Shown piece by piece: positions 1 through 64,000 of a stretch of DNA of 64,000 nt (positions within the stretch are counted from its first letter, which is position 1; the number at the start of each line of letters is the position of its first letter). Source of the DNA: a virus. Its lineage: Duplodnaviria > Caudoviricetes. A model generated the notes under the pieces. It saw nothing but the letters and a program-made list of their open reading frames with translations. It was not told the DNA's origin and searched no databases. The stretch covers positions 1,945-65,944 of the IMG/VR virus record IMGVR_UViG_3300030419_004766. One strand, written 5' to 3'. Position numbers and translations under genes: made by a program.

Positions 1-60
1 TTACCCCCCCACTCAAGACCACCTAGCGGGGTTCCTTTTGAAACACAGAAAGGTATTGAG

Positions 61-918
61 ATGAATTACATTGTTAGCGGCAACGGAACTATGACGATTG
101 TGGTTGATAACCAAAGCTATACGGTTGGCTACGACCATCCCAACTATTTGGCTATCAAGGAGTGTATCGTTAATAACGATGCAGAAAACATTGTTGAACT
201 GATTGACATTCCCTCTGCTATCGAAGATTATGCAGATGGAAAGGTTACAGTTACCGATGGGGTTCTTCGCTATGATGGTGAGGAAATCCACAACAGTCTT
301 ACTGAGCGCATTATGGGAATGATGCGTAATGGTTTCCCCTTTGAGCCTATGGTTAAGTTCTTGGCTAACGTCTTGGAAAACCATAGTAACCGTGCTGTTC
401 AAGAACTGTATACGTTCCTTGAACATAAGAACCTTCCTATTACAGAAGATGGTTGCTTCCTTGCTTACAAGGCTGTGACTAGTGATTATAAGGATAAGTG
501 GTCTCGCACCATTGATAATAGTGTTGGCGAGACTGTTAGTATGCCACGTCGCAAGGTTAATGATGACTGCGGTATTGGATGCTCTCACGGTCTTCACTGT
601 GGGGCGTTGGATTATGTTGAAGGCTATCGGGCCGAGAGTGCCGGGGACCGTGTAGTCATTGTTAAGGTTAACCCCAAGGACGTTGTGTCGGTCCCAACTG
701 ACTGTGAATGTCAGAAGGTCCGAACCTGTGAGTATCAGGTTATTGCCGATTACGAAGGTCCGCTTAAGAGCCTTCTTCATAAGTCAGAAGATAGTCGGGC
801 ATGGACTGAAGATGAGTTTAACGAGTTTATGGCGACTCTTATGGATACTGCCAGTGTCGAAGAAGGCGACGAGCAGGATTATCTTGAAGATCCCAACAAT
901 GACCTTGGAGATGGTTAA
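61..918 (+). CDS. rIIB: rIIB-like protein (T4 rIIB lysis-inhibition family)
   Basis: Motifs ITEDGCFLAYKAV, NSVGETVSMPR, CSHGLH and VKVNPKDVVSVP match rIIB homologues; AGAAAGGT SD upstream. Confidence 0.8.
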   Translation: MNYIVSGNGTMTIVVDNQSYTVGYDHPNYLAIKECIVNNDAENIVELIDIPSAIEDYADGKVTVTDGVLRYDGEEIHNSLTERIMGMMRNGFPFEPMVKFLANVLENHSNRAVQELYTFLEHKNLPITEDGCFLAYKAVTSDYKDKWSRTIDNSVGETVSMPRRKVNDDCGIGCSHGLHCGALDYVEGYRAESAGDRVVIVKVNPKDVVSVPTDCECQKVRTCEYQVIADYEGPLKSLLHKSEDSRAWTEDEFNEFMATLMDTASVEEGDEQDYLEDPNNDLGDG

Positions 919-1331
919 TGGAAACCACCTTTTGGGAGGTGGTCTGGATCTTATCCTTTTTTCTTGGTGGGTTATGCTCTTTGTGTTATATGCTTGGAGC
1001 TTCATCTTCTTCACCTAAAATATCAGAAGAAGAGAGCGATTTAATAACTAATGATTGGGATGCTATTTGCCAATCTGCTATAGACAAAGCTATAGAAGGC
1101 AATGCCTCCGCAAGAGTATGGGTTACTAAGCATGTCTTTCAAAAGCAAACAGAAGAAAAGGTAACTGAAGATGTAAAAACGGATAAGTCCATAATAGACG
1201 AGGCTATAAAAACCTTAGTCAAAGCTATGGGCTACAAAAGAGGCGAAGCTAAAGACCTTGTACTAAAAGTTGTTTCAGAAAAAGATTTTGATACCTTAGA
1301 TAGCTTAATAACCCACATACTAAAGGGTTAG
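918..1331 (+). CDS. Membrane protein with RuvA C-terminal-like helical domain
   Basis: Hydrophobic N-terminus; C-terminal EAIKTLVKAMGYKRGEAKDLV...LITHILK resembles RuvA domain III. Confidence 0.45.
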   Translation: METTFWEVVWILSFFLGGLCSLCYMLGASSSSPKISEEESDLITNDWDAICQSAIDKAIEGNASARVWVTKHVFQKQTEEKVTEDVKTDKSIIDEAIKTLVKAMGYKRGEAKDLVLKVVSEKDFDTLDSLITHILKG

Positions 1332-1335
1332 AATA

Positions 1336-1369
1336 ACACGCCTCCTTAACCGGGGGCGTGTTTTTTTTT
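1336..1369 (+). terminator. Rho-independent terminator
   Basis: 10-bp stem ACACGCCTCC/GGGGGCGTGT (one G-U pair), loop TTAACC, then a T run. Confidence 0.9.
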
Positions 1370-1379
1370 GGAGTAAATT

Positions 1380-1928
1380 ATGAATAGACTTAAAGGTATG
1401 GCGTGTTATTTATGCGGCCCAATGGACAGGGTTCCAGACGGTGGCGTTGTTTGGCGAGAAGACATAACGCCTCAGCTTAAAGAGTTGGGGGTTGGTGTTC
1501 TGGACCCATGTAAGAAGCCAAGCGAGTACGCAACAGAAGACGACGACACTAGAGAGTTAATAGAAAGACACAAAAAAGATCTTAAGTTTTTTGAGGTTTC
1601 TGAGATAATGAAACCGATATGTGCTGTTGACTTAAGAATGGTTGACATAGCACACTTTCTTATTATGTACCTTGACTTAGATGTTCATATGTGTGGATCA
1701 TACCATGAGGCTTTTGTTGCTGTTGGGCAGAAGAAACCTGTGTTAGTTATGTGCAAGCAGGGAAAGCATAATCTACCAAACTGGATGTTTGGGGCTATGC
1801 CACACCAGATGGTTTTTAGTAACTGGTTTCAATTGATGGAGTACCTACACCACATAAATTCAGACAAACGAGTAGACCATATGAACCGTTGGAGATTTTT
1901 CGACTTTAACAAAGTGTACGGAGTATAA
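1380..1928 (+). CDS. Nucleoside 2-deoxyribosyltransferase-like protein
   Basis: N-terminal YLCGPM, DL..V..A and GSYHE pattern of the NDT superfamily. Confidence 0.6.
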   Translation: MNRLKGMACYLCGPMDRVPDGGVVWREDITPQLKELGVGVLDPCKKPSEYATEDDDTRELIERHKKDLKFFEVSEIMKPICAVDLRMVDIAHFLIMYLDLDVHMCGSYHEAFVAVGQKKPVLVMCKQGKHNLPNWMFGAMPHQMVFSNWFQLMEYLHHINSDKRVDHMNRWRFFDFNKVYGV

Positions 1929-1935
1929 TATACTA
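1923..1935 (+). promoter_or_regulatory. Putative -10-only phage promoter GTATAATATACTA
   Basis: Identical 13-mer at 10770-10782; TATAAT lies 5 nt before the ATG at 1935. Confidence 0.45.
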
Positions 1936-2174
1936 TGGCGCGACAAAGACGAGCTAACAGGGTTCCCACAAAACAGGAACCTTACAAATACCCCACTAGG
2001 TATGGCAGCCACTCTTCTATGATTGATGAAGAAAAAACTGCTGAACTAGAAGATAAAAACATGGTTGTCCTAGAAGACGAACACGGGTATTATACAACAT
2101 ATCGAAATAGGTTAGACTCTGGATTATCAGATCCTAAAAGATCTAAAACTAGTAGATTACAATTCTATAAGTAA
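1935..2174 (+). CDS. Hypothetical protein
   Basis: 79-aa ORF filling the gap in the + strand run. Confidence 0.6.
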   Translation: MARQRRANRVPTKQEPYKYPTRYGSHSSMIDEEKTAELEDKNMVVLEDEHGYYTTYRNRLDSGLSDPKRSKTSRLQFYK

Positions 2175-2211
2175 TAAGACTTTGTCTTTTGCTATCTTCC
2201 CCGCTATATGC

Positions 2212-2250
2212 AGAGTAGTCTGGCCATTTTTGAGGCCGAGTAAAAAACAG
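2212..2250 (+). repeat. Conserved intergenic element, copy 1
   Basis: 32/39 ungapped identity to 10202-10240. Confidence 0.7.
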
Positions 2251-2263
2251 AAAGATCAATAAA

Positions 2264-2587
2264 ATGATAAAATTTACAGATACAGCTTTAGAAAAAGTAA
2301 AAGAGTTTAGTAAAGATTATCCAACTTCTGTTTTGCGATTAGGTGTTGCAGGAGGAGGGTGTAGTGGTTTTGAATACAAGATGGGTTTTATGGAGCGGGA
2401 AGAAGTTGACGATACTTTTTCTGAGTATAAACAGGAAGGTGTTCCGTTTGTGGTTGACAAAAAAGGAGAGCCATTTATCGACGGCTGTACAGTTGATTGG
2501 ATTGAAGATGTAATGAAAAGAGGTTTTAAGTTTGATAACCCTAACGCTACTGGAAGCTGTGGATGCAATAAGAGTTTTAGTGTATGA
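2264..2587 (+). CDS. iscA: IscA/HesB family Fe-S cluster assembly protein
   Basis: GGCSG and CGCxxSF motifs; 107 aa. Confidence 0.92.
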   Translation: MIKFTDTALEKVKEFSKDYPTSVLRLGVAGGGCSGFEYKMGFMEREEVDDTFSEYKQEGVPFVVDKKGEPFIDGCTVDWIEDVMKRGFKFDNPNATGSCGCNKSFSV

Positions 2588-3465
2588 ATGCTATTAAATG
2601 GTATACGTCTAAGTTCCCAGAATCTTTATATCCCTGCGCTAAGGATACACAGCAGAATTATAATATAAAGGTAATTGGGGGTAGACAGAAGATGGCTGAA
2701 TCCACAGTGGTTATCTGTGGGATAGCTAGAGATATTTCTAAAAACATCATGGCTACACTCGCTCGTATTGAGCGTTTAGGAAAAATGTTTTTAGATTATA
2801 GGGTAGTTATATATGAAAATGATTCCACTGATGGAACAGACATAGTTCTGAAAGAATGGGAAAGTCAAAATTATAAAGTAAAAATAATCACAGAAAAGCT
2901 TAATGCCGTCAAACACGAACAAGACGATAGTCTTGGCAGAATGACAGATCTAGCTGTATATAGAAACAAGTATTTGGATTATATTTTATCACAAAATATT
3001 ATACCAGATTATATTCTAGTAGCTGATCTGGATCTTCCGGGGGGTTGGAGTTACGAGGGCATATGCAATACTTTTGGATATGACAACTGGAGCGTCATGG
3101 GGTCCAACGGCTTGCTCTACGGCCTTTCCGAAACAATGACGGACGACGACGGCCAACCCCTAATGAGGAGGGTGTACTACGACGCTCACGCCTTCAGAAG
3201 ATTGGGTCATCCTAAGCCCCACAGGCACTCAGAGATCAACGTGGTAGCCTACAACAGAGGCGAGGAGCCATTCAAGGTTCGGTCCTGCTTCGGCGGGATT
3301 GGCATATACAAATCCAGTGTTTTTAAACATGGGGCCAAGTACGCAGGACCGGAATGCGAGCATGTTGGTTTACATAATGACTTAATAGAAGTCGGGATAG
3401 ATAATATATATATGAATCCCAGCCAAATTATATTATACTCAAAAGTGCATTACACTGAACTATGA
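2584..3465 (+). CDS. Glycosyltransferase (GT-A fold, CAP59/GT69-like)
   Basis: YENDSTDGT, LAVYRNKYL, VADLDL and SCFGGIGIY motifs. Confidence 0.65.
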   Translation: MNAIKWYTSKFPESLYPCAKDTQQNYNIKVIGGRQKMAESTVVICGIARDISKNIMATLARIERLGKMFLDYRVVIYENDSTDGTDIVLKEWESQNYKVKIITEKLNAVKHEQDDSLGRMTDLAVYRNKYLDYILSQNIIPDYILVADLDLPGGWSYEGICNTFGYDNWSVMGSNGLLYGLSETMTDDDGQPLMRRVYYDAHAFRRLGHPKPHRHSEINVVAYNRGEEPFKVRSCFGGIGIYKSSVFKHGAKYAGPECEHVGLHNDLIEVGIDNIYMNPSQIILYSKVHYTEL

Positions 3466-4985
3466 GTAATCTAGACTATCTAAAAAATGAAACATGGTCA
3501 GAGATAGCATCCACTACGAATGACGTGGAGCTAAAAGAATACCTCATGAGGGGTTATGGGGAAGTTGAGGATCTTCCACATGACGAACTAGATCTTCTTT
3601 ATACGAAACGTCGCAAATATAAGATACTTGACTTTGGATGTGGCATTGGAAGAAATTTTAGATATTTCAAAAGTTTTGCTACAGAGGTTCATGGTTACGA
3701 CACACCAGAAATGATTGAGAGATGTAATGAATTATGCTCTACTAAAATAGACCTATTAACGAGCGACTGGGATAGGATTAAAGAAGAGAAATATGATCTT
3801 GTAATAGCATATCATGTGTTTCAACACTTAACAGACCCAGACCACGTAAGGGCATTTTTAGAAGATTTATCCAAGATAACATCCAGTCTATATCTTTCGA
3901 CCAGATGTTATATGGATAGTCCAAACACTGATAATATTGCGAAAATAATACAAGAAGATCCTAGCTTTGAAATCGTAATGGAGAATTGCAATATAGATCA
4001 ATTTGCTAGAGAAGAATACCCCAGCGATTCGCATGCTCAACTTATATGCAAATCTAATATTGAAGAAAAGTCAATTGCTGAGGTAATAGATTTTAATTTT
4101 TACGCGCCATTCAACGACGGGTCTCACAAATTTGTATACAGGTCTTATGCTGACGCTGTCAAAGATATTAAACATTGGTGTGATGTTATACCAGAAGTAT
4201 CTGGCGTTTGTGGCATACCACGAAGCGGCTCGTTTATAGCTGCTGTAATATCTGAGTATAGAAATATTCCACTGTTAACAATAGATGGAATATTGAATGA
4301 GAATTTTTGCTGGAGGCCACACATATCCAGACCGCTAAACACTCCATCAGGTCCGATATTAGTTGTGGATGACACCTGTTGGAGTGGAGCTTCATTAAAG
4401 AGAGCGCAAGCCTACTTAAAAAATAAGGGAGATTTTCTATACGCCTGTTTGTATATAAACGAGGAACGAGAAGAAGACGTTGACTTGTTTTATGGAATAC
4501 TACCAACTGTATACCATTCTTGGGAGTGGAGTTTCCTGAGAGATCCACAGTGTCAAGCGTACATGTGCGATCTTGACGGCGTGTTCTGTCCAGATTATAC
4601 TGGCGGTGTAAATGAGGGTGAAGAATATATCCGACATATACAGACATGCACCCCAACTGTCTATGTTCCTAAATATCCGCTGATGAAAATATGCACAGCT
4701 AGACTACACAAACACAGAAAAACCACAGAGGAATGGCTATCATTTCATAAGATTAAATACAAACAACTTCTGATGAGTCCATACGATTCGATAGAAGAGC
4801 GTTTTGAAAAGAATGGTTTTGGAGAATGGAAGTCAGAGATGTATGACGGTTGCCGAGAGGCTATTCTTTTTGTAGAAAGCGAACAGGCGCAAGCTATCGA
4901 GATATGGAAAAACACACAAAGACCTGTGTTCTGCATGGATACAATGACTCTTTATGGCGGATCAGATATAGATGTCCCTCATTGA
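3462..4985 (+). CDS. Fusion: class I SAM methyltransferase + phosphoribosyltransferase-like + HAD phosphatase-like
   Basis: ILDFGCGIG (SAM motif I); GIPRSG and ILVVDDTCWSGAS (PRPP loop); CDLDGV (HAD motif I). Confidence 0.7.
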   Translation: MSNLDYLKNETWSEIASTTNDVELKEYLMRGYGEVEDLPHDELDLLYTKRRKYKILDFGCGIGRNFRYFKSFATEVHGYDTPEMIERCNELCSTKIDLLTSDWDRIKEEKYDLVIAYHVFQHLTDPDHVRAFLEDLSKITSSLYLSTRCYMDSPNTDNIAKIIQEDPSFEIVMENCNIDQFAREEYPSDSHAQLICKSNIEEKSIAEVIDFNFYAPFNDGSHKFVYRSYADAVKDIKHWCDVIPEVSGVCGIPRSGSFIAAVISEYRNIPLLTIDGILNENFCWRPHISRPLNTPSGPILVVDDTCWSGASLKRAQAYLKNKGDFLYACLYINEEREEDVDLFYGILPTVYHSWEWSFLRDPQCQAYMCDLDGVFCPDYTGGVNEGEEYIRHIQTCTPTVYVPKYPLMKICTARLHKHRKTTEEWLSFHKIKYKQLLMSPYDSIEERFEKNGFGEWKSEMYDGCREAILFVESEQAQAIEIWKNTQRPVFCMDTMTLYGGSDIDVPH

Positions 4986-5937
4986 CAAATCAGACATAAT
5001 CAACTGCAAGTCTTGGATGGACATAGCAGATTGCAATTATGAATATGACTACCCAGAGGAAGACAATATACCTCCAACTGGAGTAGTCTACTGCAATATA
5101 GAGCACATCACAAAACTATTTAAAAAATGTGAAAAAACTGACAACAAGTACGTTGTTGTTAGCGGGTTTAGTGATTTTGGTTTGGGCTACCAAAAAGAAC
5201 ACCCAGTGGCAATGGACATGCTTAAGTGGCTACCGTTCATAGATTCAGAAATAGCAAAAATAGGATACAAATCCCTTCAGGTCGCTCCCAGATGCGATGT
5301 TGAAAAATGCAACGAGGAAGATAGATATTCTATAAAATGTTATTCTTTTACAATGGAAACTTTTAACAAGATACCAAAAAATGTAGTTAAGTGGTTTTTG
5401 GTAAACCCACTATTGATGAAAAACAAAATTCAAGGAATACCGATAGGAGTTGGCAAAGACTCTGCTGACGCAATATCAAAAACCCCTCACCAAAAAGATA
5501 AAAAAAACTGGCTTTACGTTAATTGGCAAAACTACACTACAGACAGAATGCACATAAAGAAATTTTTTATAAACAATAACTGGGATTGGGTTACGGCTCA
5601 CGAAGACCCCAACGTCCCATACGAACAATATCTCTCAGAGTTGTCGCAACATAGATTCGTTGCTTGCCCACCGGGAAATGGAGTTGATTGTTATAGGATT
5701 CTAGAATCTATTTACTTAGGGGCTATACCTATCGTTCAAGACTGCCCTGCTATGAGATATCTGGACGGCTTGCCAATAGTAAAAATCAGAGGCTGGGGAG
5801 CCATTAATTCTCTAGGGTGGCTAGAACAAAAATATCACGAAACTATGTCTCGTTTTAGAAATGGATTAGTTCTAGACAAGGCAAAATTATCTTATTGGAG
5901 CGGTGAAATGAGGAAAGCTATAAATGAAGTTTCCTAA
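4972..5937 (+). CDS. Exostosin/GT47-like glycosyltransferase
   Basis: FVACPPGNGVDCYRILESIYLGAIPIV motif. Confidence 0.55.
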   Translation: MSLIDKSDIINCKSWMDIADCNYEYDYPEEDNIPPTGVVYCNIEHITKLFKKCEKTDNKYVVVSGFSDFGLGYQKEHPVAMDMLKWLPFIDSEIAKIGYKSLQVAPRCDVEKCNEEDRYSIKCYSFTMETFNKIPKNVVKWFLVNPLLMKNKIQGIPIGVGKDSADAISKTPHQKDKKNWLYVNWQNYTTDRMHIKKFFINNNWDWVTAHEDPNVPYEQYLSELSQHRFVACPPGNGVDCYRILESIYLGAIPIVQDCPAMRYLDGLPIVKIRGWGAINSLGWLEQKYHETMSRFRNGLVLDKAKLSYWSGEMRKAINEVS

Positions 5938-6172
5938 CATGTCCACTATGGTAGCATATCAGTATTTTATGTCTTCCAATATAGGATCAAATCACAACAT
6001 AGATCAATTAAAAAAACATATGAGGTTGCTAAAAGTAGAATCAAAAAATATACATCCGTTCATATCATCTTGCACACACCACATGATAAACAACATAGAT
6101 TGGGTTTTTATAGAAAGCGAACTAATCAATGCCCAACAACAAATCGATAAATCTAATATCCCCGATCAATAG
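5924..6172 (+). CDS. Hypothetical protein
   Basis: 82-aa ORF overlapping both neighbours. Confidence 0.45.
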   Translation: MKFPNMSTMVAYQYFMSSNIGSNHNIDQLKKHMRLLKVESKNIHPFISSCTHHMINNIDWVFIESELINAQQQIDKSNIPDQ

Positions 6173-7205
6173 TCTGGGGTATGGCGTAGCTGGGCTAAAT
6201 ATAATCTCGTCTCTTGACAAGATTTGCGAGGTATCGCTATGGCCAATAGGGCAGCCAGAATGTGACAATTCTTATATACCTACAATAAAAAGGTGTATAG
6301 CAAGATCTGAATTACCAGACTTCAACGCCCCTTGTTTACGAATATGGCATCAGCATGACATGAGTCAGTTCGTAGGAAGGGGCGATAAAATTGGCCTACC
6401 TATTTTTGAACTAGACACATTTACCACTCAGGAAGAACATCATCTCAGTTCGCTGGATAAGATTATAGTATGCTCCGAATGGGCTAAAAAGATATGTGAA
6501 GATAAAGTTTCTGGAAATCCAAAAGTTTTTGTAGCTCCTCTCGGAGTGGATAGAGAAATATTTCAAGAAAGTAAATCGGTTAGAAAAGAAACTATATTTT
6601 TCAATTGTGGAAAATGGGAAGTAAGAAAAGGTCACGACATTCTTGTTGAAGCCTTCAACAAAGCGTTCTCAGACGAAGATGATGTAGAACTCTGGATGAT
6701 GTGCAACAACCCCTTTTACAGCAGCGAAGAAAATGAGAAGTGGGAACGTCTATATAAAGAGTCTCCTCTTGGAAACAAGATTAGGATAATTCCTAGGCAG
6801 ACTACACAAAAAGAGGTGTATAATATAATGAAGCAAATTGATTGCGGGGTCTTCCCATCCAGAGCGGAGGGGTGGAATCTAGAATTGCTTGAATTAATGT
6901 CCTGCGGAAAACATGTAATTGCTACTAATTACTCTGGACATACCCAATTTTGCAACAAAGAAAACTGCATGCTTATAGATATAGATAACAAAGAAGACGC
7001 GGTTGACAATAAGTGGTTTTTTGGCCAAGGCCAGTGGGCTAAAATTGGAGAAAAACAAATAAAACAAATGTCTGTATATATGAGTGCCATACACAGAGCT
7101 AAACGAAGAAATGACCTTTTTATAAATAGCGAATGCATAAAGACATCCAAGAAGTTTTCTTGGGGTAACACAGCAAAGGAGATTATCAATGCCATCTCCG
7201 CGTAA
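6129..7205 (+). CDS. Glycosyltransferase family 4 (GT-B)
   Basis: GKWEVRKG and FPSRAEGWNLELLELMSCG (EX7E) motifs. Confidence 0.85.
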   Translation: MPNNKSINLISPINSLGYGVAGLNIISSLDKICEVSLWPIGQPECDNSYIPTIKRCIARSELPDFNAPCLRIWHQHDMSQFVGRGDKIGLPIFELDTFTTQEEHHLSSLDKIIVCSEWAKKICEDKVSGNPKVFVAPLGVDREIFQESKSVRKETIFFNCGKWEVRKGHDILVEAFNKAFSDEDDVELWMMCNNPFYSSEENEKWERLYKESPLGNKIRIIPRQTTQKEVYNIMKQIDCGVFPSRAEGWNLELLELMSCGKHVIATNYSGHTQFCNKENCMLIDIDNKEDAVDNKWFFGQGQWAKIGEKQIKQMSVYMSAIHRAKRRNDLFINSECIKTSKKFSWGNTAKEIINAISA

Positions 7206-7512
7206 AGGTGAACAACAAAAAGACTATGTTTCAAGGTGCATGTCTAGCGAAGAAGCTAAAAAAGATTTTCCAGACACAAAACAAAGAGTAGCTTTTTGTA
7301 ATAGTAAATGGGAAAACAGAGGCAAGTCTTCTGCGGCCATCTTTATATATGAAGATCCTAAAACCGGTGAGCTTTTTCATTACTCAAGAAGAGGCGCTCA
7401 TAGAAAAAATGGTAGAACTTTAATTTTTGTTAAACGGTCTAGAGCAGAAACCATCCTAGACAAGACAGCAGAAAATTATATCTCTAAGAAAAATCAAGAT
7501 AACAAAGAATGA
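7189..7512 (+). CDS. Hypothetical phage protein
   Basis: N-terminal PxPxxGE...SRCM...QRVAFC..W motif of a type seen in phage proteins; family not certain. Confidence 0.55.
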   Translation: MPSPRKGEQQKDYVSRCMSSEEAKKDFPDTKQRVAFCNSKWENRGKSSAAIFIYEDPKTGELFHYSRRGAHRKNGRTLIFVKRSRAETILDKTAENYISKKNQDNKE

Positions 7513-8360
7513 TTTCATCTATAGTTTTTTCTAAAGATCGTGCCTGTCAATTAAATCTATTGCTGGAAAGCATAAACAAGAACGGGTCTAATCTGTTCAA
7601 TGTGACTGTTATATACAGCGCCTCTTCATCCACGTTTGAAGATGGCTACAACTCCCTGATTAAAAAATACACTGACGTACATTGGATTAAACAAGAAGAG
7701 CCTCCTTCAGATTTTAGAGAGATCACCTTAAAAGCAATCAAAAACTCTGGAGAGTTTATTTGCTTTTTTGTAGACGACAATATTATTTATAAAGATATAA
7801 ACACCACAACAGAGTCTGTCAGGAGTCTATTCGAATATTTCGAAGAAGAAGACTCTATCCGCCTACTGTGTTTGTCATTAAGATTAGGAGCTAATACTAG
7901 AATACAAAATGAATATGCTGGAACGCTCTGCGATTTCCCAGCAGAGGTGATGGTGGTTGAAGACAAGTACATAGTTTGGGATTGGACTAGGCTGCAACCC
8001 CACACCAATTTTGCATACCCTTTTTCTGTTGATGGTCATATATATAAAACAGATCAAGTTTTACAAATGTTGACTTACGACTTTGACACTCCCAACGGGC
8101 TTGAGGGATCTGGAAAATTTGATGTAGACCTCCCTCCTTTCATGGCTTGTTTTGACCAAAGCCTTGTTGTCAATAGCCCTGTCAACATTGTTGGATCTTC
8201 AGCTAATAAAGCCGGTAAGAAATATGGGATGGGTTTAGAGGAATTAAATGATTTATTTTTATCAGGACGCGCCATAGATTTGGATTCTATGGACTTCTCT
8301 AATGTGAGAGGATGTCACCAAGAGGTTGAATATAAGTTTACTGGAGAAGTAACATGCTAG
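7509..8360 (+). CDS. Glycosyltransferase-like protein (GT-A)
   Basis: FSKDRACQL and FFVDDNI (DD motif) patterns. Confidence 0.55.
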   Translation: MISSIVFSKDRACQLNLLLESINKNGSNLFNVTVIYSASSSTFEDGYNSLIKKYTDVHWIKQEEPPSDFREITLKAIKNSGEFICFFVDDNIIYKDINTTTESVRSLFEYFEEEDSIRLLCLSLRLGANTRIQNEYAGTLCDFPAEVMVVEDKYIVWDWTRLQPHTNFAYPFSVDGHIYKTDQVLQMLTYDFDTPNGLEGSGKFDVDLPPFMACFDQSLVVNSPVNIVGSSANKAGKKYGMGLEELNDLFLSGRAIDLDSMDFSNVRGCHQEVEYKFTGEVTC

Positions 8361-8566
8361 ATTTTATCAAAAAACATTTTCTATGTCTTGGAATCGGAAT
8401 TGGTATTGGCTACTGCCTACACTTCTGTCCGATTCTATGTAACTGCGCTGGCAAGTGTCCTGTCGCCGGTGGCGAAAAGACCGCCTGTGCCTGTGATGGC
8501 TGTGCTTGCGATGTATGTAAATGTGATGATGGTGGTTGCAATTGCGGGGCGTGTCTCGTAAAATAA
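8354..8566 (+). CDS. Cys-rich metallothionein-like small protein with hydrophobic N-terminus
   Basis: 15 Cys in 70 aa, including five CxC pairs. Confidence 0.5.
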   Translation: MLDFIKKHFLCLGIGIGIGYCLHFCPILCNCAGKCPVAGGEKTACACDGCACDVCKCDDGGCNCGACLVK

Positions 8567-8605
8567 CCGCTAATATTTAACGTAAGAACTAAAGGAAGGA
8601 TACCG

Positions 8606-8809
8606 ATGAGTCCGACAATGAAAGCTGCTAGAGAACATTTTCACGCTAAGGCTGCGGAGGCTAGGGTAAGACTAGATCTTTACTCCAACCATCCACTGGC
8701 AGTTGGAGATCATTCTAACGTCGTGGAAGAGGTGGTGAAAGCGACCCAAGATTATGAAAGCGCAGTAAGCTGCATCGAAATTCTAGACGCGGTTAGTAAA
8801 GAAAATTAA
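8606..8809 (+). CDS. Conserved small phage hypothetical protein
   Basis: Strong SD (AAAGGAAGG); resembles small helical proteins of marine T4-like phages. Confidence 0.65.
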   Translation: MSPTMKAAREHFHAKAAEARVRLDLYSNHPLAVGDHSNVVEEVVKATQDYESAVSCIEILDAVSKEN

Positions 8810-8813
8810 TCAA

Positions 8814-9218
8814 ATGTCGTTAAGATATAAATCCAGAATAATTCTGGGAATCCTATCTATAGACCTTCACGACATGGAAACCGGCTACAGAATAGTCGTT
8901 TCTGATGAAGGCACCATTCCTTCATATGTAATGTATGGACCCCAACAGCCTATAGATGTTCTAACTAAAATATCTAAGAAATATTTAGAGATTGACCCGG
9001 AGTGGTTGGACACCAGACTTTTAGGGGTAGTCAACAAAGATACAGACAAAGGTCGTGAGCTAAATTTAAACTATGGAGTTATGATACCAAGTGATATAGA
9101 TTTAATACAAGGTAGATGGGTTGGAATTTCAGATTATTTTCAATCCAATCGAAAAAATTTGTCTGCTATAGAAACATGTAACAATATTATTCAAAATATG
9201 AGTCTGGTAGTACACTAA
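8814..9218 (+). CDS. Hypothetical protein (possible degenerate NUDIX-like fold)
   Basis: 134-aa ORF; the fold guess is weak. Confidence 0.5.
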   Translation: MSLRYKSRIILGILSIDLHDMETGYRIVVSDEGTIPSYVMYGPQQPIDVLTKISKKYLEIDPEWLDTRLLGVVNKDTDKGRELNLNYGVMIPSDIDLIQGRWVGISDYFQSNRKNLSAIETCNNIIQNMSLVVH

Positions 9219-9222
9219 TAAT

Positions 9223-9561
9223 ATGAGTAAAGAACAAATAGTAGAAAATCAGATCGCATATGTATCTTACGCAGTTGACTCTAGCGGTACTATATGGCTA
9301 GAAGCTGGATGGGGTGACGATAAAGCTCTTCAAGAATTCTCTCGAATGATGTACGAGTTGCATTCCGGCCAGTTGTTAGAGAGCACTCTAGAGTTTATTA
9401 GAGAACAGTGCGTCACTGACGAGAAAAAATTAGAATATCGTGAGATAGTAATAAAAATGAACGATTTGTTCTTCGATAAAGAGGACACAGATCTACCTAG
9501 CATCAAAGATAGCAGACCCGTTGTTAAACCTACACAGGTTTTTCCACAGTATGGTGGCTAA
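9223..9561 (+). CDS. Hypothetical protein
   Basis: 112-aa ORF in the co-oriented run. Confidence 0.6.
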   Translation: MSKEQIVENQIAYVSYAVDSSGTIWLEAGWGDDKALQEFSRMMYELHSGQLLESTLEFIREQCVTDEKKLEYREIVIKMNDLFFDKEDTDLPSIKDSRPVVKPTQVFPQYGG

Positions 9562-9593
9562 TACACCTCATTACTTTTAGTCTTGGAGGAAAC

Positions 9594-10208
9594 ATGGCTG
9601 AAAGAACAATAGCTTGGGAAAAATGGGAAGAACCCCCTGTTCCCGAGGCAACTAACTCCAACCCATTCATGAGTACAGAGATTGGGGAAGGAGAAGAAGT
9701 CACGGAGTTTGATTTATCAGATTTCTTTGACAAAATGCCTAAGTTGGTACATACTCCGGTAGGTATGTACCAAATAGACGACAGAATGAACCCAATCAAA
9801 CAGTTTGATTGCTGGTTAGGTCATACCAATTTTGATATCACAGACTCTATTAAAAATGAAATAGAATCTATATCTGGGGTAGAAGTTCTAGTAATCTTAA
9901 CAAGATATAGATTCTTTTTAGGGGTTGGAAAGCTATTTAGCTTCAGAGATGTCAGAGTTAATATAGAAAATTATACATGTGGTAAAACTTCAGAGCAAAA
10001 AGAAGATGAAGAATACCGAGAATTTGTAAAAGAAGAACTGTCTATTTACGAACATTGGGCCATATTTATATTTCCTAATGGAGAGATGGCACATATCGGC
10101 ACCAATGATGTCAATGATGAAGACTGGAAGGAAACCGTTCTACTATATAAAAATGCTAAAATGCTATCAGGCGGAACTCTAATACAATCAAACGATTTTC
10201 TAGAGTAG
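9594..10208 (+). CDS. Hypothetical protein
   Basis: 204-aa ORF with GGAGG SD. Confidence 0.7.
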   Translation: MAERTIAWEKWEEPPVPEATNSNPFMSTEIGEGEEVTEFDLSDFFDKMPKLVHTPVGMYQIDDRMNPIKQFDCWLGHTNFDITDSIKNEIESISGVEVLVILTRYRFFLGVGKLFSFRDVRVNIENYTCGKTSEQKEDEEYREFVKEELSIYEHWAIFIFPNGEMAHIGTNDVNDEDWKETVLLYKNAKMLSGGTLIQSNDFLE

Positions 10209-10240
10209 TCTGGCTGTTTTGTAGACCGAGTTAAAAATAG
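10202..10240 (+). repeat. Conserved intergenic element, copy 2
   Basis: 32/39 identity to 2212-2250; overlaps the upstream stop codon. Confidence 0.7.
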
Positions 10241-10255
10241 GACATCAAAAACATC

Positions 10256-10747
10256 ATGACAGAGAGGAAAATATACGATGAGGAATTCAACATAGCGTTT
10301 AAAAATACTAACAACGCAAAAATAATGAACAAGGTGTGTGGTTTTTATAAAAATATCATCCCAACGGAAGATCTGCATAGATGTAAATTAGTTGCTCTAT
10401 GGAAGGCTTTAGTTAAGTTTGATCCTTCTTGTGGTCAAAAATTTACTTCGTACTTGTACAATAGCATCAAGTGGGAGTGTCAAAAAGAACTATACATTAT
10501 AAATAAGTATCGAAGGGGCCTCGCATACAATGATGATTTGTCTGAATGTTTTGACGAGGATTCAACAGAGATTCTAGACGCTATAGAAACACTATCTCCA
10601 AAACTGCAAAAGGTTATCGAACAGAGGTTCTTTTACGGTCTTACTATGGAAGAAATAGGCAAAAAGAACAATTATAGCAGGGAAACCGCTAGAAGATACG
10701 TAAAGAGAGGGTTGGAAAAGCTTAAAGATATATGTAAAAGGAACTAG
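10256..10747 (+). CDS. RNA polymerase sigma factor (sigma-70 family, regions 2 and 4)
   Basis: ALWKALVKFDP..GQKFTSY (region 2); LTMEEIG...SRETARR (region 4 HTH). Confidence 0.85.
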   Translation: MTERKIYDEEFNIAFKNTNNAKIMNKVCGFYKNIIPTEDLHRCKLVALWKALVKFDPSCGQKFTSYLYNSIKWECQKELYIINKYRRGLAYNDDLSECFDEDSTEILDAIETLSPKLQKVIEQRFFYGLTMEEIGKKNNYSRETARRYVKRGLEKLKDICKRN

Positions 10748-10769
10748 GGAAAATAAGCTTTGAATTGGT

Positions 10770-10782
10770 GTATAATATACTA
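10770..10782 (+). promoter_or_regulatory. Putative -10-only phage promoter GTATAATATACTA
   Basis: Intergenic; identical to 1923-1935; no TTGACA at the canonical distance. Confidence 0.5.
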
Positions 10783-10847
10783 GGATCGGATATTCATATT
10801 AATAGGAAAAATAGGATTGATAGCCATGCACAGAAAGGTGTTTTAAA

Positions 10848-11417
10848 ATGGCTACAACTACAGTATCAGGTACAGGCAAAAAGAACAACGGGGCTACTGT
10901 CCTCGGTATCAATTCTGCCACCACCACCACGGCGGGATCTCCTGTCACGAGAACTTTTGAAGTCAAGGCTAATGCCATCTCAGAAACTCCCGACGTTGGT
11001 TATGGCGGCAAGGTAGTCGCCCTAACTGGTAGTAAGTGGAAGCCCGGCGTTCAAACTTCCAAGGGTTCTGGAACTTTGGCTTATCAGCCCAAAAAAGACG
11101 ATCCTCAGTTCTTACTCCGTGGCTATGCTTCAAAGATTAACAACGTTGCCTCAACCCTGTTGACCTTCCCCGGAAGCGAAACTGGCGAGCGCGTTGCCAT
11201 TCACGATTTGTCTGAAACTGAACGAATTCACATTACTAGCATCAATTACGTCACCGGTATCGCAACCGATGGTGGAAATGCTGGCGACAATGTTTCGTTC
11301 AATGCCGACCACGCTGCCACGCCTACTCGTGCAGTACCCGGCGAATTCACCATTTTGGAAGACTTTGTTACGTTTACGAACAACAACAAGGATTATCCTG
11401 CCAAGACTGGTGGTTAA
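10848..11417 (+). CDS. Hypothetical, probably highly expressed (candidate virion structural protein)
   Basis: Has its own promoter, AGAAAGGT SD and terminator; T/G/A/S-rich beta-type composition. Confidence 0.7.
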   Translation: MATTTVSGTGKKNNGATVLGINSATTTTAGSPVTRTFEVKANAISETPDVGYGGKVVALTGSKWKPGVQTSKGSGTLAYQPKKDDPQFLLRGYASKINNVASTLLTFPGSETGERVAIHDLSETERIHITSINYVTGIATDGGNAGDNVSFNADHAATPTRAVPGEFTILEDFVTFTNNNKDYPAKTGG

Positions 11418-11436
11418 TTGACAATTTCACAACACG

Positions 11437-11473
11437 GAGGGGTCGGTGGTCAATTGCCCCGACCCCTCTTTTT
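11437..11473 (+). terminator. Rho-independent terminator
   Basis: Perfect 10-bp stem GAGGGGTCGG/CCGACCCCTC followed by TTTTT. Confidence 0.88.
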
Positions 11474-11487
11474 ATCTTGGAGTCATC

Positions 11488-11808
11488 ATGGATTCAAGCA
11501 TCCTTTCAGTTCCTGTGTTGGCAGCGATAGTTGCCATAGTGATGGGTTTAGGGAAGGTTATTGAGGTTTTAATTTTAAAATCAGTTCCTCCAAAATCAGT
11601 ACTCATGGACGACGAAAGAGATTGGATAAAAAAGACTAACGAAATCATGTCTAAGTGTGACACAGATGGAACACCTTTGGTTTATGTCCCAAGAAGTTGG
11701 GCAGAAATACAAAAAGACATGCAACATGTGATGACAAAAATCGTAAATGATCAGAGAAGGATAGCTGACATATTAGATAGAATAGAAAAAAAATTAGAGA
11801 ACGAGTAA
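11488..11808 (+). CDS. Membrane protein with N-terminal TM helix and C-terminal coiled coil
   Basis: Start moved to ATG 11488 (GGAG SD; the 11446 start lies inside the terminator); TM VPVLAAIVAIVMGLG. Confidence 0.6.
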   Translation: MDSSILSVPVLAAIVAIVMGLGKVIEVLILKSVPPKSVLMDDERDWIKKTNEIMSKCDTDGTPLVYVPRSWAEIQKDMQHVMTKIVNDQRRIADILDRIEKKLENE

Positions 11809-12399
11809 ATGTTATTGGTCCCCTACCGCGAAGCAATGTCCCAAATTCAAGAGGCAGACGTTTTACTGTTTCGCGGTGAGGGACTAATTTCTTGGCTGAT
11901 TAAAAGATACGGCAGTGGAGTTCACAGCCATGCCGCAATGGCTCACTGGGATGACGACAACCTACAGTGTGTGGAATTTAGAGAATTCAAGGGTGGAAGA
12001 GCCGTATCTATGAAGTCTCAAGTGGAAACCCATCCCGACAATATCGACGTTTTTAGAGCGTGCAGTAATATTGAATTCGAAGATGTGGGATACAAACTTA
12101 CTAAAGATGTGGCAAACGAAATAACAGATGTCATGGGAAGTATTACTGGTCTACCATATGGATGGACAAACTTTTGGAAACTAGGAAAACACTATTTGCC
12201 ATTTTGCAGATTGGCAGAGCAAAATATAAAAGACAATGATCCTACTAACGTATTTGTTTGCAGTACAGCCGTTGTCTATGCTTACAGACAGGCGTACATA
12301 GATCCCGTGCCATATCTTGCCGACTCTGCGGTCACCCCTGCGGATCTTGCAAGGTCTTGTCTTTTCAAATACAAATTTACCATCCAAAAAGACTGGTAA
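11809..12399 (+). CDS. Permuted papain-like amidase (YiiX/YebB, NlpC/P60 superfamily)
   Basis: ADVLLFRG, His motif (HSHAAM) preceding Cys motif (FVCSTAV), and VTPADL. Confidence 0.7.
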   Translation: MLLVPYREAMSQIQEADVLLFRGEGLISWLIKRYGSGVHSHAAMAHWDDDNLQCVEFREFKGGRAVSMKSQVETHPDNIDVFRACSNIEFEDVGYKLTKDVANEITDVMGSITGLPYGWTNFWKLGKHYLPFCRLAEQNIKDNDPTNVFVCSTAVVYAYRQAYIDPVPYLADSAVTPADLARSCLFKYKFTIQKDW

Positions 12400-12489
12400 A
12401 TGCAACTTCAGGATTTAGGGATTATATTTTTAGGATTTGCAATTTCAATGATATTTTTAGGCGCTATGACGAAGGTCAAGAGCGATTGA
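12400..12489 (+). CDS. 29-aa single-TM peptide (not in ORF track)
   Basis: MQLQDLGIIFLGFAISMIFLGAMTKVKSD; ATG directly follows the upstream TAA. Confidence 0.45.
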   Translation: MQLQDLGIIFLGFAISMIFLGAMTKVKSD

Positions 12490-12500
12490 GGAACACAACC

Positions 12501-14462
12501 ATGAAAAAGCTTCTATTCTTAGCGGCTCTATTTCTTGGAGTCGCACTCAACACAGCCACAGCGAATGCTCAACGTCTTACTATAGACCAGTCGCTAGAAG
12601 CTGTTTGCAGAGTGAACACCAACAGTGGTCGCGGAAGCGGCACAGTTTTTGCCGAAGACGAAGATAATTATTACATTATGACCAACGGCCATGTGGTAGG
12701 AAGGTCATCAAGAGGAACAGTTGAATTTTTTCAAGACGGTTATAAATCTGCTAATATACCATTCAAAACAGAATATGCTGCCTATAAAGATGGCACAGCG
12801 TTAGACCTAGCTGTCCTATCGGTTAAAAAAAAGTTTTTCGGAAGATATCCCCCTAGAGTGATCCCACTGGCTCCTCGCGGTACAGAAATTAGAGCCAACG
12901 ATTTGGTTCAGGCTGGAGGATGTCCATCAGCGCAATGGGCTTGTGCTTGGAAGGGTAGAGTACTAAGAAATACCGGAGCGGTTATAAGCTTTAACGCCGC
13001 CCCAATAGGCGGCCAATCAGGCAGTGGCGTACTTGTCATCATTAAAGATGAAAAAGGCGAAGAACAAACTCGTATCGGTATTCTCTTAGCTTGGAGAGTG
13101 GGAGACGGAGCCTACACCGATGACGGCCCAACAGATTATGGCGCTGGCCTATCTCTAAAACAAATTTATGCAATTTTAGATGGAAACGGCCAAGGACATC
13201 CAATTGAAACATCTTACAAAATTATTTCTGATGTTCCTAAACAGACCAAGCCTGAAAGACTAAGTAAAGTTTGCCCACACTGTGGACACAAAATTCAAGA
13301 CCATGTTGTTATCCCCAAGGATGGTGGTCTTAGAAGAACCGAAAAGGGAGAGTTCATGTTTTGCCCAGAACTCAAGTTCCCAGACGGCGGTATTGCAGAC
13401 ACAGCAAAGTATTATGGCGGGATTAGAGTTGGCGAGTTATACGAAGGTAATGGTCTATTCCCTTGGTGTCCTCTCAATCCGTGTCCTCCTAATCGACCTC
13501 AACCACCCCAACCCGGACCCCAACCGCCAAACGGTGGAGGAAATGGTGGTGGTGGCGGGTTTAACCCTTGGCCGGGACGACCAGACCCCGATAATGGTGG
13601 ACCTACAGATCCTCCCAGTAACGATTTTGAAAAAGAGAAACAAGAATATCTTAACAAAATTGCTGAGCTTCAAGAAAAGCTTACTAATTTAGAAGCTCTA
13701 TCTGAAAGTCTAAAAGCTGAACTATCTGGAACTACAGGTAATCTACACAAGTCTCAAGACGAGGTTAATGGTCTTAGAGATTTACTAGGAAAGGTTGAAG
13801 GTCAAAAAACTAATCTAGAAATTAGAATTTCTCAACTAATTGATTTGGTTGAAGAAAAAGACAATCTCTTAGATAATTCAGGACATTACCTAGACGATGC
13901 AACTGGAGGAAATGGAAACACTGTAGAAAACGTTAGTTTTACGTTAGGCGGCGCTAGCTTAGGTATGCTTGCTCTAAAATATGGTGTTCCGTTTCTACTC
14001 AGAAGGAGAAGAAAAAGAAAAAAAGAAGATGACGAAAACGACGATAATGGGTATGATATTGATAGAGAACTCCCGTCTGATGACGGCTGTGGAGATCACG
14101 TACAGAGGCATGTTCATGAACATCAACACTACGGTATTCCAGATTGTGGACCCGTGAGACCACCAGAACATCCAGAAGAGTACGTAATGGATCGAAGAGA
14201 TCTCCCCAGAGGCAGAGGCGTAGATGAAATGCCTAACGATTTTCTCCCTTACGGATTTAAGGCGAACCCAGTATCGACCCCCGGACTAGCACCACAATTG
14301 CCACATGTACCCTTTGGTTCAAGGAAGTCTATTGGCTCAGAGCAGATTATGACTACTCTGGGAGAATTGGTTAATGAGTACGGAGACGATCACACTATGA
14401 CCGCGTTTCAGATTGACACCTTGTTACGTCAAAGACTTAAGAAGAAGTATAATATCGAGTAA
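12501..14462 (+). CDS. Membrane-anchored trypsin-like serine protease (signal peptide, protease, Cys knuckle, Pro/Gly linker, coiled coil, TM, tail)
   Basis: Start MKKLLFLAALF at 12501 with GAGG SD; triad TNGHVV / LDLAVL / GQSGSG; TM followed by RRRRKRKK. Confidence 0.8.
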   Translation: MKKLLFLAALFLGVALNTATANAQRLTIDQSLEAVCRVNTNSGRGSGTVFAEDEDNYYIMTNGHVVGRSSRGTVEFFQDGYKSANIPFKTEYAAYKDGTALDLAVLSVKKKFFGRYPPRVIPLAPRGTEIRANDLVQAGGCPSAQWACAWKGRVLRNTGAVISFNAAPIGGQSGSGVLVIIKDEKGEEQTRIGILLAWRVGDGAYTDDGPTDYGAGLSLKQIYAILDGNGQGHPIETSYKIISDVPKQTKPERLSKVCPHCGHKIQDHVVIPKDGGLRRTEKGEFMFCPELKFPDGGIADTAKYYGGIRVGELYEGNGLFPWCPLNPCPPNRPQPPQPGPQPPNGGGNGGGGGFNPWPGRPDPDNGGPTDPPSNDFEKEKQEYLNKIAELQEKLTNLEALSESLKAELSGTTGNLHKSQDEVNGLRDLLGKVEGQKTNLEIRISQLIDLVEEKDNLLDNSGHYLDDATGGNGNTVENVSFTLGGASLGMLALKYGVPFLLRRRRKRKKEDDENDDNGYDIDRELPSDDGCGDHVQRHVHEHQHYGIPDCGPVRPPEHPEEYVMDRRDLPRGRGVDEMPNDFLPYGFKANPVSTPGLAPQLPHVPFGSRKSIGSEQIMTTLGELVNEYGDDHTMTAFQIDTLLRQRLKKKYNIE

Positions 14463-14474
14463 AGGAGATATAAT

Positions 14475-15266
14475 ATGTCTGATAATTTATCAACCCCTAC
14501 CCATGACGCAATCATCCCTTACATGTTTGAGGGTGTAAAATGGGCTATCCCCAATGTTGGAGATAACAAAGAGACTCACAACCTAGCTCTAGGCCGGTTG
14601 TTTGACAAGGTTGGCGAACATCTACAGGCGTTCTCAATTAGAACAGACTGTTTTGTTCCCGGCCCACCAACACTTGGTGCTGTAAAGCATCACCATAATA
14701 TGTTTGTTCGTTTGAACGATCTTATTGATGCTAACACCAAGAGAGACAATGTGGAACGTCTTGAAGCTCATCATATTACGCACGAGCGTAGAGCATTCAA
14801 GGTCTACCCCATTAGATATTTTGATGTCAAGAATGACTACTGTCGTCGATGGATCGAGCTTTGCTTGCAGGCTATGAGCAATATTGTTCAGCTTAGCGAG
14901 AACACTTGGTCAAACGACTGGAGTGAGTCTACAGCCGTCGAAATTAAGAAGCTATTCCGTGAAGCGTATCGTCTTATGTGCGTAGAACTCTTTAGGGTTC
15001 CTTATGCCGACGCGGAAAAGGTTTTTGACAATATGACTCCGTTCTTCTTGACATCAGAGCATTTTGACAACTATGATGTCTCTCATATCCCCACTATCGA
15101 ATGGATTAAACATCCCGCTCTCGGTAGTGAGTTTACAGAAGACGAACTTAGACCTATTGCCACCAATAATGTTCCAGTCGCTCCCGGCGTTGTCGAGAAT
15201 GATGGAGACTCACCCCAGCGCGAACTCGAAAGACGTATGCAGGGTGGTGGCGAAGTGGTCAACTAG
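14475..15266 (+). CDS. Hypothetical protein
   Basis: 263 aa with strong AAAGGAG SD. Confidence 0.75.
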   Translation: MSDNLSTPTHDAIIPYMFEGVKWAIPNVGDNKETHNLALGRLFDKVGEHLQAFSIRTDCFVPGPPTLGAVKHHHNMFVRLNDLIDANTKRDNVERLEAHHITHERRAFKVYPIRYFDVKNDYCRRWIELCLQAMSNIVQLSENTWSNDWSESTAVEIKKLFREAYRLMCVELFRVPYADAEKVFDNMTPFFLTSEHFDNYDVSHIPTIEWIKHPALGSEFTEDELRPIATNNVPVAPGVVENDGDSPQRELERRMQGGGEVVN

Positions 15267-15303
15267 CCGCTAATTACACTAGGATATAAAAGGAAGGATT
15301 CCG

Positions 15304-16251
15304 ATGAAGAGGACTATTTGTATCGCTGCGTTTTTTGTAGCTTTGTTTGCTACCGCTGCAAACGCACAGGACAACGCACTCTATCAACATCTACAAGACG
15401 TTTCTGTTACCGTAAAGGCGGCAGGTGGGGAAGGCTCTGGCATTATCGTAACACGAGAAGTCGAAGTCTCCCCAAACGTCAAGCAGAAGGTCAATTTTGT
15501 TTGGACTGCGGCTCATGTTGTAGACGGCCTTAGATCAGTTAGGGTTGTCATTAAAAATGGAAAACCCACAACAGTCGTAGAGTTTAAGGACGCTCAAATT
15601 GTTAAAGAATTAGTAGAGGATGGTCGCAGGGTTGGCGAATTTAAGATGGAAGCCAAAGTAATCAAATACTCCGATGCTGAAAACGGAGAAGACTTGGCTC
15701 TCTTGATGGTTAGGAAGAAGGGGTTTATTGATAAGACCACTACTTTCTACAAAGATTCTGGCAAGCCAGTCGCTATTGGTACTGAGCTATATCATGTTGG
15801 TTCTCTACTAGGCCAAGTTGGAAGCAACTCGATGACGCGAGGCATTTGCTCTCAAGTTGGTAGAGTTCTTGATCTTGGCACTGGAGACGGAGTAGTCTTC
15901 GACCAAACAACAGTAACAGCATTTCCCGGTTCTAGTGGTGGTGGAGTATTCCTTAGCGAACGTAGCAAGGAAAAGGCCGGTCAGTATGTGGGTATGCTTG
16001 TTCGCGGTGCCGGGGAAACCTTCAACCTGATCGTTCCCGTAAGGCGAATGAGATCTTATGCTAAGAAAGAGGGTGTATTGTGGGCTATCGATACAGACGT
16101 TAAAATTCCCTCTATTGCAGATATCACATCCCTCTCGGCAGAAGGCCCAAAGGTTAAAACTACACCCGGACTCAAGACTACCAAGGACTCTGTAAAATTT
16201 CCCGTTCTTCCTTTGAGAAGTGGTGAAAAAAATGAGATCAAGCGCAAGTAG
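15304..16251 (+). CDS. Secreted trypsin-like serine protease
   Basis: Signal peptide ending ANA-Q; triad WTAAHVV / DLALL / PGSSGGG. Confidence 0.85.
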   Translation: MKRTICIAAFFVALFATAANAQDNALYQHLQDVSVTVKAAGGEGSGIIVTREVEVSPNVKQKVNFVWTAAHVVDGLRSVRVVIKNGKPTTVVEFKDAQIVKELVEDGRRVGEFKMEAKVIKYSDAENGEDLALLMVRKKGFIDKTTTFYKDSGKPVAIGTELYHVGSLLGQVGSNSMTRGICSQVGRVLDLGTGDGVVFDQTTVTAFPGSSGGGVFLSERSKEKAGQYVGMLVRGAGETFNLIVPVRRMRSYAKKEGVLWAIDTDVKIPSIADITSLSAEGPKVKTTPGLKTTKDSVKFPVLPLRSGEKNEIKRK

Positions 16252-16567
16252 TCTATTCGTTGCTTTCTTAGTTTGCACAATAGTCAATATAGGATTGACT
16301 GTGTATTACTTCGAAATGACGCCTTCTAACAAAAATACAAAACAGTCAGTGTCACCTAAGTCTCTCACTGAAACAGCAGCTTTGGCATCTGTTGTTGAAA
16401 ATGCCCACAAGCAAGCAGTCATGAGAGATACGGTTATACTGCAACAAACATTGAGAGTTCAGCACCAGCTTAACATGCACAAGACCCAAAGAATTGCCAT
16501 GTGTCCAAATTGCTCAGGTGGGTCGCCCAATACGAAGTTTAGCTACACCAAGGATGACGTTCGATGA
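16232..16567 (+). CDS. Membrane protein with N-terminal TM helix
   Basis: TM LFVAFLVCTIVNIGLTVYYF; CxxC near the C-terminus; start may be 16220 or 16232. Confidence 0.55.
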   Translation: MRSSASSLFVAFLVCTIVNIGLTVYYFEMTPSNKNTKQSVSPKSLTETAALASVVENAHKQAVMRDTVILQQTLRVQHQLNMHKTQRIAMCPNCSGGSPNTKFSYTKDDVR

Positions 16568-16607
16568 AATGGATTTCGTATAATCTTTTTTTTTCTGAGG
16601 AGTAAAG

Positions 16608-16781
16608 ATGTCTGAAAAGCTATCACTGTTAATCAAGTCTCGACGATTTTGGGTCGCCGTTGGCGGTATTCTAGTAACCACCACCAACATTCTTGGCCTA
16701 GATCTAAATCCAGAGCAAGTTAACAACATCGTCCTTCTAGGCGGCGCTTGGATTGTTGGAGACAGTCTGAGAGCTACGTAA
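16608..16781 (+). CDS. Holin-like two-TM small protein (not in ORF track)
   Basis: MSEKLSLLIKSRRFWVAVGGILV...IVLLGGAWIVGDSLRAT (57 aa); GAGGAG SD; KSRRFW start resembles small holins. Confidence 0.5.
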   Translation: MSEKLSLLIKSRRFWVAVGGILVTTTNILGLDLNPEQVNNIVLLGGAWIVGDSLRAT

Positions 16782-16789
16782 GGAATATA

Positions 16790-17761
16790 ATGGGCATAAA
16801 AGCTAAAAGTAAGATTTTAGTTACGGGTGGAAAAGGATTTCTAGGCCGTGTTGTGTGCAGAAAGCTAAAAGCTTCTGGATACAAGAACGTAATAGACCTT
16901 CCGGGTTCTCGCGCGCCAATGTCTCTTGACCTGACTAGGCACGTAGATGTAGCACATTTATTCAACTATCATAAGCCTGACATAGTAGTGCATTTAGCTG
17001 CTAGGGTTGGTGGTATTGGAGCGAACAAAGAGAACCCCGGAAGGTTTTTTTACGACAACATGGCTATGGGGCTTCATCTGATAGAAGAAGCAAGAAAGAA
17101 AAATTGTGAAAAGTTTTTATTAACTAGCACAGTTTGCTCTTACCCAAAATTCACTCCGGTTCCATTTAAAGAATCTGATATATGGGATGGGTATCCAGAA
17201 GAGACTAACGCTCCTTACGGGGTTGCTAAAAAGGCTCTAATGGAGATGCTGCAAGCCTACAGAAATCAGTATGGAATGAATGGCGTTACATTAATACCAG
17301 TTAATATGTATGGCCCCGGAGACAATTTTGATCCCAATAGTAGCCACGTCATTCCGGCCCTAATCTTAAAATTCAAACAGGCAATTGCCAATAACGAAAA
17401 AGAGGTAATAGTCTGGGGTAGCGGTAAAGCCAGCAGAGAATTCCTATATGTAGATGACTGTGCAGAAGCTATAGTCACGGCTGTTGAAGGATATGACGAA
17501 CCTCATCCTGTAAATATAGGAACAGGCAAAGAAGTTACCATTAAGGATTTAGCCACTACTATTGCAGAGTTGTGTGGATTCGAAGGAGAGATTGTGTGGG
17601 ATTCTTCTAAACCGGATGGTCAGCCAAGAAGGTGTCTTGACACACAAATGGCGAAGTCTTATTTCGGCTTTGAGGCTTCTACAGACTTACAAGACGGACT
17701 GAAGAAGACTATAGAGTGGTTCGATGAAAGTAATTTGCTCGACAGTTATACGGGCTGCTGA
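16790..17761 (+). CDS. fcl: GDP-L-fucose synthase
   Basis: VTGGKGFLG, HLAARVGGIGAN, STVCSYPK, YGVAKK and PDGQPRR motifs; likely start is ATG 16790. Confidence 0.92.
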   Translation: MGIKAKSKILVTGGKGFLGRVVCRKLKASGYKNVIDLPGSRAPMSLDLTRHVDVAHLFNYHKPDIVVHLAARVGGIGANKENPGRFFYDNMAMGLHLIEEARKKNCEKFLLTSTVCSYPKFTPVPFKESDIWDGYPEETNAPYGVAKKALMEMLQAYRNQYGMNGVTLIPVNMYGPGDNFDPNSSHVIPALILKFKQAIANNEKEVIVWGSGKASREFLYVDDCAEAIVTAVEGYDEPHPVNIGTGKEVTIKDLATTIAELCGFEGEIVWDSSKPDGQPRRCLDTQMAKSYFGFEASTDLQDGLKKTIEWFDESNLLDSYTGC

Positions 17762-18635
17762 ACAAGGCTCTGTTCACGGCGGCTTATACGTTATCGACGT
17801 AGATAGTGATGAGGTTCTGGAATACGTTCCATATGCTGGAGATTTCGATAACGAGAATACAAGAGGTGGAGAACGAGGTCTTAGAGGAATAGCCGTCCTA
17901 GAAGACAGAATTATAGTTGCTGACTCTAGCGGACTTATTCAACTAGACAAAGAAACATACACGGTTACCAAAGAAAAGAGAGATAGAGGATTTTTCAAAT
18001 CAATACATGAAATTTGCTATTTTGACAAACACATTTGGGTCACCTCCACTGGATATGACGCTGTTGCTAAGATAGATTTAGATTTTAATTTGGTAGAATT
18101 TTGGGAAATATTAGGGGAAAGCAAAGACGACCACAAGATATTTACTGGTAAGAGACAGATTGATCCTGAAGAAGCAAAACCGGATGACAAATATCATATT
18201 AACTCAATTTCTGCCTTTTCTGGCAGACTGGTATTCTCTGGGTTGATAACTAGTCTATACGATTTTGAATCCATGGATGTTGCAGAACCTATGCCAGAAA
18301 TAGAAGGAATAAAAAGCTTTCAGCACAACTTTTACGAATACGATGACTGCTCATTAATTAACATGACAAGCCTGAAACACTTGGGAGTTATAAAAGACGG
18401 ACAATCTAGATTTTTTCCTATTCCAGCTACCCATTATGCTAAATTTTCAATTGATAAGATAGCAGAAAATAACTGGAATAGAGGGTTGACTAGAGGCGGA
18501 AATTATGCTATAGTAGGTTCTTCCCCTGCTCGATTGTTATTGTTTGACATGAATAAGCTTGAATTTGTCAAACAACTGCAAATAGAAGAAGACATTAAAC
18601 ACTGTATACACGGTTTAGAAATTTTAGAGGTATAG
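17724..18635 (+). CDS. Beta-propeller-like hypothetical protein (paralogue of 61761-62771)
   Basis: Shares HGGLY, GG.RGLRG, HEI and VG.SPA with the later ORF. Confidence 0.65.
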   Translation: MKVICSTVIRAAEQGSVHGGLYVIDVDSDEVLEYVPYAGDFDNENTRGGERGLRGIAVLEDRIIVADSSGLIQLDKETYTVTKEKRDRGFFKSIHEICYFDKHIWVTSTGYDAVAKIDLDFNLVEFWEILGESKDDHKIFTGKRQIDPEEAKPDDKYHINSISAFSGRLVFSGLITSLYDFESMDVAEPMPEIEGIKSFQHNFYEYDDCSLINMTSLKHLGVIKDGQSRFFPIPATHYAKFSIDKIAENNWNRGLTRGGNYAIVGSSPARLLLFDMNKLEFVKQLQIEEDIKHCIHGLEILEV

Positions 18636-18637
18636 CA

Positions 18638-19135
18638 ATGCTACGCAGAGAATTTTTAAAGATTGGGGCCATGGCTGCTGCAACTATTCCATTCATTGGT
18701 ACTGACACTTCGGAAGCCGCCGATGTTCAAATCTTTGTACGAAACATTGAACACTCTATCGACACACACAGACTAAACCAATCAGCACACTTATATATTA
18801 ATCAGTTTTACTATCCAAATCCAATGATCTGGGTATGGACTCCTCACGGCTGGACGATTCAAGCACAACCAGTTTACTACAGAAGCAATCTAAGCTTCCA
18901 AGGACACTTGCAAGGCTATCGACAGCTAGTCCAACGAAGAGACAACATTAAACAAATTTCAATAAATGATGCCGATTGTATTTATATTCTAGAAGACGGA
19001 ACTATTAAAATTTACGACAAGAGACAAAAGGCAGTTACTTCGTCTTCTGTAATTCCTAATTACGCTGCCGGTCTTGGGAGGATAGATGCACACTACAGAA
19101 GTAGATCTAGGAATCTGGGAAGAACCAGTAAATAG
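18638..19135 (+). CDS. Putative Tat-exported protein
   Basis: LRREFLK twin-arginine motif, hydrophobic stretch, SEA-A cleavage site. Confidence 0.6.
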   Translation: MLRREFLKIGAMAAATIPFIGTDTSEAADVQIFVRNIEHSIDTHRLNQSAHLYINQFYYPNPMIWVWTPHGWTIQAQPVYYRSNLSFQGHLQGYRQLVQRRDNIKQISINDADCIYILEDGTIKIYDKRQKAVTSSSVIPNYAAGLGRIDAHYRSRSRNLGRTSK

Positions 19136-19457
19136 AATAGTAAATCACTTTGGGTTTCAAGGTGGTAAAAAACAGGCTTTGTTAAAAGACATAGCCCTAT
19201 TTAAAAAGCTTGATTCTAAATACGGCTGCTTTGGTTTCAATGGGGTCAAAAAGATTCTAGAAATCAATAAAAGTGATATAAACACTTTGTCAGTGGCTGC
19301 AAAAATTTTAGGATTCAGAGGAGAGTACACCGTGTGCAAGCCAGACAAGGTGGGCAGGATGGTAGAAGAAGAGTTTGATTTGTGCATCGTCAGGAAACAA
19401 GGACATACCAAATTAATAAAGGATGTTAAAGCTACATATTCTTTAAGAGCATATTAG
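19086..19457 (+). CDS. Hypothetical protein
   Basis: 123-aa ORF. Confidence 0.55.
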   Translation: MHTTEVDLGIWEEPVNRIVNHFGFQGGKKQALLKDIALFKKLDSKYGCFGFNGVKKILEINKSDINTLSVAAKILGFRGEYTVCKPDKVGRMVEEEFDLCIVRKQGHTKLIKDVKATYSLRAY

Positions 19458-19458
19458 T

Positions 19459-19566
19459 ATGGGTAAAACAGTACGAAAGCAAAGTAAAAAAGAAAAACGT
19501 CAGCAAAAGCTAAAAAGACAAGCAAGGCAAAAAAGACGTGTTGCACAACCGGCCAAGCTGGGATGA
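19459..19566 (+). CDS. 35-aa highly basic peptide (not in ORF track)
   Basis: MGKTVRKQSKKEKRQQKLKRQARQKRRVAQPAKLG fills the gap. Confidence 0.4.
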   Translation: MGKTVRKQSKKEKRQQKLKRQARQKRRVAQPAKLG

Positions 19567-20020
19567 GTATTTTATGGGTATGGCGTATTATGCGTCCATA
19601 CGCAGTCACGATTCACAGACAAAAGTGGGATGCGTAATAGTTGGCAGCCCCAATATAGTTGTCGGAGTTGGGTATAACGGATTCTGCTCAGGAGTTAAAG
19701 AGGACGATTTGCCAACGACAAGACCCGGCAAGTATCCTTTTATTGTGCATGCAGAAGCAAACGCTGTTAGCAACTTGGTTGTTAGACAGATAGACTCCTA
19801 TAAGGCTTATATTACACATCTTCCTTGTGCTAATTGTGCTAAACTATTGTGGCAAACCGGCGTCATGGAATGGTATGTTCCAAAAAACTCAAAGGCTCAT
19901 GGAGAGGCAGAAGAAGATAAAATCGTATATGATCATCTTATAGATAATGGTCTAGAAATAACATATCTTGATTCCAATATAGTGTATAATATCTTAGATG
20001 GCATCAAGAATATTTCATAA
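19538..20020 (+). CDS. dCMP deaminase
   Basis: RPSWDEYFM, HAEANA and PCANC zinc motifs. Confidence 0.9.
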   Translation: MLHNRPSWDEYFMGMAYYASIRSHDSQTKVGCVIVGSPNIVVGVGYNGFCSGVKEDDLPTTRPGKYPFIVHAEANAVSNLVVRQIDSYKAYITHLPCANCAKLLWQTGVMEWYVPKNSKAHGEAEEDKIVYDHLIDNGLEITYLDSNIVYNILDGIKNIS

Positions 20021-20441
20021 CGGCCCACCTCTGTGGGCGAGAAAGAAACGCATGCAACAGCCCCCAAAAGGTATCACCACCGATGTAAAATTAGTAAGAG
20101 TAATCGATGGGGATACAGTAGATGTAGAAATAACTAGAAAAGTACGTGTGAGACTTCTTGATTGTTACGCTCCAGAAACTCGCACGACAGACCGAGAAGA
20201 AAAAATCAGGGGTTACGAATCGAAAAAATATCTTCACGACATGCTGACTGAAGTATTCTACAACGATTTAGCTTCAAGGAAGAAAAAAAAGATAACATTA
20301 TTCATCCCTGCCGATGAAGAAGGAGAGATCAAAGACAATTTTACTTTCAACAGAGTTTTAGGAAGATTATTTATAAATGGGGAAGATGTTTCTGAGCGCA
20401 TGGTAGAGGCTGGGAAGGCAACTGCAAAAGATGAATCTTAA
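19998..20441 (+). CDS. Thermonuclease (SNase-like)
   Basis: RVIDGDTV, VRLLDCYAPE and RVLG motifs. Confidence 0.85.
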   Translation: MASRIFHNGPPLWARKKRMQQPPKGITTDVKLVRVIDGDTVDVEITRKVRVRLLDCYAPETRTTDREEKIRGYESKKYLHDMLTEVFYNDLASRKKKKITLFIPADEEGEIKDNFTFNRVLGRLFINGEDVSERMVEAGKATAKDES

Positions 20442-20604
20442 GGGTACTAAAAGGGAAAAGCCATTCACCTTAAAACTGGCTAACGGAAAAGAAAAGTCTT
20501 TCAGAACTGGTTCTGAAATGCAAGGCTGGTACGCGAAGAACAAAGACCATCATCAATCAAGAAAAAATAAAAGACCCAAAAAGGGTTCTAAAAATAAACA
20601 GTAG
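20431..20604 (+). CDS. 57-aa basic hypothetical protein (not in ORF track)
   Basis: MNLKGTKREKPFTLKLANGKEKSF...KKGSKNKQ fills the gap before nrdJ. Confidence 0.5.
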   Translation: MNLKGTKREKPFTLKLANGKEKSFRTGSEMQGWYAKNKDHHQSRKNKRPKKGSKNKQ

Positions 20605-20609
20605 GAACA

Positions 20610-22793
20610 ATGTCTGTAAAAGAATTAGAGAGCTATACGTTTGTTTCTAAATATGCAAGATGGATACCGGAAAAGAAGAGAAGGGAGACTTGGAAAGAGT
20701 CAGTTGATCGTGTCAAACAAATGATGCTGGACCAGTATCCTGAAGCTAAAAAGGATATTGAGTGGGCTTATGATATGATGCACACCAAAAGGGTGCTAGG
20801 CTCTCAGCGTGCATTACAATTTGGTGGCTCTCCAATTGTAAAACATAATGCTAGGGTTTATAACTGTATAGCATCTTTTATAGATCGCCCAAGATTTTTT
20901 CAAGAGTGCATGTATCTTCTATTGTGTGGATGTGGCACTGGATTTTCTGTTCAGAAGCACCATGTAGAAAAACTACCCAAGCTGGTCCATAAGAAAGAAG
21001 GCAGCAAGAAATTCACCATTCCAGATACAATAGAGGGATGGTCTGATGCTGTTGGAGTTTTAGTCAGTAGCTACTTAGAAGACTCTGGCTTGTTTCCAGA
21101 GTACGAAGGAAAGAATGTAACCTTTGATTACTCCGAGATCAGACCAGCAGGCTCCTTCCTAAGCTCAAGCTCTGGCAAGGCTCCCGGTCCAGAACCTCTG
21201 AAAAAAGCCTTAACAAGTATTAAGAAAGTTTTAGACAAGGCGTTAAAGGATGCTCTATTTTCAAATAGAAAGCTGAGACCTATAGATGTCTACGATGTTG
21301 TTATGCATGCTGCTGACGCTGTTATTTCTGGCGGGGTACGCAGAAGTGCTACGATTTGTCTTTTTTCGCCAGACGATGAAGAGATGGCATTGGCAAAGAC
21401 TGGTAATTGGTTTCACGATAATCCTCAACGTGGCCGGTCTAATAATTCTGCTCTTTTACTACGGGGTTCAACGACTCCTGAACAATTTTCTTCTTTAATG
21501 CAGTCAGTGAAGGAGTTTGGAGAGCCGGGTTTTGTATGGGCAGATTCCACAGAGTTTGTTGTTAATCCCTGCGTTGAAATTGGACTTTATCCAATAGATG
21601 ATGAGAGTGGTGAATCAGGATGGCAAGCATGCAATTTAAGCACAATCAACTGTGCCAAAATTAAAACCAAAGAGGAGTTCCTAGAATCTTGTAGAGCGGC
21701 CTCCATCATAGGAACCCTACAAGCTGGCTTTACGTCTATGCCATATCTAGGAGAAACAACAGAGAAGATTCTTCGACGCGAGGCTTTACTGGGTGTTTCC
21801 ATGACAGGCATCATGGAGCGTCACGATATTTGTCTTGATCCCGATGTGCAAAAAGAGGGAGCGAGAGAAGTAAAGAAAGCCAACAAGAATATAGCTAAAA
21901 AGATTGGTATCAATCAAGCTGCCAGAGCCACCTGTGTCAAGCCAGAAGGAACTGCTTCTTGCATTCTTGGAACTAGTTCAGGCATTCATCCGCATCACGC
22001 CAAGAGGTATATCAGGCGCGTACAGGCGAACAAGATGGAAGACATATATCAGCACTTCAAGAAAACAAATCCGAGGGCGTGCGAAGAGTCCGTGTGGTCT
22101 GCAAATGATAGCGATGACGTTGTGTCATTTTGTATTGAAGTTCCTGATGGTTCCAAACTCAAGAATCAAGTTGGGGCCATCGGCCTTTTGGGGTATGTCA
22201 AAAGCACACAGCAAAACTGGGTGATGATAGGCAGAACAGATTCTCTCTGTGCTCAACCATACTTGCAGCACAATGTATCCAACACTATCAACGTAAAACC
22301 GGAAGAGTGGGAAGAAGTAGAGAAGTTCATCTACAAGAATAGAAAATATTTCTGTGGAGTCTCCCTGCTTCCTCTAAGCGGCGATAAGGATTATCCTCAA
22401 GCTCCTTTCACGACAGTGTATCTTCCCAGTGAAATGGTGTCTCATTACGGGGATGGCGCAATGTTTGTAAGCGGCCTTATTGAAGTGGCACTTAATTTAT
22501 GGGAAGATAATCTTTGGGCCGCTTGCGATTCGCTACTAGGTCTAGGACAGAAAGTAAAAGGTAATGGTAAAAAAGCTTGGGCGGATAGATGTCAAAGGTT
22601 TGCCGATAAGTACATGGATGGAAATATTAAACAGTTAACCTACTGCATGAAAGATGTGTACAACTGGAAAGAATGGGTTGACGTTAAGAGATCTTATTCG
22701 TCCGTAGACTACACCGAGTGTATAGAAGAGCAAGACAATACCACCCCAGAGCAGGAACTGGCCTGTGCTGGTGGCGTGTGTGAAATTATCTAG
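20610..22793 (+). CDS. nrdJ: Class II (adenosylcobalamin) ribonucleotide reductase, RTPR-like
   Basis: YNC, NPCVEI, CNL, TCVKPEGT and C-terminal CAGGVCE; no beta-subunit gene adjacent. Confidence 0.85.
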   Translation: MSVKELESYTFVSKYARWIPEKKRRETWKESVDRVKQMMLDQYPEAKKDIEWAYDMMHTKRVLGSQRALQFGGSPIVKHNARVYNCIASFIDRPRFFQECMYLLLCGCGTGFSVQKHHVEKLPKLVHKKEGSKKFTIPDTIEGWSDAVGVLVSSYLEDSGLFPEYEGKNVTFDYSEIRPAGSFLSSSSGKAPGPEPLKKALTSIKKVLDKALKDALFSNRKLRPIDVYDVVMHAADAVISGGVRRSATICLFSPDDEEMALAKTGNWFHDNPQRGRSNNSALLLRGSTTPEQFSSLMQSVKEFGEPGFVWADSTEFVVNPCVEIGLYPIDDESGESGWQACNLSTINCAKIKTKEEFLESCRAASIIGTLQAGFTSMPYLGETTEKILRREALLGVSMTGIMERHDICLDPDVQKEGAREVKKANKNIAKKIGINQAARATCVKPEGTASCILGTSSGIHPHHAKRYIRRVQANKMEDIYQHFKKTNPRACEESVWSANDSDDVVSFCIEVPDGSKLKNQVGAIGLLGYVKSTQQNWVMIGRTDSLCAQPYLQHNVSNTINVKPEEWEEVEKFIYKNRKYFCGVSLLPLSGDKDYPQAPFTTVYLPSEMVSHYGDGAMFVSGLIEVALNLWEDNLWAACDSLLGLGQKVKGNGKKAWADRCQRFADKYMDGNIKQLTYCMKDVYNWKEWVDVKRSYSSVDYTECIEEQDNTTPEQELACAGGVCEII

Positions 22794-22802
22794 GATGTAT
22801 AT

Positions 22803-23282
22803 ATGTTTTTTATAGAACAGTGCGTGGAGGACAACGTAATGGCTATGGCAGACGAAGTGGGGGCGTTGGAGGTTCAATTATTATCAGATAAGGGTACTCT
22901 GCCTTCCAAAGCGAACCGTTTTGATGCTGGGTTTGATTTATACGCTTCTGAGAACGCCTTAATTCACCCAAAAGAAAGACTGCTCGTTAGCACAGACATT
23001 GCTATGGCCATACCCAAAGGGCACGTTGGTCTTATTTGGCCCAGATCAGGACTTGCTGTAAAGAAGGGGGTTGATGTTTTTGCAGGAGTCATTGACTCTG
23101 GGTACAGAGGAGAAGTCAAAGTCTGCCTATATAATTCAGGTAGCGAGATCTTGGAGGTCGAAGAAGGAGACCGGATAGCTCAGCTTTTAATTCAAAAAGC
23201 AGAGAACTATTTTGTCAAAAAGGTGGAAAGTTTGGATGACAGTGAGCGTGGTGACAAAGGTTTTGGTAGTTCTGGCAAATAG
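22803..23282 (+). CDS. dut: dUTPase (trimeric)
   Basis: AGFDL, PRSGLA, GVIDSGYRGE, IAQL and RGDKGFGSSG motifs; start may be later. Confidence 0.93.
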   Translation: MFFIEQCVEDNVMAMADEVGALEVQLLSDKGTLPSKANRFDAGFDLYASENALIHPKERLLVSTDIAMAIPKGHVGLIWPRSGLAVKKGVDVFAGVIDSGYRGEVKVCLYNSGSEILEVEEGDRIAQLLIQKAENYFVKKVESLDDSERGDKGFGSSGK

Positions 23283-23293
23283 AAGAAACTCCT

Positions 23294-23932
23294 ATGAAAA
23301 GAGGCCCAAAGAGATCATTAAAACCGAAAACCCCAAATCAAGCTGAATATATTAGAACAATATCTGAAAACGATATTACATTTTGCGAAGGTCCAGCGGG
23401 GTCTGGTAAAACTAGCGTAGCTGTAGGATTGGCTTGCCAATATCTAAAAGAGGGAAGAGTTCAAAAGATTATAATAACTAGACCGGTTGTTGAATCTGGA
23501 AGAACGGGGCTGGGATTCTTACCGGGAAGTTTTAAAGAAAAGATACATCCATATCTTGTACCTGTTCTAGAAGAAATGAAACTATATCTGACAGATGCTC
23601 AGATTAAAAAGTTTCTTGACGACGACACTATAGAGATCGTTCCTCTAGAATATATGAGAGGTAGAAACTTTCATAACTGCTTCATGATCTTAGATGAGGC
23701 ACAAAATACGACACATGAACAAATCAAAATGTTTATAACTCGTATAGGTAGAAAATCTAAGGCGGTTGTAAACGGGGATATAGAGCAAAGCGACTTACCA
23801 CCTAACGCTAGAGGGGCGCTAGAAAACTGTTTGGATAAATTAGAAGACACAAACTTAGTAGGGATCGTAGAGTTGACAGAAGACGATATTGTTAGAAATA
23901 GAATTATATCTGCAATATTATCTAAATTATAA
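23294..23932 (+). CDS. phoH: PhoH family protein
   Basis: GPAGSGKT, EYMRGRNF, DEAQN and GDIEQSDL motifs. Confidence 0.93.
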   Translation: MKRGPKRSLKPKTPNQAEYIRTISENDITFCEGPAGSGKTSVAVGLACQYLKEGRVQKIIITRPVVESGRTGLGFLPGSFKEKIHPYLVPVLEEMKLYLTDAQIKKFLDDDTIEIVPLEYMRGRNFHNCFMILDEAQNTTHEQIKMFITRIGRKSKAVVNGDIEQSDLPPNARGALENCLDKLEDTNLVGIVELTEDDIVRNRIISAILSKL

Positions 23933-24006
23933 GCCCTTGTAGCTCAACAGGATAGAGCAACGGTCTTCTAAACCGTAGGTTGCAGGTTCGAGTCCTGCCG
24001 AGGGTG
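23933..24006 (+). tRNA. tRNA-Arg (anticodon UCU)
   Basis: Acceptor GCCCTTG/CGAGGGT, anticodon arm ACGGT-CTTCTAA-ACCGT, T arm GCAGG-TTCGAGT-CCTGC; CCA not encoded. Confidence 0.95.
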
Positions 24007-24029
24007 CGTGCATCCACGTCTATTGGACG

Positions 24030-24039
24030 GTATAATATA
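24030..24039 (+). promoter_or_regulatory. Putative -10-only promoter GTATAATATA
   Basis: Intergenic; followed by AAAGGAGG SD and ATG 24054. Confidence 0.45.
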
Positions 24040-24053
24040 TAAAGGAGGAAACC

Positions 24054-24458
24054 ATGCCCGATTCGCTTAAGACATTAATAGTAGATTGCGATGGGGTGAT
24101 AGCTGACAAGAATCATGGAGGGGATTATAGCAAGGCAGGACCACTACAACATGGAATAGACCAAGTTAATAAGCTTTATGATATGGGCTATACCATTACT
24201 TTGTATACTGCCAGATATGGGGACAGAGAAAAGGGAAATATCAACAGACAGTACGAGCGTGGATATAGGGAATGGACAGACTGGCTTGCAGACCACGGTG
24301 TTAAATATCATCACGCCTACATGGGGAAACCTGCTGGCGTAATGTATATCGATGACAAGGCTGCTAGGGTTCGTGGAGACGACGAATTCGGCTGGTCAGA
24401 GGTTTGGGAGGAAGTATCTAATCTAGAAGGCAAGGATAGATATGGAAATCCAAAATGA
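24054..24458 (+). CDS. HAD-superfamily phosphatase (capsule-biosynthesis type)
   Basis: VDCDGVI, TAR, and GKPAGVMYIDDKA motifs. Confidence 0.8.
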   Translation: MPDSLKTLIVDCDGVIADKNHGGDYSKAGPLQHGIDQVNKLYDMGYTITLYTARYGDREKGNINRQYERGYREWTDWLADHGVKYHHAYMGKPAGVMYIDDKAARVRGDDEFGWSEVWEEVSNLEGKDRYGNPK

Positions 24459-24787
24459 ATATAGTAAGGCTGTTTGAAAAGTATTCTTTAGTAATAGCCT
24501 ATGCTCAGTTGTGGCTTTTTATAGGGTTTGCATCTGCTGTTGATATATACGTTTCTATACAAACTCAGGAATATCTATACGAACTAGAGGTCAACCCAGT
24601 TGGTCGATGGCTGATTGAATTGGATGACGGAGATATTGCTTTATTCATGGGCGTGAAAATGGCCGGGACTACACTGGCTCTAGGGTGCTTAGTTTGGCTG
24701 TATAACTTGAAGCCATCATGGGCTTGGCCATCTATCTTTGGCGTGGCTATTATGCAGCTATTTGTCCTATGGAGTCTACAACGATGA
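24455..24787 (+). CDS. Multi-TM membrane protein (DUF5658-like)
   Basis: Three hydrophobic segments; D..(T/S)...E.NP motif. Confidence 0.55.
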   Translation: MNIVRLFEKYSLVIAYAQLWLFIGFASAVDIYVSIQTQEYLYELEVNPVGRWLIELDDGDIALFMGVKMAGTTLALGCLVWLYNLKPSWAWPSIFGVAIMQLFVLWSLQR

Positions 24788-25071
24788 AGCTGTTTGGAAT
24801 CAGCATTTTTCCCACTAAGAAATTTGCTAGATTAAATAAGAGATATTCTTTGAAAACTGACGATGGAAAACCTTTTAAACTCCTAAAAGAAGAACAATGT
24901 CACGAAATTATTGAAGTGTCAAACAAGGCAAGTATGGTTGGCGGTAATGTAGTTGATCATTTATGCAAACAAATTATTAATATGAGACGTTTGTGCGAAC
25001 AAATTGTAGAAGAGAAAAACAACACAAGTTCACAAAACAAAATAATTAAAGATATAGAACAGATAATATAA
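24784..25071 (+). CDS. Hypothetical protein
   Basis: ATGA-coupled start at 24784 (MKLFG). Confidence 0.5.
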   Translation: MKLFGISIFPTKKFARLNKRYSLKTDDGKPFKLLKEEQCHEIIEVSNKASMVGGNVVDHLCKQIINMRRLCEQIVEEKNNTSSQNKIIKDIEQII

Positions 25072-25439
25072 TGCCAACTTATGAATACAAGTGTGGCGCT
25101 TGCGATCATGGCTTTGAGACAGTTCAATCCATGAAAGATAAAGCAAAAAAAAAGTGTCCAGAATGCGGAAAACATAAATTAAAGCGCGTTTTTGGCACCC
25201 CATTTGTTTTTGTAAAAGGGGAACCCCAAACAATTGGACATTGGGCTGACAGAAATACAGAAAAAATGGGAAGATACGAGCTTGGAGATAAGCTTGGTCA
25301 GCGTGAAGAGGCTAATAAAAAGGCCAAGGGAAATAATAAAAAACCTTGGTACGCTGAAAACTCTACAGCAAGCAAAAAAGAAATCAAAAAAATGACGCCA
25401 GAACAAAAGATAAATTATATTAAGAAAGGAACCAAGTAA
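25071..25439 (+). CDS. FmdB-family zinc-ribbon protein
   Basis: MPTYEYKCGACDHGFE...CPECG motif. Confidence 0.85.
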   Translation: MPTYEYKCGACDHGFETVQSMKDKAKKKCPECGKHKLKRVFGTPFVFVKGEPQTIGHWADRNTEKMGRYELGDKLGQREEANKKAKGNNKKPWYAENSTASKKEIKKMTPEQKINYIKKGTK

Positions 25440-25660
25440 TGGCTGGAGACGCTCCGTATAAAGCTATTGTAACAATGGAAATATCCATTCACGAAGTTCT
25501 AAAAACCGGAGAGTGTTCTGGCAGCAAGATGCCATTAGAAGAAATGAATAGATATGGAATTAAATCTAAAAAAATTCCCGTGGTTGTAAAAGGGAAAAAT
25601 AAATACGACTGTGTGAAGAATCTTATCAATAAAATACAAGAATTTCACGATGGATCATAA
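25439..25660 (+). CDS. Hypothetical protein
   Basis: Coupled 73-aa ORF. Confidence 0.55.
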   Translation: MAGDAPYKAIVTMEISIHEVLKTGECSGSKMPLEEMNRYGIKSKKIPVVVKGKNKYDCVKNLINKIQEFHDGS

Positions 25661-25662
25661 CT

Positions 25663-25962
25663 ATGGTAGAATTTTTTGAAAAAGACCCAAAAGAATCTCA
25701 AGACCCAATCAACGCTGAACCACTACAGTTAGACTGCTCTAATTGTGGGGCTGCTTTAGTAAAAGTTATGAAAAAACAACACGCTCCAACATCAGTAACG
25801 GTCAAAGCGAACTGCTGTTTTTGCGGCGATAGCAGTTTTACGAAGGAAGTGTCTGGAGCTTTTTACATGGTTCCCTCCGAAGGCGTGCAACTGGTAGGAG
25901 CTATGGACACGGGAGATTCTAAAAGATTTATAATCGAAACAAAGGAATCCGGCGATGGCTAG
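25663..25962 (+). CDS. Hypothetical zinc-ribbon protein
   Basis: CSNC and CCFC motifs. Confidence 0.55.
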   Translation: MVEFFEKDPKESQDPINAEPLQLDCSNCGAALVKVMKKQHAPTSVTVKANCCFCGDSSFTKEVSGAFYMVPSEGVQLVGAMDTGDSKRFIIETKESGDG

Positions 25963-26311
25963 GCACGAACACGAAAAACTAGATTTTGATCTGCCAGAAC
26001 CAGTCAAAACATCTTCTTTTGGATATACGGAATACGCTAAAGCGTGCCAAATTGATGATAGCAAGTGTTATGCAAAAAGACTTCAAAGAGAGAAGGGATC
26101 AGACATTTCTTCTGCCTATTATCTAAAATTTGGCCGAGGTAGAATTTTTGATCCGTGGGGCACTTATGCAGGAAGAGAGAAGACTGGCGACTGGGATTGG
26201 AAAAAAGTTTCATACTCTGTCTGGTCAAGATACATTAGATATTTATCAAGCAGAAATAGTAGGCACTTAACCCACGCAGAGAGGATGATTATCGATGACA
26301 GCCAAAAATAA
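25955..26311 (+). CDS. Hypothetical protein
   Basis: Coupled 118-aa ORF. Confidence 0.6.
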   Translation: MARHEHEKLDFDLPEPVKTSSFGYTEYAKACQIDDSKCYAKRLQREKGSDISSAYYLKFGRGRIFDPWGTYAGREKTGDWDWKKVSYSVWSRYIRYLSSRNSRHLTHAERMIIDDSQK

Positions 26312-26624
26312 AGGGCCTCTAACCAAAGTGGAAAAATTTTATATTGACAACAATAAAAATAAAAAAATCGAGGAGCTAGCTGAAGATTTATCTAGAACAA
26401 AAAAGACTATCAAAAAATATTTAGATACAATAGTTGATTCTAGTGAAGCTAGCCATATAGCTAAAGCAAAGTCTGATTCTCCAACCGCAGGAGATATGAT
26501 GCTTAAAAATGAAAGATATGGCGTTTCCATTATGACACAAGAAGCTTCCATGAATGGAGACGCAACCGCAGTAAAGAGTAACAAGTTTAATCCAAGTTTT
26601 CTACACAAGATAAAGGATGACTAA
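26295..26624 (+). CDS. Hypothetical protein with possible HTH
   Basis: IEELAEDLSRTKKTIKKYL helix-turn-helix-like segment. Confidence 0.55.
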   Translation: MTAKNKGPLTKVEKFYIDNNKNKKIEELAEDLSRTKKTIKKYLDTIVDSSEASHIAKAKSDSPTAGDMMLKNERYGVSIMTQEASMNGDATAVKSNKFNPSFLHKIKDD

Positions 26625-27082
26625 TGGTTTTTATATGTACAGAGCCTGATCTGTATATAGCCCAAATGTTCGAATGGGGCACTGTTTGGGTAGCGACTTT
26701 GTCAGACGGTAGCGTTGTATACCAAGATGACGACAGAGAAAATGTAGAGCCAGATAGCGCATGGGAGAGACTAGGAATACACTGTCAAGAAACCGGAACG
26801 CATGTAGTAGACTTTTATGTGCAAAACGGTACAAATAAAATTGAACTCGGAAAAGATAAAGATGGATATTACTTTTGCAAAGGCGCTGGAGGATTTTTGT
26901 ACGGGGGGGACATCACCCACCATTCTTATGTGTGTGGAGTCCTTGAAGATGGTATTCTAAGTATTACATCTTACAATGTTCCTGAGTTGACAGTACAATT
27001 CTCAGAAACCAGAGATCCTGATCAAGCTGGTATCTGTTTGATAACAAAACAAGGTGTGTTAAGTGAGCAAAAAAAGGACTAA
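26624..27082 (+). CDS. Hypothetical protein
   Basis: Coupled 152-aa ORF. Confidence 0.6.
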   Translation: MVFICTEPDLYIAQMFEWGTVWVATLSDGSVVYQDDDRENVEPDSAWERLGIHCQETGTHVVDFYVQNGTNKIELGKDKDGYYFCKGAGGFLYGGDITHHSYVCGVLEDGILSITSYNVPELTVQFSETRDPDQAGICLITKQGVLSEQKKD

Positions 27083-27503
27083 TAAGAGTAATTACAAATC
27101 CCCATCAACCGGTGAATATTGCACAGCGGCACAATATATAGCTGAAATAGTCTGCCAAAGACAAGCCGAAAAGGACAACGTTGGAACTCCCGCGTATAAA
27201 TTTTGGAACACAGACAAATGGAAAAAGTCCTACACTCATCAAATTATTCTTGCTAATCGCCTCGTTAAAAAGCACGACGAGAGGGCTATAATAAAAGCTC
27301 TTAAAAGCGCAAGAGGGAAATCCATCTATTCTCTAAGATTTCCCGGTCTAGAAGATCTGATCAAAAAAGAGCAAGAAAATTTAAATAGATCAGACTACAA
27401 AGAGTCTATCGATATTGAAAACGTAGACACTAGCAAAAAACCAAGAAGACCATTTGGCAACAAAAGTTCTTTTTCCAAGCTAAGAGATTTAGACAATGAA
27501 TGA
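27063..27503 (+). CDS. Hypothetical basic protein
   Basis: 146-aa ORF directly before recA. Confidence 0.6.
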   Translation: MSKKRTNKSNYKSPSTGEYCTAAQYIAEIVCQRQAEKDNVGTPAYKFWNTDKWKKSYTHQIILANRLVKKHDERAIIKALKSARGKSIYSLRFPGLEDLIKKEQENLNRSDYKESIDIENVDTSKKPRRPFGNKSSFSKLRDLDNE

Positions 27504-28530
27504 ATACTATGAAAAAGTAGAAAAAGACATTATCAAAAAGTATGGCGAGATTATGATCGATTCTAATCTTGTTATTGAAGAAGATATATTAACGGTTCCT
27601 GTTAGTCCCGCAATAGATATTGGGCTAAACGGAGGAATCCCAGAGGGTAGCTGGGTGATTCTGTCTGGCGCGCCAAAGTGCGGAAAGACTACTACGGCGT
27701 TGCAAATCGCTGCCAACTGTCAATCTGAAGAGTCTGGCGGAAGGATGGTCTATTACTTAAACGCCGAAGGCAGATTCAAGAAGATGAACCTAAGCGGTGT
27801 GGAGGGATTAAATCCTGACAAATTAAAACTGATACAATCTACCCAAGGAAACATCTTAACAGCAGAAGACTTTCTAACTATTGCAACCAACATCATCAAA
27901 GACCATCCGGGCTGCGTAGTCATAATAGATTCTGCCTCTGCCCTGTCGCCAGAAAAGGAAATGCTCAACGAGATCAACGGTCAAACTAGAGCGGGCACTC
28001 CCAAACTATTATCTTCGTTTTGCAAACAAATGGGGACCGTTGTTCCTATTCAAAATACCATCATTATTATTATTCAACACCTAATCGCCAACACCAGCGG
28101 ATATGGAAAGGCTTATATTGAAGATGGTGGTCAAAAAATTAAATATCAGTCAGATATTAAATTAAGAGCAAAAGGAGTCAAGAAATGGAACATTGGAAAT
28201 TCTGAAACTCCAATTGGTCAAATAGTCTCTTGGACCGTGGAGCACTCAGCTTTAGGCCCACCGGGAGCAGTAGTAGATAGCTATATTAGATATGGAAAAG
28301 GAATAGACAGTGTTTATGAATGGATAAATTTAGCAGCAGACTTTGGTCTGATTTCTAAGGCTGGGGCTTGGTTTAAATGCAACTTCATGGAAGACCACGA
28401 GGAAGAAGCTAAAGCTATTGAGTTTGATCCTGCCACTAAGTTTCAAGGTCAAGAAAAGCTATATAAATTTCTACAAGAAAATCCTAAGCTTCTAGAATTG
28501 CTAGAGGCAGACATCAAGTCTATGCTATGA
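27496..28530 (+). CDS. recA: RecA/UvsX-like recombinase
   Basis: IDIGLNGGIP, GAPKCGKTT (Walker A), NAEGR, IIDS and KAGAWF motifs. Confidence 0.9.
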   Translation: MNEYYEKVEKDIIKKYGEIMIDSNLVIEEDILTVPVSPAIDIGLNGGIPEGSWVILSGAPKCGKTTTALQIAANCQSEESGGRMVYYLNAEGRFKKMNLSGVEGLNPDKLKLIQSTQGNILTAEDFLTIATNIIKDHPGCVVIIDSASALSPEKEMLNEINGQTRAGTPKLLSSFCKQMGTVVPIQNTIIIIIQHLIANTSGYGKAYIEDGGQKIKYQSDIKLRAKGVKKWNIGNSETPIGQIVSWTVEHSALGPPGAVVDSYIRYGKGIDSVYEWINLAADFGLISKAGAWFKCNFMEDHEEEAKAIEFDPATKFQGQEKLYKFLQENPKLLELLEADIKSML

Positions 28531-28931
28531 AAATAACCGGACTAGACGGCAAAACATACACTTGGAACTTGACTAATCATGTTCCATACAAAGATGATGA
28601 AAGGCCACGCTCACAACACCATATACGTGCAAGATCCCTCTTGACCTCCGAGTTTCCATACGATAGAATCTTGGAAGAGGTTCCTCTGCCGGGGTGCGGC
28701 CTGTATGCTGATTTCTACATTCCAAAGAGAAAATTAATGATTGAGGTTCATGGATCTCAACATTATAAGTTTAACTCTTTTTTCTTTAAAAGTAAAGCCG
28801 ACTTTTACAAAGCCAAGGCAAGAGATAGAAAAAAATCTAACTGGGCAGATATAAACAATATCACCTACATAGAACTACCACATACAGAGAGTGATGATGA
28901 GTGGAGAAAACGCATCTTCGATGACAGCTAA
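28527..28931 (+). CDS. Vsr/DUF559-like endonuclease
   Basis: ADFYIP..KLMIEVHGSQH and D..K motifs. Confidence 0.7.
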   Translation: MKITGLDGKTYTWNLTNHVPYKDDERPRSQHHIRARSLLTSEFPYDRILEEVPLPGCGLYADFYIPKRKLMIEVHGSQHYKFNSFFFKSKADFYKAKARDRKKSNWADINNITYIELPHTESDDEWRKRIFDDS

Positions 28932-29400
28932 AGGGCAGCTAGCCCACTTTGAAAAATTGATAGATTCCTATGTGTCCAAACAGGGAATACATAGGATTGA
29001 ATATAACGAGGAGGCTCTAAAAATATTAAATATGAAGAGCTTTGAATTGAAGGCTTTGACAAGCCAAGAGTGTGGTGAACTAGCCTTTGCTTTGTCTCAA
29101 TACGCATTGTATGTTCAACAGCAAATAAATGATCAAAACGCCAGAGTGAACTGGGCTAAAAATAACATCAAAAGTATTGTCGCTAAAAACTTAGGACAGT
29201 TTGACAGATATATGAAGTATGAAGAAAAAGAATATGCCATCATAGCCACTGATGAGTACGCTAAGAAGATAAACGATATACTGTCCTATGCTCAGGCCGT
29301 CTCTGACAAATTGGCGTATATGGCTGGAAGGATTCAGTCTTTAGGTAATACGCTAATAGAGTTACAACGTAGCAAGAGGAGAGTGGATAATGTCAGCTAA
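28921..29400 (+). CDS. UvsY-like recombination mediator (helical)
   Basis: Coiled-coil helical protein next to recA; likely start at ATG 28921. Confidence 0.45.
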   Translation: MTAKGQLAHFEKLIDSYVSKQGIHRIEYNEEALKILNMKSFELKALTSQECGELAFALSQYALYVQQQINDQNARVNWAKNNIKSIVAKNLGQFDRYMKYEEKEYAIIATDEYAKKINDILSYAQAVSDKLAYMAGRIQSLGNTLIELQRSKRRVDNVS

Positions 29401-29944
29401 CTGGATAGATGCTATAAAAGACTTCACAGATGGCGTTGAGCAAGGCGTGCTGACAAATGATATGAGCCTTGTAAGAAAAAGTCTTGAAGACTTTCTTGGT
29501 GTGGAGTTAGTAGGAATGAGCATTAAAGAGATTAACGATGGCACCGATACGAAAGAAGACTTAGACGAGGATTTGCAACAGAGACTTGATTTGGAAGATT
29601 TCAAAGAAGAAACTAGAAAGACTCCATATAGCTCCCCCTCTGACGAAGATGATTTCACTATGCCAGCGTCAGAAAAAACTGATAATTCTAGGCAAAGACT
29701 TGCCAAGAGAAAGTCTATAGATTTAGATAATAGAGAAAATAAATTTGTAGATGACGGTACGATAGAAGTAGACGAAGCTGGAGCAAATCTGATTAATGAC
29801 TCAGTTGCAAAGCCTGTCGAACGGTCGAGAAGACCATCCGAGGGGTTAATGAGCATCATTTGTCATTTATGTGGAAAATCAGAGATGATTCCACCGTCCC
29901 TCAAAAGAGAGCATTACAGATGTAGTGCTTGTTGTAAAGGTTAA
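29390..29944 (+). CDS. Acidic hypothetical protein with C-terminal zinc finger
   Basis: CHLC...CSAC at the C-terminus. Confidence 0.6.
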   Translation: MSANWIDAIKDFTDGVEQGVLTNDMSLVRKSLEDFLGVELVGMSIKEINDGTDTKEDLDEDLQQRLDLEDFKEETRKTPYSSPSDEDDFTMPASEKTDNSRQRLAKRKSIDLDNRENKFVDDGTIEVDEAGANLINDSVAKPVERSRRPSEGLMSIICHLCGKSEMIPPSLKREHYRCSACCKG

Positions 29945-29947
29945 AGT

Positions 29948-31414
29948 ATGAATCAAATACTCAATGATACGGCGGCTGAAAGGGCTGTGTTATCAGGAGT
30001 ATGTCAATACGGTTCGCAAGCATTTGTTGATGTCGATGATGTAATAACAGCTAACAGCTTTGTTCATGAATCAAATCAAATCATATACAAATGCCTCAGT
30101 AAGATTCTTGAAAACAGCGATCAGGTTGACATATCTTCTATTCTTTCTAGCGCCACGGAACTTAATTTTCACGAGATACTTAATTCTAAGAAAGAGCTTG
30201 AGTATCTAAGATCAATTTTCAACTTCCCCATACATCTTGAGAACGTGCGGAAGCACGCTGTTAAGATCAGGAAGTTAGAATTTGCCCGAACAATACAGAA
30301 AAATATTAAACAGGCGTATACAGACTTATCTGAAATCACAGGAGAAGAAACGGTAGACGAGATTATATCTCTTGCCGAAAACCCTATCTTTGAACTTTCT
30401 AATTCTATTAAACAAAATGGGGATGATAGACCTAAGTCTTTGGGAGACGATGTTGAGGAATACATCCAGCACCTAGAGGACAACCCGGTAGACATGCTGG
30501 GAATAAGTAGCGGCTATCAAAGATTTGACACAGCCATCGGAGGAGGGTTTAGAAGAAAATGTGTTGATCTGATTGCCGCCAGACCAAAGGTCGGCAAGAG
30601 CATGTTTGGCGACAATGTAGCTTTACATGTGTCTAAAGAGCTTGACATACCGGTCTTGATGTTAGACACTGAAATGTCCAAAGAAGATCATATCAATCGT
30701 ATTGTTTCTAATATTAGCACTGTCCCTATCAATACAATATCCACGGGCAAATTTTCAAACAGCGCGATAGAAAAAGAAAAAATACACAACGCTTCAAATA
30801 AGCTTAAAGATATTCCTTACGACTATATTAGTATAGCTGGAAAGCCTTTTGAGGAAACGCTTTCTGTCATGAGAAGGTGGATTTCTCAAAAAGTAGGATT
30901 CGACGAGAACGGGAGAACCAATGACTGCTTGATAGTTTATGACTATCTTAAATTAATGACTTCGGATAGCATCTCATCTAATTTACAAGAGTTTCAAGTT
31001 CTAGGGTTTCAAATAACGTCTCTGCACAATTTTTGTGTTCAGTATGACTGTCCCTGCCTTTCATTTGTTCAATTAAACAGAGATGGAATTACTAAAGAAT
31101 CTACAGATGTTGTTAGTGGCTCTGATAGATTGATATGGTTGTGTACCAGTTTTTCTATCTTTAAAAATAAATCAGAAGAAGAGGTTGCAGAAGACGGAGA
31201 AGAAAATGGCAACAAAAAATTAGTACCCTTAGTTTCAAGACACGGTCCGGGTCTCAACGATGGGGATTATATAAATATGTCCATGAAGGGAGATGTGGCC
31301 AAACTGGACGAAGGTTGTACAAGAAATGAATTGAAAAAAGGCAGCGCAAAACAAGAGCAAGGGTTTATTGTAGATGAAAACGACAACGAACAAATACCAT
31401 TCGCAACAGAGTAA
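29948..31414 (+). CDS. dnaB: Replicative DNA helicase (DnaB family)
   Basis: AERAVL, AARPKVGKS (Walker A), TEM, VYDYLKL and QLNR motifs. Confidence 0.9.
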   Translation: MNQILNDTAAERAVLSGVCQYGSQAFVDVDDVITANSFVHESNQIIYKCLSKILENSDQVDISSILSSATELNFHEILNSKKELEYLRSIFNFPIHLENVRKHAVKIRKLEFARTIQKNIKQAYTDLSEITGEETVDEIISLAENPIFELSNSIKQNGDDRPKSLGDDVEEYIQHLEDNPVDMLGISSGYQRFDTAIGGGFRRKCVDLIAARPKVGKSMFGDNVALHVSKELDIPVLMLDTEMSKEDHINRIVSNISTVPINTISTGKFSNSAIEKEKIHNASNKLKDIPYDYISIAGKPFEETLSVMRRWISQKVGFDENGRTNDCLIVYDYLKLMTSDSISSNLQEFQVLGFQITSLHNFCVQYDCPCLSFVQLNRDGITKESTDVVSGSDRLIWLCTSFSIFKNKSEEEVAEDGEENGNKKLVPLVSRHGPGLNDGDYINMSMKGDVAKLDEGCTRNELKKGSAKQEQGFIVDENDNEQIPFATE

Positions 31415-32441
31415 TGACAGAAGAAAAATAAATGCTATTTCAAACGGCCTAGTAGAAAGAGTCACTGATCTACTTTCATACTTTGAGATAGAATATGAAG
31501 TTTTTGATAACAGGGTTACATTCGCGTGCCCAGTGCATGGTGGAGATAATCCTACAGCCGTTAGTATATTTACTGACGGGGATTCTATTATTGGAAACTG
31601 GCAATGTTTTACTCACCACTGTGAAACAGAATACAAACAAGATATACTAGGGTTCTTACAAGGGGTGTTAAGCTCAACCACCGAAGAGGATGTAACATTT
31701 GGACAGACAATTAAATTTGCGTGCGAATTCCTCGAATCCTCATTTGACAATCTTGAGAAATATGAAAATAATATAGTTACTTTCACAGAGCTAGCTAACA
31801 AGGTGTTCGAAAAAAAAATAGAACACCAAGAAGGCATAAGCAGGAAAGAAATAAGAGAGAGAATACAAATACCGGCATCTTATTATATTGACAGAGGCTT
31901 TCTACCAGAAACGTTGGAAAAATTTGACGTTGGACTGTGTACGGTGTCAAACAAGCCTATGTCCAACAGGGTTGTTGTGCCGGTCTACGACAGTGATCAT
32001 CAGTATATGATAGGGTGTGTTGGCAGAGCTACAAGCCCCAACATCAATCCAAAATGGCTCAACAGCAAAGGCTTCAACTCTGGAGCATCTCTTTATAATT
32101 ATTGGTATGCAAAAGACCACATTCTGGAAAGCAACACGGCAATTTTGGTCGAGGGGCAAGGCGATGTGTGGAGATTGTATGAAGCTGGTATATATAATGT
32201 AGTGGGGATGTTTGGATGTTCTCTAGGAGAGCAGCAGAGACTCATTTTGGAAAGATCTGGAGCTTTAAAACTCGTCATCATAACAGACGCGGACGAAGCT
32301 GGTAGGCTGGCCAGAGAAAAAATAGCAGCGCAATGTGAAAGAATGTACAACATTCAATTTGTTGACCTACCACAAAAAGACGTTGGCGATATGAGCGTGG
32401 AAGAAATTAATGATCACATTAAGCCTCAATTGGGGATTTGA
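31374..32441 (+). CDS. dnaG: DNA primase (DnaG-like; zinc finger + TOPRIM)
   Basis: CPVH...CFTHHC zinc finger; LVEGQGDV; TDADEAG; KDVGD. Confidence 0.88.
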   Translation: MKTTTNKYHSQQSNDRRKINAISNGLVERVTDLLSYFEIEYEVFDNRVTFACPVHGGDNPTAVSIFTDGDSIIGNWQCFTHHCETEYKQDILGFLQGVLSSTTEEDVTFGQTIKFACEFLESSFDNLEKYENNIVTFTELANKVFEKKIEHQEGISRKEIRERIQIPASYYIDRGFLPETLEKFDVGLCTVSNKPMSNRVVVPVYDSDHQYMIGCVGRATSPNINPKWLNSKGFNSGASLYNYWYAKDHILESNTAILVEGQGDVWRLYEAGIYNVVGMFGCSLGEQQRLILERSGALKLVIITDADEAGRLAREKIAAQCERMYNIQFVDLPQKDVGDMSVEEINDHIKPQLGI

Positions 32442-32621
32442 ATGTCTGAATTGGATCTAGGCTTGAAGCTCGATTATAGATTTGGAGCGTCTTTATTTAT
32501 GATCGCCGCAATGGTTTCAGCTATAGTAAACGGCTTTGCTCCGTCCTACGTAACTGAAGTTTTAATGTGGATATGCATCAATTTCTTTGTTCTCGATAAA
32601 CCTACAAGGCGTGCAAGATGA
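32442..32621 (+). CDS. 59-aa two-TM membrane protein (not in ORF track)
   Basis: MSELDLGLKLDYRFGASLFMIAAMVSAIV...; ATGA overlap with the next gene. Confidence 0.5.
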   Translation: MSELDLGLKLDYRFGASLFMIAAMVSAIVNGFAPSYVTEVLMWICINFFVLDKPTRRAR

Positions 32622-33340
32622 CTCAAAAAATTTTAGCAATAAGTGGTCACAAGAGAGCGGGAAAGACCACTTGTGTCAATTTTTTACATGGGTATGAACT
32701 ACAACGGAACCAAGTTATTAAAAAGTTTGCCCTTAATGAGAGGGGTCAACTTTTAGTAAACGCCACCTTCATAGATGAAAAAGGCGAAGAAACTGAGCAA
32801 ATGGGTAGGCTTGATCTGGATAATAGAGAGCCAAGATTTGTTGAATATTATACAATGAACATCTGGCCATTTATTAAATCTTACAACTTTGCAGACGCCC
32901 TTAAATCTATAGCGATTAATTTTTTTGGGTTAACATATGATCAATGTTACGGGTCTGAACAAGACAAGAACAGTCCTTGCCCAATAAAAGATTATACAGC
33001 CAGAGAGTTTCTGCAATATTTTGGCACAGACGTTTGTCGTTCTCTAAAAGAAGATGTGTGGGTTGATTTTTGTATTAATCAAATAAAATTAGAACAGAGC
33101 GCTTTAGCCCTAATAGGAGATTGTCGTTTTCCAGACGAAGTAGAGGCTGTTCAAAAGGCTGGTGGAAAGGTCATCCGTTTAACCAGATCGCCACACGACG
33201 ATTCTCATACTAGCGAAATAGCTTTAGATACCTACAAAGGATTTGACGCGGTAATTGACAACGAAGGCTTAAGCGTTGATGAGCAATCGAAAAAATTGTT
33301 AAATATACTCATGGAGTGGGGATGGCTAGAGTCGGCATGA
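32618..33340 (+). CDS. Deoxynucleoside monophosphate kinase (T4 gp1-like)
   Basis: SGHKRAGKTT, FADALK, REFLQYFGTD and DCRFPDE motifs. Confidence 0.85.
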   Translation: MTQKILAISGHKRAGKTTCVNFLHGYELQRNQVIKKFALNERGQLLVNATFIDEKGEETEQMGRLDLDNREPRFVEYYTMNIWPFIKSYNFADALKSIAINFFGLTYDQCYGSEQDKNSPCPIKDYTAREFLQYFGTDVCRSLKEDVWVDFCINQIKLEQSALALIGDCRFPDEVEAVQKAGGKVIRLTRSPHDDSHTSEIALDTYKGFDAVIDNEGLSVDEQSKKLLNILMEWGWLESA

Positions 33341-33969
33341 AGACCAAACTTATCTCCATCACTCCCGACGCAGAAGAAACCATTGGTTATTGCGCCAGAG
33401 TGAGCAATCCTAAAAACCAAGACAATCCAGAGGTATCTGGACTTCTCAAGTTTTGTATCAGGCATGGGCATTGGTCTATTTTTGAAATGGCAAACATGGT
33501 TGTTGAGATAAATACAACCAGAGGAATAGCTGCTCAAATTCTAAGACATCGCAGCTTTTCCTTTCAGGAGTTTAGTCAGCGATATGCTAAGGCCGAGGGG
33601 TTTGAATATATACAGCCTAGAAGACAAGACACAAAAAATCGACAAAATTCTTGGGATGATCTTGAAGAAGAGGACAGGGTGTGGTTTGAATACACTAACA
33701 AAAAAATTCAGGATGCAACAAATGATTTTTACGAAGAAGCATTAGAGAGAGGGATAGCCAAAGAAAGTGCTAGATTCTTATTGCCGTTGAGCACCAAGAC
33801 TCGCATGTATATGAATGGAACGGTTAGAAGCTGGATTCATTACATAAAATTGCGAACAGATCCATCAACTCAGAAAGAGCATCAGGACATTGCAAATGAA
33901 ATCAAGGGCATCTTTAGGGAAGAACTCCCCATCATATCAGAAGCCTTGGAGTGGAATGAATGCTCGTAG
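33337..33969 (+). CDS. thyX: Flavin-dependent thymidylate synthase
   Basis: GHWSIFE, RHRSFSFQEFSQRY and ARFLLP motifs; likely start at 33337. Confidence 0.93.
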   Translation: MKTKLISITPDAEETIGYCARVSNPKNQDNPEVSGLLKFCIRHGHWSIFEMANMVVEINTTRGIAAQILRHRSFSFQEFSQRYAKAEGFEYIQPRRQDTKNRQNSWDDLEEEDRVWFEYTNKKIQDATNDFYEEALERGIAKESARFLLPLSTKTRMYMNGTVRSWIHYIKLRTDPSTQKEHQDIANEIKGIFREELPIISEALEWNECS

Positions 33970-34982
33970 CCTACATACGAAGCTCATCATATAATAGTTA
34001 TGACTACTGTCAGCAACAGTATTATATAAATTATGTTTTGGGGTTTCCATCAACATCTGGTAAAAAAGCCCAACAGGGAACCATCGTCCACAAGGTGATG
34101 GAGTGTCTGTCTGCTTGCAAGAAAAGGTTGCAAAGTCTTCCAGAGTCTAGCTTGATGAGTGTCACAGATGACGCACTCGGAAGAATCACATTCACTCATA
34201 GCAAACTGTACTCAGACGAGTTTGTTGACAAGTTAGTGGATAAAAGCTTTGAGTATTATACGTCTAACTGCGTACACTCTTATACAGAAAAAGAAGAAAG
34301 AGAATGTCGCAAGTGGACATGGATGGGCCTACATTACAATGATGGCCAATTTGACCCCAGAAACAGAACCATTGTAGACACAGAACCACACTTTGACATT
34401 GAGATAGATGAGCCGTGGGCAGAATACGATTATACTCTTGGCGACGGAACAAAACTGAAGGGCAAACTAGCCATCAAGGGGACCATAGATCTAGTTACAG
34501 AGGTGGAAGACGGAGTAATAGAAGTTATAGATTGGAAGACGGGAAGAAGAATTAATTGGGCCACAGGCGAAGAAAAGGACTATAATAAATTAGAGAGTGA
34601 TCCACAATTACTTCTCTACTATTATGCTATATCAAAGCTATACCCTGATTACAATCAGGCTATAATGACTATTTTCTATATCAAAGATGGAGGACCATTC
34701 TCTCTATGCTTTGATGATGGAGCCAAAGATCTATTCCTAAAAATGCTTAGGAAAAGGTTTAATCAGATCAAGAACAACAAGGCTCCTCAGTTGCTTTCCC
34801 GCGAGCAAACTCACTGGAAATGCACAAGGCTTTGCGACTATTATAAGAATAACTGGGAAGGTACAGATACCAATGTTTGTAAATATGTTCAAGAGCATAT
34901 TAAGAAACATGGTATTGAAAGGACTACATCGGAGTGTACCAAACCAGACTTTAATATAGGGTATTATGATGCTCCCGGTTAA
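33960..34982 (+). CDS. PD-(D/E)XK exonuclease, Cas4/AddB-like with putative Fe-S staple
   Basis: GTIDL, DWKTG and QL..Y motifs; one N-terminal Cys plus C-terminal CxxxC...C. Confidence 0.75.
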   Translation: MLVAYIRSSSYNSYDYCQQQYYINYVLGFPSTSGKKAQQGTIVHKVMECLSACKKRLQSLPESSLMSVTDDALGRITFTHSKLYSDEFVDKLVDKSFEYYTSNCVHSYTEKEERECRKWTWMGLHYNDGQFDPRNRTIVDTEPHFDIEIDEPWAEYDYTLGDGTKLKGKLAIKGTIDLVTEVEDGVIEVIDWKTGRRINWATGEEKDYNKLESDPQLLLYYYAISKLYPDYNQAIMTIFYIKDGGPFSLCFDDGAKDLFLKMLRKRFNQIKNNKAPQLLSREQTHWKCTRLCDYYKNNWEGTDTNVCKYVQEHIKKHGIERTTSECTKPDFNIGYYDAPG

Positions 34983-35919
34983 ATATTTTTCTAATGATGA
35001 AGTAGCGGAAATAATTTCGGTTCCAGAGTGCGTAGAAGTAGTTGAGGATTTATTCAATAATATTGAAGATACTCAGATGCCACCCAAAGTGTATATGGAT
35101 ATACCGAATGGTGATTTCAGGTCTATGCCAGCAGTCGTTAAAAACACGGCTGGTATCAAGTGGTGCGGAGTACATCTAGACGAAACGGGCACAAAACGCA
35201 AAATTAATATTTTTGCAAAAGTTCTTATCAACGATATAGATTCTGGAAAGCTGTTAGCTATTCTAGATGGAGAGACCCTAACAGCTATCAGAACAGCCGC
35301 CGTAACTGGCGTTGCCACTAGACACTTATCCCCCAAATATGCAACCAAAGCCGCTTTTATTGGATGTGGAAACCAAACACTTAGACAAATAGAAGCCGTA
35401 CTCACCGTAAGAGATATCGAGGTTATTAAACTATTTGATCTTAGCGAAGACAGAGCTAATCAATTAAAAGACGAATTAAATTATTTAGAGGTGAGGCAGG
35501 GAAGTCCTATAGAAATACAAGTACACAACGACCTTGAAAATTGTCTGTGGGACGCCGACATAGTAACTACATTAACACCCTCACGCCAACCATTTGTCAA
35601 GTATAAATATCTCAAACCTGTAGTTCACATTAACGCTGTTGGAGCAGACGCAGAAGGAAAAAGAGAGCTACATCCATGCGTTCTTGAAAATGTGGACTTG
35701 GTATCGTATGATGAATGGGTTCAGTGTTCCCATTCTGGAGAGATACAGTATGCTCAAAAGAGTAAAATTTCACAAATATGGTGCCCAATATCAGAAGTGG
35801 TTCAAGGCAGAGTAGAAAAAAGTGGGTGCAGGACTACGCTATTCGATGCTACAGGATTAGCAATAGAGGACGTTGCGACAGCACGATATATTTATGAAAA
35901 GTTCAACAAACAAAAGTAA
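34966..35919 (+). CDS. Ornithine cyclodeaminase/mu-crystallin family protein (close to archaeal-type alanine dehydrogenase pattern)
   Basis: MPPKVY, GDFRSMPA, GIKW, RTAA, VGAD..GKREL and DATGLAIEDVA motifs. Confidence 0.88.
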   Translation: MMLPVKYFSNDEVAEIISVPECVEVVEDLFNNIEDTQMPPKVYMDIPNGDFRSMPAVVKNTAGIKWCGVHLDETGTKRKINIFAKVLINDIDSGKLLAILDGETLTAIRTAAVTGVATRHLSPKYATKAAFIGCGNQTLRQIEAVLTVRDIEVIKLFDLSEDRANQLKDELNYLEVRQGSPIEIQVHNDLENCLWDADIVTTLTPSRQPFVKYKYLKPVVHINAVGADAEGKRELHPCVLENVDLVSYDEWVQCSHSGEIQYAQKSKISQIWCPISEVVQGRVEKSGCRTTLFDATGLAIEDVATARYIYEKFNKQK

Positions 35920-36424
35920 TATTGTACAGGTCGACTTTACCGATGAGATGGTAGAGCGAGCTATAGATAAATCAAAATGGCTTGGGAAAATAAATAATTC
36001 TATTCTCAAGGGCAGGGGAAACTTTGCTGGTTTTCTCGGTGAGGAAATAGTTGCTGATTATATCCAAGCCGAGATAATCAGTAAAAGTAAAAGTGCAGAG
36101 AGATTTAACTATGATCTAATCAAGGGATCTCAAAAGATAGAAGTAAAATCTAAACGCAGGAAGGTTCCTCCTAAAGATTTTTATGATGCGTCTGTAGCAG
36201 AAACGAGCGCTCACCAAAGGCCGGATATATATATCTTTACCAGTATTCAATTTAAGAACCATAAACCTATTAGAGCTTGGATTTGTGGACAAAAGGACGC
36301 AAAGGAATACTTTCAACAGGCTAATTTTTATGCGGAGGGAGATATTGACCCCTCTAACGGTTGGAAAGTTTCTACCGATTGTCATAATTTGCCGTACAAG
36401 GATCTTGACCCAGTAGGACGCTGA
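35873..36424 (+). CDS. Restriction-endonuclease-like PD-(D/E)XK protein
   Basis: GE....YDL....IEVKSK pattern; start possibly ATG 35894. Confidence 0.5.
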   Translation: MRQHDIFMKSSTNKSNIVQVDFTDEMVERAIDKSKWLGKINNSILKGRGNFAGFLGEEIVADYIQAEIISKSKSAERFNYDLIKGSQKIEVKSKRRKVPPKDFYDASVAETSAHQRPDIYIFTSIQFKNHKPIRAWICGQKDAKEYFQQANFYAEGDIDPSNGWKVSTDCHNLPYKDLDPVGR

Positions 36425-36425
36425 A

Positions 36426-38345
36426 ATGCCAATTTGGACGCCGCTACACTTGCACACCCATTACAGTTTATTGGACGGTCTCTCAAAGCCCTCACAGGTC
36501 GCAGAACGCTGCTCGAACCTTGGGTACGATGCATGCGCCGTGACTGACCACGGGACGATCTCAGGGGCCGTTTCGTTCGTCAGGGCGATGAAAGCAAAAA
36601 ACATAAAGCCTATCCTTGGGTGTGAATTTTATTTGTGTGATCAAGACCCCTGCGTAAAAGACAAGAGTAATAGGCAGCTAAGCCATCTAGTAGTTCTGGC
36701 TAAAAATTTAAATGGTTGGAAAAAGTTGATAGAAGCAACTTCAGCCAGCAATGACGAAGAAGTCTTTTATCACAAACCGCGATTGGATCTCAATACTCTT
36801 GCTGAATACTGTGACGGAGATCTTATCAGTTTTTCTGGCCACATAGGGAGCCAGCTTGCAGATATTATATTCTCTGATAAAAAGTCTGCATATGGAGCAT
36901 CCACCTATGAAGAAGCCAAACAGTGCATAGACACAGACTGGCTTAACAAAACCACTCTGCTGGCTGAAAAATATAGAGATATTTTCGGCAACGGCAATTT
37001 CTTTTTAGAAATACAACTGATAGATCAAGATCAGTGTCCCGCTCAAAGAATTACTGCTGAAGCATTAAGGTATATCAGCAAGAAAACTGGAATACCGTGT
37101 GTTGCCACAGCAGATTCTCACTATTGCTCTTCCGAGGACGCTCCAGACCAGAGGGTTCTTCTATGCTCTTCCATGAGAACAACACTGAAGAAAGTAGAAG
37201 AAAAACTTAACAATTCTGAAGATGTTGGATTAGGCGGATTCTTTTGTTCAAATAGATATCACATTCCGACAGAAGAAGAAATTCAACAGATAAATACAGA
37301 AGCAGAAATTCATAACACCAAAACAATAGCTGACATGTGCGAGGACTATAACATTTTGGGAACACCAATGCTTCCAAAATTCTCTTGTCCAGACAACATG
37401 GCGGAAGACGAATACTTAAGGGTTCTTTGCAGGAGGGGATGGCAAGATAAACTAGTTGCTTCTGGAAAAGTATCAGGAGATGATAGATCTGAGTTGTATG
37501 CTGAAAAAATAAAAGAAGAGCTTTCAGTCATACAAGAAGCAAATCTATCCGGTTATTTCCTCATAGTTCAAGATATAGTAAATCATGTAAGAGAGCAGGG
37601 ATGGTTGCCGGGTCCGGGTCGAGGATCAGCAGCAGGTTGCTTAATATCCCATCTGATTGGTATAACAGAAGTAGACCCAATAGAATATGGTTTAATTTTT
37701 GAGAGATTTTACAACGCTGGTAGAAATACTGGAGGGCATATATCCCTGCCAGATATCGACATTGATGTTCCTACCAACAAGAGAGAATCTGTAATTGAAT
37801 ACATGCGTCAAAAATATGGAAGAGACAATGTTGGCCAGATGGTTACACTTGGCCGCATGCAAGGTAGAACCTCTTTAAAAGAAGTGTTGCGGGTTCATGA
37901 TGCGTGCAGTTACGAAGAAATGAATCAAATAACCAAAAATATTCCATCAGAAGCAGAGATATCAGACCAACTACAAGAAATGGAAGACCCCTCTATTATT
38001 AGGTGGGCTTTGATTAATCAACCTGACAGGCTTAGAGACTGGTGTCGGATGGAAGATGATGGCAGTCTAAGTGGAGACTTATCAAAACTATTTGAACAGG
38101 CCATTCGATTAGAAGGAACATATAAATCGCAAGGCAAGCACGCTGCTGGAGTAGTAATTTCTTCCGAAAACTTAAGCGAAGTGTGTCCAATGGTTAGAGA
38201 AAAAAGAGGATCAGAAAAAATAGCGGGCTTGGAAATGCAAGATTTAGAAGCTATGGGTCATGTTAAATTCGATATTCTTGGAATCAGCTTTCTTGACAAA
38301 ATTATGGGAGTATCCAATCAACTATCTACCGGAATAATTAAATGA
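36426..38345 (+). CDS. dnaE: DNA polymerase III alpha, N-terminal half (PHP + palm)
   Basis: HLHTHYSLLDG, TDHG, GRGSAAG, PDIDID, HAAGVVI and KFDILG motifs; ends 20 aa after KFDILG. Confidence 0.92.
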   Translation: MPIWTPLHLHTHYSLLDGLSKPSQVAERCSNLGYDACAVTDHGTISGAVSFVRAMKAKNIKPILGCEFYLCDQDPCVKDKSNRQLSHLVVLAKNLNGWKKLIEATSASNDEEVFYHKPRLDLNTLAEYCDGDLISFSGHIGSQLADIIFSDKKSAYGASTYEEAKQCIDTDWLNKTTLLAEKYRDIFGNGNFFLEIQLIDQDQCPAQRITAEALRYISKKTGIPCVATADSHYCSSEDAPDQRVLLCSSMRTTLKKVEEKLNNSEDVGLGGFFCSNRYHIPTEEEIQQINTEAEIHNTKTIADMCEDYNILGTPMLPKFSCPDNMAEDEYLRVLCRRGWQDKLVASGKVSGDDRSELYAEKIKEELSVIQEANLSGYFLIVQDIVNHVREQGWLPGPGRGSAAGCLISHLIGITEVDPIEYGLIFERFYNAGRNTGGHISLPDIDIDVPTNKRESVIEYMRQKYGRDNVGQMVTLGRMQGRTSLKEVLRVHDACSYEEMNQITKNIPSEAEISDQLQEMEDPSIIRWALINQPDRLRDWCRMEDDGSLSGDLSKLFEQAIRLEGTYKSQGKHAAGVVISSENLSEVCPMVREKRGSEKIAGLEMQDLEAMGHVKFDILGISFLDKIMGVSNQLSTGIIK

Positions 38346-38569
38346 CTAAAACAGATATCTATAAAAAGGTTATTATAGATGGGTCGGCAGTAGAATGTAA
38401 CAGATTGTCTTTATGCTGTATTAACGACTATATGAAATTTTCATCAAATAGAAATATTAGATATCAAGTGGATTGTGATGATTACAGATTAAAATTTAGC
38501 GAATTGTATGATGACATCCATGTCGCTGTTGAAAAATACATAGAAATAAAAAGAAAACTGTACAAATGA
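38342..38569 (+). CDS. Hypothetical protein
   Basis: ATGA-coupled to both neighbours. Confidence 0.55.
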   Translation: MTKTDIYKKVIIDGSAVECNRLSLCCINDYMKFSSNRNIRYQVDCDDYRLKFSELYDDIHVAVEKYIEIKRKLYK

Positions 38570-39090
38570 GATTAGACCACATCGCTTACAGAGTTTCTGA
38601 CAGAAAAAAAACTTCCAACTTTCTCAACGGAATACTTAAATATAAAGTTGAGACTGAATTTGACATTGTTTTCGATGATGGGTCTAAAGCTGATTGTATT
38701 GCTATGATCCCAAAAGAAAAAATGGACAATGTTCCATCAATAGAAGCTGGAGGACACAGACATGTTGCTCCAGAAATATTCGTATCAGACGGAGATGAAA
38801 ATTCGATTGTTGGAAAGTGGGTTGCCGAAAGAGGTGGTGTCGGGGGAGTCCACCACTTTGCTTATCAAGTGTTTGGTATAGATCGTGTCGTAAAAGAGTG
38901 GAGAGAAGAAGGAGTAGAATTTCTCACAGAAGAAGTGATCGACTGTCCTGAAGACGATCTAAGACAAATCTTTACAAAACCCCTTCCAGAATTAGGCGGG
39001 GTAATTATAGAACTAATAGAGCGGGGCCACAAAGGGTTCTGCCAAAACTCAGTAAAAAATCTAATGGAATCTACAAAGGAAGCAAAATGA
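38566..39090 (+). CDS. VOC-family metalloenzyme resembling the HPPD C-terminal domain
   Basis: LDHIA, GGVHHFAY, LRQIFTKP and IELIER..KGF motifs. Confidence 0.7.
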   Translation: MRLDHIAYRVSDRKKTSNFLNGILKYKVETEFDIVFDDGSKADCIAMIPKEKMDNVPSIEAGGHRHVAPEIFVSDGDENSIVGKWVAERGGVGGVHHFAYQVFGIDRVVKEWREEGVEFLTEEVIDCPEDDLRQIFTKPLPELGGVIIELIERGHKGFCQNSVKNLMESTKEAK

Positions 39091-40577
39091 CAACATACCA
39101 AATAACAAAGGGAATGCATTATATTAATGGTCGATTCGTCGATGGGGACGAAGAAAACTTATTTGATAGCGTTAATCCTGCTACGGGAAAAATAGTTGGA
39201 GCATTTCCACAGGCTTCTAAAGAGGAAGTTGAAAATGCTTACAGTTCTGCTAGAGGAGCTTTGAGTGAGTGGAGAAATTTAAGTAGATTTCAACGCGGCG
39301 ATTATTTTCTCAGAGTAGCCAGCCTAATAGAAAATAATAAAGAAGATATTGCAGAAATTATTAGTCTAGAGACTGGTAAAGTTTTTAATGAGTCTATTGC
39401 GGAAGTCAACGAGGCTTTGCATATGGCTCAATACGCTTTTAGCACAGGAAGGATGCCTTATGGAGAAGCAATCGCGTCTGAGCTACCTGAAAAGGACGCT
39501 TTTATGCTCAGGAAGCCCAAGGGTGTTGTTGCTATTGTTGCTCCTTTTAACTTTCCTTTCGCTATTGGAGGCTTCTGGTGCGCTGCACCGGCTCTTGTCG
39601 AAGGTAATACCGTTATTTTAAAACCAAGCGAAGATGTTCCTTGGGTTGGGCAGATTACTGCGGAGCTTTATAGAGAAGCTGGTTTTCCACCGGGCGTGTT
39701 TAATATGATTCATGGTGATGGTATGGTTGGAAACAGCCTTATAAAACAAGATGTAGACCATATTTGCTTTACCGGAAGCGCTGATGTAGGAATGCATGTT
39801 CGTAAAGTGTGTGCTGAAAGCTGGCACAAAACTTGTTCTTGTGAAATGGGAAGTAAATCAGCAGTAATTATCCATGAAGACGCCAATTATGACCTAGCAA
39901 TGGCGGCGTGTCTTGCCAGCGCTTTCAAACTGTCTGGTCAACGCTGCGTGTCTGCCGGTCGGATGATTGTCCACCGATCTCTATATGATAGATTTGCACA
40001 AGATTTTGCTTCTCTTGCCGCTAACGCTGTAACAGGAGACCCGTTTGACGATAACACATTTTACGGAAGCCTAATTAACGAACCCCAACTCCAAAGGGTT
40101 GAAGGGTTTAACAAAATGGTAGAGGAAGACCCAGAAGCAGAAGTGTTGTTGATGGGAGAACGCTTGGAAGGCGATGGCCTATTCTTAACACCCACTGTGT
40201 ACAAGACTGAGTGGAGAGATGTCCCTTATCTCAAGCAGGAGGTATTTGGACCTCATGTCTCTATTATTCCTTACGACACAGTAGATGATGCTATTCGCAT
40301 TTATAATGATACAGACTATGGACTTTCACTAGGAGTAGTAACGGAGAACTTTAAAATTGCCAGACGTATCCGTAATGAGTGTGATTTTGGTCTTGGTTAT
40401 TGGAACGGTGGCAGCATTGCGGCTGAGAGCCATCTGGGATTCGGAGGAGTGAAGAAGTCTGGAAACGGACAACCTAGCGCAGCCCGAACCTTCAGATCTG
40501 TTACACATGAAGTAGCTTGGACTGTCAATCACGGCGACTCTCTAAACTTTCCACAAGGCATGAAGACCGGTAGCTAA
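39087..40577 (+). CDS. Aldehyde dehydrogenase (candidate P6C/aminoadipate-semialdehyde or P5C dehydrogenase)
   Basis: PFNFP, LKPSE, FTGS, EMGSK, GQRC and EVFGP motifs. Confidence 0.9.
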   Translation: MTTYQITKGMHYINGRFVDGDEENLFDSVNPATGKIVGAFPQASKEEVENAYSSARGALSEWRNLSRFQRGDYFLRVASLIENNKEDIAEIISLETGKVFNESIAEVNEALHMAQYAFSTGRMPYGEAIASELPEKDAFMLRKPKGVVAIVAPFNFPFAIGGFWCAAPALVEGNTVILKPSEDVPWVGQITAELYREAGFPPGVFNMIHGDGMVGNSLIKQDVDHICFTGSADVGMHVRKVCAESWHKTCSCEMGSKSAVIIHEDANYDLAMAACLASAFKLSGQRCVSAGRMIVHRSLYDRFAQDFASLAANAVTGDPFDDNTFYGSLINEPQLQRVEGFNKMVEEDPEAEVLLMGERLEGDGLFLTPTVYKTEWRDVPYLKQEVFGPHVSIIPYDTVDDAIRIYNDTDYGLSLGVVTENFKIARRIRNECDFGLGYWNGGSIAAESHLGFGGVKKSGNGQPSAARTFRSVTHEVAWTVNHGDSLNFPQGMKTGS

Positions 40578-41377
40578 TGACCGATTTGTTGGTATGCAAT
40601 CCTGCATATTTTAACATAGACTACGAAATAAACCCTTGGATGGACATCGGAAACGATGTTGATCCCAGCTTAGCTTCTAGGCAATGGGAGAAGATGTGCT
40701 CTAGTCTAACTTTGATAGGAGCAAATTTAAAATATATTAAACCTATGTATGGATATCCAGACATGGTCTTTACGGCTAATGCTGGATTGGTACATGGCAA
40801 CACAATTATTCTCTCAAACTTCAAACACGGCGAACGCAGGGGCGAGAAAGCCTTTTTTAAAGATTGGTTTCTTAAAAATGGCTACAGGGTAGTAGAATTG
40901 CCAGACTCTATCTGCTTTGAAGGAGAGGGGGATGCCCTATTTTTTGAAGACACCCTGTTTATGGGATACGGTTTTAGAACCGATCTTGCATGCCATTCTA
41001 TTATATCTAAAGCTCTTGGCGTAGAAGTTATATCATGCGAATTAGTTGATCCAAGATTCTACCATTTAGACACATGCTTCCTCCCCATAAAAAACAGAAT
41101 TGTATATTACAGAGAGGCTTTTTCTCAAAGAAGCCAAGAAATCATGTTAAGAAAACTGGTTGATATTGGTAATGATACCGGAGAGCTTGACGTATTGAAC
41201 ATACACGAAGACCAAGCTAAAGACTTTCTCTGCAATAGTATAGAGGTAAACAATAAGATTCTCAGCCCATCAGACATGTTCTCACTGTCTTTTTCTGGCA
41301 GGGAAACTTTTACTTGTGATATGTCAGAGTTTATGAAGTCTGGAGGAGCCATCAAATGTCTAACTCTGAGGCTATAA
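40577..41377 (+). CDS. Amidinotransferase-superfamily enzyme, ArgZ/AgrE arginine-dihydrolase-like
   Basis: YEINPWM, PDMVFTANAGLV, FEGEGD, YHLDT and GGAIKCLTL motifs. Confidence 0.82.
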   Translation: MTDLLVCNPAYFNIDYEINPWMDIGNDVDPSLASRQWEKMCSSLTLIGANLKYIKPMYGYPDMVFTANAGLVHGNTIILSNFKHGERRGEKAFFKDWFLKNGYRVVELPDSICFEGEGDALFFEDTLFMGYGFRTDLACHSIISKALGVEVISCELVDPRFYHLDTCFLPIKNRIVYYREAFSQRSQEIMLRKLVDIGNDTGELDVLNIHEDQAKDFLCNSIEVNNKILSPSDMFSLSFSGRETFTCDMSEFMKSGGAIKCLTLRL

Positions 41378-42564
41378 GCACATTAAAAAAATACATCCTC
41401 GTTGACGGATTTCATGTTGTAGTAGACACAGCAAAGAGTATGGGTAGTTGGATTGTAGATGCAGATACAGGCAATAGATACTTGGATTGCTACTCTCAAT
41501 TTGCCAGTCAAGCGTTGGGTTGGAAAGACCCCGCTATGATATCCGCGCAAAAGGAGATGGGTCGCGCTGGCATGACAAAGATTGCTAACAGCGATATGTA
41601 CTCAGAAGAATACGCAAGGTTTGTTGAAAGCTTTACGTCCATCACTCCTGATTTTGAACATTATTTTTTTATTGATGGCGGGGCTTTAGCAGTAGAGAAC
41701 GCTCTAAAAGCTGCATTTGATTGGAAGGCTCAAAAACTGGGTTATAGCCACATTGTTGATATCAACAATCTAGACATCTTCCATCTCAAGAACGCATTTC
41801 ACGGGCGAACAGGATATACCCTTTCTCTCACTAACACTACTCCCGAAAAAACCGCGCTTTTTCCCAAGTTCAGATGGACTACCGTAGAGCCTGACTGCGA
41901 AGATATTGAAGCTCGGATACATGATGAGGTTGCTGCCATTATCGTGGAACCCATCCAAGGAGAAGGTGGAGACAACCACTTCCCGCAAGAGTTTTTCAAA
42001 AATTTAAGACGCATAGCAGATGAACACGATAGCCTTCTCATATTTGACGAAGTGCAAACAGGCATGGGGCTGACTGGAAAGATGTGGGCTTATGAACATT
42101 TCGACGTTGTACCAGACATGATGTGCTTCGGCAAGAAGACTCAAGTTTGCGGAGTATGTTCCACAAACAGAATAGACGAGGTAGAGAGCAATGTTTTTAC
42201 TACTTCCGGTCGTATTAATTCTACTTGGGGTGGCAATATTGTGGACATGGTTAGATCGAGACACATAATAGATGCTATTCAACAGCGAGATTTAGTACAA
42301 AACGCATCGCAAGTCGGTCAAGATCTTCTTAGACAATTGAGAAAACTTCCAGTAATAGACAATGTTCGTGGTAGAGGTCTTATGATTGCATTTGACTTGC
42401 CGGATGAGCAAATGCGAGACGGGATGATGTCACTTCTACAAGAGAACATGCTTGCTCTTAAGTCTGGCAATCGTTCAATTAGGCTAAGACCACCGCTGAC
42501 ATTTTCTTTCGAGGATGCGGAGTCGGCAAAGAACTTCATCTATGAGGCCATTACAAAACTATGA
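41356..42564 (+). CDS. lat: L-lysine 6-aminotransferase (class III PLP)
   Basis: GGALAVENALKAAFDWK, AFHGRTGYTLSLTNT, DEVQTG, FGKKTQVCG and STWGGN match mycobacterial/streptomycete LAT. Confidence 0.88.
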   Translation: MSNSEAISTLKKYILVDGFHVVVDTAKSMGSWIVDADTGNRYLDCYSQFASQALGWKDPAMISAQKEMGRAGMTKIANSDMYSEEYARFVESFTSITPDFEHYFFIDGGALAVENALKAAFDWKAQKLGYSHIVDINNLDIFHLKNAFHGRTGYTLSLTNTTPEKTALFPKFRWTTVEPDCEDIEARIHDEVAAIIVEPIQGEGGDNHFPQEFFKNLRRIADEHDSLLIFDEVQTGMGLTGKMWAYEHFDVVPDMMCFGKKTQVCGVCSTNRIDEVESNVFTTSGRINSTWGGNIVDMVRSRHIIDAIQQRDLVQNASQVGQDLLRQLRKLPVIDNVRGRGLMIAFDLPDEQMRDGMMSLLQENMLALKSGNRSIRLRPPLTFSFEDAESAKNFIYEAITKL

Positions 42565-43400
42565 AAATAAGAAACGTAGGGATAATAGGGCAAGGCTTTG
42601 TTGGGACAGCCTTAAGAGAAGTGTTCTCGTGTTACAACAAAGTGTATACTTACGATAAAGCTCATAAAGATCTTTCAACACACAAAGGAATATCCGATCT
42701 ATCATACTCTTGCGATGTGGTTTTTGTTTGTGTTCCAACACCAATGAAGCCAGACGGATCATGCGACACATCAATTGTTGAGGCTGTTTGTTTAGAGGCT
42801 TGCAGAACTGGAAGACAAAATATCATTGTCATCAAGTCTACAGTGCCTCCGGGGACCACCAAAAAAATCAACGAACAGTGTGTTAACTCCCAAGTGGTCT
42901 TTAATCCTGAGTTTCTTTTGGAAAGAAATGCAACTGAAGACTTTCGCAATACCACCCGTGTTATTCTAGGTGGACCCAGACCAGCGACAACTAGATTAAA
43001 ATGGTTTTACGCAAACGTTTTCCCCAAAGCTTCCATTGTGAAGACAGATTCAACTATAGCGGAATACGTGAAATATCTTACCAACTGCTTCTTATCTGTG
43101 AAAGTTTCTCTAGCCAACGAAATCTCGTCGATGTGTGAGGCAGACGGGGTTGACTACGACAAGGTGGTCGAATATGCTATATACGACAACCGGCTGGGGA
43201 ATTCTCATTGGTCGGTTCCCGGCCCAGATGGCAGTCTGGGATTCGGAGGAAGTTGTTTTCCAAAAGATCTCAACGCTTTAATACAACACGCAATAAGCAT
43301 TGGTGTGCCGCCCAATACTATGGTAGGGGCTTGGAATACCAACTTAACGGTAAGACCAGAAAAAGATTGGGAACAGCTTAAAGGGAGGGCTGTACAATGA
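42561..43400 (+). CDS. ugd: UDP-glucose/GDP-mannose dehydrogenase family (short form)
   Basis: GQGFVG, VCVPTP, IKSTVPPGT, FNPEFL and GFGGSCFPKD motifs. Confidence 0.85.
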   Translation: MKIRNVGIIGQGFVGTALREVFSCYNKVYTYDKAHKDLSTHKGISDLSYSCDVVFVCVPTPMKPDGSCDTSIVEAVCLEACRTGRQNIIVIKSTVPPGTTKKINEQCVNSQVVFNPEFLLERNATEDFRNTTRVILGGPRPATTRLKWFYANVFPKASIVKTDSTIAEYVKYLTNCFLSVKVSLANEISSMCEADGVDYDKVVEYAIYDNRLGNSHWSVPGPDGSLGFGGSCFPKDLNALIQHAISIGVPPNTMVGAWNTNLTVRPEKDWEQLKGRAVQ

Positions 43401-44491
43401 GAGCTATGATCTTTGGGGCTGGAAGAATGGGCCAACCCACAGCTTGGGCGATGGAGAAACTAGGCTATGAAATAGATCTAGTAGACCAATCCGAAGAGGC
43501 TTTAAAAAAGTGTTCGAGTATTTTAGACCAGTCACCAACCACACATTTGCTTAAAGACATCACCAGAGCAATTGTTAGACCGTATCCTGACGTTGTTATA
43601 TCTGCTCTACCATATCATCAAAATGAAATTATTGCAAACTACTGTATTAAGAATGGAGTTAGATATTGCGATTTGGGAGGCAACGAGGAGACAAGCCAAA
43701 GGATAAATGAGTTTGCCAAGAAGAGGGGTAGTAAACCCATAATGACTGACTTGGGTCTTGCGCCGGGATTGGTAAATATCATAACTGAAAACTTGTACAA
43801 ACAGATAGCATCAGAAGAAGAAAAGAACCCAGAGCGAGTCCTGATGATGGTAGGCGGTCTACCCAAACACGCTGACAAAGAAGACCACTTCAATTATTTG
43901 TGTAGTTGGTCTGTAGACGGACTTATTAATGAATACACAGAGCCAACAACTGTGTTAGACCAAGGAGTCCTCACCAGTGTCAACGCTTTGGATGGACACC
44001 AAGTGGTTTCAACCCAAAGCCTAGGCATGCTGGAAGCTTTTTATACTAGTGGCGGGCTATCGCACAGCCTTAATAGTCTGAAAGATTCAGGAGCCTCTAA
44101 CGTAGCTTACAAAACTCTTAGATGGCCGGGACATTTCAGGACTATAAAATTACTTATTGATAAATGCGACCTTGATAGAGAAACATTGAAAAATATTTTT
44201 ATAAAAAATTGCACCATGAAAAGTGAAGAGGATTGTGTTCTAATATATATAGCAATAGATGAAAAAATTCAGGAGATGCTAGTACCTCCTGATCAAAATT
44301 TTTCCGCCATGCAGCGTTGTACTGGGTATGGTGTTGCTTGTGCCGCCTCCTTAATAGGAGAGGGAGTTTATGACAAAGAATTTTCTCGCCAGCCGATCAA
44401 GCATGGAGATATCATCTTTGAAGATTTCAATAGCAAAATGGACGCTTTAGTAGTTGAAGACACGAAGGATTCTAACGATGAATTACAATGA
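43397..44491 (+). CDS. Saccharopine dehydrogenase / lysine 6-dehydrogenase family
   Basis: GAGRMG, YCDLGG, GLAPG, VGGLP, WSVDGLINEY, LEAFYTSGG and YKTLRWPGH motifs. Confidence 0.87.
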   Translation: MRAMIFGAGRMGQPTAWAMEKLGYEIDLVDQSEEALKKCSSILDQSPTTHLLKDITRAIVRPYPDVVISALPYHQNEIIANYCIKNGVRYCDLGGNEETSQRINEFAKKRGSKPIMTDLGLAPGLVNIITENLYKQIASEEEKNPERVLMMVGGLPKHADKEDHFNYLCSWSVDGLINEYTEPTTVLDQGVLTSVNALDGHQVVSTQSLGMLEAFYTSGGLSHSLNSLKDSGASNVAYKTLRWPGHFRTIKLLIDKCDLDRETLKNIFIKNCTMKSEEDCVLIYIAIDEKIQEMLVPPDQNFSAMQRCTGYGVACAASLIGEGVYDKEFSRQPIKHGDIIFEDFNSKMDALVVEDTKDSNDELQ

Positions 44492-45158
44492 TATTTGCGT
44501 TTTTGATTTTGAAACTGGAAGTAGAAATCCACACACAACACAGCCTATACAAATAGCAGCCGTTATGATACACGGTCGCAAGCTAACAGTACAGCCCAGC
44601 GGATATTTCGAATCTCTCATTAAACCCCTAGATGATGAAAAAGCTATTGCTTCTGGGGTAGACCCATTGGAAGATGAAGCCCTAGCAGTTAATGGCAAAA
44701 CCAAAGCAGAATTAGCGAAGGCCCCGCATTTAAAAACTGTTTGGGAAAGATTCACTAAGTTTGTAGAAAAGTTTAACTACAAAAAGGGGTCTTGGACGGC
44801 TCCAATTCCCGCTGGTCACAATATAAACAATTTTGACATGATCATCGTAAAGCGTTTATGTCAAGAATACGGGCCATTGGACAAAAAGAGAAATCAACAG
44901 GGGGTATTTCATGCTATCCACAGCATGGATTTAATGAACAATGTTTTTATGTGGACTGAAAACAATCCTGATATACGAAGCGTTAGTATGGATTCTATTA
45001 GGGACTGGATGGGAATCCCTAAAGATAATGCTCACGACGCTTTGCAAGACGTGAAGGATACAGCGTCAGTTCTCATAAAGTTTCTTAAACTATACAGACA
45101 CTTTGCTCCAAAGGTCATGTTCGAGAAGGCTCTTGCGGATGAAAAATTACGAATTTGA
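44478..45158 (+). CDS. DEDDh 3'-5' exonuclease (DnaQ/epsilon-like)
   Basis: DFETG, HNINNFD and HDALQD motifs; likely start at ATG 44478. Confidence 0.85.
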   Translation: MNYNDICVFDFETGSRNPHTTQPIQIAAVMIHGRKLTVQPSGYFESLIKPLDDEKAIASGVDPLEDEALAVNGKTKAELAKAPHLKTVWERFTKFVEKFNYKKGSWTAPIPAGHNINNFDMIIVKRLCQEYGPLDKKRNQQGVFHAIHSMDLMNNVFMWTENNPDIRSVSMDSIRDWMGIPKDNAHDALQDVKDTASVLIKFLKLYRHFAPKVMFEKALADEKLRI

Positions 45159-46824
45159 TTGTGGGTGTTCTTTCGAGGTTCTAGATGAAGATTCTAAAGA
45201 GACTATATCCCAAACAGGACTGCCGTCTATAAATTTCGACATCAAAAAGGCTAAGTATGACTGTGAAAAAACTTGGGGTTTGATCTGCTCTGGACAAACA
45301 AAAGGAGTATTTCAACTAGAAAGCAATTTGGGAAAATCTTGGGCGAAAAGAATCCGGCCAGTAAATATTGAAGAATTGGCGGCTCTTATAGCTTTAATTA
45401 GACCCGGATGCTTGAAGGCTATCATCGATGGAAAATCCATGACACAGCATTATGTAGATAGGAAAAATGGATCAGAAGCCATATCCTATCTTCATGATTC
45501 TCTAGAGCCTATATTGAAAACCACTCAAGGAGTTTTGGTTTATCAAGAGCAAAGTATGCAAATAGCCCAAGTGATAGCGGGCTTTAATCTACAGCAAGGC
45601 GACGATCTTAGAAAAGCTATCGGCAAAAAACAAGCTGGTTTGATGTCAGAAGTAAAAGATTCTTTTCTGGATGGAGCGGATAAAACTGGAATAGTTTCCA
45701 GAGATGTTGCTGAAGAAATTTTTGGTTGGATTGAAAAATCAAACCGGTACGCTTTTAACAAAAGCCATGCTGTTTCTTACGCCGTGTGTGCGTACTGGTC
45801 TGCATACGCCAAGGCTCATTTTCCAATCAATTTTTACTGCAATTACCTATTTTATGCCAATGGAAAACAAGACCCTCAATCTGAAATAAGAGAGCTTGTT
45901 AAGGATGCTAAAATATGTGGCATTCAAGTTTCCCCGCCTTCTATGACTAATATGGACTGCAAGTTTAGTATTAGAAATAAAGTTATAAATTTTGGATTCA
46001 ATGACATAAAATCCGTTGGAGAAAAACAGGTCAGCAAATTATTGCAAGTAATCAAAGATTCTGAAGAAGATTTGTCTAAACTAATAGCAGATTGGTCTTG
46101 GTACGAATTTCTTGTGAATGCCTCTCACAAGATTAACAAAAGCGTTGTCGTATCTCTTATTTCTGTAGGAGCCATGTCTCATTTTGGCCTTAGCCGCAAT
46201 GAAATGTTGTACGAATTCGAGACTTGGCAAAAGCTGACAGATAAAGAAAAGCAGTGGATTATAGAAAGACGAGACGATTGGGATTGTTTAATAGACGCTT
46301 TAACAAAAATGGCCCCAACCAGAAAGAATGGTGGCGGAACCTTTAACACAACTAGAAATTCTATTGTAGAAGATCTCATTCTCTTACTGAAGAACCCACC
46401 GTACTCAATCGAAGATAGTCCGGGTTGGGTTTCAAAAACTGAAAAAGAAGCACTGGGTGTAGCACTAACTTATTCCGAAGTGGATTCGTGCGATGTAAGT
46501 GGCTCAAATTCTACATGTAAAGAGTTTTTTGACGGCAAACGTGGTAATATAATCTTGGCGGTCCAAATTTCCAATTGCAATGAATACATTGTGAAAAATG
46601 GTAGGTCTAAAGGCCAACCCATGGGATTCCTTGCAGTGGAAGATAACACGGGGAGCTTGGATACCATTACTGTTTTTTGCGACCAATGGAAGCAATACAA
46701 GGGGCTGCTATACGAAGGGAATACGGTGCTACTTCATGGGAAATCCTCTGGAGAAGCATCCCCCGGAAAAAAACGATATCAGATCGACGACGGCTTTGTC
46801 GTTGAAAAAGTTTCTCAAATATAG
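45139..46824 (+). CDS. dnaE: DNA polymerase III alpha, C-terminal half (fingers, HhH, OB fold)
   Basis: GVFQLES, ALIRPG, LVYQEQ, LRKAIGKK, YAFNKSHAVSY and FLAVEDNTG motifs; likely start at ATG 45139. Confidence 0.92.
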   Translation: MKNYEFDCGCSFEVLDEDSKETISQTGLPSINFDIKKAKYDCEKTWGLICSGQTKGVFQLESNLGKSWAKRIRPVNIEELAALIALIRPGCLKAIIDGKSMTQHYVDRKNGSEAISYLHDSLEPILKTTQGVLVYQEQSMQIAQVIAGFNLQQGDDLRKAIGKKQAGLMSEVKDSFLDGADKTGIVSRDVAEEIFGWIEKSNRYAFNKSHAVSYAVCAYWSAYAKAHFPINFYCNYLFYANGKQDPQSEIRELVKDAKICGIQVSPPSMTNMDCKFSIRNKVINFGFNDIKSVGEKQVSKLLQVIKDSEEDLSKLIADWSWYEFLVNASHKINKSVVVSLISVGAMSHFGLSRNEMLYEFETWQKLTDKEKQWIIERRDDWDCLIDALTKMAPTRKNGGGTFNTTRNSIVEDLILLLKNPPYSIEDSPGWVSKTEKEALGVALTYSEVDSCDVSGSNSTCKEFFDGKRGNIILAVQISNCNEYIVKNGRSKGQPMGFLAVEDNTGSLDTITVFCDQWKQYKGLLYEGNTVLLHGKSSGEASPGKKRYQIDDGFVVEKVSQI

Positions 46825-46862
46825 TGCGAAAAACGCCTCTTGAGCGTTTTATAGGTTATAGA

Positions 46863-47396
46863 ATGAAAAACGGAGACCTTCTAAATTTTTTTGAAAAACA
46901 TGACTATGTAACAAGAGTCATGGCTTCTGATGACGGGCTTGGATGTACAGTTTCCTTTCCCTCTCAGAAAATGCTTGGCGGCGAAGATAAAGAAACCATC
47001 TGTGTATATCAAATTCAGGAAGAGCCACTCCCGTCTGGAGTACACTACTATTCTTCAGAGAGCTTCAAACCTACTTTTATAGACTGCCCAGCCTACTCTG
47101 CTAGAATAATTATTTTTCAAGACATATTGATGAAAACAGAGAGACTAAAACTCTCCTCACAATTTATTATATATTACGACGAAGAAGGAAACAAACTTAA
47201 CTCAGATTTAACTTTCATAGATTTAATCAACGCTCCTTTTGATGAAGATCAGGCGCTTTTGGAGGAAAAACTCGTAGAAATATTTTACGCTGCGTACCCA
47301 AACTTTACAAAGGAATTTTTAGAATTAGCAGATAAAGAAAATGTGTCGAAGGGCTATGAGTTAATACACCTCGCTTTTTTAATGGAAGGACTTTAG
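46863..47396 (+). CDS. Hypothetical protein
   Basis: ATG 46863 preferred over the track start, which overlaps a small AAAACGC/GCGTTTT hairpin. Confidence 0.6.
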   Translation: MKNGDLLNFFEKHDYVTRVMASDDGLGCTVSFPSQKMLGGEDKETICVYQIQEEPLPSGVHYYSSESFKPTFIDCPAYSARIIIFQDILMKTERLKLSSQFIIYYDEEGNKLNSDLTFIDLINAPFDEDQALLEEKLVEIFYAAYPNFTKEFLELADKENVSKGYELIHLAFLMEGL

Positions 47397-47399
47397 AGC

Positions 47400-47789
47400 A
47401 TGAACAATTGTCATTTTATCGGAAGGTTGGTTCAAGACCCAGAGCTTACAGATGTCAACGAGACTTCTGTGGTAAGGTTCACGCTAGCCGTGAACGAATA
47501 CAGAAAATCCAAGGATGGAGAAAAGAGCAAGAAGGTTGATTATCTTGATTTTGAAGCTTGGGATAGTGGAGCGACAACGATTGACAGATACTGCTCAAAA
47601 GGCGACGAAATTGCTGTAATGGCGTGTGCCCGTCAGGACAAATGGACTGACAAGGATGGCAACCGTAGGTCAAAGATCAAGTTTCGTGTTAACAAGTTTA
47701 AGTTGTTCAACAGATCTCAGACTAAAAACGATTATGAATCACGAGAGACAGTAACTTCACAACAAGCAGCAGACACTGCTCCGTTTTAA
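47400..47789 (+). CDS. ssb: Single-stranded DNA-binding protein (bacterial type)
   Basis: GRLVQDPEL, FTLAVN, W.DKDG..RS and C-terminal APF motifs. Confidence 0.92.
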   Translation: MNNCHFIGRLVQDPELTDVNETSVVRFTLAVNEYRKSKDGEKSKKVDYLDFEAWDSGATTIDRYCSKGDEIAVMACARQDKWTDKDGNRRSKIKFRVNKFKLFNRSQTKNDYESRETVTSQQAADTAPF

Positions 47790-48284
47790 ATGAAATCTGA
47801 AAAACTATCTGAAGATCCTGAGACGCAGCTAGTCGATGAACATTATGGACTAGTTGTGTCTCAGGCTATTCGGCTATCTTCTCAACAAAGTGATCTAGAA
47901 GATTACATGCAGGTTGGCTTTATAGGTCTTTTAAAAGCTATAAGAAATTACAATCCTGAAAAAAGTCAATTTTCTACTTTTGCTACGGTTTGCATAAGAA
48001 ACGAAATCTTCAGGTATATGAGGAAAAACAAGAAAAAGACTTCAAACTTTTACATCAAAAAAGATAACCACTATACCACTAAAGAGCAATTGTGGGAATT
48101 AGTGCCAGATTGTTTAACAGAAAAAGAAAAATTGGTCCTGCAAATGAAAGCTGAGAACTACACACACAAAGAAATAGCAGAAAAGCTGTCTTGTCCCAAA
48201 GGACAAATAAAACATATAGTTAGAAAAATCATAGACATAACGAGAAAATGTTATCGTGAGGAAAAAGAGGATACTTCTTTGTAA
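47790..48284 (+). CDS. RNA polymerase sigma factor (sigma-70 family)
   Basis: DYMQVGFIGLLKAIRNY and FSTFATVCIRNEI (region 2); YTHKEIAEKL (region 4). Confidence 0.88.
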   Translation: MKSEKLSEDPETQLVDEHYGLVVSQAIRLSSQQSDLEDYMQVGFIGLLKAIRNYNPEKSQFSTFATVCIRNEIFRYMRKNKKKTSNFYIKKDNHYTTKEQLWELVPDCLTEKEKLVLQMKAENYTHKEIAEKLSCPKGQIKHIVRKIIDITRKCYREEKEDTSL

Positions 48285-49929
48285 CGAAGCTTCGTTTTTA
48301 AACACAGGCTACGCTACATATGGCCGAGAGGTCATGAAAAGGCTTTATAGCTCCGACAAGTATGAGCTTGCGGAGCTATCTATATATGCACACCCAAAAG
48401 AACCTAGATTACAAGACATACCTTGGGTCACATACCCTAATGCTCCTATTCCTAGCAACAAAGAAGCCGTAAGTCATTACAATTCTAATGGCGTGTACCA
48501 ATTTGGAGAATGGCGATTTGAAGAGGTTCTGTTAGATTTTAAACCAGATATCGTTTTTGACATCAGAGATTTCTGGATGTTAGAATTCGAAGAAAGATCT
48601 CCTTTTCGAGACTTATTCCACTGGGTGATCATGCCTACAGTGGACGCAGAAGGGCAAAACGAACAGTGGCTAGCTACATACGCTAACGCAGACGCGGTCT
48701 TCACATATTCTGATTGGGCGGTGAAGACATTGGATAAAGAGGGAGGAGGGGCAATCAAGTGCTTAGGTAGTGCGCCCCCTTCTGCCGACGAGGTGTACAT
48801 GCCAATTGAAGACAGGGATCAAAATAGACAATCTTTAGGTTTAAGTCCCGATGCAAAAATCGTTGGGACAATAATGAGAAACCAACGGCGAAAATTGTTT
48901 CCAGACCTATTTGAATCATTTAAAAAGTTTCTCGATTCTTATAACAACAGCAATGCTTTCCTGTATTGTCACACCAGCTATCCCGACGTTGGGTGGGACA
49001 TTCCCAAACTATTAAAAGAGCACGGACTTTGCAGTAGAGTTCTTTTTACTTATGTTTGTGAGTTTTGCGAACATATTTTTCCATCATTCTTCCACGACGC
49101 TGTTGCCAAATGTCCTAGGTGTGGAGAATTCAAATGTGGACTAGCAAATGTGCAAAGAGGAGCTTCTCCAGAGTTCCTAGCTAGAATTATTAATACGTTT
49201 GATTTATATGTTCAGTACGCTAACAGCGAAGGATTTGGGCTACCACAAGTAGAGGCGGCTGCTTGTGGAGTTCCTGTCATGTCGGTAGATTATTCTGCAA
49301 TGGATAGCGTAATCAGAAAACTTGGCGGAACTCCTCTAAAATTGAAGACTAAATATCTAGAGTTAGAAACAGGATGTAGACGAGCAGTTCCAGATAACGA
49401 CTATACAGCGAAAAAATTTGCAGAGTTCTTCGAATTGTCGGACGAAGAACAGCTTGAACTGGGTAAAAAATCAAGAGAAAGTTTTCTCAAAAATTATCAA
49501 TACGATGAAACGGCAAAGAAATGGGCGGATCACTTTGACTCCGTAGAAATAAAAGAAGGTGTTTGGGAATCGCCCCCAAAACTACACAACCCATCCACAT
49601 CAGTTCCCAACGGTTTGAATAATCGAGATATTGCCAAGTGGCTTATAATAAATGTTCTGGGAGAGCCAGATAAATTAGATACATATTTAGAAGCTCGCCT
49701 CATAAGAGATTTGAACTATGGCGTTTTTATAGAAGGCACAAGCAGCCTGTATTTCAACGAAGACTCGTTTGCCTATGGCAGACCAGCTTTTAGAGAATTT
49801 AATCTACAAGAAGCATACAATCAATTAGCAGAACTCCGAGAACGCAAAAACTATTGGGAACAGAGACGAACAGGAATGATTCAAGAACCAAGACCACCAT
49901 GGATGCCCAATAATGTTTCCAGTATTTAA
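48256..49929 (+). CDS. Glycosyltransferase family 4 with zinc-finger insertion
   Basis: RNQRRK, SEGFGLPQVEAAACG, and CEFC...CPRC motifs. Confidence 0.85.
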   Translation: MRKKRILLCNEASFLNTGYATYGREVMKRLYSSDKYELAELSIYAHPKEPRLQDIPWVTYPNAPIPSNKEAVSHYNSNGVYQFGEWRFEEVLLDFKPDIVFDIRDFWMLEFEERSPFRDLFHWVIMPTVDAEGQNEQWLATYANADAVFTYSDWAVKTLDKEGGGAIKCLGSAPPSADEVYMPIEDRDQNRQSLGLSPDAKIVGTIMRNQRRKLFPDLFESFKKFLDSYNNSNAFLYCHTSYPDVGWDIPKLLKEHGLCSRVLFTYVCEFCEHIFPSFFHDAVAKCPRCGEFKCGLANVQRGASPEFLARIINTFDLYVQYANSEGFGLPQVEAAACGVPVMSVDYSAMDSVIRKLGGTPLKLKTKYLELETGCRRAVPDNDYTAKKFAEFFELSDEEQLELGKKSRESFLKNYQYDETAKKWADHFDSVEIKEGVWESPPKLHNPSTSVPNGLNNRDIAKWLIINVLGEPDKLDTYLEARLIRDLNYGVFIEGTSSLYFNEDSFAYGRPAFREFNLQEAYNQLAELRERKNYWEQRRTGMIQEPRPPWMPNNVSSI

Positions 49930-50197
49930 AGACAAAACAGGATTTGAAATAACGTTTAATAACGAGGTTACAGTCTCTGTAGAATGGGATTCTTTCAGTG
50001 GCGACCTTGCCTCTGCAAGAGCTTCTCACTCTAAAACTGGAGATTTACACGTCACAAGTTTTGAGAAACAGTACGAAGAAGGTAGCTACACCATTAAAGG
50101 TCTATCGCCTGATCAGCTTCTTAAATTTTTGAACAAGTCTTGCAGTATGCGATTTACAGAAGAAGGCGAACAGTGCGTAGCTTTTTTTGACTTTTAA
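49913..50197 (+). CDS. Hypothetical protein
   Basis: 94-aa ORF. Confidence 0.5.
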   Translation: MFPVFKDKTGFEITFNNEVTVSVEWDSFSGDLASARASHSKTGDLHVTSFEKQYEEGSYTIKGLSPDQLLKFLNKSCSMRFTEEGEQCVAFFDF

Positions 50198-50210
50198 ATA
50201 GATAGAAGAA

Positions 50211-51344
50211 ATGAAAATACTTTTTATCGGCGCTTACAGAGATGGAACGGGGTGGGGTCAAGCTGCGATTGACTACATACTGTCAATGGATCGCGTTGGT
50301 CTAGACGTTGTATGCAGACCGTTGAAGCTGAATCAAAATAATTACGAAATTCCAGAGAGAATATCTGAACTTGAACAGAAGCCTATGAAGGGCGCTAATA
50401 TTTGTATACAGAATGTCCTGCCTCACTACCTAGACTACAATGGGCATTTTGATAAAAATATAGCTCTTTATTTTACAGAAACCGACTCTTTTAAAAATGC
50501 TGTCTGGCCACAAAGAATTAACGCCATGGACGAAGCGTGGGTGGCTTGCGACCAAATGGTGAAGGCTTCACAAAACAGTGGCGTGACCATACCCATCAAA
50601 ACAATTCCATGTGCATCAGATACCAGTAAATTTGACGAGTCAAGACCCAATTTTAATATCCCAGATTTAAATGATACGTTTTCATTTTATTTTATCGGGG
50701 ATATGGTTAGAAGAAAAAACCTTGTAGCTCTACTAAAAGCTTTCCACTTAGAATTTGATACATCAGAAAATGTATCATTGATGATAAAAACTACAAAATA
50801 CGACACAAGTCCAGAAGAAACAATGCAGCATGTGAAAAGCATGTGCAACCAAATAAAAGAAAATCTCAAGATATACCCATCTATAGATAAATATAAATAC
50901 GAATTGATAGTAACAGATCACGTCACAGAAGAAGAGATGCTCAGCCTTCACGAAACTTGTGACTGCTTTGTTATGCCTAGCTTTGGAGAAGCTTGGTGTA
51001 TACCAGCTTTTGACGCTATGGGTTTTGGCAACACCCCCATCTGCTCCAACGTAGGAGGTCCATCAGACTTTTTGAAGAGCGGTGGAGGATTCTTGGTTCC
51101 AGCCAAAGCAGAGCCTGTATTTGGGATGCTAGAAACTTTCAACGACATATATACAGGTCATGAAAATTGGTGGAATATAGATATACGGGCGTTGCAAAAA
51201 GACATGAGGAATGTCTTTGAGATGTGGAAGAACGACAAGTCATCTTATGAAGAGATTCAAAAACAGGGTCGTTTGTCGGCTGAACAGTACTCCTATGAAA
51301 ACATAGGTCTTCTTATTAAAAAAGAGCTAGAAAATGCCAGTTAG
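50211..51344 (+). CDS. Glycosyltransferase family 4
   Basis: RRKNL and MPSFGEAWCIPAFDAMGFG motifs. Confidence 0.85.
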   Translation: MKILFIGAYRDGTGWGQAAIDYILSMDRVGLDVVCRPLKLNQNNYEIPERISELEQKPMKGANICIQNVLPHYLDYNGHFDKNIALYFTETDSFKNAVWPQRINAMDEAWVACDQMVKASQNSGVTIPIKTIPCASDTSKFDESRPNFNIPDLNDTFSFYFIGDMVRRKNLVALLKAFHLEFDTSENVSLMIKTTKYDTSPEETMQHVKSMCNQIKENLKIYPSIDKYKYELIVTDHVTEEEMLSLHETCDCFVMPSFGEAWCIPAFDAMGFGNTPICSNVGGPSDFLKSGGGFLVPAKAEPVFGMLETFNDIYTGHENWWNIDIRALQKDMRNVFEMWKNDKSSYEEIQKQGRLSAEQYSYENIGLLIKKELENAS

Positions 51345-52335
51345 CCCTTTAACAACTATAACAAGAGCCGCAACCAGACAAGATGGCGAGCCTCTCAATA
51401 TATTAACTTTCGTCACCCACGAAAGGTACGAACCAAATTTGTGCAAAACTGGGAACGAATTTTATTCACTCACAGGAGATGGAATAAGAAACTGGAACAC
51501 GCAGTACGCATCCATTCCAGATAATTATCACATTATAAACGCAGATACCGACGAAAATCCAATCCCACTACACGTTGATATAGATTTGGTTCTGTGTCAA
51601 AATGTAATGGCTCAATACTCGTTGGCCAGCCAACTTGCAGATTTTTTTCAAGTTCCATTAATTAACTTATGGCACACATTACCACCTATCAATTGGACCC
51701 CAGAAGAGCTACAATTTTATGGTAGTCTTGCATGCACTGTAGATGTATTTATATCTGACTACAATAAAAATGTATGGGGTAAAAATGATAGCAATGCTAT
51801 TTCAATATATCACGGTGTAGATACTGATTTTTGGAAGCCTTTAGGTTCTGATCGTGAGCAAAGGATGATGTCTGTTGTCAACGATTGGATTAATAGAGAC
51901 TGGTGTTGTGGCTATCAGATTTGGGAAAGAACCGCTAGAGGATTGCCATGCCATGTAATAGGGGATACTCCGGGTCTATCCGAACCTGCCGAATCTTTGG
52001 AGGCTCTCAGAAAAGATTATTCTGAATCTCAGGTGTTTGTGAACACGTCTACGCACTCTCCCATCCCCTGTTCCCTGCTAGAAGCTATGGCTTGTGGGTG
52101 CGCGGTAGTCTCTACGGCTACATGCTTGATTCCAGAAATTATTGAAAACGGAGTCAATGGTTTTTGCACCAACGATGAAAACGAAATGCGCAAATACATG
52201 GTGGAGCTATTAAACAATCCTGAACTTTGTCAAAAGTTAGGAAAAGCCGCCAGACAAACAATCCAAGAAAAATTCAGCATGGATAGGTTTGTTGGAGAAT
52301 GGAATAGTTTATTTTGGAACCTTGTAGATGCATGA
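51334..52335 (+). CDS. Glycosyltransferase family 4
   Basis: SPIPCSLLEAMACGCAVV and IIENGVNG motifs. Confidence 0.82.
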   Translation: MPVSPLTTITRAATRQDGEPLNILTFVTHERYEPNLCKTGNEFYSLTGDGIRNWNTQYASIPDNYHIINADTDENPIPLHVDIDLVLCQNVMAQYSLASQLADFFQVPLINLWHTLPPINWTPEELQFYGSLACTVDVFISDYNKNVWGKNDSNAISIYHGVDTDFWKPLGSDREQRMMSVVNDWINRDWCCGYQIWERTARGLPCHVIGDTPGLSEPAESLEALRKDYSESQVFVNTSTHSPIPCSLLEAMACGCAVVSTATCLIPEIIENGVNGFCTNDENEMRKYMVELLNNPELCQKLGKAARQTIQEKFSMDRFVGEWNSLFWNLVDA

Positions 52336-53053
52336 AGATAAAATCTTTAGCCTAATATACCAGTTCAAAAGATTTGGCATACTTTCCCACTGGATGCCCA
52401 ACGCGATAGGGCTGTGGCCAAACGAACAGGAATGCCTTCTATGGCTAGTATTAAATTCAGACACAAACGCTAACTGGATGGAAATAGGATCATTTTGCGG
52501 AGGTTCTGCTGTTTTAATGTGCTTGGCTAGGCGGATGGTTGCCGAGAGCCAACCAACAGTATACTCTGTAGATTGTGATTTTGATCAATATGGAATGTTT
52601 GACAAAAACGTGTACGGAATGGGTGGGTTTTCTTCCGTCTCTCAGAAAATAGAATGTGATAGCAATAAGCTAGAACAGTATTATAATGGAGATCCTCTAA
52701 GTTTTGTTTTTATAGATGGATTTCATTCGTTTAAACAAGTGGTAAATGATTTTGAAAAAGTGAAGCCTTGGCTAACTAAAGACGCTATTGTTGCATTTCA
52801 TGACGTTTCTCCAGACTTGACGAGTAATATTGATAAAGAATACGATTATGATGAATTATTCAAAAGCGAAAACGAAGATTTTAGACTGGATGAGGCTGTT
52901 TGTTATATATTAAAAAACAATGATGATTTTAGCTTGATTGATATACCAGTCAAGAAAGATATCCAACACTTCAAAGAAACAAACTTAAAGACATGGGTCA
53001 GAGGACAAACAAGTCCATTTAATGCTCTGGCCGCTATAAGGAGAAATTCATGA
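52328..53053 (+). CDS. Class I SAM methyltransferase (Methyltransf_24-like)
   Basis: MEIGSFCGGS, FIDGFH and AFHD motifs. Confidence 0.82.
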   Translation: MHEDKIFSLIYQFKRFGILSHWMPNAIGLWPNEQECLLWLVLNSDTNANWMEIGSFCGGSAVLMCLARRMVAESQPTVYSVDCDFDQYGMFDKNVYGMGGFSSVSQKIECDSNKLEQYYNGDPLSFVFIDGFHSFKQVVNDFEKVKPWLTKDAIVAFHDVSPDLTSNIDKEYDYDELFKSENEDFRLDEAVCYILKNNDDFSLIDIPVKKDIQHFKETNLKTWVRGQTSPFNALAAIRRNS

Positions 53054-53520
53054 GAATAAATTTAATGTGGGGTGATGGACAACCACTTTCTGGATATGTA
53101 AATGTTGATCCGCACAGATACATGGAAGAAGGTATTATTAATTCAGACGTAACAAATCTGGACGATATAGTTGGAAATTCTGAAGCAACTGAGATTGTAG
53201 CTAGTGACGTTATAGATTATCTCCCCAAGGATATGGCGCAAAAGGCAATAGCTCACTGGGTTGGAAAGTTAAGACACAAAGGTAGGATAATCATAGGCGG
53301 TCACGATCTTTACGAGATATCTAAAATTGTATCTCAAAAGGGCATTGATGTAGATGAAGTTTCTGGAATCATACACGGATCGCAAAATCAACCTTGGGAA
53401 TTCAAAACTAGCCACACCACAGCACCCAAGCTGGCCGCACAGCTAGAGCAGCACGGACTAAAGATTCTAAAGAAAAGGGTCAGCGGGTTTAAAATGATCG
53501 TAGAGGCTGTAAGACCATGA
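53050..53520 (+). CDS. Methyltransferase-like protein
   Basis: RINL..G...GYVNVD and LRHKGRI patterns. Confidence 0.6.
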   Translation: MRINLMWGDGQPLSGYVNVDPHRYMEEGIINSDVTNLDDIVGNSEATEIVASDVIDYLPKDMAQKAIAHWVGKLRHKGRIIIGGHDLYEISKIVSQKGIDVDEVSGIIHGSQNQPWEFKTSHTTAPKLAAQLEQHGLKILKKRVSGFKMIVEAVRP

Positions 53521-54308
53521 GAGAAACAAAAGAAGCCAATGGCAAAGTAATAGCGTCATGCAAGGGATGTTTCTTTGCTCACAAAATTGGCATTACTCAG
53601 GTGGGCTGCGAGCTTAATAAAATACAAAGCTTCAGGGATGCTGGAGCGCAAATTGTAGAGGCGGAAGATGAAGCTGAAGAATTTTTTATCATAGATAGGT
53701 TTTGCAGCACATACAGAACTAAAGACTGGGCAGATTCTGTCGAAGATACAAAAGCTCAGATATTACTAGAAACATCCATTCCAGTCAATTTTATTGTTTT
53801 GCATTCGACACAGTCTACCATTGATGACTTAGAGGTAACACTAAAAGACATACAGAAACAAGATAATAAACCTATTAGTGTGTCTATTGTAGTACAAGAC
53901 AAAGATATTGAAGACGGATTTGGCCTCAGACACAGGACTCACGAATATCTAGACAGAATAGATGTTAAGTTTTATATTGTAACTATGCTTGATAAAGAGT
54001 GCGAAGAATTGGAAATGGTTGATGAGGCTTTTAACAAATGTGTCAACGGCTACTACTCAGTTTTTAGGTCTGGCTCTAACATTCCTCAAAACTTTATAAT
54101 GAAAATTAATGAAGCTGTGAACATTGATCTTGAGCCACTTAGTATGATTCGCCCCAAAGACGATATAAATGGCTTAACAGTACAGTGCGTGGTTCATAAA
54201 TTCCTTAATGGAAACTATAAAATTCCCGTGCAAAAAAAGATAGAATTATTCGCAGAAGAAACAGACCGTTTGTCATTTATCAAGCCTTGGGATGCATACT
54301 ATGAATAA
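53517..54308 (+). CDS. Hypothetical, possibly degenerate GT-A protein
   Basis: N-terminal CxxC domain; lies in the glycan cluster. Confidence 0.5.
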   Translation: MRETKEANGKVIASCKGCFFAHKIGITQVGCELNKIQSFRDAGAQIVEAEDEAEEFFIIDRFCSTYRTKDWADSVEDTKAQILLETSIPVNFIVLHSTQSTIDDLEVTLKDIQKQDNKPISVSIVVQDKDIEDGFGLRHRTHEYLDRIDVKFYIVTMLDKECEELEMVDEAFNKCVNGYYSVFRSGSNIPQNFIMKINEAVNIDLEPLSMIRPKDDINGLTVQCVVHKFLNGNYKIPVQKKIELFAEETDRLSFIKPWDAYYE

Positions 54309-55116
54309 AAATGATCTTCCCGTGGTGACAATAATAATTGCTAACTACAACTATGGAAATCATATAGAGACTGCTATTGACAGCGCTGTAAAACAAAATT
54401 ATCCGGGCCAATTGCAAATATGTATTGTGGATGATGGTTCTACCGACGACTCTTGGGAAATTATTAAAAAGCGAGTCGGTGGAAGCAGCGAAACATTTTT
54501 AGACGATATGATAGTCATAGAATCTGAAGGAGACCATCCTAACCAAAAATTTATAGCTATCCATAGAGACAATGGAGGGGCTAGCGCAGCAAGAAACACA
54601 GGAATACAATACACTTGGGATGAAACTCATGCCTTTGCGATTCTAGATGCTGATGATGAATATTATCCGAACAAAGTAACCCGAATGGTGAAAAAGTTTT
54701 TAGAAAACCCCACTAGAATTGGCGTTGTATATGCAGATTATGATATACATGATTTAAACACTGGAAAAGTGGTTCGGGAATATAAGCAGCCTTACAACAG
54801 GGAAGTTCTTATGAACGAATGCATAGTTCATAGCAACGCTCTGATTAGCAAACTAGCCTTCGCTGCCACAAATGAACCGACAGGTTTTTATGATGTCAAT
54901 TTGCATGGGCCAGCAGGGGGAGAATTTATTGGCTGCTCTGAAGACTATGACTTGTGGATAAGAATAAGCGAAAAATTTATGATTGTACATCTGCCAGAAT
55001 CTCTAGCAAAAGCAAACATAACTGGATACAATCAGACAACACACGTTACAGCAGAAGTGTTTCACAATAATTTTCAGTATATGATGTCTAAAATGCACAA
55101 GAGAATGAATGGTTAG
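54292..55116 (+). CDS. Glycosyltransferase family 2
   Basis: IIANYNY, VDDGSTD, NGGASAARN, LDADD and EDYDLW motifs. Confidence 0.9.
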   Translation: MHTMNKNDLPVVTIIIANYNYGNHIETAIDSAVKQNYPGQLQICIVDDGSTDDSWEIIKKRVGGSSETFLDDMIVIESEGDHPNQKFIAIHRDNGGASAARNTGIQYTWDETHAFAILDADDEYYPNKVTRMVKKFLENPTRIGVVYADYDIHDLNTGKVVREYKQPYNREVLMNECIVHSNALISKLAFAATNEPTGFYDVNLHGPAGGEFIGCSEDYDLWIRISEKFMIVHLPESLAKANITGYNQTTHVTAEVFHNNFQYMMSKMHKRMNG

Positions 55117-55840
55117 AAAAAATTCCCGTTTCATAGCTCCTGCAAAAGCACTAGACGCTGGAAAATCAGAACACAAATTTGTGAGTGTGATTATACCTGC
55201 TGCCGGTATGGGTAACAGGATGAAGTCGTATGGGCCAAAGTGTTTATTCCCTACCTCAAAAGGTTCTACCATACTTACAAAAATAGTAAGTAACGTCAAA
55301 AAAGTTTACCCCCATTGCGAAATAATCGTAGCAGTCGGCTTTGACGCCGACAAGGTTATTAAAGAGGCTCCTCAAGATGTTAGAGTTGTTGAGAATCAGC
55401 TTTATGACACAACCAACATGGTGGAGAGCATCAGGTTATCATTAAATAACTGTATGTATAACGATGTTATAATAATCAATGGAGACTTAATATTTAACGT
55501 GTACACTTTGCAAAATCTGACCTGTGGTGGATCTTGCATAGTTATAGATAATCAAAAAAGATTTCAAAAGAATGAAATTGGAGTTACTGTTGTTGACAAT
55601 AACGCGGTGCATTTCTCATATGGGCTGCCTACCAAATGGGCGCAAATAGTTTACCTGACTGGAAAAGAATTGAAGCTATTTAAAGAATTTTGTGGAGACA
55701 GGGAAAACAATAAAAAATACACATTTGAAATATTAAACATGGTTATTGAAGCTGGTGGATGTATAGTAACAGACGAGCCAAAAGGAATGAGAATAACAGA
55801 AATAGATTCTATGAAAGATCTTCCGGGCTGGGACAAATAA
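55109..55840 (+). CDS. Sugar/choline-phosphate nucleotidyltransferase (LicC-like NTP transferase)
   Basis: IPAAGMGNRM..GPKCL, INGDL and EIDS..DL motifs. Confidence 0.78.
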   Translation: MVRKNSRFIAPAKALDAGKSEHKFVSVIIPAAGMGNRMKSYGPKCLFPTSKGSTILTKIVSNVKKVYPHCEIIVAVGFDADKVIKEAPQDVRVVENQLYDTTNMVESIRLSLNNCMYNDVIIINGDLIFNVYTLQNLTCGGSCIVIDNQKRFQKNEIGVTVVDNNAVHFSYGLPTKWAQIVYLTGKELKLFKEFCGDRENNKKYTFEILNMVIEAGGCIVTDEPKGMRITEIDSMKDLPGWDK

Positions 55841-55841
55841 A

Positions 55842-56903
55842 ATGAAGGTAATGATATCAAGTGACGGACCCCATGCGCACTACCACATCAGGATGGGCTG
55901 GGGTAGAGTATTCGATGCTATGGGGTATCAAGCTACCCTATGGGATATACATCAAAAAAACGCATTCGATGCTTTTGATGAATTTGAACCAGATATATTT
56001 TGCGGCCAAACGTATAACTTAAATGACTCTGTGTATAAATGTATTAAAGAAAGACCCCACCTTAAAGTCATGATGAAAGGTGCCGATTGGGGGGATATGC
56101 AAAAAGAAATAGACCCCGACAAATATGGGGTTCTATTTGCTAATGAAGAAGAGAAAAAACTGGTAGAAAAATTAAAGTCTGAAACTGACAAACCAGACTT
56201 TTTACACATCTACTACCATGACAATTGGGTAAACAAGACCCACAATTTTTGGGAAGAAACTGGATGTCGAACAGTTTCCATTATGAACGCGGCAGATTTA
56301 TTCATGTATACCGGGGGAGTGTTTAAACCAGAGTACGAATGCGATGTATCTTTTGTGGGCGGATATTGGCCATACAAGGCTCAGAATATGGATAAATATC
56401 TGATGCCTTTAACGCACCCGGTTGGAAAATATAATGTTAAATTTTTTGGAAACCAAGGATGGCCCGGAGCACACTACATGGGGTGGATCGACGACGAACA
56501 GGTTAGGCATCTACTGGCGTCGTCTAAAATCTGTCCAAATATTAGTGAGCCGCACGCAACAGATTTTGGGTTCGATATAAATGAAAGAACTTTTAAAATT
56601 CTATCCAATAAGTCTTTTTGTATTTCTGATTCTGTCCAGTCTATGATAGAGGATGTTTATACAAACGACGAAGTTGTGTTTGCTAGCACTGCTGAAGAGT
56701 TTCAAGAACTAGTAAACCACTTTGTAAAATATCCAAACGAGCGTCTACCCTACATAAGACGCGGCTATGAAACAGTCATGAACAACCATACGTATTTTCA
56801 TAGAGTTTCCAAAATGCTTTCTGAGTTTGGCCTTGAAAGTGAATCTGTGAGATGTCTTGAAATATACGAACAGGTAAAAAAGATGATGGGAATTGAAGTA
56901 TGA
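55842..56903 (+). CDS. CgeB-like glycosyltransferase
   Basis: DVSFVG, KICPNI, INERTF and NHTYFHRV motifs. Confidence 0.72.
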   Translation: MKVMISSDGPHAHYHIRMGWGRVFDAMGYQATLWDIHQKNAFDAFDEFEPDIFCGQTYNLNDSVYKCIKERPHLKVMMKGADWGDMQKEIDPDKYGVLFANEEEKKLVEKLKSETDKPDFLHIYYHDNWVNKTHNFWEETGCRTVSIMNAADLFMYTGGVFKPEYECDVSFVGGYWPYKAQNMDKYLMPLTHPVGKYNVKFFGNQGWPGAHYMGWIDDEQVRHLLASSKICPNISEPHATDFGFDINERTFKILSNKSFCISDSVQSMIEDVYTNDEVVFASTAEEFQELVNHFVKYPNERLPYIRRGYETVMNNHTYFHRVSKMLSEFGLESESVRCLEIYEQVKKMMGIEV

Positions 56904-57643
56904 AGTTAACATTCGGGATTGTTACGTACAGCGGTCACGATGGAACAGATAATATCCCGAAAGTAAACCAAATCATTGATGCTATAGAAGAAGAAAATAT
57001 ACCCGAATATGAGATTATTATAGTTGGCGATTTTGCGTGGGAGAGAGAAAATACCCGCGTAATAAAATTTGACGAAACCGTTAAGAAGGGTTGGATCACT
57101 CGCAAAAAAAACATAATTACAGAAGAAGCTAAGCATGATATTATCGTATATACACACGACTATATCAGGCCAGTACGAGGCTTCTACAGAGGGTGGTTAA
57201 AATTTGGCGACGATTGGGACATTGCTATGAATGTCGTCAAGAATTACAACGGAGCAAGATATAGAGACTGGGTAGTGTTGGACGACCCAAGAGTCAAGCC
57301 CGGATGGATTCAAGAGGAGCCGTGGTGTCCACCCGGAGGAAAAATAAGAGAAGGGCGATCATTTTTTCCGTCCTATGATTATAAAGACACTCAGTACATG
57401 TATATTTCTGGTGGGTATTGGGTTGCTAAAAAACACGTAATGCAAGAAGAACCTTTGAATGAAGACATAGTGTGGGGTCAGGCAGAGGACGTTGAGTGGT
57501 CTGATAGGATAAGAGAAAAGTACAGGTATGTGATGAACACCCACTCCGCTGTACAACTCGACCATTACAAAGATCCCATTCTTCCAACGTTTGATCATTA
57601 TTTAATGAGCAACGCTTATATCAGAAAAGATCTTGTGGCATGA
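56900..57643 (+). CDS. Glycosyltransferase family 2-like
   Basis: WITRKKN, YTHDY and WGQAEDVEW motifs. Confidence 0.65.
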   Translation: MKLTFGIVTYSGHDGTDNIPKVNQIIDAIEEENIPEYEIIIVGDFAWERENTRVIKFDETVKKGWITRKKNIITEEAKHDIIVYTHDYIRPVRGFYRGWLKFGDDWDIAMNVVKNYNGARYRDWVVLDDPRVKPGWIQEEPWCPPGGKIREGRSFFPSYDYKDTQYMYISGGYWVAKKHVMQEEPLNEDIVWGQAEDVEWSDRIREKYRYVMNTHSAVQLDHYKDPILPTFDHYLMSNAYIRKDLVA

Positions 57644-59019
57644 TTAAATTAGTTATCTTCGATCTAGACGGCGTTTTAGTAGAAGCTAGAGATATACACT
57701 ACCACGCTTTAAACAGAGCTTTGTCTACTATTGATGACAGATATGTTATCAACAGGGATGAGCATCTGTCTACATATGATGGTTTGCCCACTAAAAAGAA
57801 GCTAGAGATATTGACCAAAGAAAAGGGTCTCCCAAAAGATAGTTATCAGGAAATATGGGAAAGAAAGCAAGAGTGTACTGCTGAAATTATAAAGGAGCAC
57901 ATAACACCGGACGATCATAAATCAATCGAGAAAGCCTTGTCTTCGTTAAAGGAACAAGGCCATGCTGTATATTGCGCATCTAATTCGATTAGAAACAGTG
58001 TTAAATTAATGCTACTATGCGCAGGATACATGGAACACATTGACGAATATTTTTCAAATGAAGATGTGAATTCTCCTAAACCGCACTCCGAAATATATTT
58101 AAGATGCATGGTGAAGGCTGGAGTAAACCCAAAGGAGTGCCTTATAGTTGAAGATTCTCATGTCGGCAGAAAAGCGGCTAGCGAATCTGGCGCCCATGTT
58201 ATGGGTGTGAAGGGTTTAGAAGATGTAACGCAGGAAAATATTAACAACAGCATAGCGAAGGCTAACAAAACAAATAAGTCTCGTTTTCTAAAACCTAAAT
58301 GGCAGGGTGGGAATATGAAAGTTTTAATCCCCATGGCCGGGGCAGGATCAAGGTTCGAACAAGCAGGGTATACATTTCCAAAGCCACTCATAGAAGTCAA
58401 TGGAAAGCCAATGATCCAGCTTGTTGTAGAAAATATTAATGTGGATGCTGAGCACATCTTTATTGTGCAAAAAGAGCACTACGAAAAATATAACCTTCAA
58501 TATCTCTTGCATTTGATATCTCCAAATTGCAAAATTGTACAGGTGGATGGTATAACAGAAGGGGCGGCATGTACTACATTGCTCGCTAAAGAATTCATTG
58601 ACAACGATGAGCCTCTCCTCACAGCGAATTCGGATCAATTTGTAGACTGGGACAGCAACGAATTTTTGTATGCCATGCAAGCGGACGGTGTGGATGGAGG
58701 CATACTCACATTTGACTCCGTTCACCCCAAATGGAGTTTTGCCAAAGTGGATGATAGTGGATTTGTTACTGAGGTAGCAGAAAAGAAACCTATAAGCAAT
58801 AATGCTACAGTCGGTATCTACTACTGGTCTAAAGGAAGCGACTACGTAAAATACGCAGAACAAATGATAGCTGCTGATAGACGTGTCAACAACGAATTCT
58901 ATGTTTGTCCTGTTTTTAATGAAGCTATAAAAGACGACAAGAAAGTTAGAATATTCCCCATAGAAAATATGTGGGGCTTGGGAACCCCGGAAGATCTGGA
59001 AATTTTTCTAAAGAAATAG
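57640..59019 (+). CDS. HAD phosphatase fused to sugar-phosphate nucleotidyltransferase
   Basis: FDLDGVL, KPHSEIY and VEDS (HAD); IPMAGAGSRF, PKPLI and GLGTPEDL (NTP transferase). Confidence 0.88.
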   Translation: MIKLVIFDLDGVLVEARDIHYHALNRALSTIDDRYVINRDEHLSTYDGLPTKKKLEILTKEKGLPKDSYQEIWERKQECTAEIIKEHITPDDHKSIEKALSSLKEQGHAVYCASNSIRNSVKLMLLCAGYMEHIDEYFSNEDVNSPKPHSEIYLRCMVKAGVNPKECLIVEDSHVGRKAASESGAHVMGVKGLEDVTQENINNSIAKANKTNKSRFLKPKWQGGNMKVLIPMAGAGSRFEQAGYTFPKPLIEVNGKPMIQLVVENINVDAEHIFIVQKEHYEKYNLQYLLHLISPNCKIVQVDGITEGAACTTLLAKEFIDNDEPLLTANSDQFVDWDSNEFLYAMQADGVDGGILTFDSVHPKWSFAKVDDSGFVTEVAEKKPISNNATVGIYYWSKGSDYVKYAEQMIAADRRVNNEFYVCPVFNEAIKDDKKVRIFPIENMWGLGTPEDLEIFLKK

Positions 59020-59020
59020 C

Positions 59021-59461
59021 ATGAAGCTTATATCGCATCGAGGAAATCTGGTTGGTGCAGACCCCGGAAAAGAGAACAAGCCGTCTTATATAAAGAACGC
59101 TCTTAAATTGGGGTATGACGTTGAAATCGACGTGTGGAATTTAAACGGAACTTGGTTGCTGGGTCATGATAATCCGCAGTTTGAAATTGATATTGACTTT
59201 CTCATGAATCCCAAGCTCCTTTGTCACGCAAAAAATTTAACTGCCCTAGACAAGATGTTGGTTCACACAAATATACATTGCTTTTGGCATCAAGAAGATC
59301 ATTACACTATAACTAGCAGTGGATTTATAGTCAGCTATCCCGGCTACGAAATAACCCCAAGGACAATTTGCATGAAACCGGAATTGGCCTCTCTAGATTC
59401 TGTTTCTAATTGTCACGGCATATGCTCTGACTATATTCAAAAGTGGGAATCCCATGTCTGA
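59021..59461 (+). CDS. GDPD/PI-PLC-like small phosphodiesterase
   Basis: ISHRGN, EN, DVEIDVW, LGHD and CSD motifs. Confidence 0.7.
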   Translation: MKLISHRGNLVGADPGKENKPSYIKNALKLGYDVEIDVWNLNGTWLLGHDNPQFEIDIDFLMNPKLLCHAKNLTALDKMLVHTNIHCFWHQEDHYTITSSGFIVSYPGYEITPRTICMKPELASLDSVSNCHGICSDYIQKWESHV

Positions 59462-60407
59462 AATAAGTATAACTTTTCTTCAGCACAGACGCGATTATAT
59501 AGATCTGTTTATACACTTTATCAACAAGATAAAGCCAGAGAACAGAAAGCTTCTTAGCATAAATTTTATGCTAACAGACAACCTTGATCTTAGTTATTTA
59601 GAAACAGATGTCCCATATAAGCTAATGTATTTTAGCGGAAGAAGACCTACAAACAACTATAAAGCAAAAATGTGGGCAATGCTTGAAGAGAACTGCAAGT
59701 ATACTGTTAAATTTGACGAAGATATCATTATGAGTAATCATGTATGGGATTACATGATTGAAAATAGAGAAGTTTTGTATGACGATCCAAGTATAGTTGC
59801 TTTAACTCCAGTTGTAAATATTGGCGTTCCCACATGCGACATGTTTATAGATGACTTTTGCTCCGAAGAGGACAAAAGCACTCTTCACAAGATGTTCCTA
59901 TCTCAAGACATGGACGAGACAGCCGGTAGTAGATGGGGAGTAAGAGAATACGAATCTTTAAATCAACACACTTTACAGGCAGATGTCTGGAATCCAGAAG
60001 CGTACTGGAAAACAGTAGGACAAATTAAAAATACTTTAAAAGGCATACATCCTGTTAGAGTTGATTTTGAAGCTCAAACAATGCTAGCAGATATTGTCAC
60101 AAACAACATTCCGTCATTTCTTAAAAAGAATGACTATAGCATAGATAAAACTTGGAGGCCATACCTTTGTAATGATACTTGTATGACTAGAACTGATGTT
60201 TATAGAACTATTGAAGATATCCACCCGTTTGAACCATACGATGAGATCCCTCTTAATCTATACAGACAGGAAAGAGATCTTCGCTTTGGATTTATAAGAA
60301 ATGGTTTAGCTTTACACACATTGTATGGATATGTCTCTACTGGATATCAAGAGAGATTAGATATGGAGGATGAAATTTATAAATCTATCAAAAGCTCGGT
60401 ACAATGA
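59454..60407 (+). CDS. Glycosyltransferase-like hypothetical
   Basis: KFDEDI (DXD-like) motif; lies in the glycan cluster. Confidence 0.55.
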   Translation: MSEISITFLQHRRDYIDLFIHFINKIKPENRKLLSINFMLTDNLDLSYLETDVPYKLMYFSGRRPTNNYKAKMWAMLEENCKYTVKFDEDIIMSNHVWDYMIENREVLYDDPSIVALTPVVNIGVPTCDMFIDDFCSEEDKSTLHKMFLSQDMDETAGSRWGVREYESLNQHTLQADVWNPEAYWKTVGQIKNTLKGIHPVRVDFEAQTMLADIVTNNIPSFLKKNDYSIDKTWRPYLCNDTCMTRTDVYRTIEDIHPFEPYDEIPLNLYRQERDLRFGFIRNGLALHTLYGYVSTGYQERLDMEDEIYKSIKSSVQ

Positions 60408-60509
60408 ATCCAGAAGATGTAAAAAAGTATATGGATGCCATTCATCCATTACCACATATAGAATATCATAAAAACGATCACAAAATTATTATCCCAAAGG
60501 AAGAAACAG

Positions 60510-61235
60510 ATGAAAAGCCTGAAAGAGATAGCTCTGGACACCCCGGACCAGACGATGCTTGAAGCCCCCGTGCTGCACTACACGGAGGTTTATGACAAAT
60601 TCTTTGCAGACATCAGACAAGAAAAACTTAGATTTCTTCTGATAGGAATTGGGCAAGGCGGCTGTCTTAAGATGTGGAAAGAGTATTTTCCCAACGCTGA
60701 AATTTTTGCCATGGACATTCGCCCAGAGTGTAAAGAGTTTGAAGAAGAGGGGATCGAGGTTCACATTGGTGACCAAGGCGATCAAGAATTTATCTCTTCA
60801 TTTCTAGAGGAAACCGGTGGCGGATTCGACATCATTATTGATGATGGTGGCCATCAGATGTATCAACAAATCAACTCAATTCTCTTGCTGTGGAACTCTG
60901 TCAATCCAGAGGGTCAGTACGTTATTGAAGACACTCATACTTCTTATTGGGCACACTTTGGTGGAAGCATCCATGGCCCCAACATGAGGGTGCAGTCGCC
61001 CGGACAGATCCAGATTACCACCGTAGACCTACTAAAATCGTTCATTGACAATCTACACGCAATCCACACTGGCAGAGACACAATGTGGCCCGCCGATTAT
61101 GTAGAATATCTAGAACTTAAAGAATCCGAAAATCCATATATACACTCAAGAGTAATAGAACCCATAGAAGGAATTAACGGCACATTAGAATCAATGCATT
61201 TTTATGACTCTATAGTGGTGATGGTCAAAGCATGA
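60510..61235 (+). CDS. Class I SAM methyltransferase (MycE/ElmM-like sugar O-methyltransferase)
   Basis: IGIGQGG, GDQGD, DIIIDDGGH and YVIED motifs. Confidence 0.8.
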   Translation: MKSLKEIALDTPDQTMLEAPVLHYTEVYDKFFADIRQEKLRFLLIGIGQGGCLKMWKEYFPNAEIFAMDIRPECKEFEEEGIEVHIGDQGDQEFISSFLEETGGGFDIIIDDGGHQMYQQINSILLLWNSVNPEGQYVIEDTHTSYWAHFGGSIHGPNMRVQSPGQIQITTVDLLKSFIDNLHAIHTGRDTMWPADYVEYLELKESENPYIHSRVIEPIEGINGTLESMHFYDSIVVMVKA

Positions 61236-61768
61236 TACTGCTATCTAATAATCTAAGAAATTATATGCATATACCCGATCACTATGTGATACGGGTAAAT
61301 CTTGCATGGACATTTTCTTTGGATGATCTTATAGAAAATCTTAACAGTCACCGCAACGACTTTTTTATTGATATTCCATCTGGTAGAAGTAAGCCTCCCA
61401 GCAACAAATATAGCTTAGAAAGGCTATATCCAATTTTTAGAGAGCATCCAAACGTAAGATACGTTGCTATATCAAATGTGGAAAAATCTTCCCAACTAGA
61501 TAACTGGAGGGTCTTTGGGGCGAGACCAATACTTGTCCCAAAAATTGAAAGCATAGCGGGCGTAGAGAACATAGATGAGATCATGTCGTCTATCCAGACT
61601 GAAAAAATTATCATGATCGACCACGACGATCTACACACATCCTTGCTGAAGAACGGAGTCTCCCCCTCTAAACTCTATAGCGACTATATTGACCCCTTAC
61701 TAGAGTATTGTGAAAAAAATAATGTGATAGCTCTAAGAACCAGAGGAATAGTATTTAGCAATGAGTGA
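61232..61768 (+). CDS. Pyruvate-kinase/HpcH-aldolase-like minimal barrel
   Basis: RVNLAW, VPKIES..GVENIDEI and IMIDHDDL patterns. Confidence 0.5.
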   Translation: MILLSNNLRNYMHIPDHYVIRVNLAWTFSLDDLIENLNSHRNDFFIDIPSGRSKPPSNKYSLERLYPIFREHPNVRYVAISNVEKSSQLDNWRVFGARPILVPKIESIAGVENIDEIMSSIQTEKIIMIDHDDLHTSLLKNGVSPSKLYSDYIDPLLEYCEKNNVIALRTRGIVFSNE

Positions 61769-62771
61769 ACTACCAAAAATCTTAGTCTCTTCGGTCATAA
61801 GATCGACAAATAGAGGCGATAGTCACGGCGGCCTATACGTCGTAGACCTAGAGAAAGGCTCGCACGAGCAGGTTCTTGATTGGAAATACGACCATATAAA
61901 CTGGGACAGCGGAGGTGGAGACAGAGGGTTAAGAGGTCTAGCTTTCTACAATGGAGAGCTTTATGCCGCTGGAGCGAGGTCTATATTTGTCTTCGACAAA
62001 GATTACAATCTTGTCAGACAATACAGGCACAACCTTCTTGCCGGGACTCATGAGATATTTATATACAAAGATGTTCTATTCAGCATATCAAATGAATACG
62101 ATGTAATTATGACGTTTGATTTGAAGACCAATCAATGGATCTATGGTTTTCAACACACAATGGGTCTTCCCGTAGCGGTATTTGATACAGAAACACCCAT
62201 GGTTCCTGATATGGACGAAAAGGGTGATGTGATCATGGATGAAAACGATCCCACTCAACCAAAATGGACTATGCTCCCCAAGGAAGACACACTACACATA
62301 GACTCCATATCCGTGCATAACGGATGGATGTTTTACTCTGGTTCAAAAGCCGAACATTTATATGCTTTGAATCTTGAAACTCTACAACATTTGGCACAGG
62401 AACTGATTTTTCCTTTTACCCACAATGCGCAACCTTGGAAAAATGGTGTTGTATTTAATAGATCTGTTGAAAGTGATACGTGCTATCAAGTACAAAACGA
62501 TTTAACCAAACATTGGAGAACCCCATCGTTTCCCACTCCGGTCAAAAACTATTCTTACGATGACCACGCAAGAGTTGGATACACAAGAGGTATGGTTTTA
62601 ACTAAAGATCATGTAATTGTAGGGACATCTCCAGCCTCTATTCACGCATATTCTTTAGATAGCGATTTGCCGGTACAATCGGTCTATCTTAGCGACGATG
62701 TGAGGAACAGTGTGTGCGGAATGTGCGCCATTGACCCCTCAGAAGAAAGCCACGTTAACTGGAGCTTGTAA
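61761..62771 (+). CDS. Beta-propeller-like hypothetical protein (paralogue of 17724-18635)
   Basis: Shared HGGLY, GG.RGLRG, HEI and VGTSPA motifs. Confidence 0.65.
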   Translation: MSELPKILVSSVIRSTNRGDSHGGLYVVDLEKGSHEQVLDWKYDHINWDSGGGDRGLRGLAFYNGELYAAGARSIFVFDKDYNLVRQYRHNLLAGTHEIFIYKDVLFSISNEYDVIMTFDLKTNQWIYGFQHTMGLPVAVFDTETPMVPDMDEKGDVIMDENDPTQPKWTMLPKEDTLHIDSISVHNGWMFYSGSKAEHLYALNLETLQHLAQELIFPFTHNAQPWKNGVVFNRSVESDTCYQVQNDLTKHWRTPSFPTPVKNYSYDDHARVGYTRGMVLTKDHVIVGTSPASIHAYSLDSDLPVQSVYLSDDVRNSVCGMCAIDPSEESHVNWSL

Positions 62772-62780
62772 GTAAACAAA

Positions 62781-63977
62781 ATGAAAAAATTTCTAGATCT
62801 CGGCAAACAGCCGATAGCAAACGCCTTCGTAGAACCCAATAAATGTCAAGATGAATTTTTCTATGACTTAGAAGTTGGTTTCGATAAAGATACTAAGCTT
62901 GTTTCACATATGGAGTTTGTAGATCCTCCATTGATGTTTAATGATAGTTATGTGTATCACACATCCAGTTCTAGAACTATGGTTAAACATTTTGAAGAAA
63001 CAGCGAAGATGGTCAAGGAGAGATTTGGTCCTGATCGAGTGTTGGAAATCGGAAGTAACGACGGGACATTCCTCAGACATTTTGGTATAGCCCACGGTAT
63101 GGGAATTGAGCCTTGTGAAAACTTTGCCCAGTTCACCAGACAAATGGGCTTTATGACCTATAGCGAGTTTTGGGATAACAAGCTTGCTGTAGAAATAACA
63201 GGCAGACACGGAAGATTCTATACGATATATTCTGCAAACTGTATATGCCATATCCCAGACATTAGAGAAACCTTGAAAGCAGTCTACTTTGCTTTGGATG
63301 ATAATGGTGTCTTTATCTTTGAAGATCCATCCCTTCTAGAGATGATAGAGCGCAATTCTTATGATCAAATCTATGATGAACACGCGCATATTTTTTCCGT
63401 AACAGCTTTGAACAATTTGATAGAAGAAGCTGGAATGGAAATTTTTAGCGTGGACAAGACTCAAGTTCATGGGGGTTCTAACAGAATATATGTTCAGAAG
63501 GATGGAGGTCCACATCCACACGACGGAACATTAGAACTAGAATTGGAACAGGAAGACTTGTCCGGTCTAAATAAACAAAAAACATACACTGATTTTGCTA
63601 AAAGAGTGCAAAAGTCCAAGAAAGATCTTCTGGAGCTTTTGCACGACATTAAAGACGGAGGAAACAAGATTGTAAGTTACGGTGCTACTTCTAAGTCCAC
63701 TTCTATATTTAATTACTGTGGAATAGGAACAGACCTTGTAGACTATATCGTGGACACCACACCGGATAAGCAGGGAAAGTTGTCTCCCGGCGTGCATATC
63801 CCAGTAGTGTCTCCAGAAGAGGGGTTTGACGACTCCGTCGATTACGCTTTCTTAGGAGCTTGGAACTATCTTGATGAGATCACCAAGAAGGAAAGCGAGT
63901 TTCTCAGACGTGGTGGTCAGTTTATCACCCACGTTCCAGAGGTTAGAACTCTCAGAGGGGAACCGGCAAACGTATGA
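62781..63977 (+). CDS. NDP-hexose C-methyltransferase (NovU/TcaB9-like)
   Basis: LDLGKQPIANAF, EIGSNDG, YDQIYDEH, HGGS, YGATSK and AWNY motifs. Confidence 0.88.
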   Translation: MKKFLDLGKQPIANAFVEPNKCQDEFFYDLEVGFDKDTKLVSHMEFVDPPLMFNDSYVYHTSSSRTMVKHFEETAKMVKERFGPDRVLEIGSNDGTFLRHFGIAHGMGIEPCENFAQFTRQMGFMTYSEFWDNKLAVEITGRHGRFYTIYSANCICHIPDIRETLKAVYFALDDNGVFIFEDPSLLEMIERNSYDQIYDEHAHIFSVTALNNLIEEAGMEIFSVDKTQVHGGSNRIYVQKDGGPHPHDGTLELELEQEDLSGLNKQKTYTDFAKRVQKSKKDLLELLHDIKDGGNKIVSYGATSKSTSIFNYCGIGTDLVDYIVDTTPDKQGKLSPGVHIPVVSPEEGFDDSVDYAFLGAWNYLDEITKKESEFLRRGGQFITHVPEVRTLRGEPANV

Positions 63978-64000
63978 GGAATGTACTTGTTACTGGTGGT
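63974..64000 (+). CDS. NAD-dependent epimerase/dehydratase, partial (runs off the window)
   Basis: ATGA-coupled start MRNVLVTGG (Rossmann motif). Confidence 0.65.

Follow-up and report, generated by a model that had tools for sequence, protein, structure and literature searches.

In the arginine succinyltransferase (AST) pathway, encoded by astCADBE in E. coli and Pseudomonas, AstB releases CO2 and two NH3, AstC is a class III omega-aminotransferase and AstD leads to glutamate. Cyanobacteria harbour ArgZ (Sll1336) and AgrE (Alr4995) of the ornithine-ammonia cycle, and AgrE combines arginine dihydrolase with cyclodeaminase logic. In bacterial lysine catabolism either LAT (Rv3290c type) or L-lysine 6-dehydrogenase acts together with a P6C dehydrogenase (Pcd) to give aminoadipate. 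Consecutive steps of host pathways are also carried by viruses, as in the chlorovirus polyamine pathway and the cyanophage carbon-metabolism genes.

The locus described here lies in a phage window of 64,000 nucleotides, the whole stretch of DNA that was analysed, and likewise places consecutive host-pathway steps on a virus, but while the viral modules named above are biosynthetic or part of central carbon metabolism this one is a predicted amino-acid catabolic chain. Its core shares with the AST pathway the order of dihydrolase, omega-aminotransferase and semialdehyde dehydrogenase, but it is virus-encoded and lacks AstA and AstE, hence there is no succinyl protection. We give a probability of about 0.5 to the reading that the phage carries the run as an auxiliary metabolic cassette, which by an AST-like route built from other enzyme families would strip nitrogen from arginine and lysine. 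Searches of the accessible literature, in line with what the first-pass annotation had supposed, found no description of a multi-step viral module for amino-acid breakdown, and lysine and ornithine are absent from the main text of the global-ocean AMG catalogue paper.

The run spans positions 38566–44491 on the + strand and encodes, in order, a VOC protein, an aldehyde dehydrogenase (ALDH), an ArgZ-like dihydrolase, a LAT-family aminotransferase, a short UGDH-like dehydrogenase and a LysDH-like (SDH-like) enzyme, with overlaps of 4, 1, 22, 4 and 4 nt between consecutive genes. An ORF check of the window verified all named ORFs at their coordinates and on the + strand; the five enzymes in a coupled run and the OCD-family gene at 34966, as first annotated, hold in both position and family, and E-values of 1e-16 to 1e-147 rule out chance ORFs. 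The enzyme families are typical of cellular metabolism, which could speak for an assembly chimera or host DNA within a phage contig, a possibility raised already in the first-pass annotation. However, the GC content of the run (0.40–0.43) matches that of its flanks (0.39–0.40), the genes are co-oriented and overlapping, no fewer than 14 contigs, assembled independently in ENA, JGI, NCBI and Logan, share identical order and junctions, relatives at 50–90% amino-acid identity keep the same gene order, the nearest cellular ArgZ is only 44% identical, and a 161-kb relative rated complete by CheckV, with a large terminase, has the cassette. A chimera is thereby refuted, its probability being close to nil, and the phage origin of the carrier is borne out by the independent assemblies and the complete relative. 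The carriers form a clade of marine bacteriophages that are large and uncultured.

When analysing the insertion site, we found a split, intein-free DnaE with the whole run between its halves, the N-terminal half (36426–38345, +; PHP and pol III alpha NTPase domains, PF02811 and PF07733) forming the upstream flank and a DEDD (RNase_T/epsilon-like) exonuclease (44454–45158, +; PF00929) the downstream flank, followed by the C-terminal half (45103–46824, +; finger and HHH domains, PF17657 and PF14579). An open frame of 75 aa (38342–38569, +) is joined by 4-nt overlaps to the N-terminal half and to the VOC gene; it recurs in independent assemblies and is conserved within the clade of the window (cluster c37). 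All relatives have the exonuclease between their DnaE halves, and in two of them (L113 and L115) these three genes are contiguous while the ALDH-ArgZ-LAT triad is flanked by glycosyltransferase genes. In the window the cassette lies inside the replication module, adjoining ThyX and a dNMP kinase. Altogether it occupies at least three different genomic positions among related genomes, from which it behaves as one unit, compact and mobile, a feature that sets it apart from the chlorovirus and cyanophage modules.

These surroundings, together with a very large glycan-synthesis repertoire in the phage, could instead suggest a biosynthetic role, in which the cassette would make a non-standard amine, aldehyde, amino or imino acid (with proline or pipecolate as examples) or some tailored building block for the decoration of glycan, virion or DNA, with the VOC protein and the short UGDH as tailoring enzymes; pipecolate is known to be formed by LAT together with a reductase. 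We regard this as unlikely, since the neighbourhood varies among relatives and looks like alternative insertion sites with gene order otherwise conserved, no ligase, transferase or carrier gene is found within the cassette, the families of all three core enzymes are known chiefly from catabolism, and the ALDH would consume the P5C or P6C required for proline or pipecolate.

The search of IMG/VR for the gene set, proposed in the first-pass annotation, revealed the ALDH-ArgZ-LAT triad in 21 of 80 loci. The triad is invariant in every cassette locus and is the conserved unit, while the VOC, short UGDH, SDH-like and OCD-family genes are variably present, the SDH-like and OCD-family genes being accessories. 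L113 and L115 are without both the VOC and the short UGDH gene, L116 and L118 without the latter. The cassette-linked ArgZ genes are monophyletic (SH-aLRT 100) and the dN/dS of the cassette, 0.04–0.11, shows strong purifying selection. The triad in its cassette arrangement is absent from all 80 of the nearest cellular ArgZ loci, so there is no characterised operon as template. The invariant core, its mobility, the purifying selection and the absence from the nearest cellular loci are new, as are the membership of the short UGDH and the hybrid features of the VOC protein described below.

The second core gene (40577–41377, +) encodes a stand-alone guanidino hydrolase of the ArgZ/AgrE type, 266 aa, which is a predicted arginine dihydrolase; it is not AstB-type. 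It scores 251 bits against the arginine dihydrolase model NF052232, below the curated cut-off of 450, and nearly as high (222, cut-off 300) with the model for M. tuberculosis DDAH. The protein aligns end to end with the N-domains of Sll1336 and Alr4995 (203–209 bits, ~45% identity) and has the Asn/Glu/His/Cys catalytic set common to both in invariant N68 (TANAG), E115, H163 and C261, which supports the identity first assigned. In contrast to the cyanobacterial enzymes of ~700 aa it is without a fused C-terminal domain, and the enzymes next in line are LAT and ALDH rather than PutA. Cells offer a precedent for pairing ArgZ with a subsequent omega-aminotransferase: in two bacteria a stand-alone ArgZ-like gene directly adjoins that of a bona fide ornithine aminotransferase (TIGR01885, 498 and 515 bits, cut-off 378). 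Both cultured jumbo phages and many unrelated viral contigs also have ArgZ-like genes on their own, so that guanidino removal may bring a benefit by itself. This would agree with host takeover or counter-defence, arginine, lysine or their derivatives (polyamines, signalling molecules) being depleted and the products irrelevant, but for such a purpose a strictly conserved, translationally coupled chain of three steps is unnecessary and no defence-related genes are linked, making it very improbable.

The aminotransferase of the third core gene (41356–42564, +; 402 aa) is a short form of class III and clearly LAT-family, as first annotated, with 489 bits to TIGR03251 (LAT_fam; below the cut-off of 521) and 221 bits to the next family, while it is not ArgD/AstC-type, for which it reaches 161 bits (cut-off 610). 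The M. tuberculosis LAT structure 2CIN is matched with 378 bits and the next PDB protein with 156. The motifs FHGR, FGKKTQVCGV and RxRPPLT are retained, as are the conserved PLP lysine and the substrate arginines of bacterial LAT, but compared with the M. tuberculosis enzyme (449 aa) the phage form is shortened to 400–402 aa by a ~30-aa deletion; more than 120 clusters of 400–402 aa occur in marine metagenomes. The identity is ~50% to the M. tuberculosis lysine enzyme and 28–30% to ornithine aminotransferases, which makes ornithine as substrate an assumption.

The first core gene (39087–40577, +) encodes a NAD(P)-dependent ALDH of 496 aa (PF00171, Aldedh, 426 bits), present in all cassette loci at 61–92% identity and with catalytic K179, E253, C287 and E385. 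It is equidistant from ~25 curated subfamilies (227–321 bits, all far below cut-off), and none of the models for glutamate-semialdehyde, P5C, AstD and P6C dehydrogenases is above cut-off (AstD 281 against 579), so that a P5CDH-type enzyme was rejected. The HMM assignment upheld the ArgZ-like and LAT-family identities but not the proposed Pcd-type ALDH (270 bits, cut-off 730), which is not of the Pcd/ALDH7 type of bacterial lysine catabolism.

The last gene of the run (43397–44491, +; 364 aa; PF03435, Sacchrp_dh_NADP, and PF16653, Sacchrp_dh_C) belongs to the saccharopine-dehydrogenase family and is found in 8 of the 21 cassette loci. Its profile matches 3ABI, an L-lysine 6-dehydrogenase (PMC10413350), over full length with 132.7 bits, compared with 57–71 for saccharopine reductases and 25 for CASDH. 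The SDH/LysDH assignment therefore stands, with PH1688 as the closest protein. The phage run thus joins, as in bacteria, a LAT-family enzyme, a PH1688-like dehydrogenase and an ALDH, but with an arginine dihydrolase as obligate partner.

The OCD-family gene (34966–35919, +; 317 aa) is not contiguous with the cassette in the window but adjoins it in L116, and the complete relative G002 has a 63% homologue far from its cassette. Membership of the OCD/mu-crystallin family (PF02423, OCD_Mu_crystall, 235 bits) holds, but ornithine cyclodeaminase is not its closest relative: no NCBIfam subfamily cut-off is met (best archaeal AlaDH, 212 bits against 409) and the best PDB match is 1OMO, alanine dehydrogenase of A. 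fulgidus, with 180 bits against 81 for the P. putida OCD. In place of the fused domain of AgrE the phage has a separately encoded, classical OCD/mu-crystallin protein as cyclodeaminase-like partner in the same genome, and the presence of this gene together with the cassette in G002 fits the ArgZ-plus-cyclodeaminase logic.

The gene first noted as ugd is not a stray sugar gene but a regular cassette member in a short, virus-only form (42561–43400, +; 279 aa), found in L013 as well as in 17 of the 21 cassette loci from IMG/VR, with a dN/dS of 0.06–0.08. It consists of the N-terminal and central UDPG_MGDP_dh domains only (PF03721 and PF00984), without the UDP-binding C-terminal domain, and ~30 virus-only clusters of 280–293 aa were found in the ESM Atlas. 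GxGxxG is present and T99/T100, E117, K171, N175, C232 and D236 are invariant, so that all catalytic residues of this NAD dehydrogenase are kept; with UDP binding lost this suggests a new substrate, a point in favour of the tailoring role considered above.

The VOC metalloenzyme (38566–39090, +; 174 aa), also in 17 of the 21 loci, is a single module (Glyoxalase_4, 29.7 bits) joining an MMCE-like core with features of HPPD/HMS C-domains. Invariant are H5, E70, H96/H97 and E149 together with QIFTKP...ELIER...GFC, and a 4HPPD C-terminal match agrees with the HPPD-like signature first reported. Against the PDB its profile gives 45 bits for MMCE and 40–42 for HPPDs, and the AlphaFold2 model (pLDDT 91) finds MMCE (E 1e-10) and HPPD/HMS C-domains (TM(query) 0.71–0.76) by Foldseek.

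An AST-like scheme gives no role to the VOC protein and the short UGDH, two conserved members, while a lysine-centred one would employ all five common genes: LAT and/or the LysDH-like enzyme to aminoadipate semialdehyde, ALDH to 2-aminoadipate, transamination, oxidative decarboxylation of 2-oxoadipate to 2-hydroxyglutarate by the HPPD-like VOC protein (HglS-type) and oxidation to 2-oxoglutarate by the short UGDH, with ArgZ as a parallel, nitrogen-releasing add-on. The score of the aminotransferase against M. tuberculosis LAT, the LysDH as nearest relative of the SDH-like enzyme and the HPPD/HMS C-terminal signature, His/His/Glu set and HPPD-like fold of the VOC protein are consistent with this. 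Still, it is ArgZ that is invariant and LysDH that is occasional, the ALDH is not Pcd-type, the VOC protein gave no match to HglS/DUF1338 in either sequence or fold and is at least as good a match for an MMCE-type epimerase, a 2-hydroxyacid substrate has no support in a UGDH-type active site, and one or both of the last two enzymes are missing from the relatives named above. The lysine-centred scheme therefore appears doubtful.

In the preferred, AST-like reading the ALDH, ArgZ-like and LAT-like genes, linked by overlaps of 1 and 22 nt, are probably translationally coupled, and their products would lead in three steps from an omega-amino or omega-guanidino amino acid to the dicarboxylic one. 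What the data demonstrate is the phage origin of the genes, their identities and catalytic residues, and the conservation, mobility and purifying selection of the cassette; the substrates, direction of flux and benefit to the phage are what we infer. The ArgZ-like enzyme would hydrolyse the guanidino group of arginine, giving ornithine, CO2 and two NH3, the LAT-like enzyme would transaminate ornithine (and lysine) at the terminal amino group, with 2-oxoglutarate as acceptor, giving glutamate and a semialdehyde, and the ALDH would oxidise the latter to glutamate (or 2-aminoadipate) with formation of NAD(P)H. Lysine may enter via LAT or the LysDH-like enzyme, the second route freeing ammonia, and the OCD-family gene may provide an ornithine-to-proline branch or a further deamination step. 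In sum, the phage would gain ammonium, glutamate and reducing power from the basic amino acids of its host during infection.

The first-pass annotation had described a coupled run of enzyme genes at 38566-44491, and both the run and its family assignments hold, every one of them being matched by Pfam and NCBIfam. On the plus strand and free of gaps, a 75-aa ORF (38342-38569) is followed by genes for a VOC protein (38566-39090), an ALDH (39087-40577), an ArgZ/DDAH-like protein (40577-41377), a class III aminotransferase of the LAT (L-lysine 6-transaminase) family (41356-42564), a short UGDH-like protein (42561-43400) and a saccharopine-dehydrogenase-family (SDH/LysDH-like) protein (43397-44491), with overlaps from VOC through the last gene of 4, 1, 22, 4 and 4 nt. 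The same strand carries an OCD/mu-crystallin gene at 34966-35919. The GC content of the run is the same as that of its flanks, and a scan for promoters and terminators gave counts no higher than chance.

When analysing the surroundings, it was found that the cassette is flanked by both halves of a split DnaE, the DnaE-N half with PHP and NTPase domains (36426-38345, plus strand) upstream and, downstream on the same strand, a DEDD exonuclease (44454-45158) and the DnaE-C half with finger and HHH domains (45103-46824). The domain layout leaves no space for a split intein. In two related loci, L113 and L115, DnaE-N, exonuclease and DnaE-C are contiguous with no cassette between them, so the three-gene polymerase looks ancestral and the cassette looks like a later insertion between DnaE-N and the exonuclease in the clade of the window. 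A split replicative polymerase can tolerate a metabolic cassette between its two halves.

The carrier is a member of the Caudoviricetes. All 64 kb of the window are co-oriented and encode rIIB, PhoH, a UvsX-like recombinase, RNR, DnaB, primase, ThyX, dNMP kinase, SSB and a sigma factor, and the relatives are recorded as IMG/VR UViGs; within these 64 kb neither a capsid nor a portal gene was recognised. At least 14 contigs drawn from independent assemblies (ENA, JGI, NCBI and Logan/Tara) encode the exact ArgZ-like protein and have the same gene order throughout, and a lineage of ~70% identity keeps this order, likewise between the DnaE halves. A relative carrying the cassette, G002, is a 161-kb genome, 100% complete according to CheckV, with a large terminase, and the nearest cellular ArgZ homologues share only 38–44% identity. 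Because of these independent assemblies, the relatives, the complete genome and the distance of the cellular homologues, the phage-host chimera that the first-pass annotation had named as a danger is excluded and the phage origin confirmed; the chance that the cassette is an artefact is negligible. A search for near-identical DNA among cultured phages found none.

The rest of the window holds a very large glycan repertoire (2584-8360, 16748-17761 and 48256-63977) with many GT1, GT2 and GT47-like glycosyltransferases, a nucleotide-sugar epimerase, several methyltransferases, two nucleotidyltransferases (one fused to HAD) and a sugar C-methyltransferase (PF08484, 170 bits). Its sole tRNA gene, tRNA-Arg(TCT), is located at 23933-24007 directly after PhoH. 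Two trypsin-like peptidase proteins are encoded at 12258-14462 (734 aa) and 15304-16251 (315 aa), and the related contig L013 carries a Trypsin_2 protein, M19 and M10 peptidases and two DUF1501 proteins. The window proteases were considered as suppliers of amino acids, an idea that was dropped, the proteins looking like envelope or lysis proteins.

Comparison of the best 80 IMG/VR loci revealed the block in 21. The ALDH-ArgZ-LAT triad is present in every cassette locus and always in that order, VOC and the short UGDH each in 17 of the 21 and the LysDH-like gene in eight, while an OCD gene is situated within 10 kb of the cassette in six. SDH is absent from G002, which has an OCD homologue of 63% identity ~100 kb away from its cassette. 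The block occupies the DnaE-N/exonuclease junction in the window clade, a position between two glycosyltransferase genes in L113 and L115 (these genes are adjacent in the window), one between an unknown 134-aa gene and a DUF2784 gene in L103-L114 and L117, and still other contexts in L013, L116 and L118. Apart from these differing sites the genomes have their gene order in common, so the block behaves like a functional unit that is mobile. In the window, the 134-aa gene that neighbours the cassette in other lineages is found at 24054-24458, just downstream of tRNA-Arg(TCT).

In a quick IQ-TREE analysis of 151 rows the cassette-linked ArgZ proteins group as one clade, set on a long branch (SH-aLRT 100); outside it, ArgZ-like genes are carried by 47 further viral contigs and by 81 loci from cells (80 genome-contig loci and L017). 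Comparisons with unsaturated synonymous sites gave dN/dS values of 0.04–0.11 for OCD, VOC, ALDH, LAT and the short UGDH. A search with LAT returned more than 120 clusters from marine metagenomes, 68–80% identical, all of 400–402 aa and with up to 107 contigs in a single cluster, which marks the cassette as one common in the ocean.

Several local features of the cassette loci vary. Between window 39087-42564 and L100:8511-11985, ALDH and LAT are 92% and 93% identical (dS 0.35–0.56), but for the intervening ArgZ identity drops to 67% and dS is saturated, a mosaic which suggests replacement or recombination of the ArgZ allele alone. Two lineages have an extra 121-aa ORF between ALDH and ArgZ (L109:9639-10004 and its equivalent in L111), which matches the SET domain weakly (28 bits against a cut-off of 22.4). 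Eight of 16 compared loci, but not the window, encode a bona fide class I fructose-bisphosphate aldolase (PF00274, 341 bits), as at L114:924-1898, at L013:12436-13404 and beside LAT/SDH in L116 and L118; in three lineages no more than one or two genes separate it from the cassette. In G003, the record of L116, there are two SDH/LysDH-like paralogues (95886-96893 and 18027-19121), 43% and 32% identical to the window protein, just one of which adjoins the cassette.

The ArgZ-like protein (266 aa) gives an end-to-end alignment of 203–209 bits with the Synechocystis ArgZ and Anabaena AgrE N-domains but, unlike those two enzymes, has no fused C-terminal domain, and it aligns over its full length with 6JV0, 6JUY and 6LRF, which have the guanidino-modifying fold. 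N68 (the Asn of TANAG), E115, H163 and C261 show no variation among 10 homologues; in PDB 6JUZ the position of this Asn is taken by Ser. The protein scores 251 bits against NF052232 (cut-off 450) and 222 bits against the M. tuberculosis DDAH model (cut-off 300). Judged from these alignments and residues, it is a predicted arginine dihydrolase that would convert L-arginine to L-ornithine, CO2 and two NH3.

The aminotransferase is, on sequence grounds, clearly of the LAT family. It scores 488.9 bits against TIGR03251, just under the cut-off of 520.8, with the runner-up family at 221 bits, and among PDB proteins M. tuberculosis LAT (2CIN) gives 378 bits and the next protein 156. The motifs FHGR, FGKKTQVCGV and RxRPPLT align with LAT, and the PLP lysine and two substrate arginines are conserved; the phage protein has a deletion of ~30 aa. 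The ALDH has its catalytic residues and falls below the cut-offs for P5C dehydrogenase (PRK03137, 296 bits against 648) and AstD (TIGR03240, 281 against 579), as well as for Pcd (NF050084, 270 against 730), the type that the first-pass annotation had mentioned and that is not upheld. Since it is equally distant from all curated subfamilies, its substrate cannot be read from the sequence.

In the AST pathway a guanidino dihydrolase (AstB), an omega-aminotransferase (AstC) and a semialdehyde dehydrogenase (AstD) act. The invariant, translationally coupled triad of the cassette has the same chemical logic, but Pfam and NCBIfam scans revealed no AstA, AstB-type dihydrolase or AstE among the cassette genes, so the likeness to astCADBE is one of analogy only. 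By reasoned inference the most economical reading of the cassette, to which we give a probability of about one half, is a route from arginine through ornithine and glutamate semialdehyde to glutamate. The ArgZ-like protein would form ornithine, LAT would convert it to glutamate semialdehyde and ALDH would oxidise this to glutamate, the net yield per arginine and 2-oxoglutarate being two glutamate, two NH3, CO2 and NAD(P)H. Lysine could enter at the LAT step or via the LysDH-like enzyme, with 2-aminoadipate as end product. In Herbaspirillum chlorophenolicum and a gammaproteobacterial MAG, 57–76 bp separate a bona fide gene for ornithine aminotransferase from an ArgZ-like gene that stands alone, a cellular precedent which supports the first link. 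Against the arginine-to-glutamate reading are the lysine type of the aminotransferase, an ALDH that by its profile scores is unclassifiable and the lack of a role for VOC and the short UGDH. That the cassette instead serves to deplete arginine or lysine or to counter a host defence is highly improbable.

The SDH-like protein is, by profile similarity, a PH1688-type protein and putative LysDH. Among PDB entries it gives 132.7 bits with 3ABI, an L-lysine 6-dehydrogenase (PMC10413350), and 57–71 bits with saccharopine reductases and AASS; over the full length, the protein is thus closer to L-lysine 6-dehydrogenase than to homospermidine synthase, CASDH or saccharopine reductase. A polyamine (CASDH) identity, at 25 bits against 133, is ruled out. 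The OCD-family protein matches PF02423 with 235 bits (gathering score 24) but misses the cut-offs of all functional subfamilies, and is nearest to A. fulgidus alanine dehydrogenase (180 bits; true OCD 81 bits).

A route centred on lysine would give the VOC protein a place, as an analogue of HglS, and would suit both a LAT-family aminotransferase and a putative LysDH; any kinship of VOC with HglS/DUF1338 went undetected by Pfam, PDB profile search and Foldseek, and we consider this route rather unlikely. The VOC protein is a single 174-aa module, scoring 38 bits against TIGR01263 for two-domain HPPD/HMS (cut-off 277) and 35.6 against TIGR03081 for methylmalonyl-CoA epimerase (MMCE; cut-off 115). 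With its confident predicted model (pLDDT 91), Foldseek gave MMCE the best E-value, while the best match over the whole length was the catalytic C-domain of HPPD/HMS (TM 0.71–0.76). The protein bears the HPPD C-terminal signature QIFTKP...ELIER...GFC and a His/Glu/His/Glu set. Its family is small (509 representatives in 1.8 billion proteins), and the cellular contexts of its relatives, a hyp operon and miscellaneous genes, gave no functional lead.

The short UGDH matches PF03721 and PF00984 but not PF03720 and stops at residue 279, as do all 13 aligned homologues in length; ending after the central domain, it lacks the UDP-binding domain. The Rossmann GxGxxG is intact (GIIGQGFVG), and T99/T100, E117, K171, N175, C232 and D236, which is every UGDH catalytic residue, are invariant in the 13 homologues. 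The score against TIGR03026 is 190.3 (cut-off 189.8), and the predicted model has a low-confidence central domain with pLDDT <50 from residue 209. In the ESM Atlas this form (280–293 aa) makes up ~30 clusters, almost all viral. A biosynthetic or tailoring role of the cassette, in which such accessory enzymes could find employment, is in our view rather unlikely as well. A fuller scheme is unlikely in our estimate: a mobile viral pathway from arginine and lysine to glutamate/2-oxoglutarate and ammonium, with a half-size HPPD-like oxygenase at the HglS step and a UGDH devoid of its UDP domain acting on a non-nucleotide substrate, both forms without cellular counterpart. If true, this would be the first pathway of amino-acid catabolism encoded by a virus, and one abundant in ocean phages.

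Parts of the cassette occur elsewhere. Ralstonia phage RsoM2USA and Xanthomonas phage phiXF1 have a solitary ArgZ-like gene and no cassette, and many unrelated viral contigs (L119-L177) carry an ArgZ/DDAH-like gene on its own, among them records of 245–511 kb and one GVMAG giant-virus bin; these genes form several clades separate from that of the cassette. A 595-kb uncultured huge phage (LR756511.1) encodes a solitary LAT at 9977-11239 (420 aa, 55% identical to the window LAT), with no ALDH, ArgZ or other cassette gene within 10 kb. The sole cellular locus with ArgZ, LAT and ALDH in 6 kb, from Verrucomicrobiales (L044), was set aside, its genes being in opposite orientation and its neighbours uninformative. 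The first-pass annotation knew of no such pathway in a phage, and full-text literature searches likewise gave no account of such a cassette; individual genes may be present in supplementary AMG tables, and the main text of a 2024 global-ocean AMG catalogue mentions neither lysine nor ornithine.

The phage cassette is real, conserved, mobile and abundant, and combines known enzyme families in a way not seen in cells, virus-specific enzyme forms included. Three variants merit biochemistry, namely the short LAT, the UGDH without UDP-binding domain and the stand-alone HPPD/MMCE-like VOC. Viral auxiliary metabolic genes usually contribute single steps of nucleotide, carbon, phosphorus or sulfur metabolism. 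The cassette belongs to the auxiliary metabolic gene modules and, if the proposed function is true, would amount to a conserved series of three to seven genes for degrading the two most nitrogen-rich common amino acids. Infected marine bacteria would then be re-wired to turn their own arginine and lysine pools into ammonium, glutamate and reducing power, which would have a bearing on how infected cells regenerate nitrogen in the ocean.

Follow-up and report, generated by a model that had tools for sequence, protein, structure and literature searches.

A marine phage DNA polymerase III alpha encoded as two separate proteins with no means of splicing

The alpha subunit of DNA polymerase III (Pol III alpha, DnaE) is the textbook single-chain bacterial replicase and, to our knowledge, its only well-known natural split is that of cyanobacteria, where a split intein heals the break. 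We were confronted with a locus in an uncultured marine phage at which DnaE is spread over two genes, which raised the question of whether this phage works with a polymerase of two chains or rejoins them. A first-pass annotation of the 64-kb stretch of DNA analysed here (the window) had read the two genes as half-genes of DnaE lacking an intein, and our analysis confirmed that this Pol III alpha consists of two separate proteins without a means of splicing. The halves are as follows:

36426..38345, plus strand: dnaE-N, N-half of Pol III alpha (PHP, palm and thumb; three catalytic Asp), 639 aa (Pfam, PHROG, alignment)
45139..46824, plus strand: dnaE-C, C-half of Pol III alpha (fingers, HhH/beta-binding, OB), 561 aa, with a 3-Cys N-terminal head (Pfam, alignment, AF2/Foldseek)

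Pfam domains and alignments to the Taq and E. coli enzymes bore out the reading as two halves. The N-half contains a PHP domain (PF02811 positions 2-162 of 164, E 6e-38) and a full-length palm (PF07733, 1.8e-69), matches phrog_405 over positions 44-607 of 1190, and aligns with residues 9-630 of Taq DnaE and 5-563 of E. coli DnaE. As had been claimed, PHP, palm and all three catalytic Asp reside in this half: PDIDID and KFD line up with the Taq motifs, and D445/D447 (PDIDID) and D616 (KFD) are invariant among 93 relatives. The corresponding Pol-beta-like palm residues of E. coli DnaE are D401, D403 and D555. The DnaE domains do not all lie on this polypeptide; the fingers resume on the second open reading frame, at 45139. 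That C-half contains fingers (PF17657, 3.4e-45) and HhH (PF14579) domains and aligns with Taq 640-955 and E. coli 584-900, and its fingers motifs are invariant among relatives. Its AF2 model (pLDDT 90.2) matched DnaE structures over ~560 columns including the OB fold (Foldseek E 3e-23), which is the last domain; no C-terminal tau-binding domain was evident in this half. The open reading frame opens at a TTG at 45103; because the close relatives are all 561 aa long and start at the ATG at 45139, the latter is almost certainly the true start, which corrects the first-pass annotation.

The cut falls in the loop between palm and fingers, at 563/584 in E. coli and 630/640 in Taq numbering. Relative to Taq there are ~32 additional residues at the break, and beyond the aligned DnaE residues the N-half carries a tail of 14 aa and the C-half a head of 29 aa. 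The alignments to both enzymes agreed with the earlier claim that nothing is lost or duplicated there. The claim that the break differs from the cyanobacterial split site also held, since the loop is cut cleanly and YAFNKSH lies whole in the C-half, and so did the described ATGA overlap between the N-half stop codon (38343-38345) and the next start. An 'xxG' motif in the N-half tail, considered as co-varying with the Cys head, was rejected because L026 is discordant.

Eight genes occupy the gap: a 75-aa open reading frame comes first, six metabolic genes follow, and a DEDDh dnaQ comes last.

38342..38569, plus strand: orf75 mini-protein, overlapping the N-half by ATGA (open reading frame; 18 homologues aligned)
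38566..39090, plus strand: cassette gene 1, VOC/glyoxalase-fold protein, 174 aa (PF13669, PF00903; weak similarity to a 4HPPD C-terminus)
39087..40577, plus strand: cassette gene 2, NAD(P) aldehyde dehydrogenase, 496 aa (PF00171, 1.4e-127; no NCBIfam equivalog at cut-off)
40577..41377, plus strand: cassette gene 3, arginine-dihydrolase/DDAH-like guanidino-group hydrolase, 266 aa (NF052232 Arg_dihydro, 1e-74, below cut-off; PF19420)
41356..42564, plus strand: cassette gene 4, class III aminotransferase of the L-lysine 6-transaminase family, 402 aa (PF00202; TIGR03251 at 488.9 bits, cut-off 520.8)
42561..43400, plus strand: cassette gene 5, short nucleotide-sugar dehydrogenase-like protein without the C-terminal domain, 279 aa (PF03721 positions 60-180, PF00984, TIGR03026 positions 73-293 of 413)
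43397..44491, plus strand: cassette gene 6, saccharopine-dehydrogenase-like oxidoreductase, 364 aa (PF16653, PF03435)
44478..45158, plus strand: dnaQ, DEDDh 3'-5' exonuclease (epsilon-like), 226 aa (PF00929, phrog_192)

From dnaE-N through dnaE-C, neighboring genes overlap by 1-22 nt at all ten junctions, and promoter-like and terminator-like sites at the locus showed no excess over shuffled expectation. The dnaQ gene, directly upstream of the C-half, has intact DEDDh motifs (DxE at residue 10, NxxFD near residue 116, Hx4D at residue 186); the copy in L019 is 90% identical, with a dN/dS of 0.02. The first-pass annotation had missed that dnaQ is conserved at this position: all relatives examined have it between the halves, and dnaE-N, mini-ORF, dnaQ, dnaE-C, with the genes closely packed, is the ancestral order. 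An ancestral alpha-epsilon fusion was considered and rejected, as RNase_T is fused to neither half in the top 150 relatives. The orf75 product had no Pfam, PHROG or NCBIfam match. Its AF2 model (pLDDT 86.7) has an alpha-beta-beta-alpha-beta-beta-alpha fold with no significant match in the PDB (none with E below 0.2); being alpha/beta and not a three-helix bundle, it was rejected as a theta-like subunit. Nor do the mini-ORFs of different sub-clades form one family (profile comparison probability <1%).

Relatives separated what is ancestral at this locus from what is recent. The order dnaE-N, small ORF, dnaQ, dnaE-C was found at nine IMG/VR loci with both halves and on two ENA contigs, and relatives with 81-85% identical halves, from independent assemblies, have the same layout. 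The cassette layout recurs in independently assembled close relatives (left part in L015-L018, right part in L019), and the cassette is missing from relatives that share 65-69% N-half identity with the window; on these comparisons the 5.9-kb six-gene amino-acid-metabolism cassette is a recent insertion confined to this lineage. Its insertion between the halves explains their separation by 6.8 kb. That distance, given in the first-pass annotation, is correct here and is not of the essence, since the halves of relatives lie closer, ~1-1.7 kb apart, or ~3.4 kb in L002/L003, whose gap holds an RCC1 gene. We recognized no insertion scars of the cassette, the repeats being short pairs of chance length.

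The annotation had also viewed the split as evolved rather than an error and had proposed looking for the breakpoint in related phages. Among the 150 nearest 50%-identity cluster representatives, the N-half stops at the same junction in 141 and continues into the fingers in six, and the C-half family (~520-561 aa) is as widespread as the N-half. Both halves have dN values of 0.10-0.13 with saturated dS, and in our trees six contiguous relatives nest within the split clade. Together with the independent assemblies, the shared junction and dN/dS sustain the view of an evolved arrangement; judged from these sequences, the split has a long history in this marine phage clade, and selection maintains it. 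One N-half relative, P0242, carries a fusion to an unrelated SLOG domain.

The reading that we favor, with a probability of roughly 0.8, is that the replicative polymerase of this phage is a naturally split, intein-free DnaE whose two parts, alpha-N and alpha-C, would assemble non-covalently. An operon of overlapping genes would yield alpha-N, the 75-aa mini-protein, a DEDDh proofreading exonuclease and alpha-C; alpha-N and alpha-C would then dock over the palm/fingers interface and rebuild the active-site cleft, and neither alone should polymerize. The exonuclease, through putative binding, is probably part of the complex, like epsilon in the Pol III core. The space between the halves would have become a tolerated insertion site; in this lineage it has gained a six-gene arginine/lysine-type catabolism cassette, presumably co-transcribed with the replicase genes.

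A single-chain enzyme would nevertheless result if the halves were covalently rejoined, whether by cryptic split-intein trans-splicing, RNA trans-splicing or translational bypass. Split-intein DnaE is known from cyanobacteria and from marine 'fractured gene' loci (PMC2677866). In addition, the relatives P0124 and P0189, which are contiguous at the window's cut site, have an N-half that ends in an Int-N directly after FNK; inteins therefore circulate in the clade. Yet a Pfam scan for intein and Hint domains gave zero matches in either half, in keeping with the intein-free label given earlier, and the same tool readily finds inteins elsewhere in relatives. The break lacks a C/S/T nucleophile with an HN junction. 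Split inteins need an N part of ~88-105 aa and a separate C part (PMC2677866), whereas the termini here measure 14 and 29 aa, and those of relatives are mostly even shorter. An Rfam search of 35500-47500 returned no intron or other RNA family, and the 6.8 kb between the halves consist of conserved coding genes under purifying selection, with no free-standing homing endonuclease among them by Pfam, PHROG or NCBIfam. We consider rejoining very improbable, and the DnaE product of the window, by its sequence, must stay two chains, unlike split-intein DnaE. A clasp made from a dead intein was likewise rejected, because the termini are too short and Hint signal is absent. No dedicated docking domain comparable to the split-intein clasp was identified at these short termini, and the interface between alpha-N and alpha-C must therefore rest mainly on native palm/fingers contacts.

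The window is metagenome-type sequence, and the split could in principle have been created by faulty assembly or sequencing, or the gene could be a pseudogene in decay, with a host or other phage polymerase replicating the genome. This is scarcely credible, even less so than rejoining, given that the break and its neighbors recur in assemblies of separate samples and at the junction shared by 141 of 150 representatives, that dN is ~0.1 despite saturated dS, and that the catalytic motifs are all invariant. As for another polymerase, neither PolA nor PolB (PF00136) was found in four partial related records, these four and a fifth each have a single DnaE palm, and no polymerase-sized open reading frame in the window was left unaccounted for; this census is partial, the window being 64 kb of a probably ~150-kb genome and the related records 33-57% complete. 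The halves might instead have independent jobs: alpha-N could, for instance, team up with DnaQ in nuclease or repair work, and alpha-C could assist a host polymerase by binding the clamp or DNA. They are separate genes, parted by cargo in several lineages, and the SLOG fusion in P0242 would fit such separate roles. Against this, the two halves are invariably found together, in a fixed order within one operon, contiguous versions are nested in the clade, and the polymerase catalytic residues of alpha-N and the dNTP/template motifs of alpha-C are both invariant, which would be hard to explain without a single shared active site. We regard separate roles as unlikely, though less so than the other two alternatives.

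A more elaborate version of the two-chain polymerase is tentative, and we would not bet on it: rather than being a scar that is merely tolerated, the split could be a selected ancestral state of a multi-subunit core (alpha-N, alpha-C, epsilon and perhaps the mini-protein), with the 3-Cys head serving assembly, the gap acting as a landing pad for cargo, and the contiguous relatives having re-fused. The conserved 3-Cys head of alpha-C is possibly a metal-binding knuckle. As a landing pad, the gap would be protected, and expression of its cargo genes would keep pace with replication. So far, the genes observed in gaps include those of the amino-acid catabolism cassette, one for an RCC1-repeat protein and one for a methyltransferase.

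Compared with single-chain DnaE of bacteria (E. coli 2HNH/5FKU, T. aquaticus 2HPI/4IQJ) and phages (such as Geobacillus GBK1 and Streptomyces Leviticus), the domains and their order, the Asp triad and the fingers motifs are the same, and a neighboring gene for an epsilon-type exonuclease is a further shared feature; the difference is that the chain of the window is in two genes, with dnaQ, a mini-ORF and six metabolic genes between them. Two genes for DnaE are also common to the cyanobacterial dnaE-n/dnaE-c and to fractured genes, the latter with halves in cis, another gene between them and a marine phage-like setting (Dassa et al. 2009, PMC2677866), whereas the window has no Int-N/Int-C or homing endonuclease, breaks elsewhere and keeps FNKSH intact. 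Among group 2.2 jumbo phages, a minimal Pol III alpha catalytic module occurs as two stand-alone intein-free proteins (Iyer et al. 2021, PMC7824862). That version is without PHP or other accessory domains, its cut separates the NTP-binding subdomain of the catalytic core from the Mg/DNA-binding one, its genes are far apart, and it coexists with a family B polymerase (PMC7824862); in contrast, the window has PHP, HhH and OB, a palm/fingers cut and no PolB-sized open reading frame. The best functional analogy is the intein-free split PolB of Aeromonas phages 25 and 44RR, gp43A/gp43B, with extra DNA in the gap, whose phage 25 products are described as co-purifying and active (Petrov, Ratnayaka and Karam 2010, as cited in PMC2988022). 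Both are intein-free phage replicases encoded in two pieces; the one here belongs to family C rather than B, and its split is ancestral to a clade of >100 50%-identity clusters, against a few phages in the other case.

A literature search found no published description of an intein-free palm/fingers split of DnaE; surveys that 'repair' fragmented DnaE would hide one (PMC3919608). A Megablast search with the locus matched no cultured or GenBank phage, and the best tblastn identity was 35%. One cultured phage, Rossellomorea phage phiT1 (PV767480, gp20/gp19/gp18), has two CDSs annotated only 'DNA polymerase III subunit alpha' and is cut in the same loop: its tail follows the KFDLLG helix, and its head immediately precedes the GVFQLES block. 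A 49-aa mini-ORF lies between its halves, as in the window; there is no dnaQ there, and identity is 31%. In our trees phiT1 falls outside the marine clade and groups, with 97-100 support, with Brevibacillus phage Sundance, whose polymerase is contiguous; the phiT1 split is therefore probably independent.

An abundant, large phage clade thus appears to run Pol III alpha as two chains cut between palm and fingers. Such phages offer a natural system for asking how a C-family active site assembles, how epsilon fits in, and whether the fingers/clamp-binding module can be swapped or regulated separately. For annotation, pipelines label the halves 'DNA polymerase III alpha' twice or as fragments. From the cassette it is evident that auxiliary metabolic genes can be built straight into a replicase operon.

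Three genes flank the replicase module:

34966..35919, plus strand: ornithine cyclodeaminase/mu-crystallin family gene, just upstream of dnaE-N (PF02423, 1.3e-69)
47400-47789, plus strand: SSB (PF00436)
47790-48284, plus strand: phage sigma-70-like factor (PF04542, PF04545)

The ornithine cyclodeaminase gene occurs in L015-L018 but not in L026 or L027 and, by this distribution, is a second lineage-specific metabolic insertion. SSB and the sigma-70-like factor lie downstream of the module in an order kept in L019, L020, L026 and L027.

The window has the layout of a phage genome segment, with nearly all long ORFs on the + strand and a GC content of ~40%. A replication module surrounds the split dnaE: genes for a RecA/UvsX-like protein, DnaB, DnaG, a dNMP kinase, ThyX, and a PD-(D/E)XK exonuclease precede ORF 36426-38345, and SSB and a sigma-70-like factor lie downstream of dnaE-C, followed by a glycosyltransferase island. 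The main features are as follows.

23933-24007, tRNA-Arg (TCT), the sole tRNA seen in the window
34966-35919, OCD/mu-crystallin (ornithine-cyclodeaminase-family) gene, on the upstream side of dnaE-N
36426-38345, dnaE-N, 639 aa, PHP domain and Pol III alpha palm domain both complete
38342-38569 (+), orf75, a 75-aa mini-ORF
38566-44491, cassette of six genes: VOC-fold protein, aldehyde dehydrogenase, arginine-dihydrolase-like hydrolase, lysine-6-transaminase-family aminotransferase, truncated nucleotide-sugar dehydrogenase, and saccharopine-dehydrogenase-like enzyme
42561-43400, the truncated nucleotide-sugar dehydrogenase, 279 aa, matching positions 73-293 of a 413-position model
44478-45158, dnaQ, DEDDh 3'-5' exonuclease, ExoI-III motifs intact, 20-nt overlap with dnaE-C
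45103 (ORF opens), start taken as ATG 45139, dnaE-C, fingers and HhH domains
47790-48284, sigma-70-like factor, regions 2 and 4, directly 3' of SSB

The start of dnaE-C was taken as ATG 45139 because the close relatives are all 561 aa and begin there. The first-pass annotation had described a DnaE broken cleanly into an N-half (PHP plus palm) and a C-half, away from the cyanobacterial split site, and alignment of both halves to DnaE agreed with it in each respect. The N-half covers positions 44-607 of phrog_405 (a phage DnaE profile of 1190 positions) and aligns to Thermus aquaticus (Taq) DnaE 9-630 and Escherichia coli DnaE 5-563, and the C-half covers profile positions 622-1079 and aligns to Taq DnaE 640-955 and E. 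coli DnaE 584-900. AlphaFold models the C-half with a pLDDT of 90.2, and over its length, fingers to OB fold, the model superposes on structures of full-length DnaE. Based on these alignments and the domain content, we place the cut in the loop where the palm domain meets the fingers domain; no residues are missing or repeated there. The cyanobacterial split site falls in the YAFNKSH region, which is uncut within the C-half. Across 93 and 80 aligned sequences there is little or no variation in the catalytic triad, in the GRGSAAG loop, or in the fingers motifs (GVFQLES, RPG, YQEQ, LRKAIGKK, and FNKSH).

The split is neither an artefact nor peculiar to this phage. In marine metagenomes, Tara among them, the families of the N-half (about 630-650 aa) and of the C-half (about 520-561 aa) are both abundant. 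An exhaustive N-half search against 1.84 billion cluster representatives was analyzed for its best 150 matches, of which 141 terminate at the same junction (about twenty of these with inteins elsewhere), six continue into a fingers domain, and one carries a fused cpYpsA SLOG domain. The layout of the window is reproduced exactly in separate-sample assemblies of relatives with 81-85% identical halves, four loci (L015-L018) covering dnaE-N through the aminotransferase and a fifth (L019) covering the dihydrolase through dnaE-C, SSB, and sigma. Between the window and its close relatives, dN is 0.10-0.13 in both halves with synonymous sites saturated, and dnaQ has a dN/dS of 0.02. An evolved arrangement rather than an error was thus anticipated correctly.

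We also looked for devices that could splice the halves into a single chain. As the first-pass annotation had it, neither Int-N nor Int-C was found, and a Hint/intein domain search of both halves returned no match; the same search did detect LAGLIDADG-containing inteins elsewhere in the proteins of relatives. Residues outside the DnaE-aligned part amount to 14 aa at the break end of the N-half and 29 aa at that of the C-half, and in most relatives these termini are just a few residues. No intron was found in an Rfam search of 35500-47500, and the intervening 6.8 kb consists of real genes under purifying selection. In the window, no other polymerase-sized ORF was left without another assignment. 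Neither PolA nor PolB was found in four partial related records, and these four and a fifth, records that are only 33-57% complete, each contain a single DnaE palm. We put the probability that the replicase is a non-covalent alpha-N/alpha-C enzyme at about 0.8. In such an enzyme, the palm of alpha-N would supply the metal-binding Asp residues and the fingers side, alpha-C, would supply the dNTP and template contacts plus the clamp-binding and OB modules; both sets of residues are invariant, so a single active site would require both halves. The fixed position of the exonuclease gene between them suggests a Pol III core-like alpha-N/alpha-C/epsilon complex.

In every related locus with both halves, the order dnaE-N, small ORF, dnaQ, dnaE-C is kept and tightly packed. 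The first-pass annotation had the ~6.8 kb separation right; it missed this conserved order with dnaQ and the inserted cassette to which the distance is due. Adjacent genes overlap by 1-22 nt at each of the ten junctions from dnaE-N to dnaE-C, and no excess of promoter-like or terminator-like sites was seen, which is consistent with one translationally coupled operon. The predicted structure of orf75 is a confident small alpha/beta fold; the model has no significant structural relative, and homology between orf75 and the mini-ORFs of other sub-clades was not detectable.

Four relatives whose N-half is 65-69% identical to that of the window (L001, L004, L026, and L027) have the whole RecA-to-glycosyltransferase synteny in common with it and have neither the six genes at 38566-44491 nor the gene of the ornithine cyclodeaminase family. 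Because they are missing from these syntenic relatives, we take the six genes to have been inserted recently, and in this lineage only, between the mini-ORF and dnaQ, which accounts for the 6.8 kb. Judged by its gene content, the cassette looks like an arginine/lysine-type catabolic auxiliary module, and genes of this type lie on both sides of dnaE-N (34966-35919 and 38566-44491); given the same absence, the flanking set as a whole looks recently acquired. The sugar dehydrogenase-like gene is missing its C-terminal domain, yet it is conserved (84% identity and dN/dS 0.04 versus L019). Other lineages carry different cargo between the halves: an 820-aa RCC1-repeat protein in L002 (12056-14518) and L003, a TylF-like methyltransferase between dnaQ and dnaE-C in L004 (12774-13547), and an uncharacterized 165-aa protein in L027 (11243-11740). 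The DnaE gap therefore behaves as a tolerated insertion site, or cargo hotspot. The sigma-70-like factor keeps its place after SSB in L019, L020, L026, and L027.

The C-half begins with a head of ~29 aa bearing the motif F-D-C-G-C-x-F, which recurs in deep branches (L002, L003, L006, L008, L009, L013, and L027) and is absent from L001, L004, and L026. Among 118 C-halves, a third Cys a few residues before a conserved TW is present in all 30 with the CxC head and in 20 of the 88 without it. Head and third Cys fall within the first ~44 residues of dnaE-C (45139-45270), and the head is modeled as a beta-hairpin plus helix (pLDDT 85-88). The three Cys could form a structural or metal site, or the head could be a docking element at the break.

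Trees built with FastTree on 153 N-half regions and with IQ-TREE on a 43-row subset gave the same picture. The marine clade is set off with full support from the DnaEs of cultured phages, all of its basal branches are split, and the six contiguous forms nest within it in two groups (supports 96-99). The best tree holding all marine split forms together, contiguous forms excluded, was rejected by an AU test (delta lnL 92, p 0.021), a weaker test in that the grouping was chosen after a first tree was seen. Read most parsimoniously, these trees imply a single old split and at least two later re-fusions; the alternative is repeated splitting at the same loop. In the cultured Rossellomorea phage phiT1 (L021, PV767480; 2986-6268), DnaE is cut in the same loop, a 49-aa ORF (gp19) lying between halves of 573 aa (gp20) and 469 aa (gp18). 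Because phiT1 falls outside the marine clade, together with Brevibacillus phage Sundance, whose DnaE is contiguous, its cut is probably an independent event.

Several arrangements known in kind resemble this one. Split-intein DnaE and fractured genes have been described (PMC2677866), as has a minimal split Pol III alpha in jumbo phages (PMC7824862); in Aeromonas phages PolB is split without an intein into 43A/43B, and these two products are reported to be active and to co-purify (PMC2988022). The only broken forms mentioned in two broad surveys of C-family polymerases are the intein split and frameshift fragments, and we found no description in the literature of a palm/fingers split that lacks an intein and has dnaQ between its halves. 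The window adds a metabolic cassette inside a replicase operon, evidence for the gap as a cargo hotspot, contiguous forms nested within a split clade, and the co-occurring Cys head.

Other interruptions were seen among the relatives. The phiT1 halves are annotated merely as two "DNA polymerase III subunit alpha" genes, and in Bacillus phage KLEB27-3 an HNH gene interrupts DnaE at a slightly later point. Two of the contiguous forms, P0124 and P0189, are uncut across the palm/fingers junction but terminate in an Int-N right behind FNK; members of the same phage clade thus have a split-intein break that coincides with or adjoins the classical cyanobacterial site. In P0242, a circularly permuted YpsA SLOG domain (PF12694, 1.6e-35) is joined to the C terminus of the N-half exactly at the break point. 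In L013 (10001-12988), an in-frame stretch of ~1.1 kb breaks the N-half at its catalytic DxD motif, which fits an intein like those of P0137 and P0127, and in the same locus a homologue of the window's 557-aa glycosyltransferase (16009-18807) is interrupted by ~1.2 kb.
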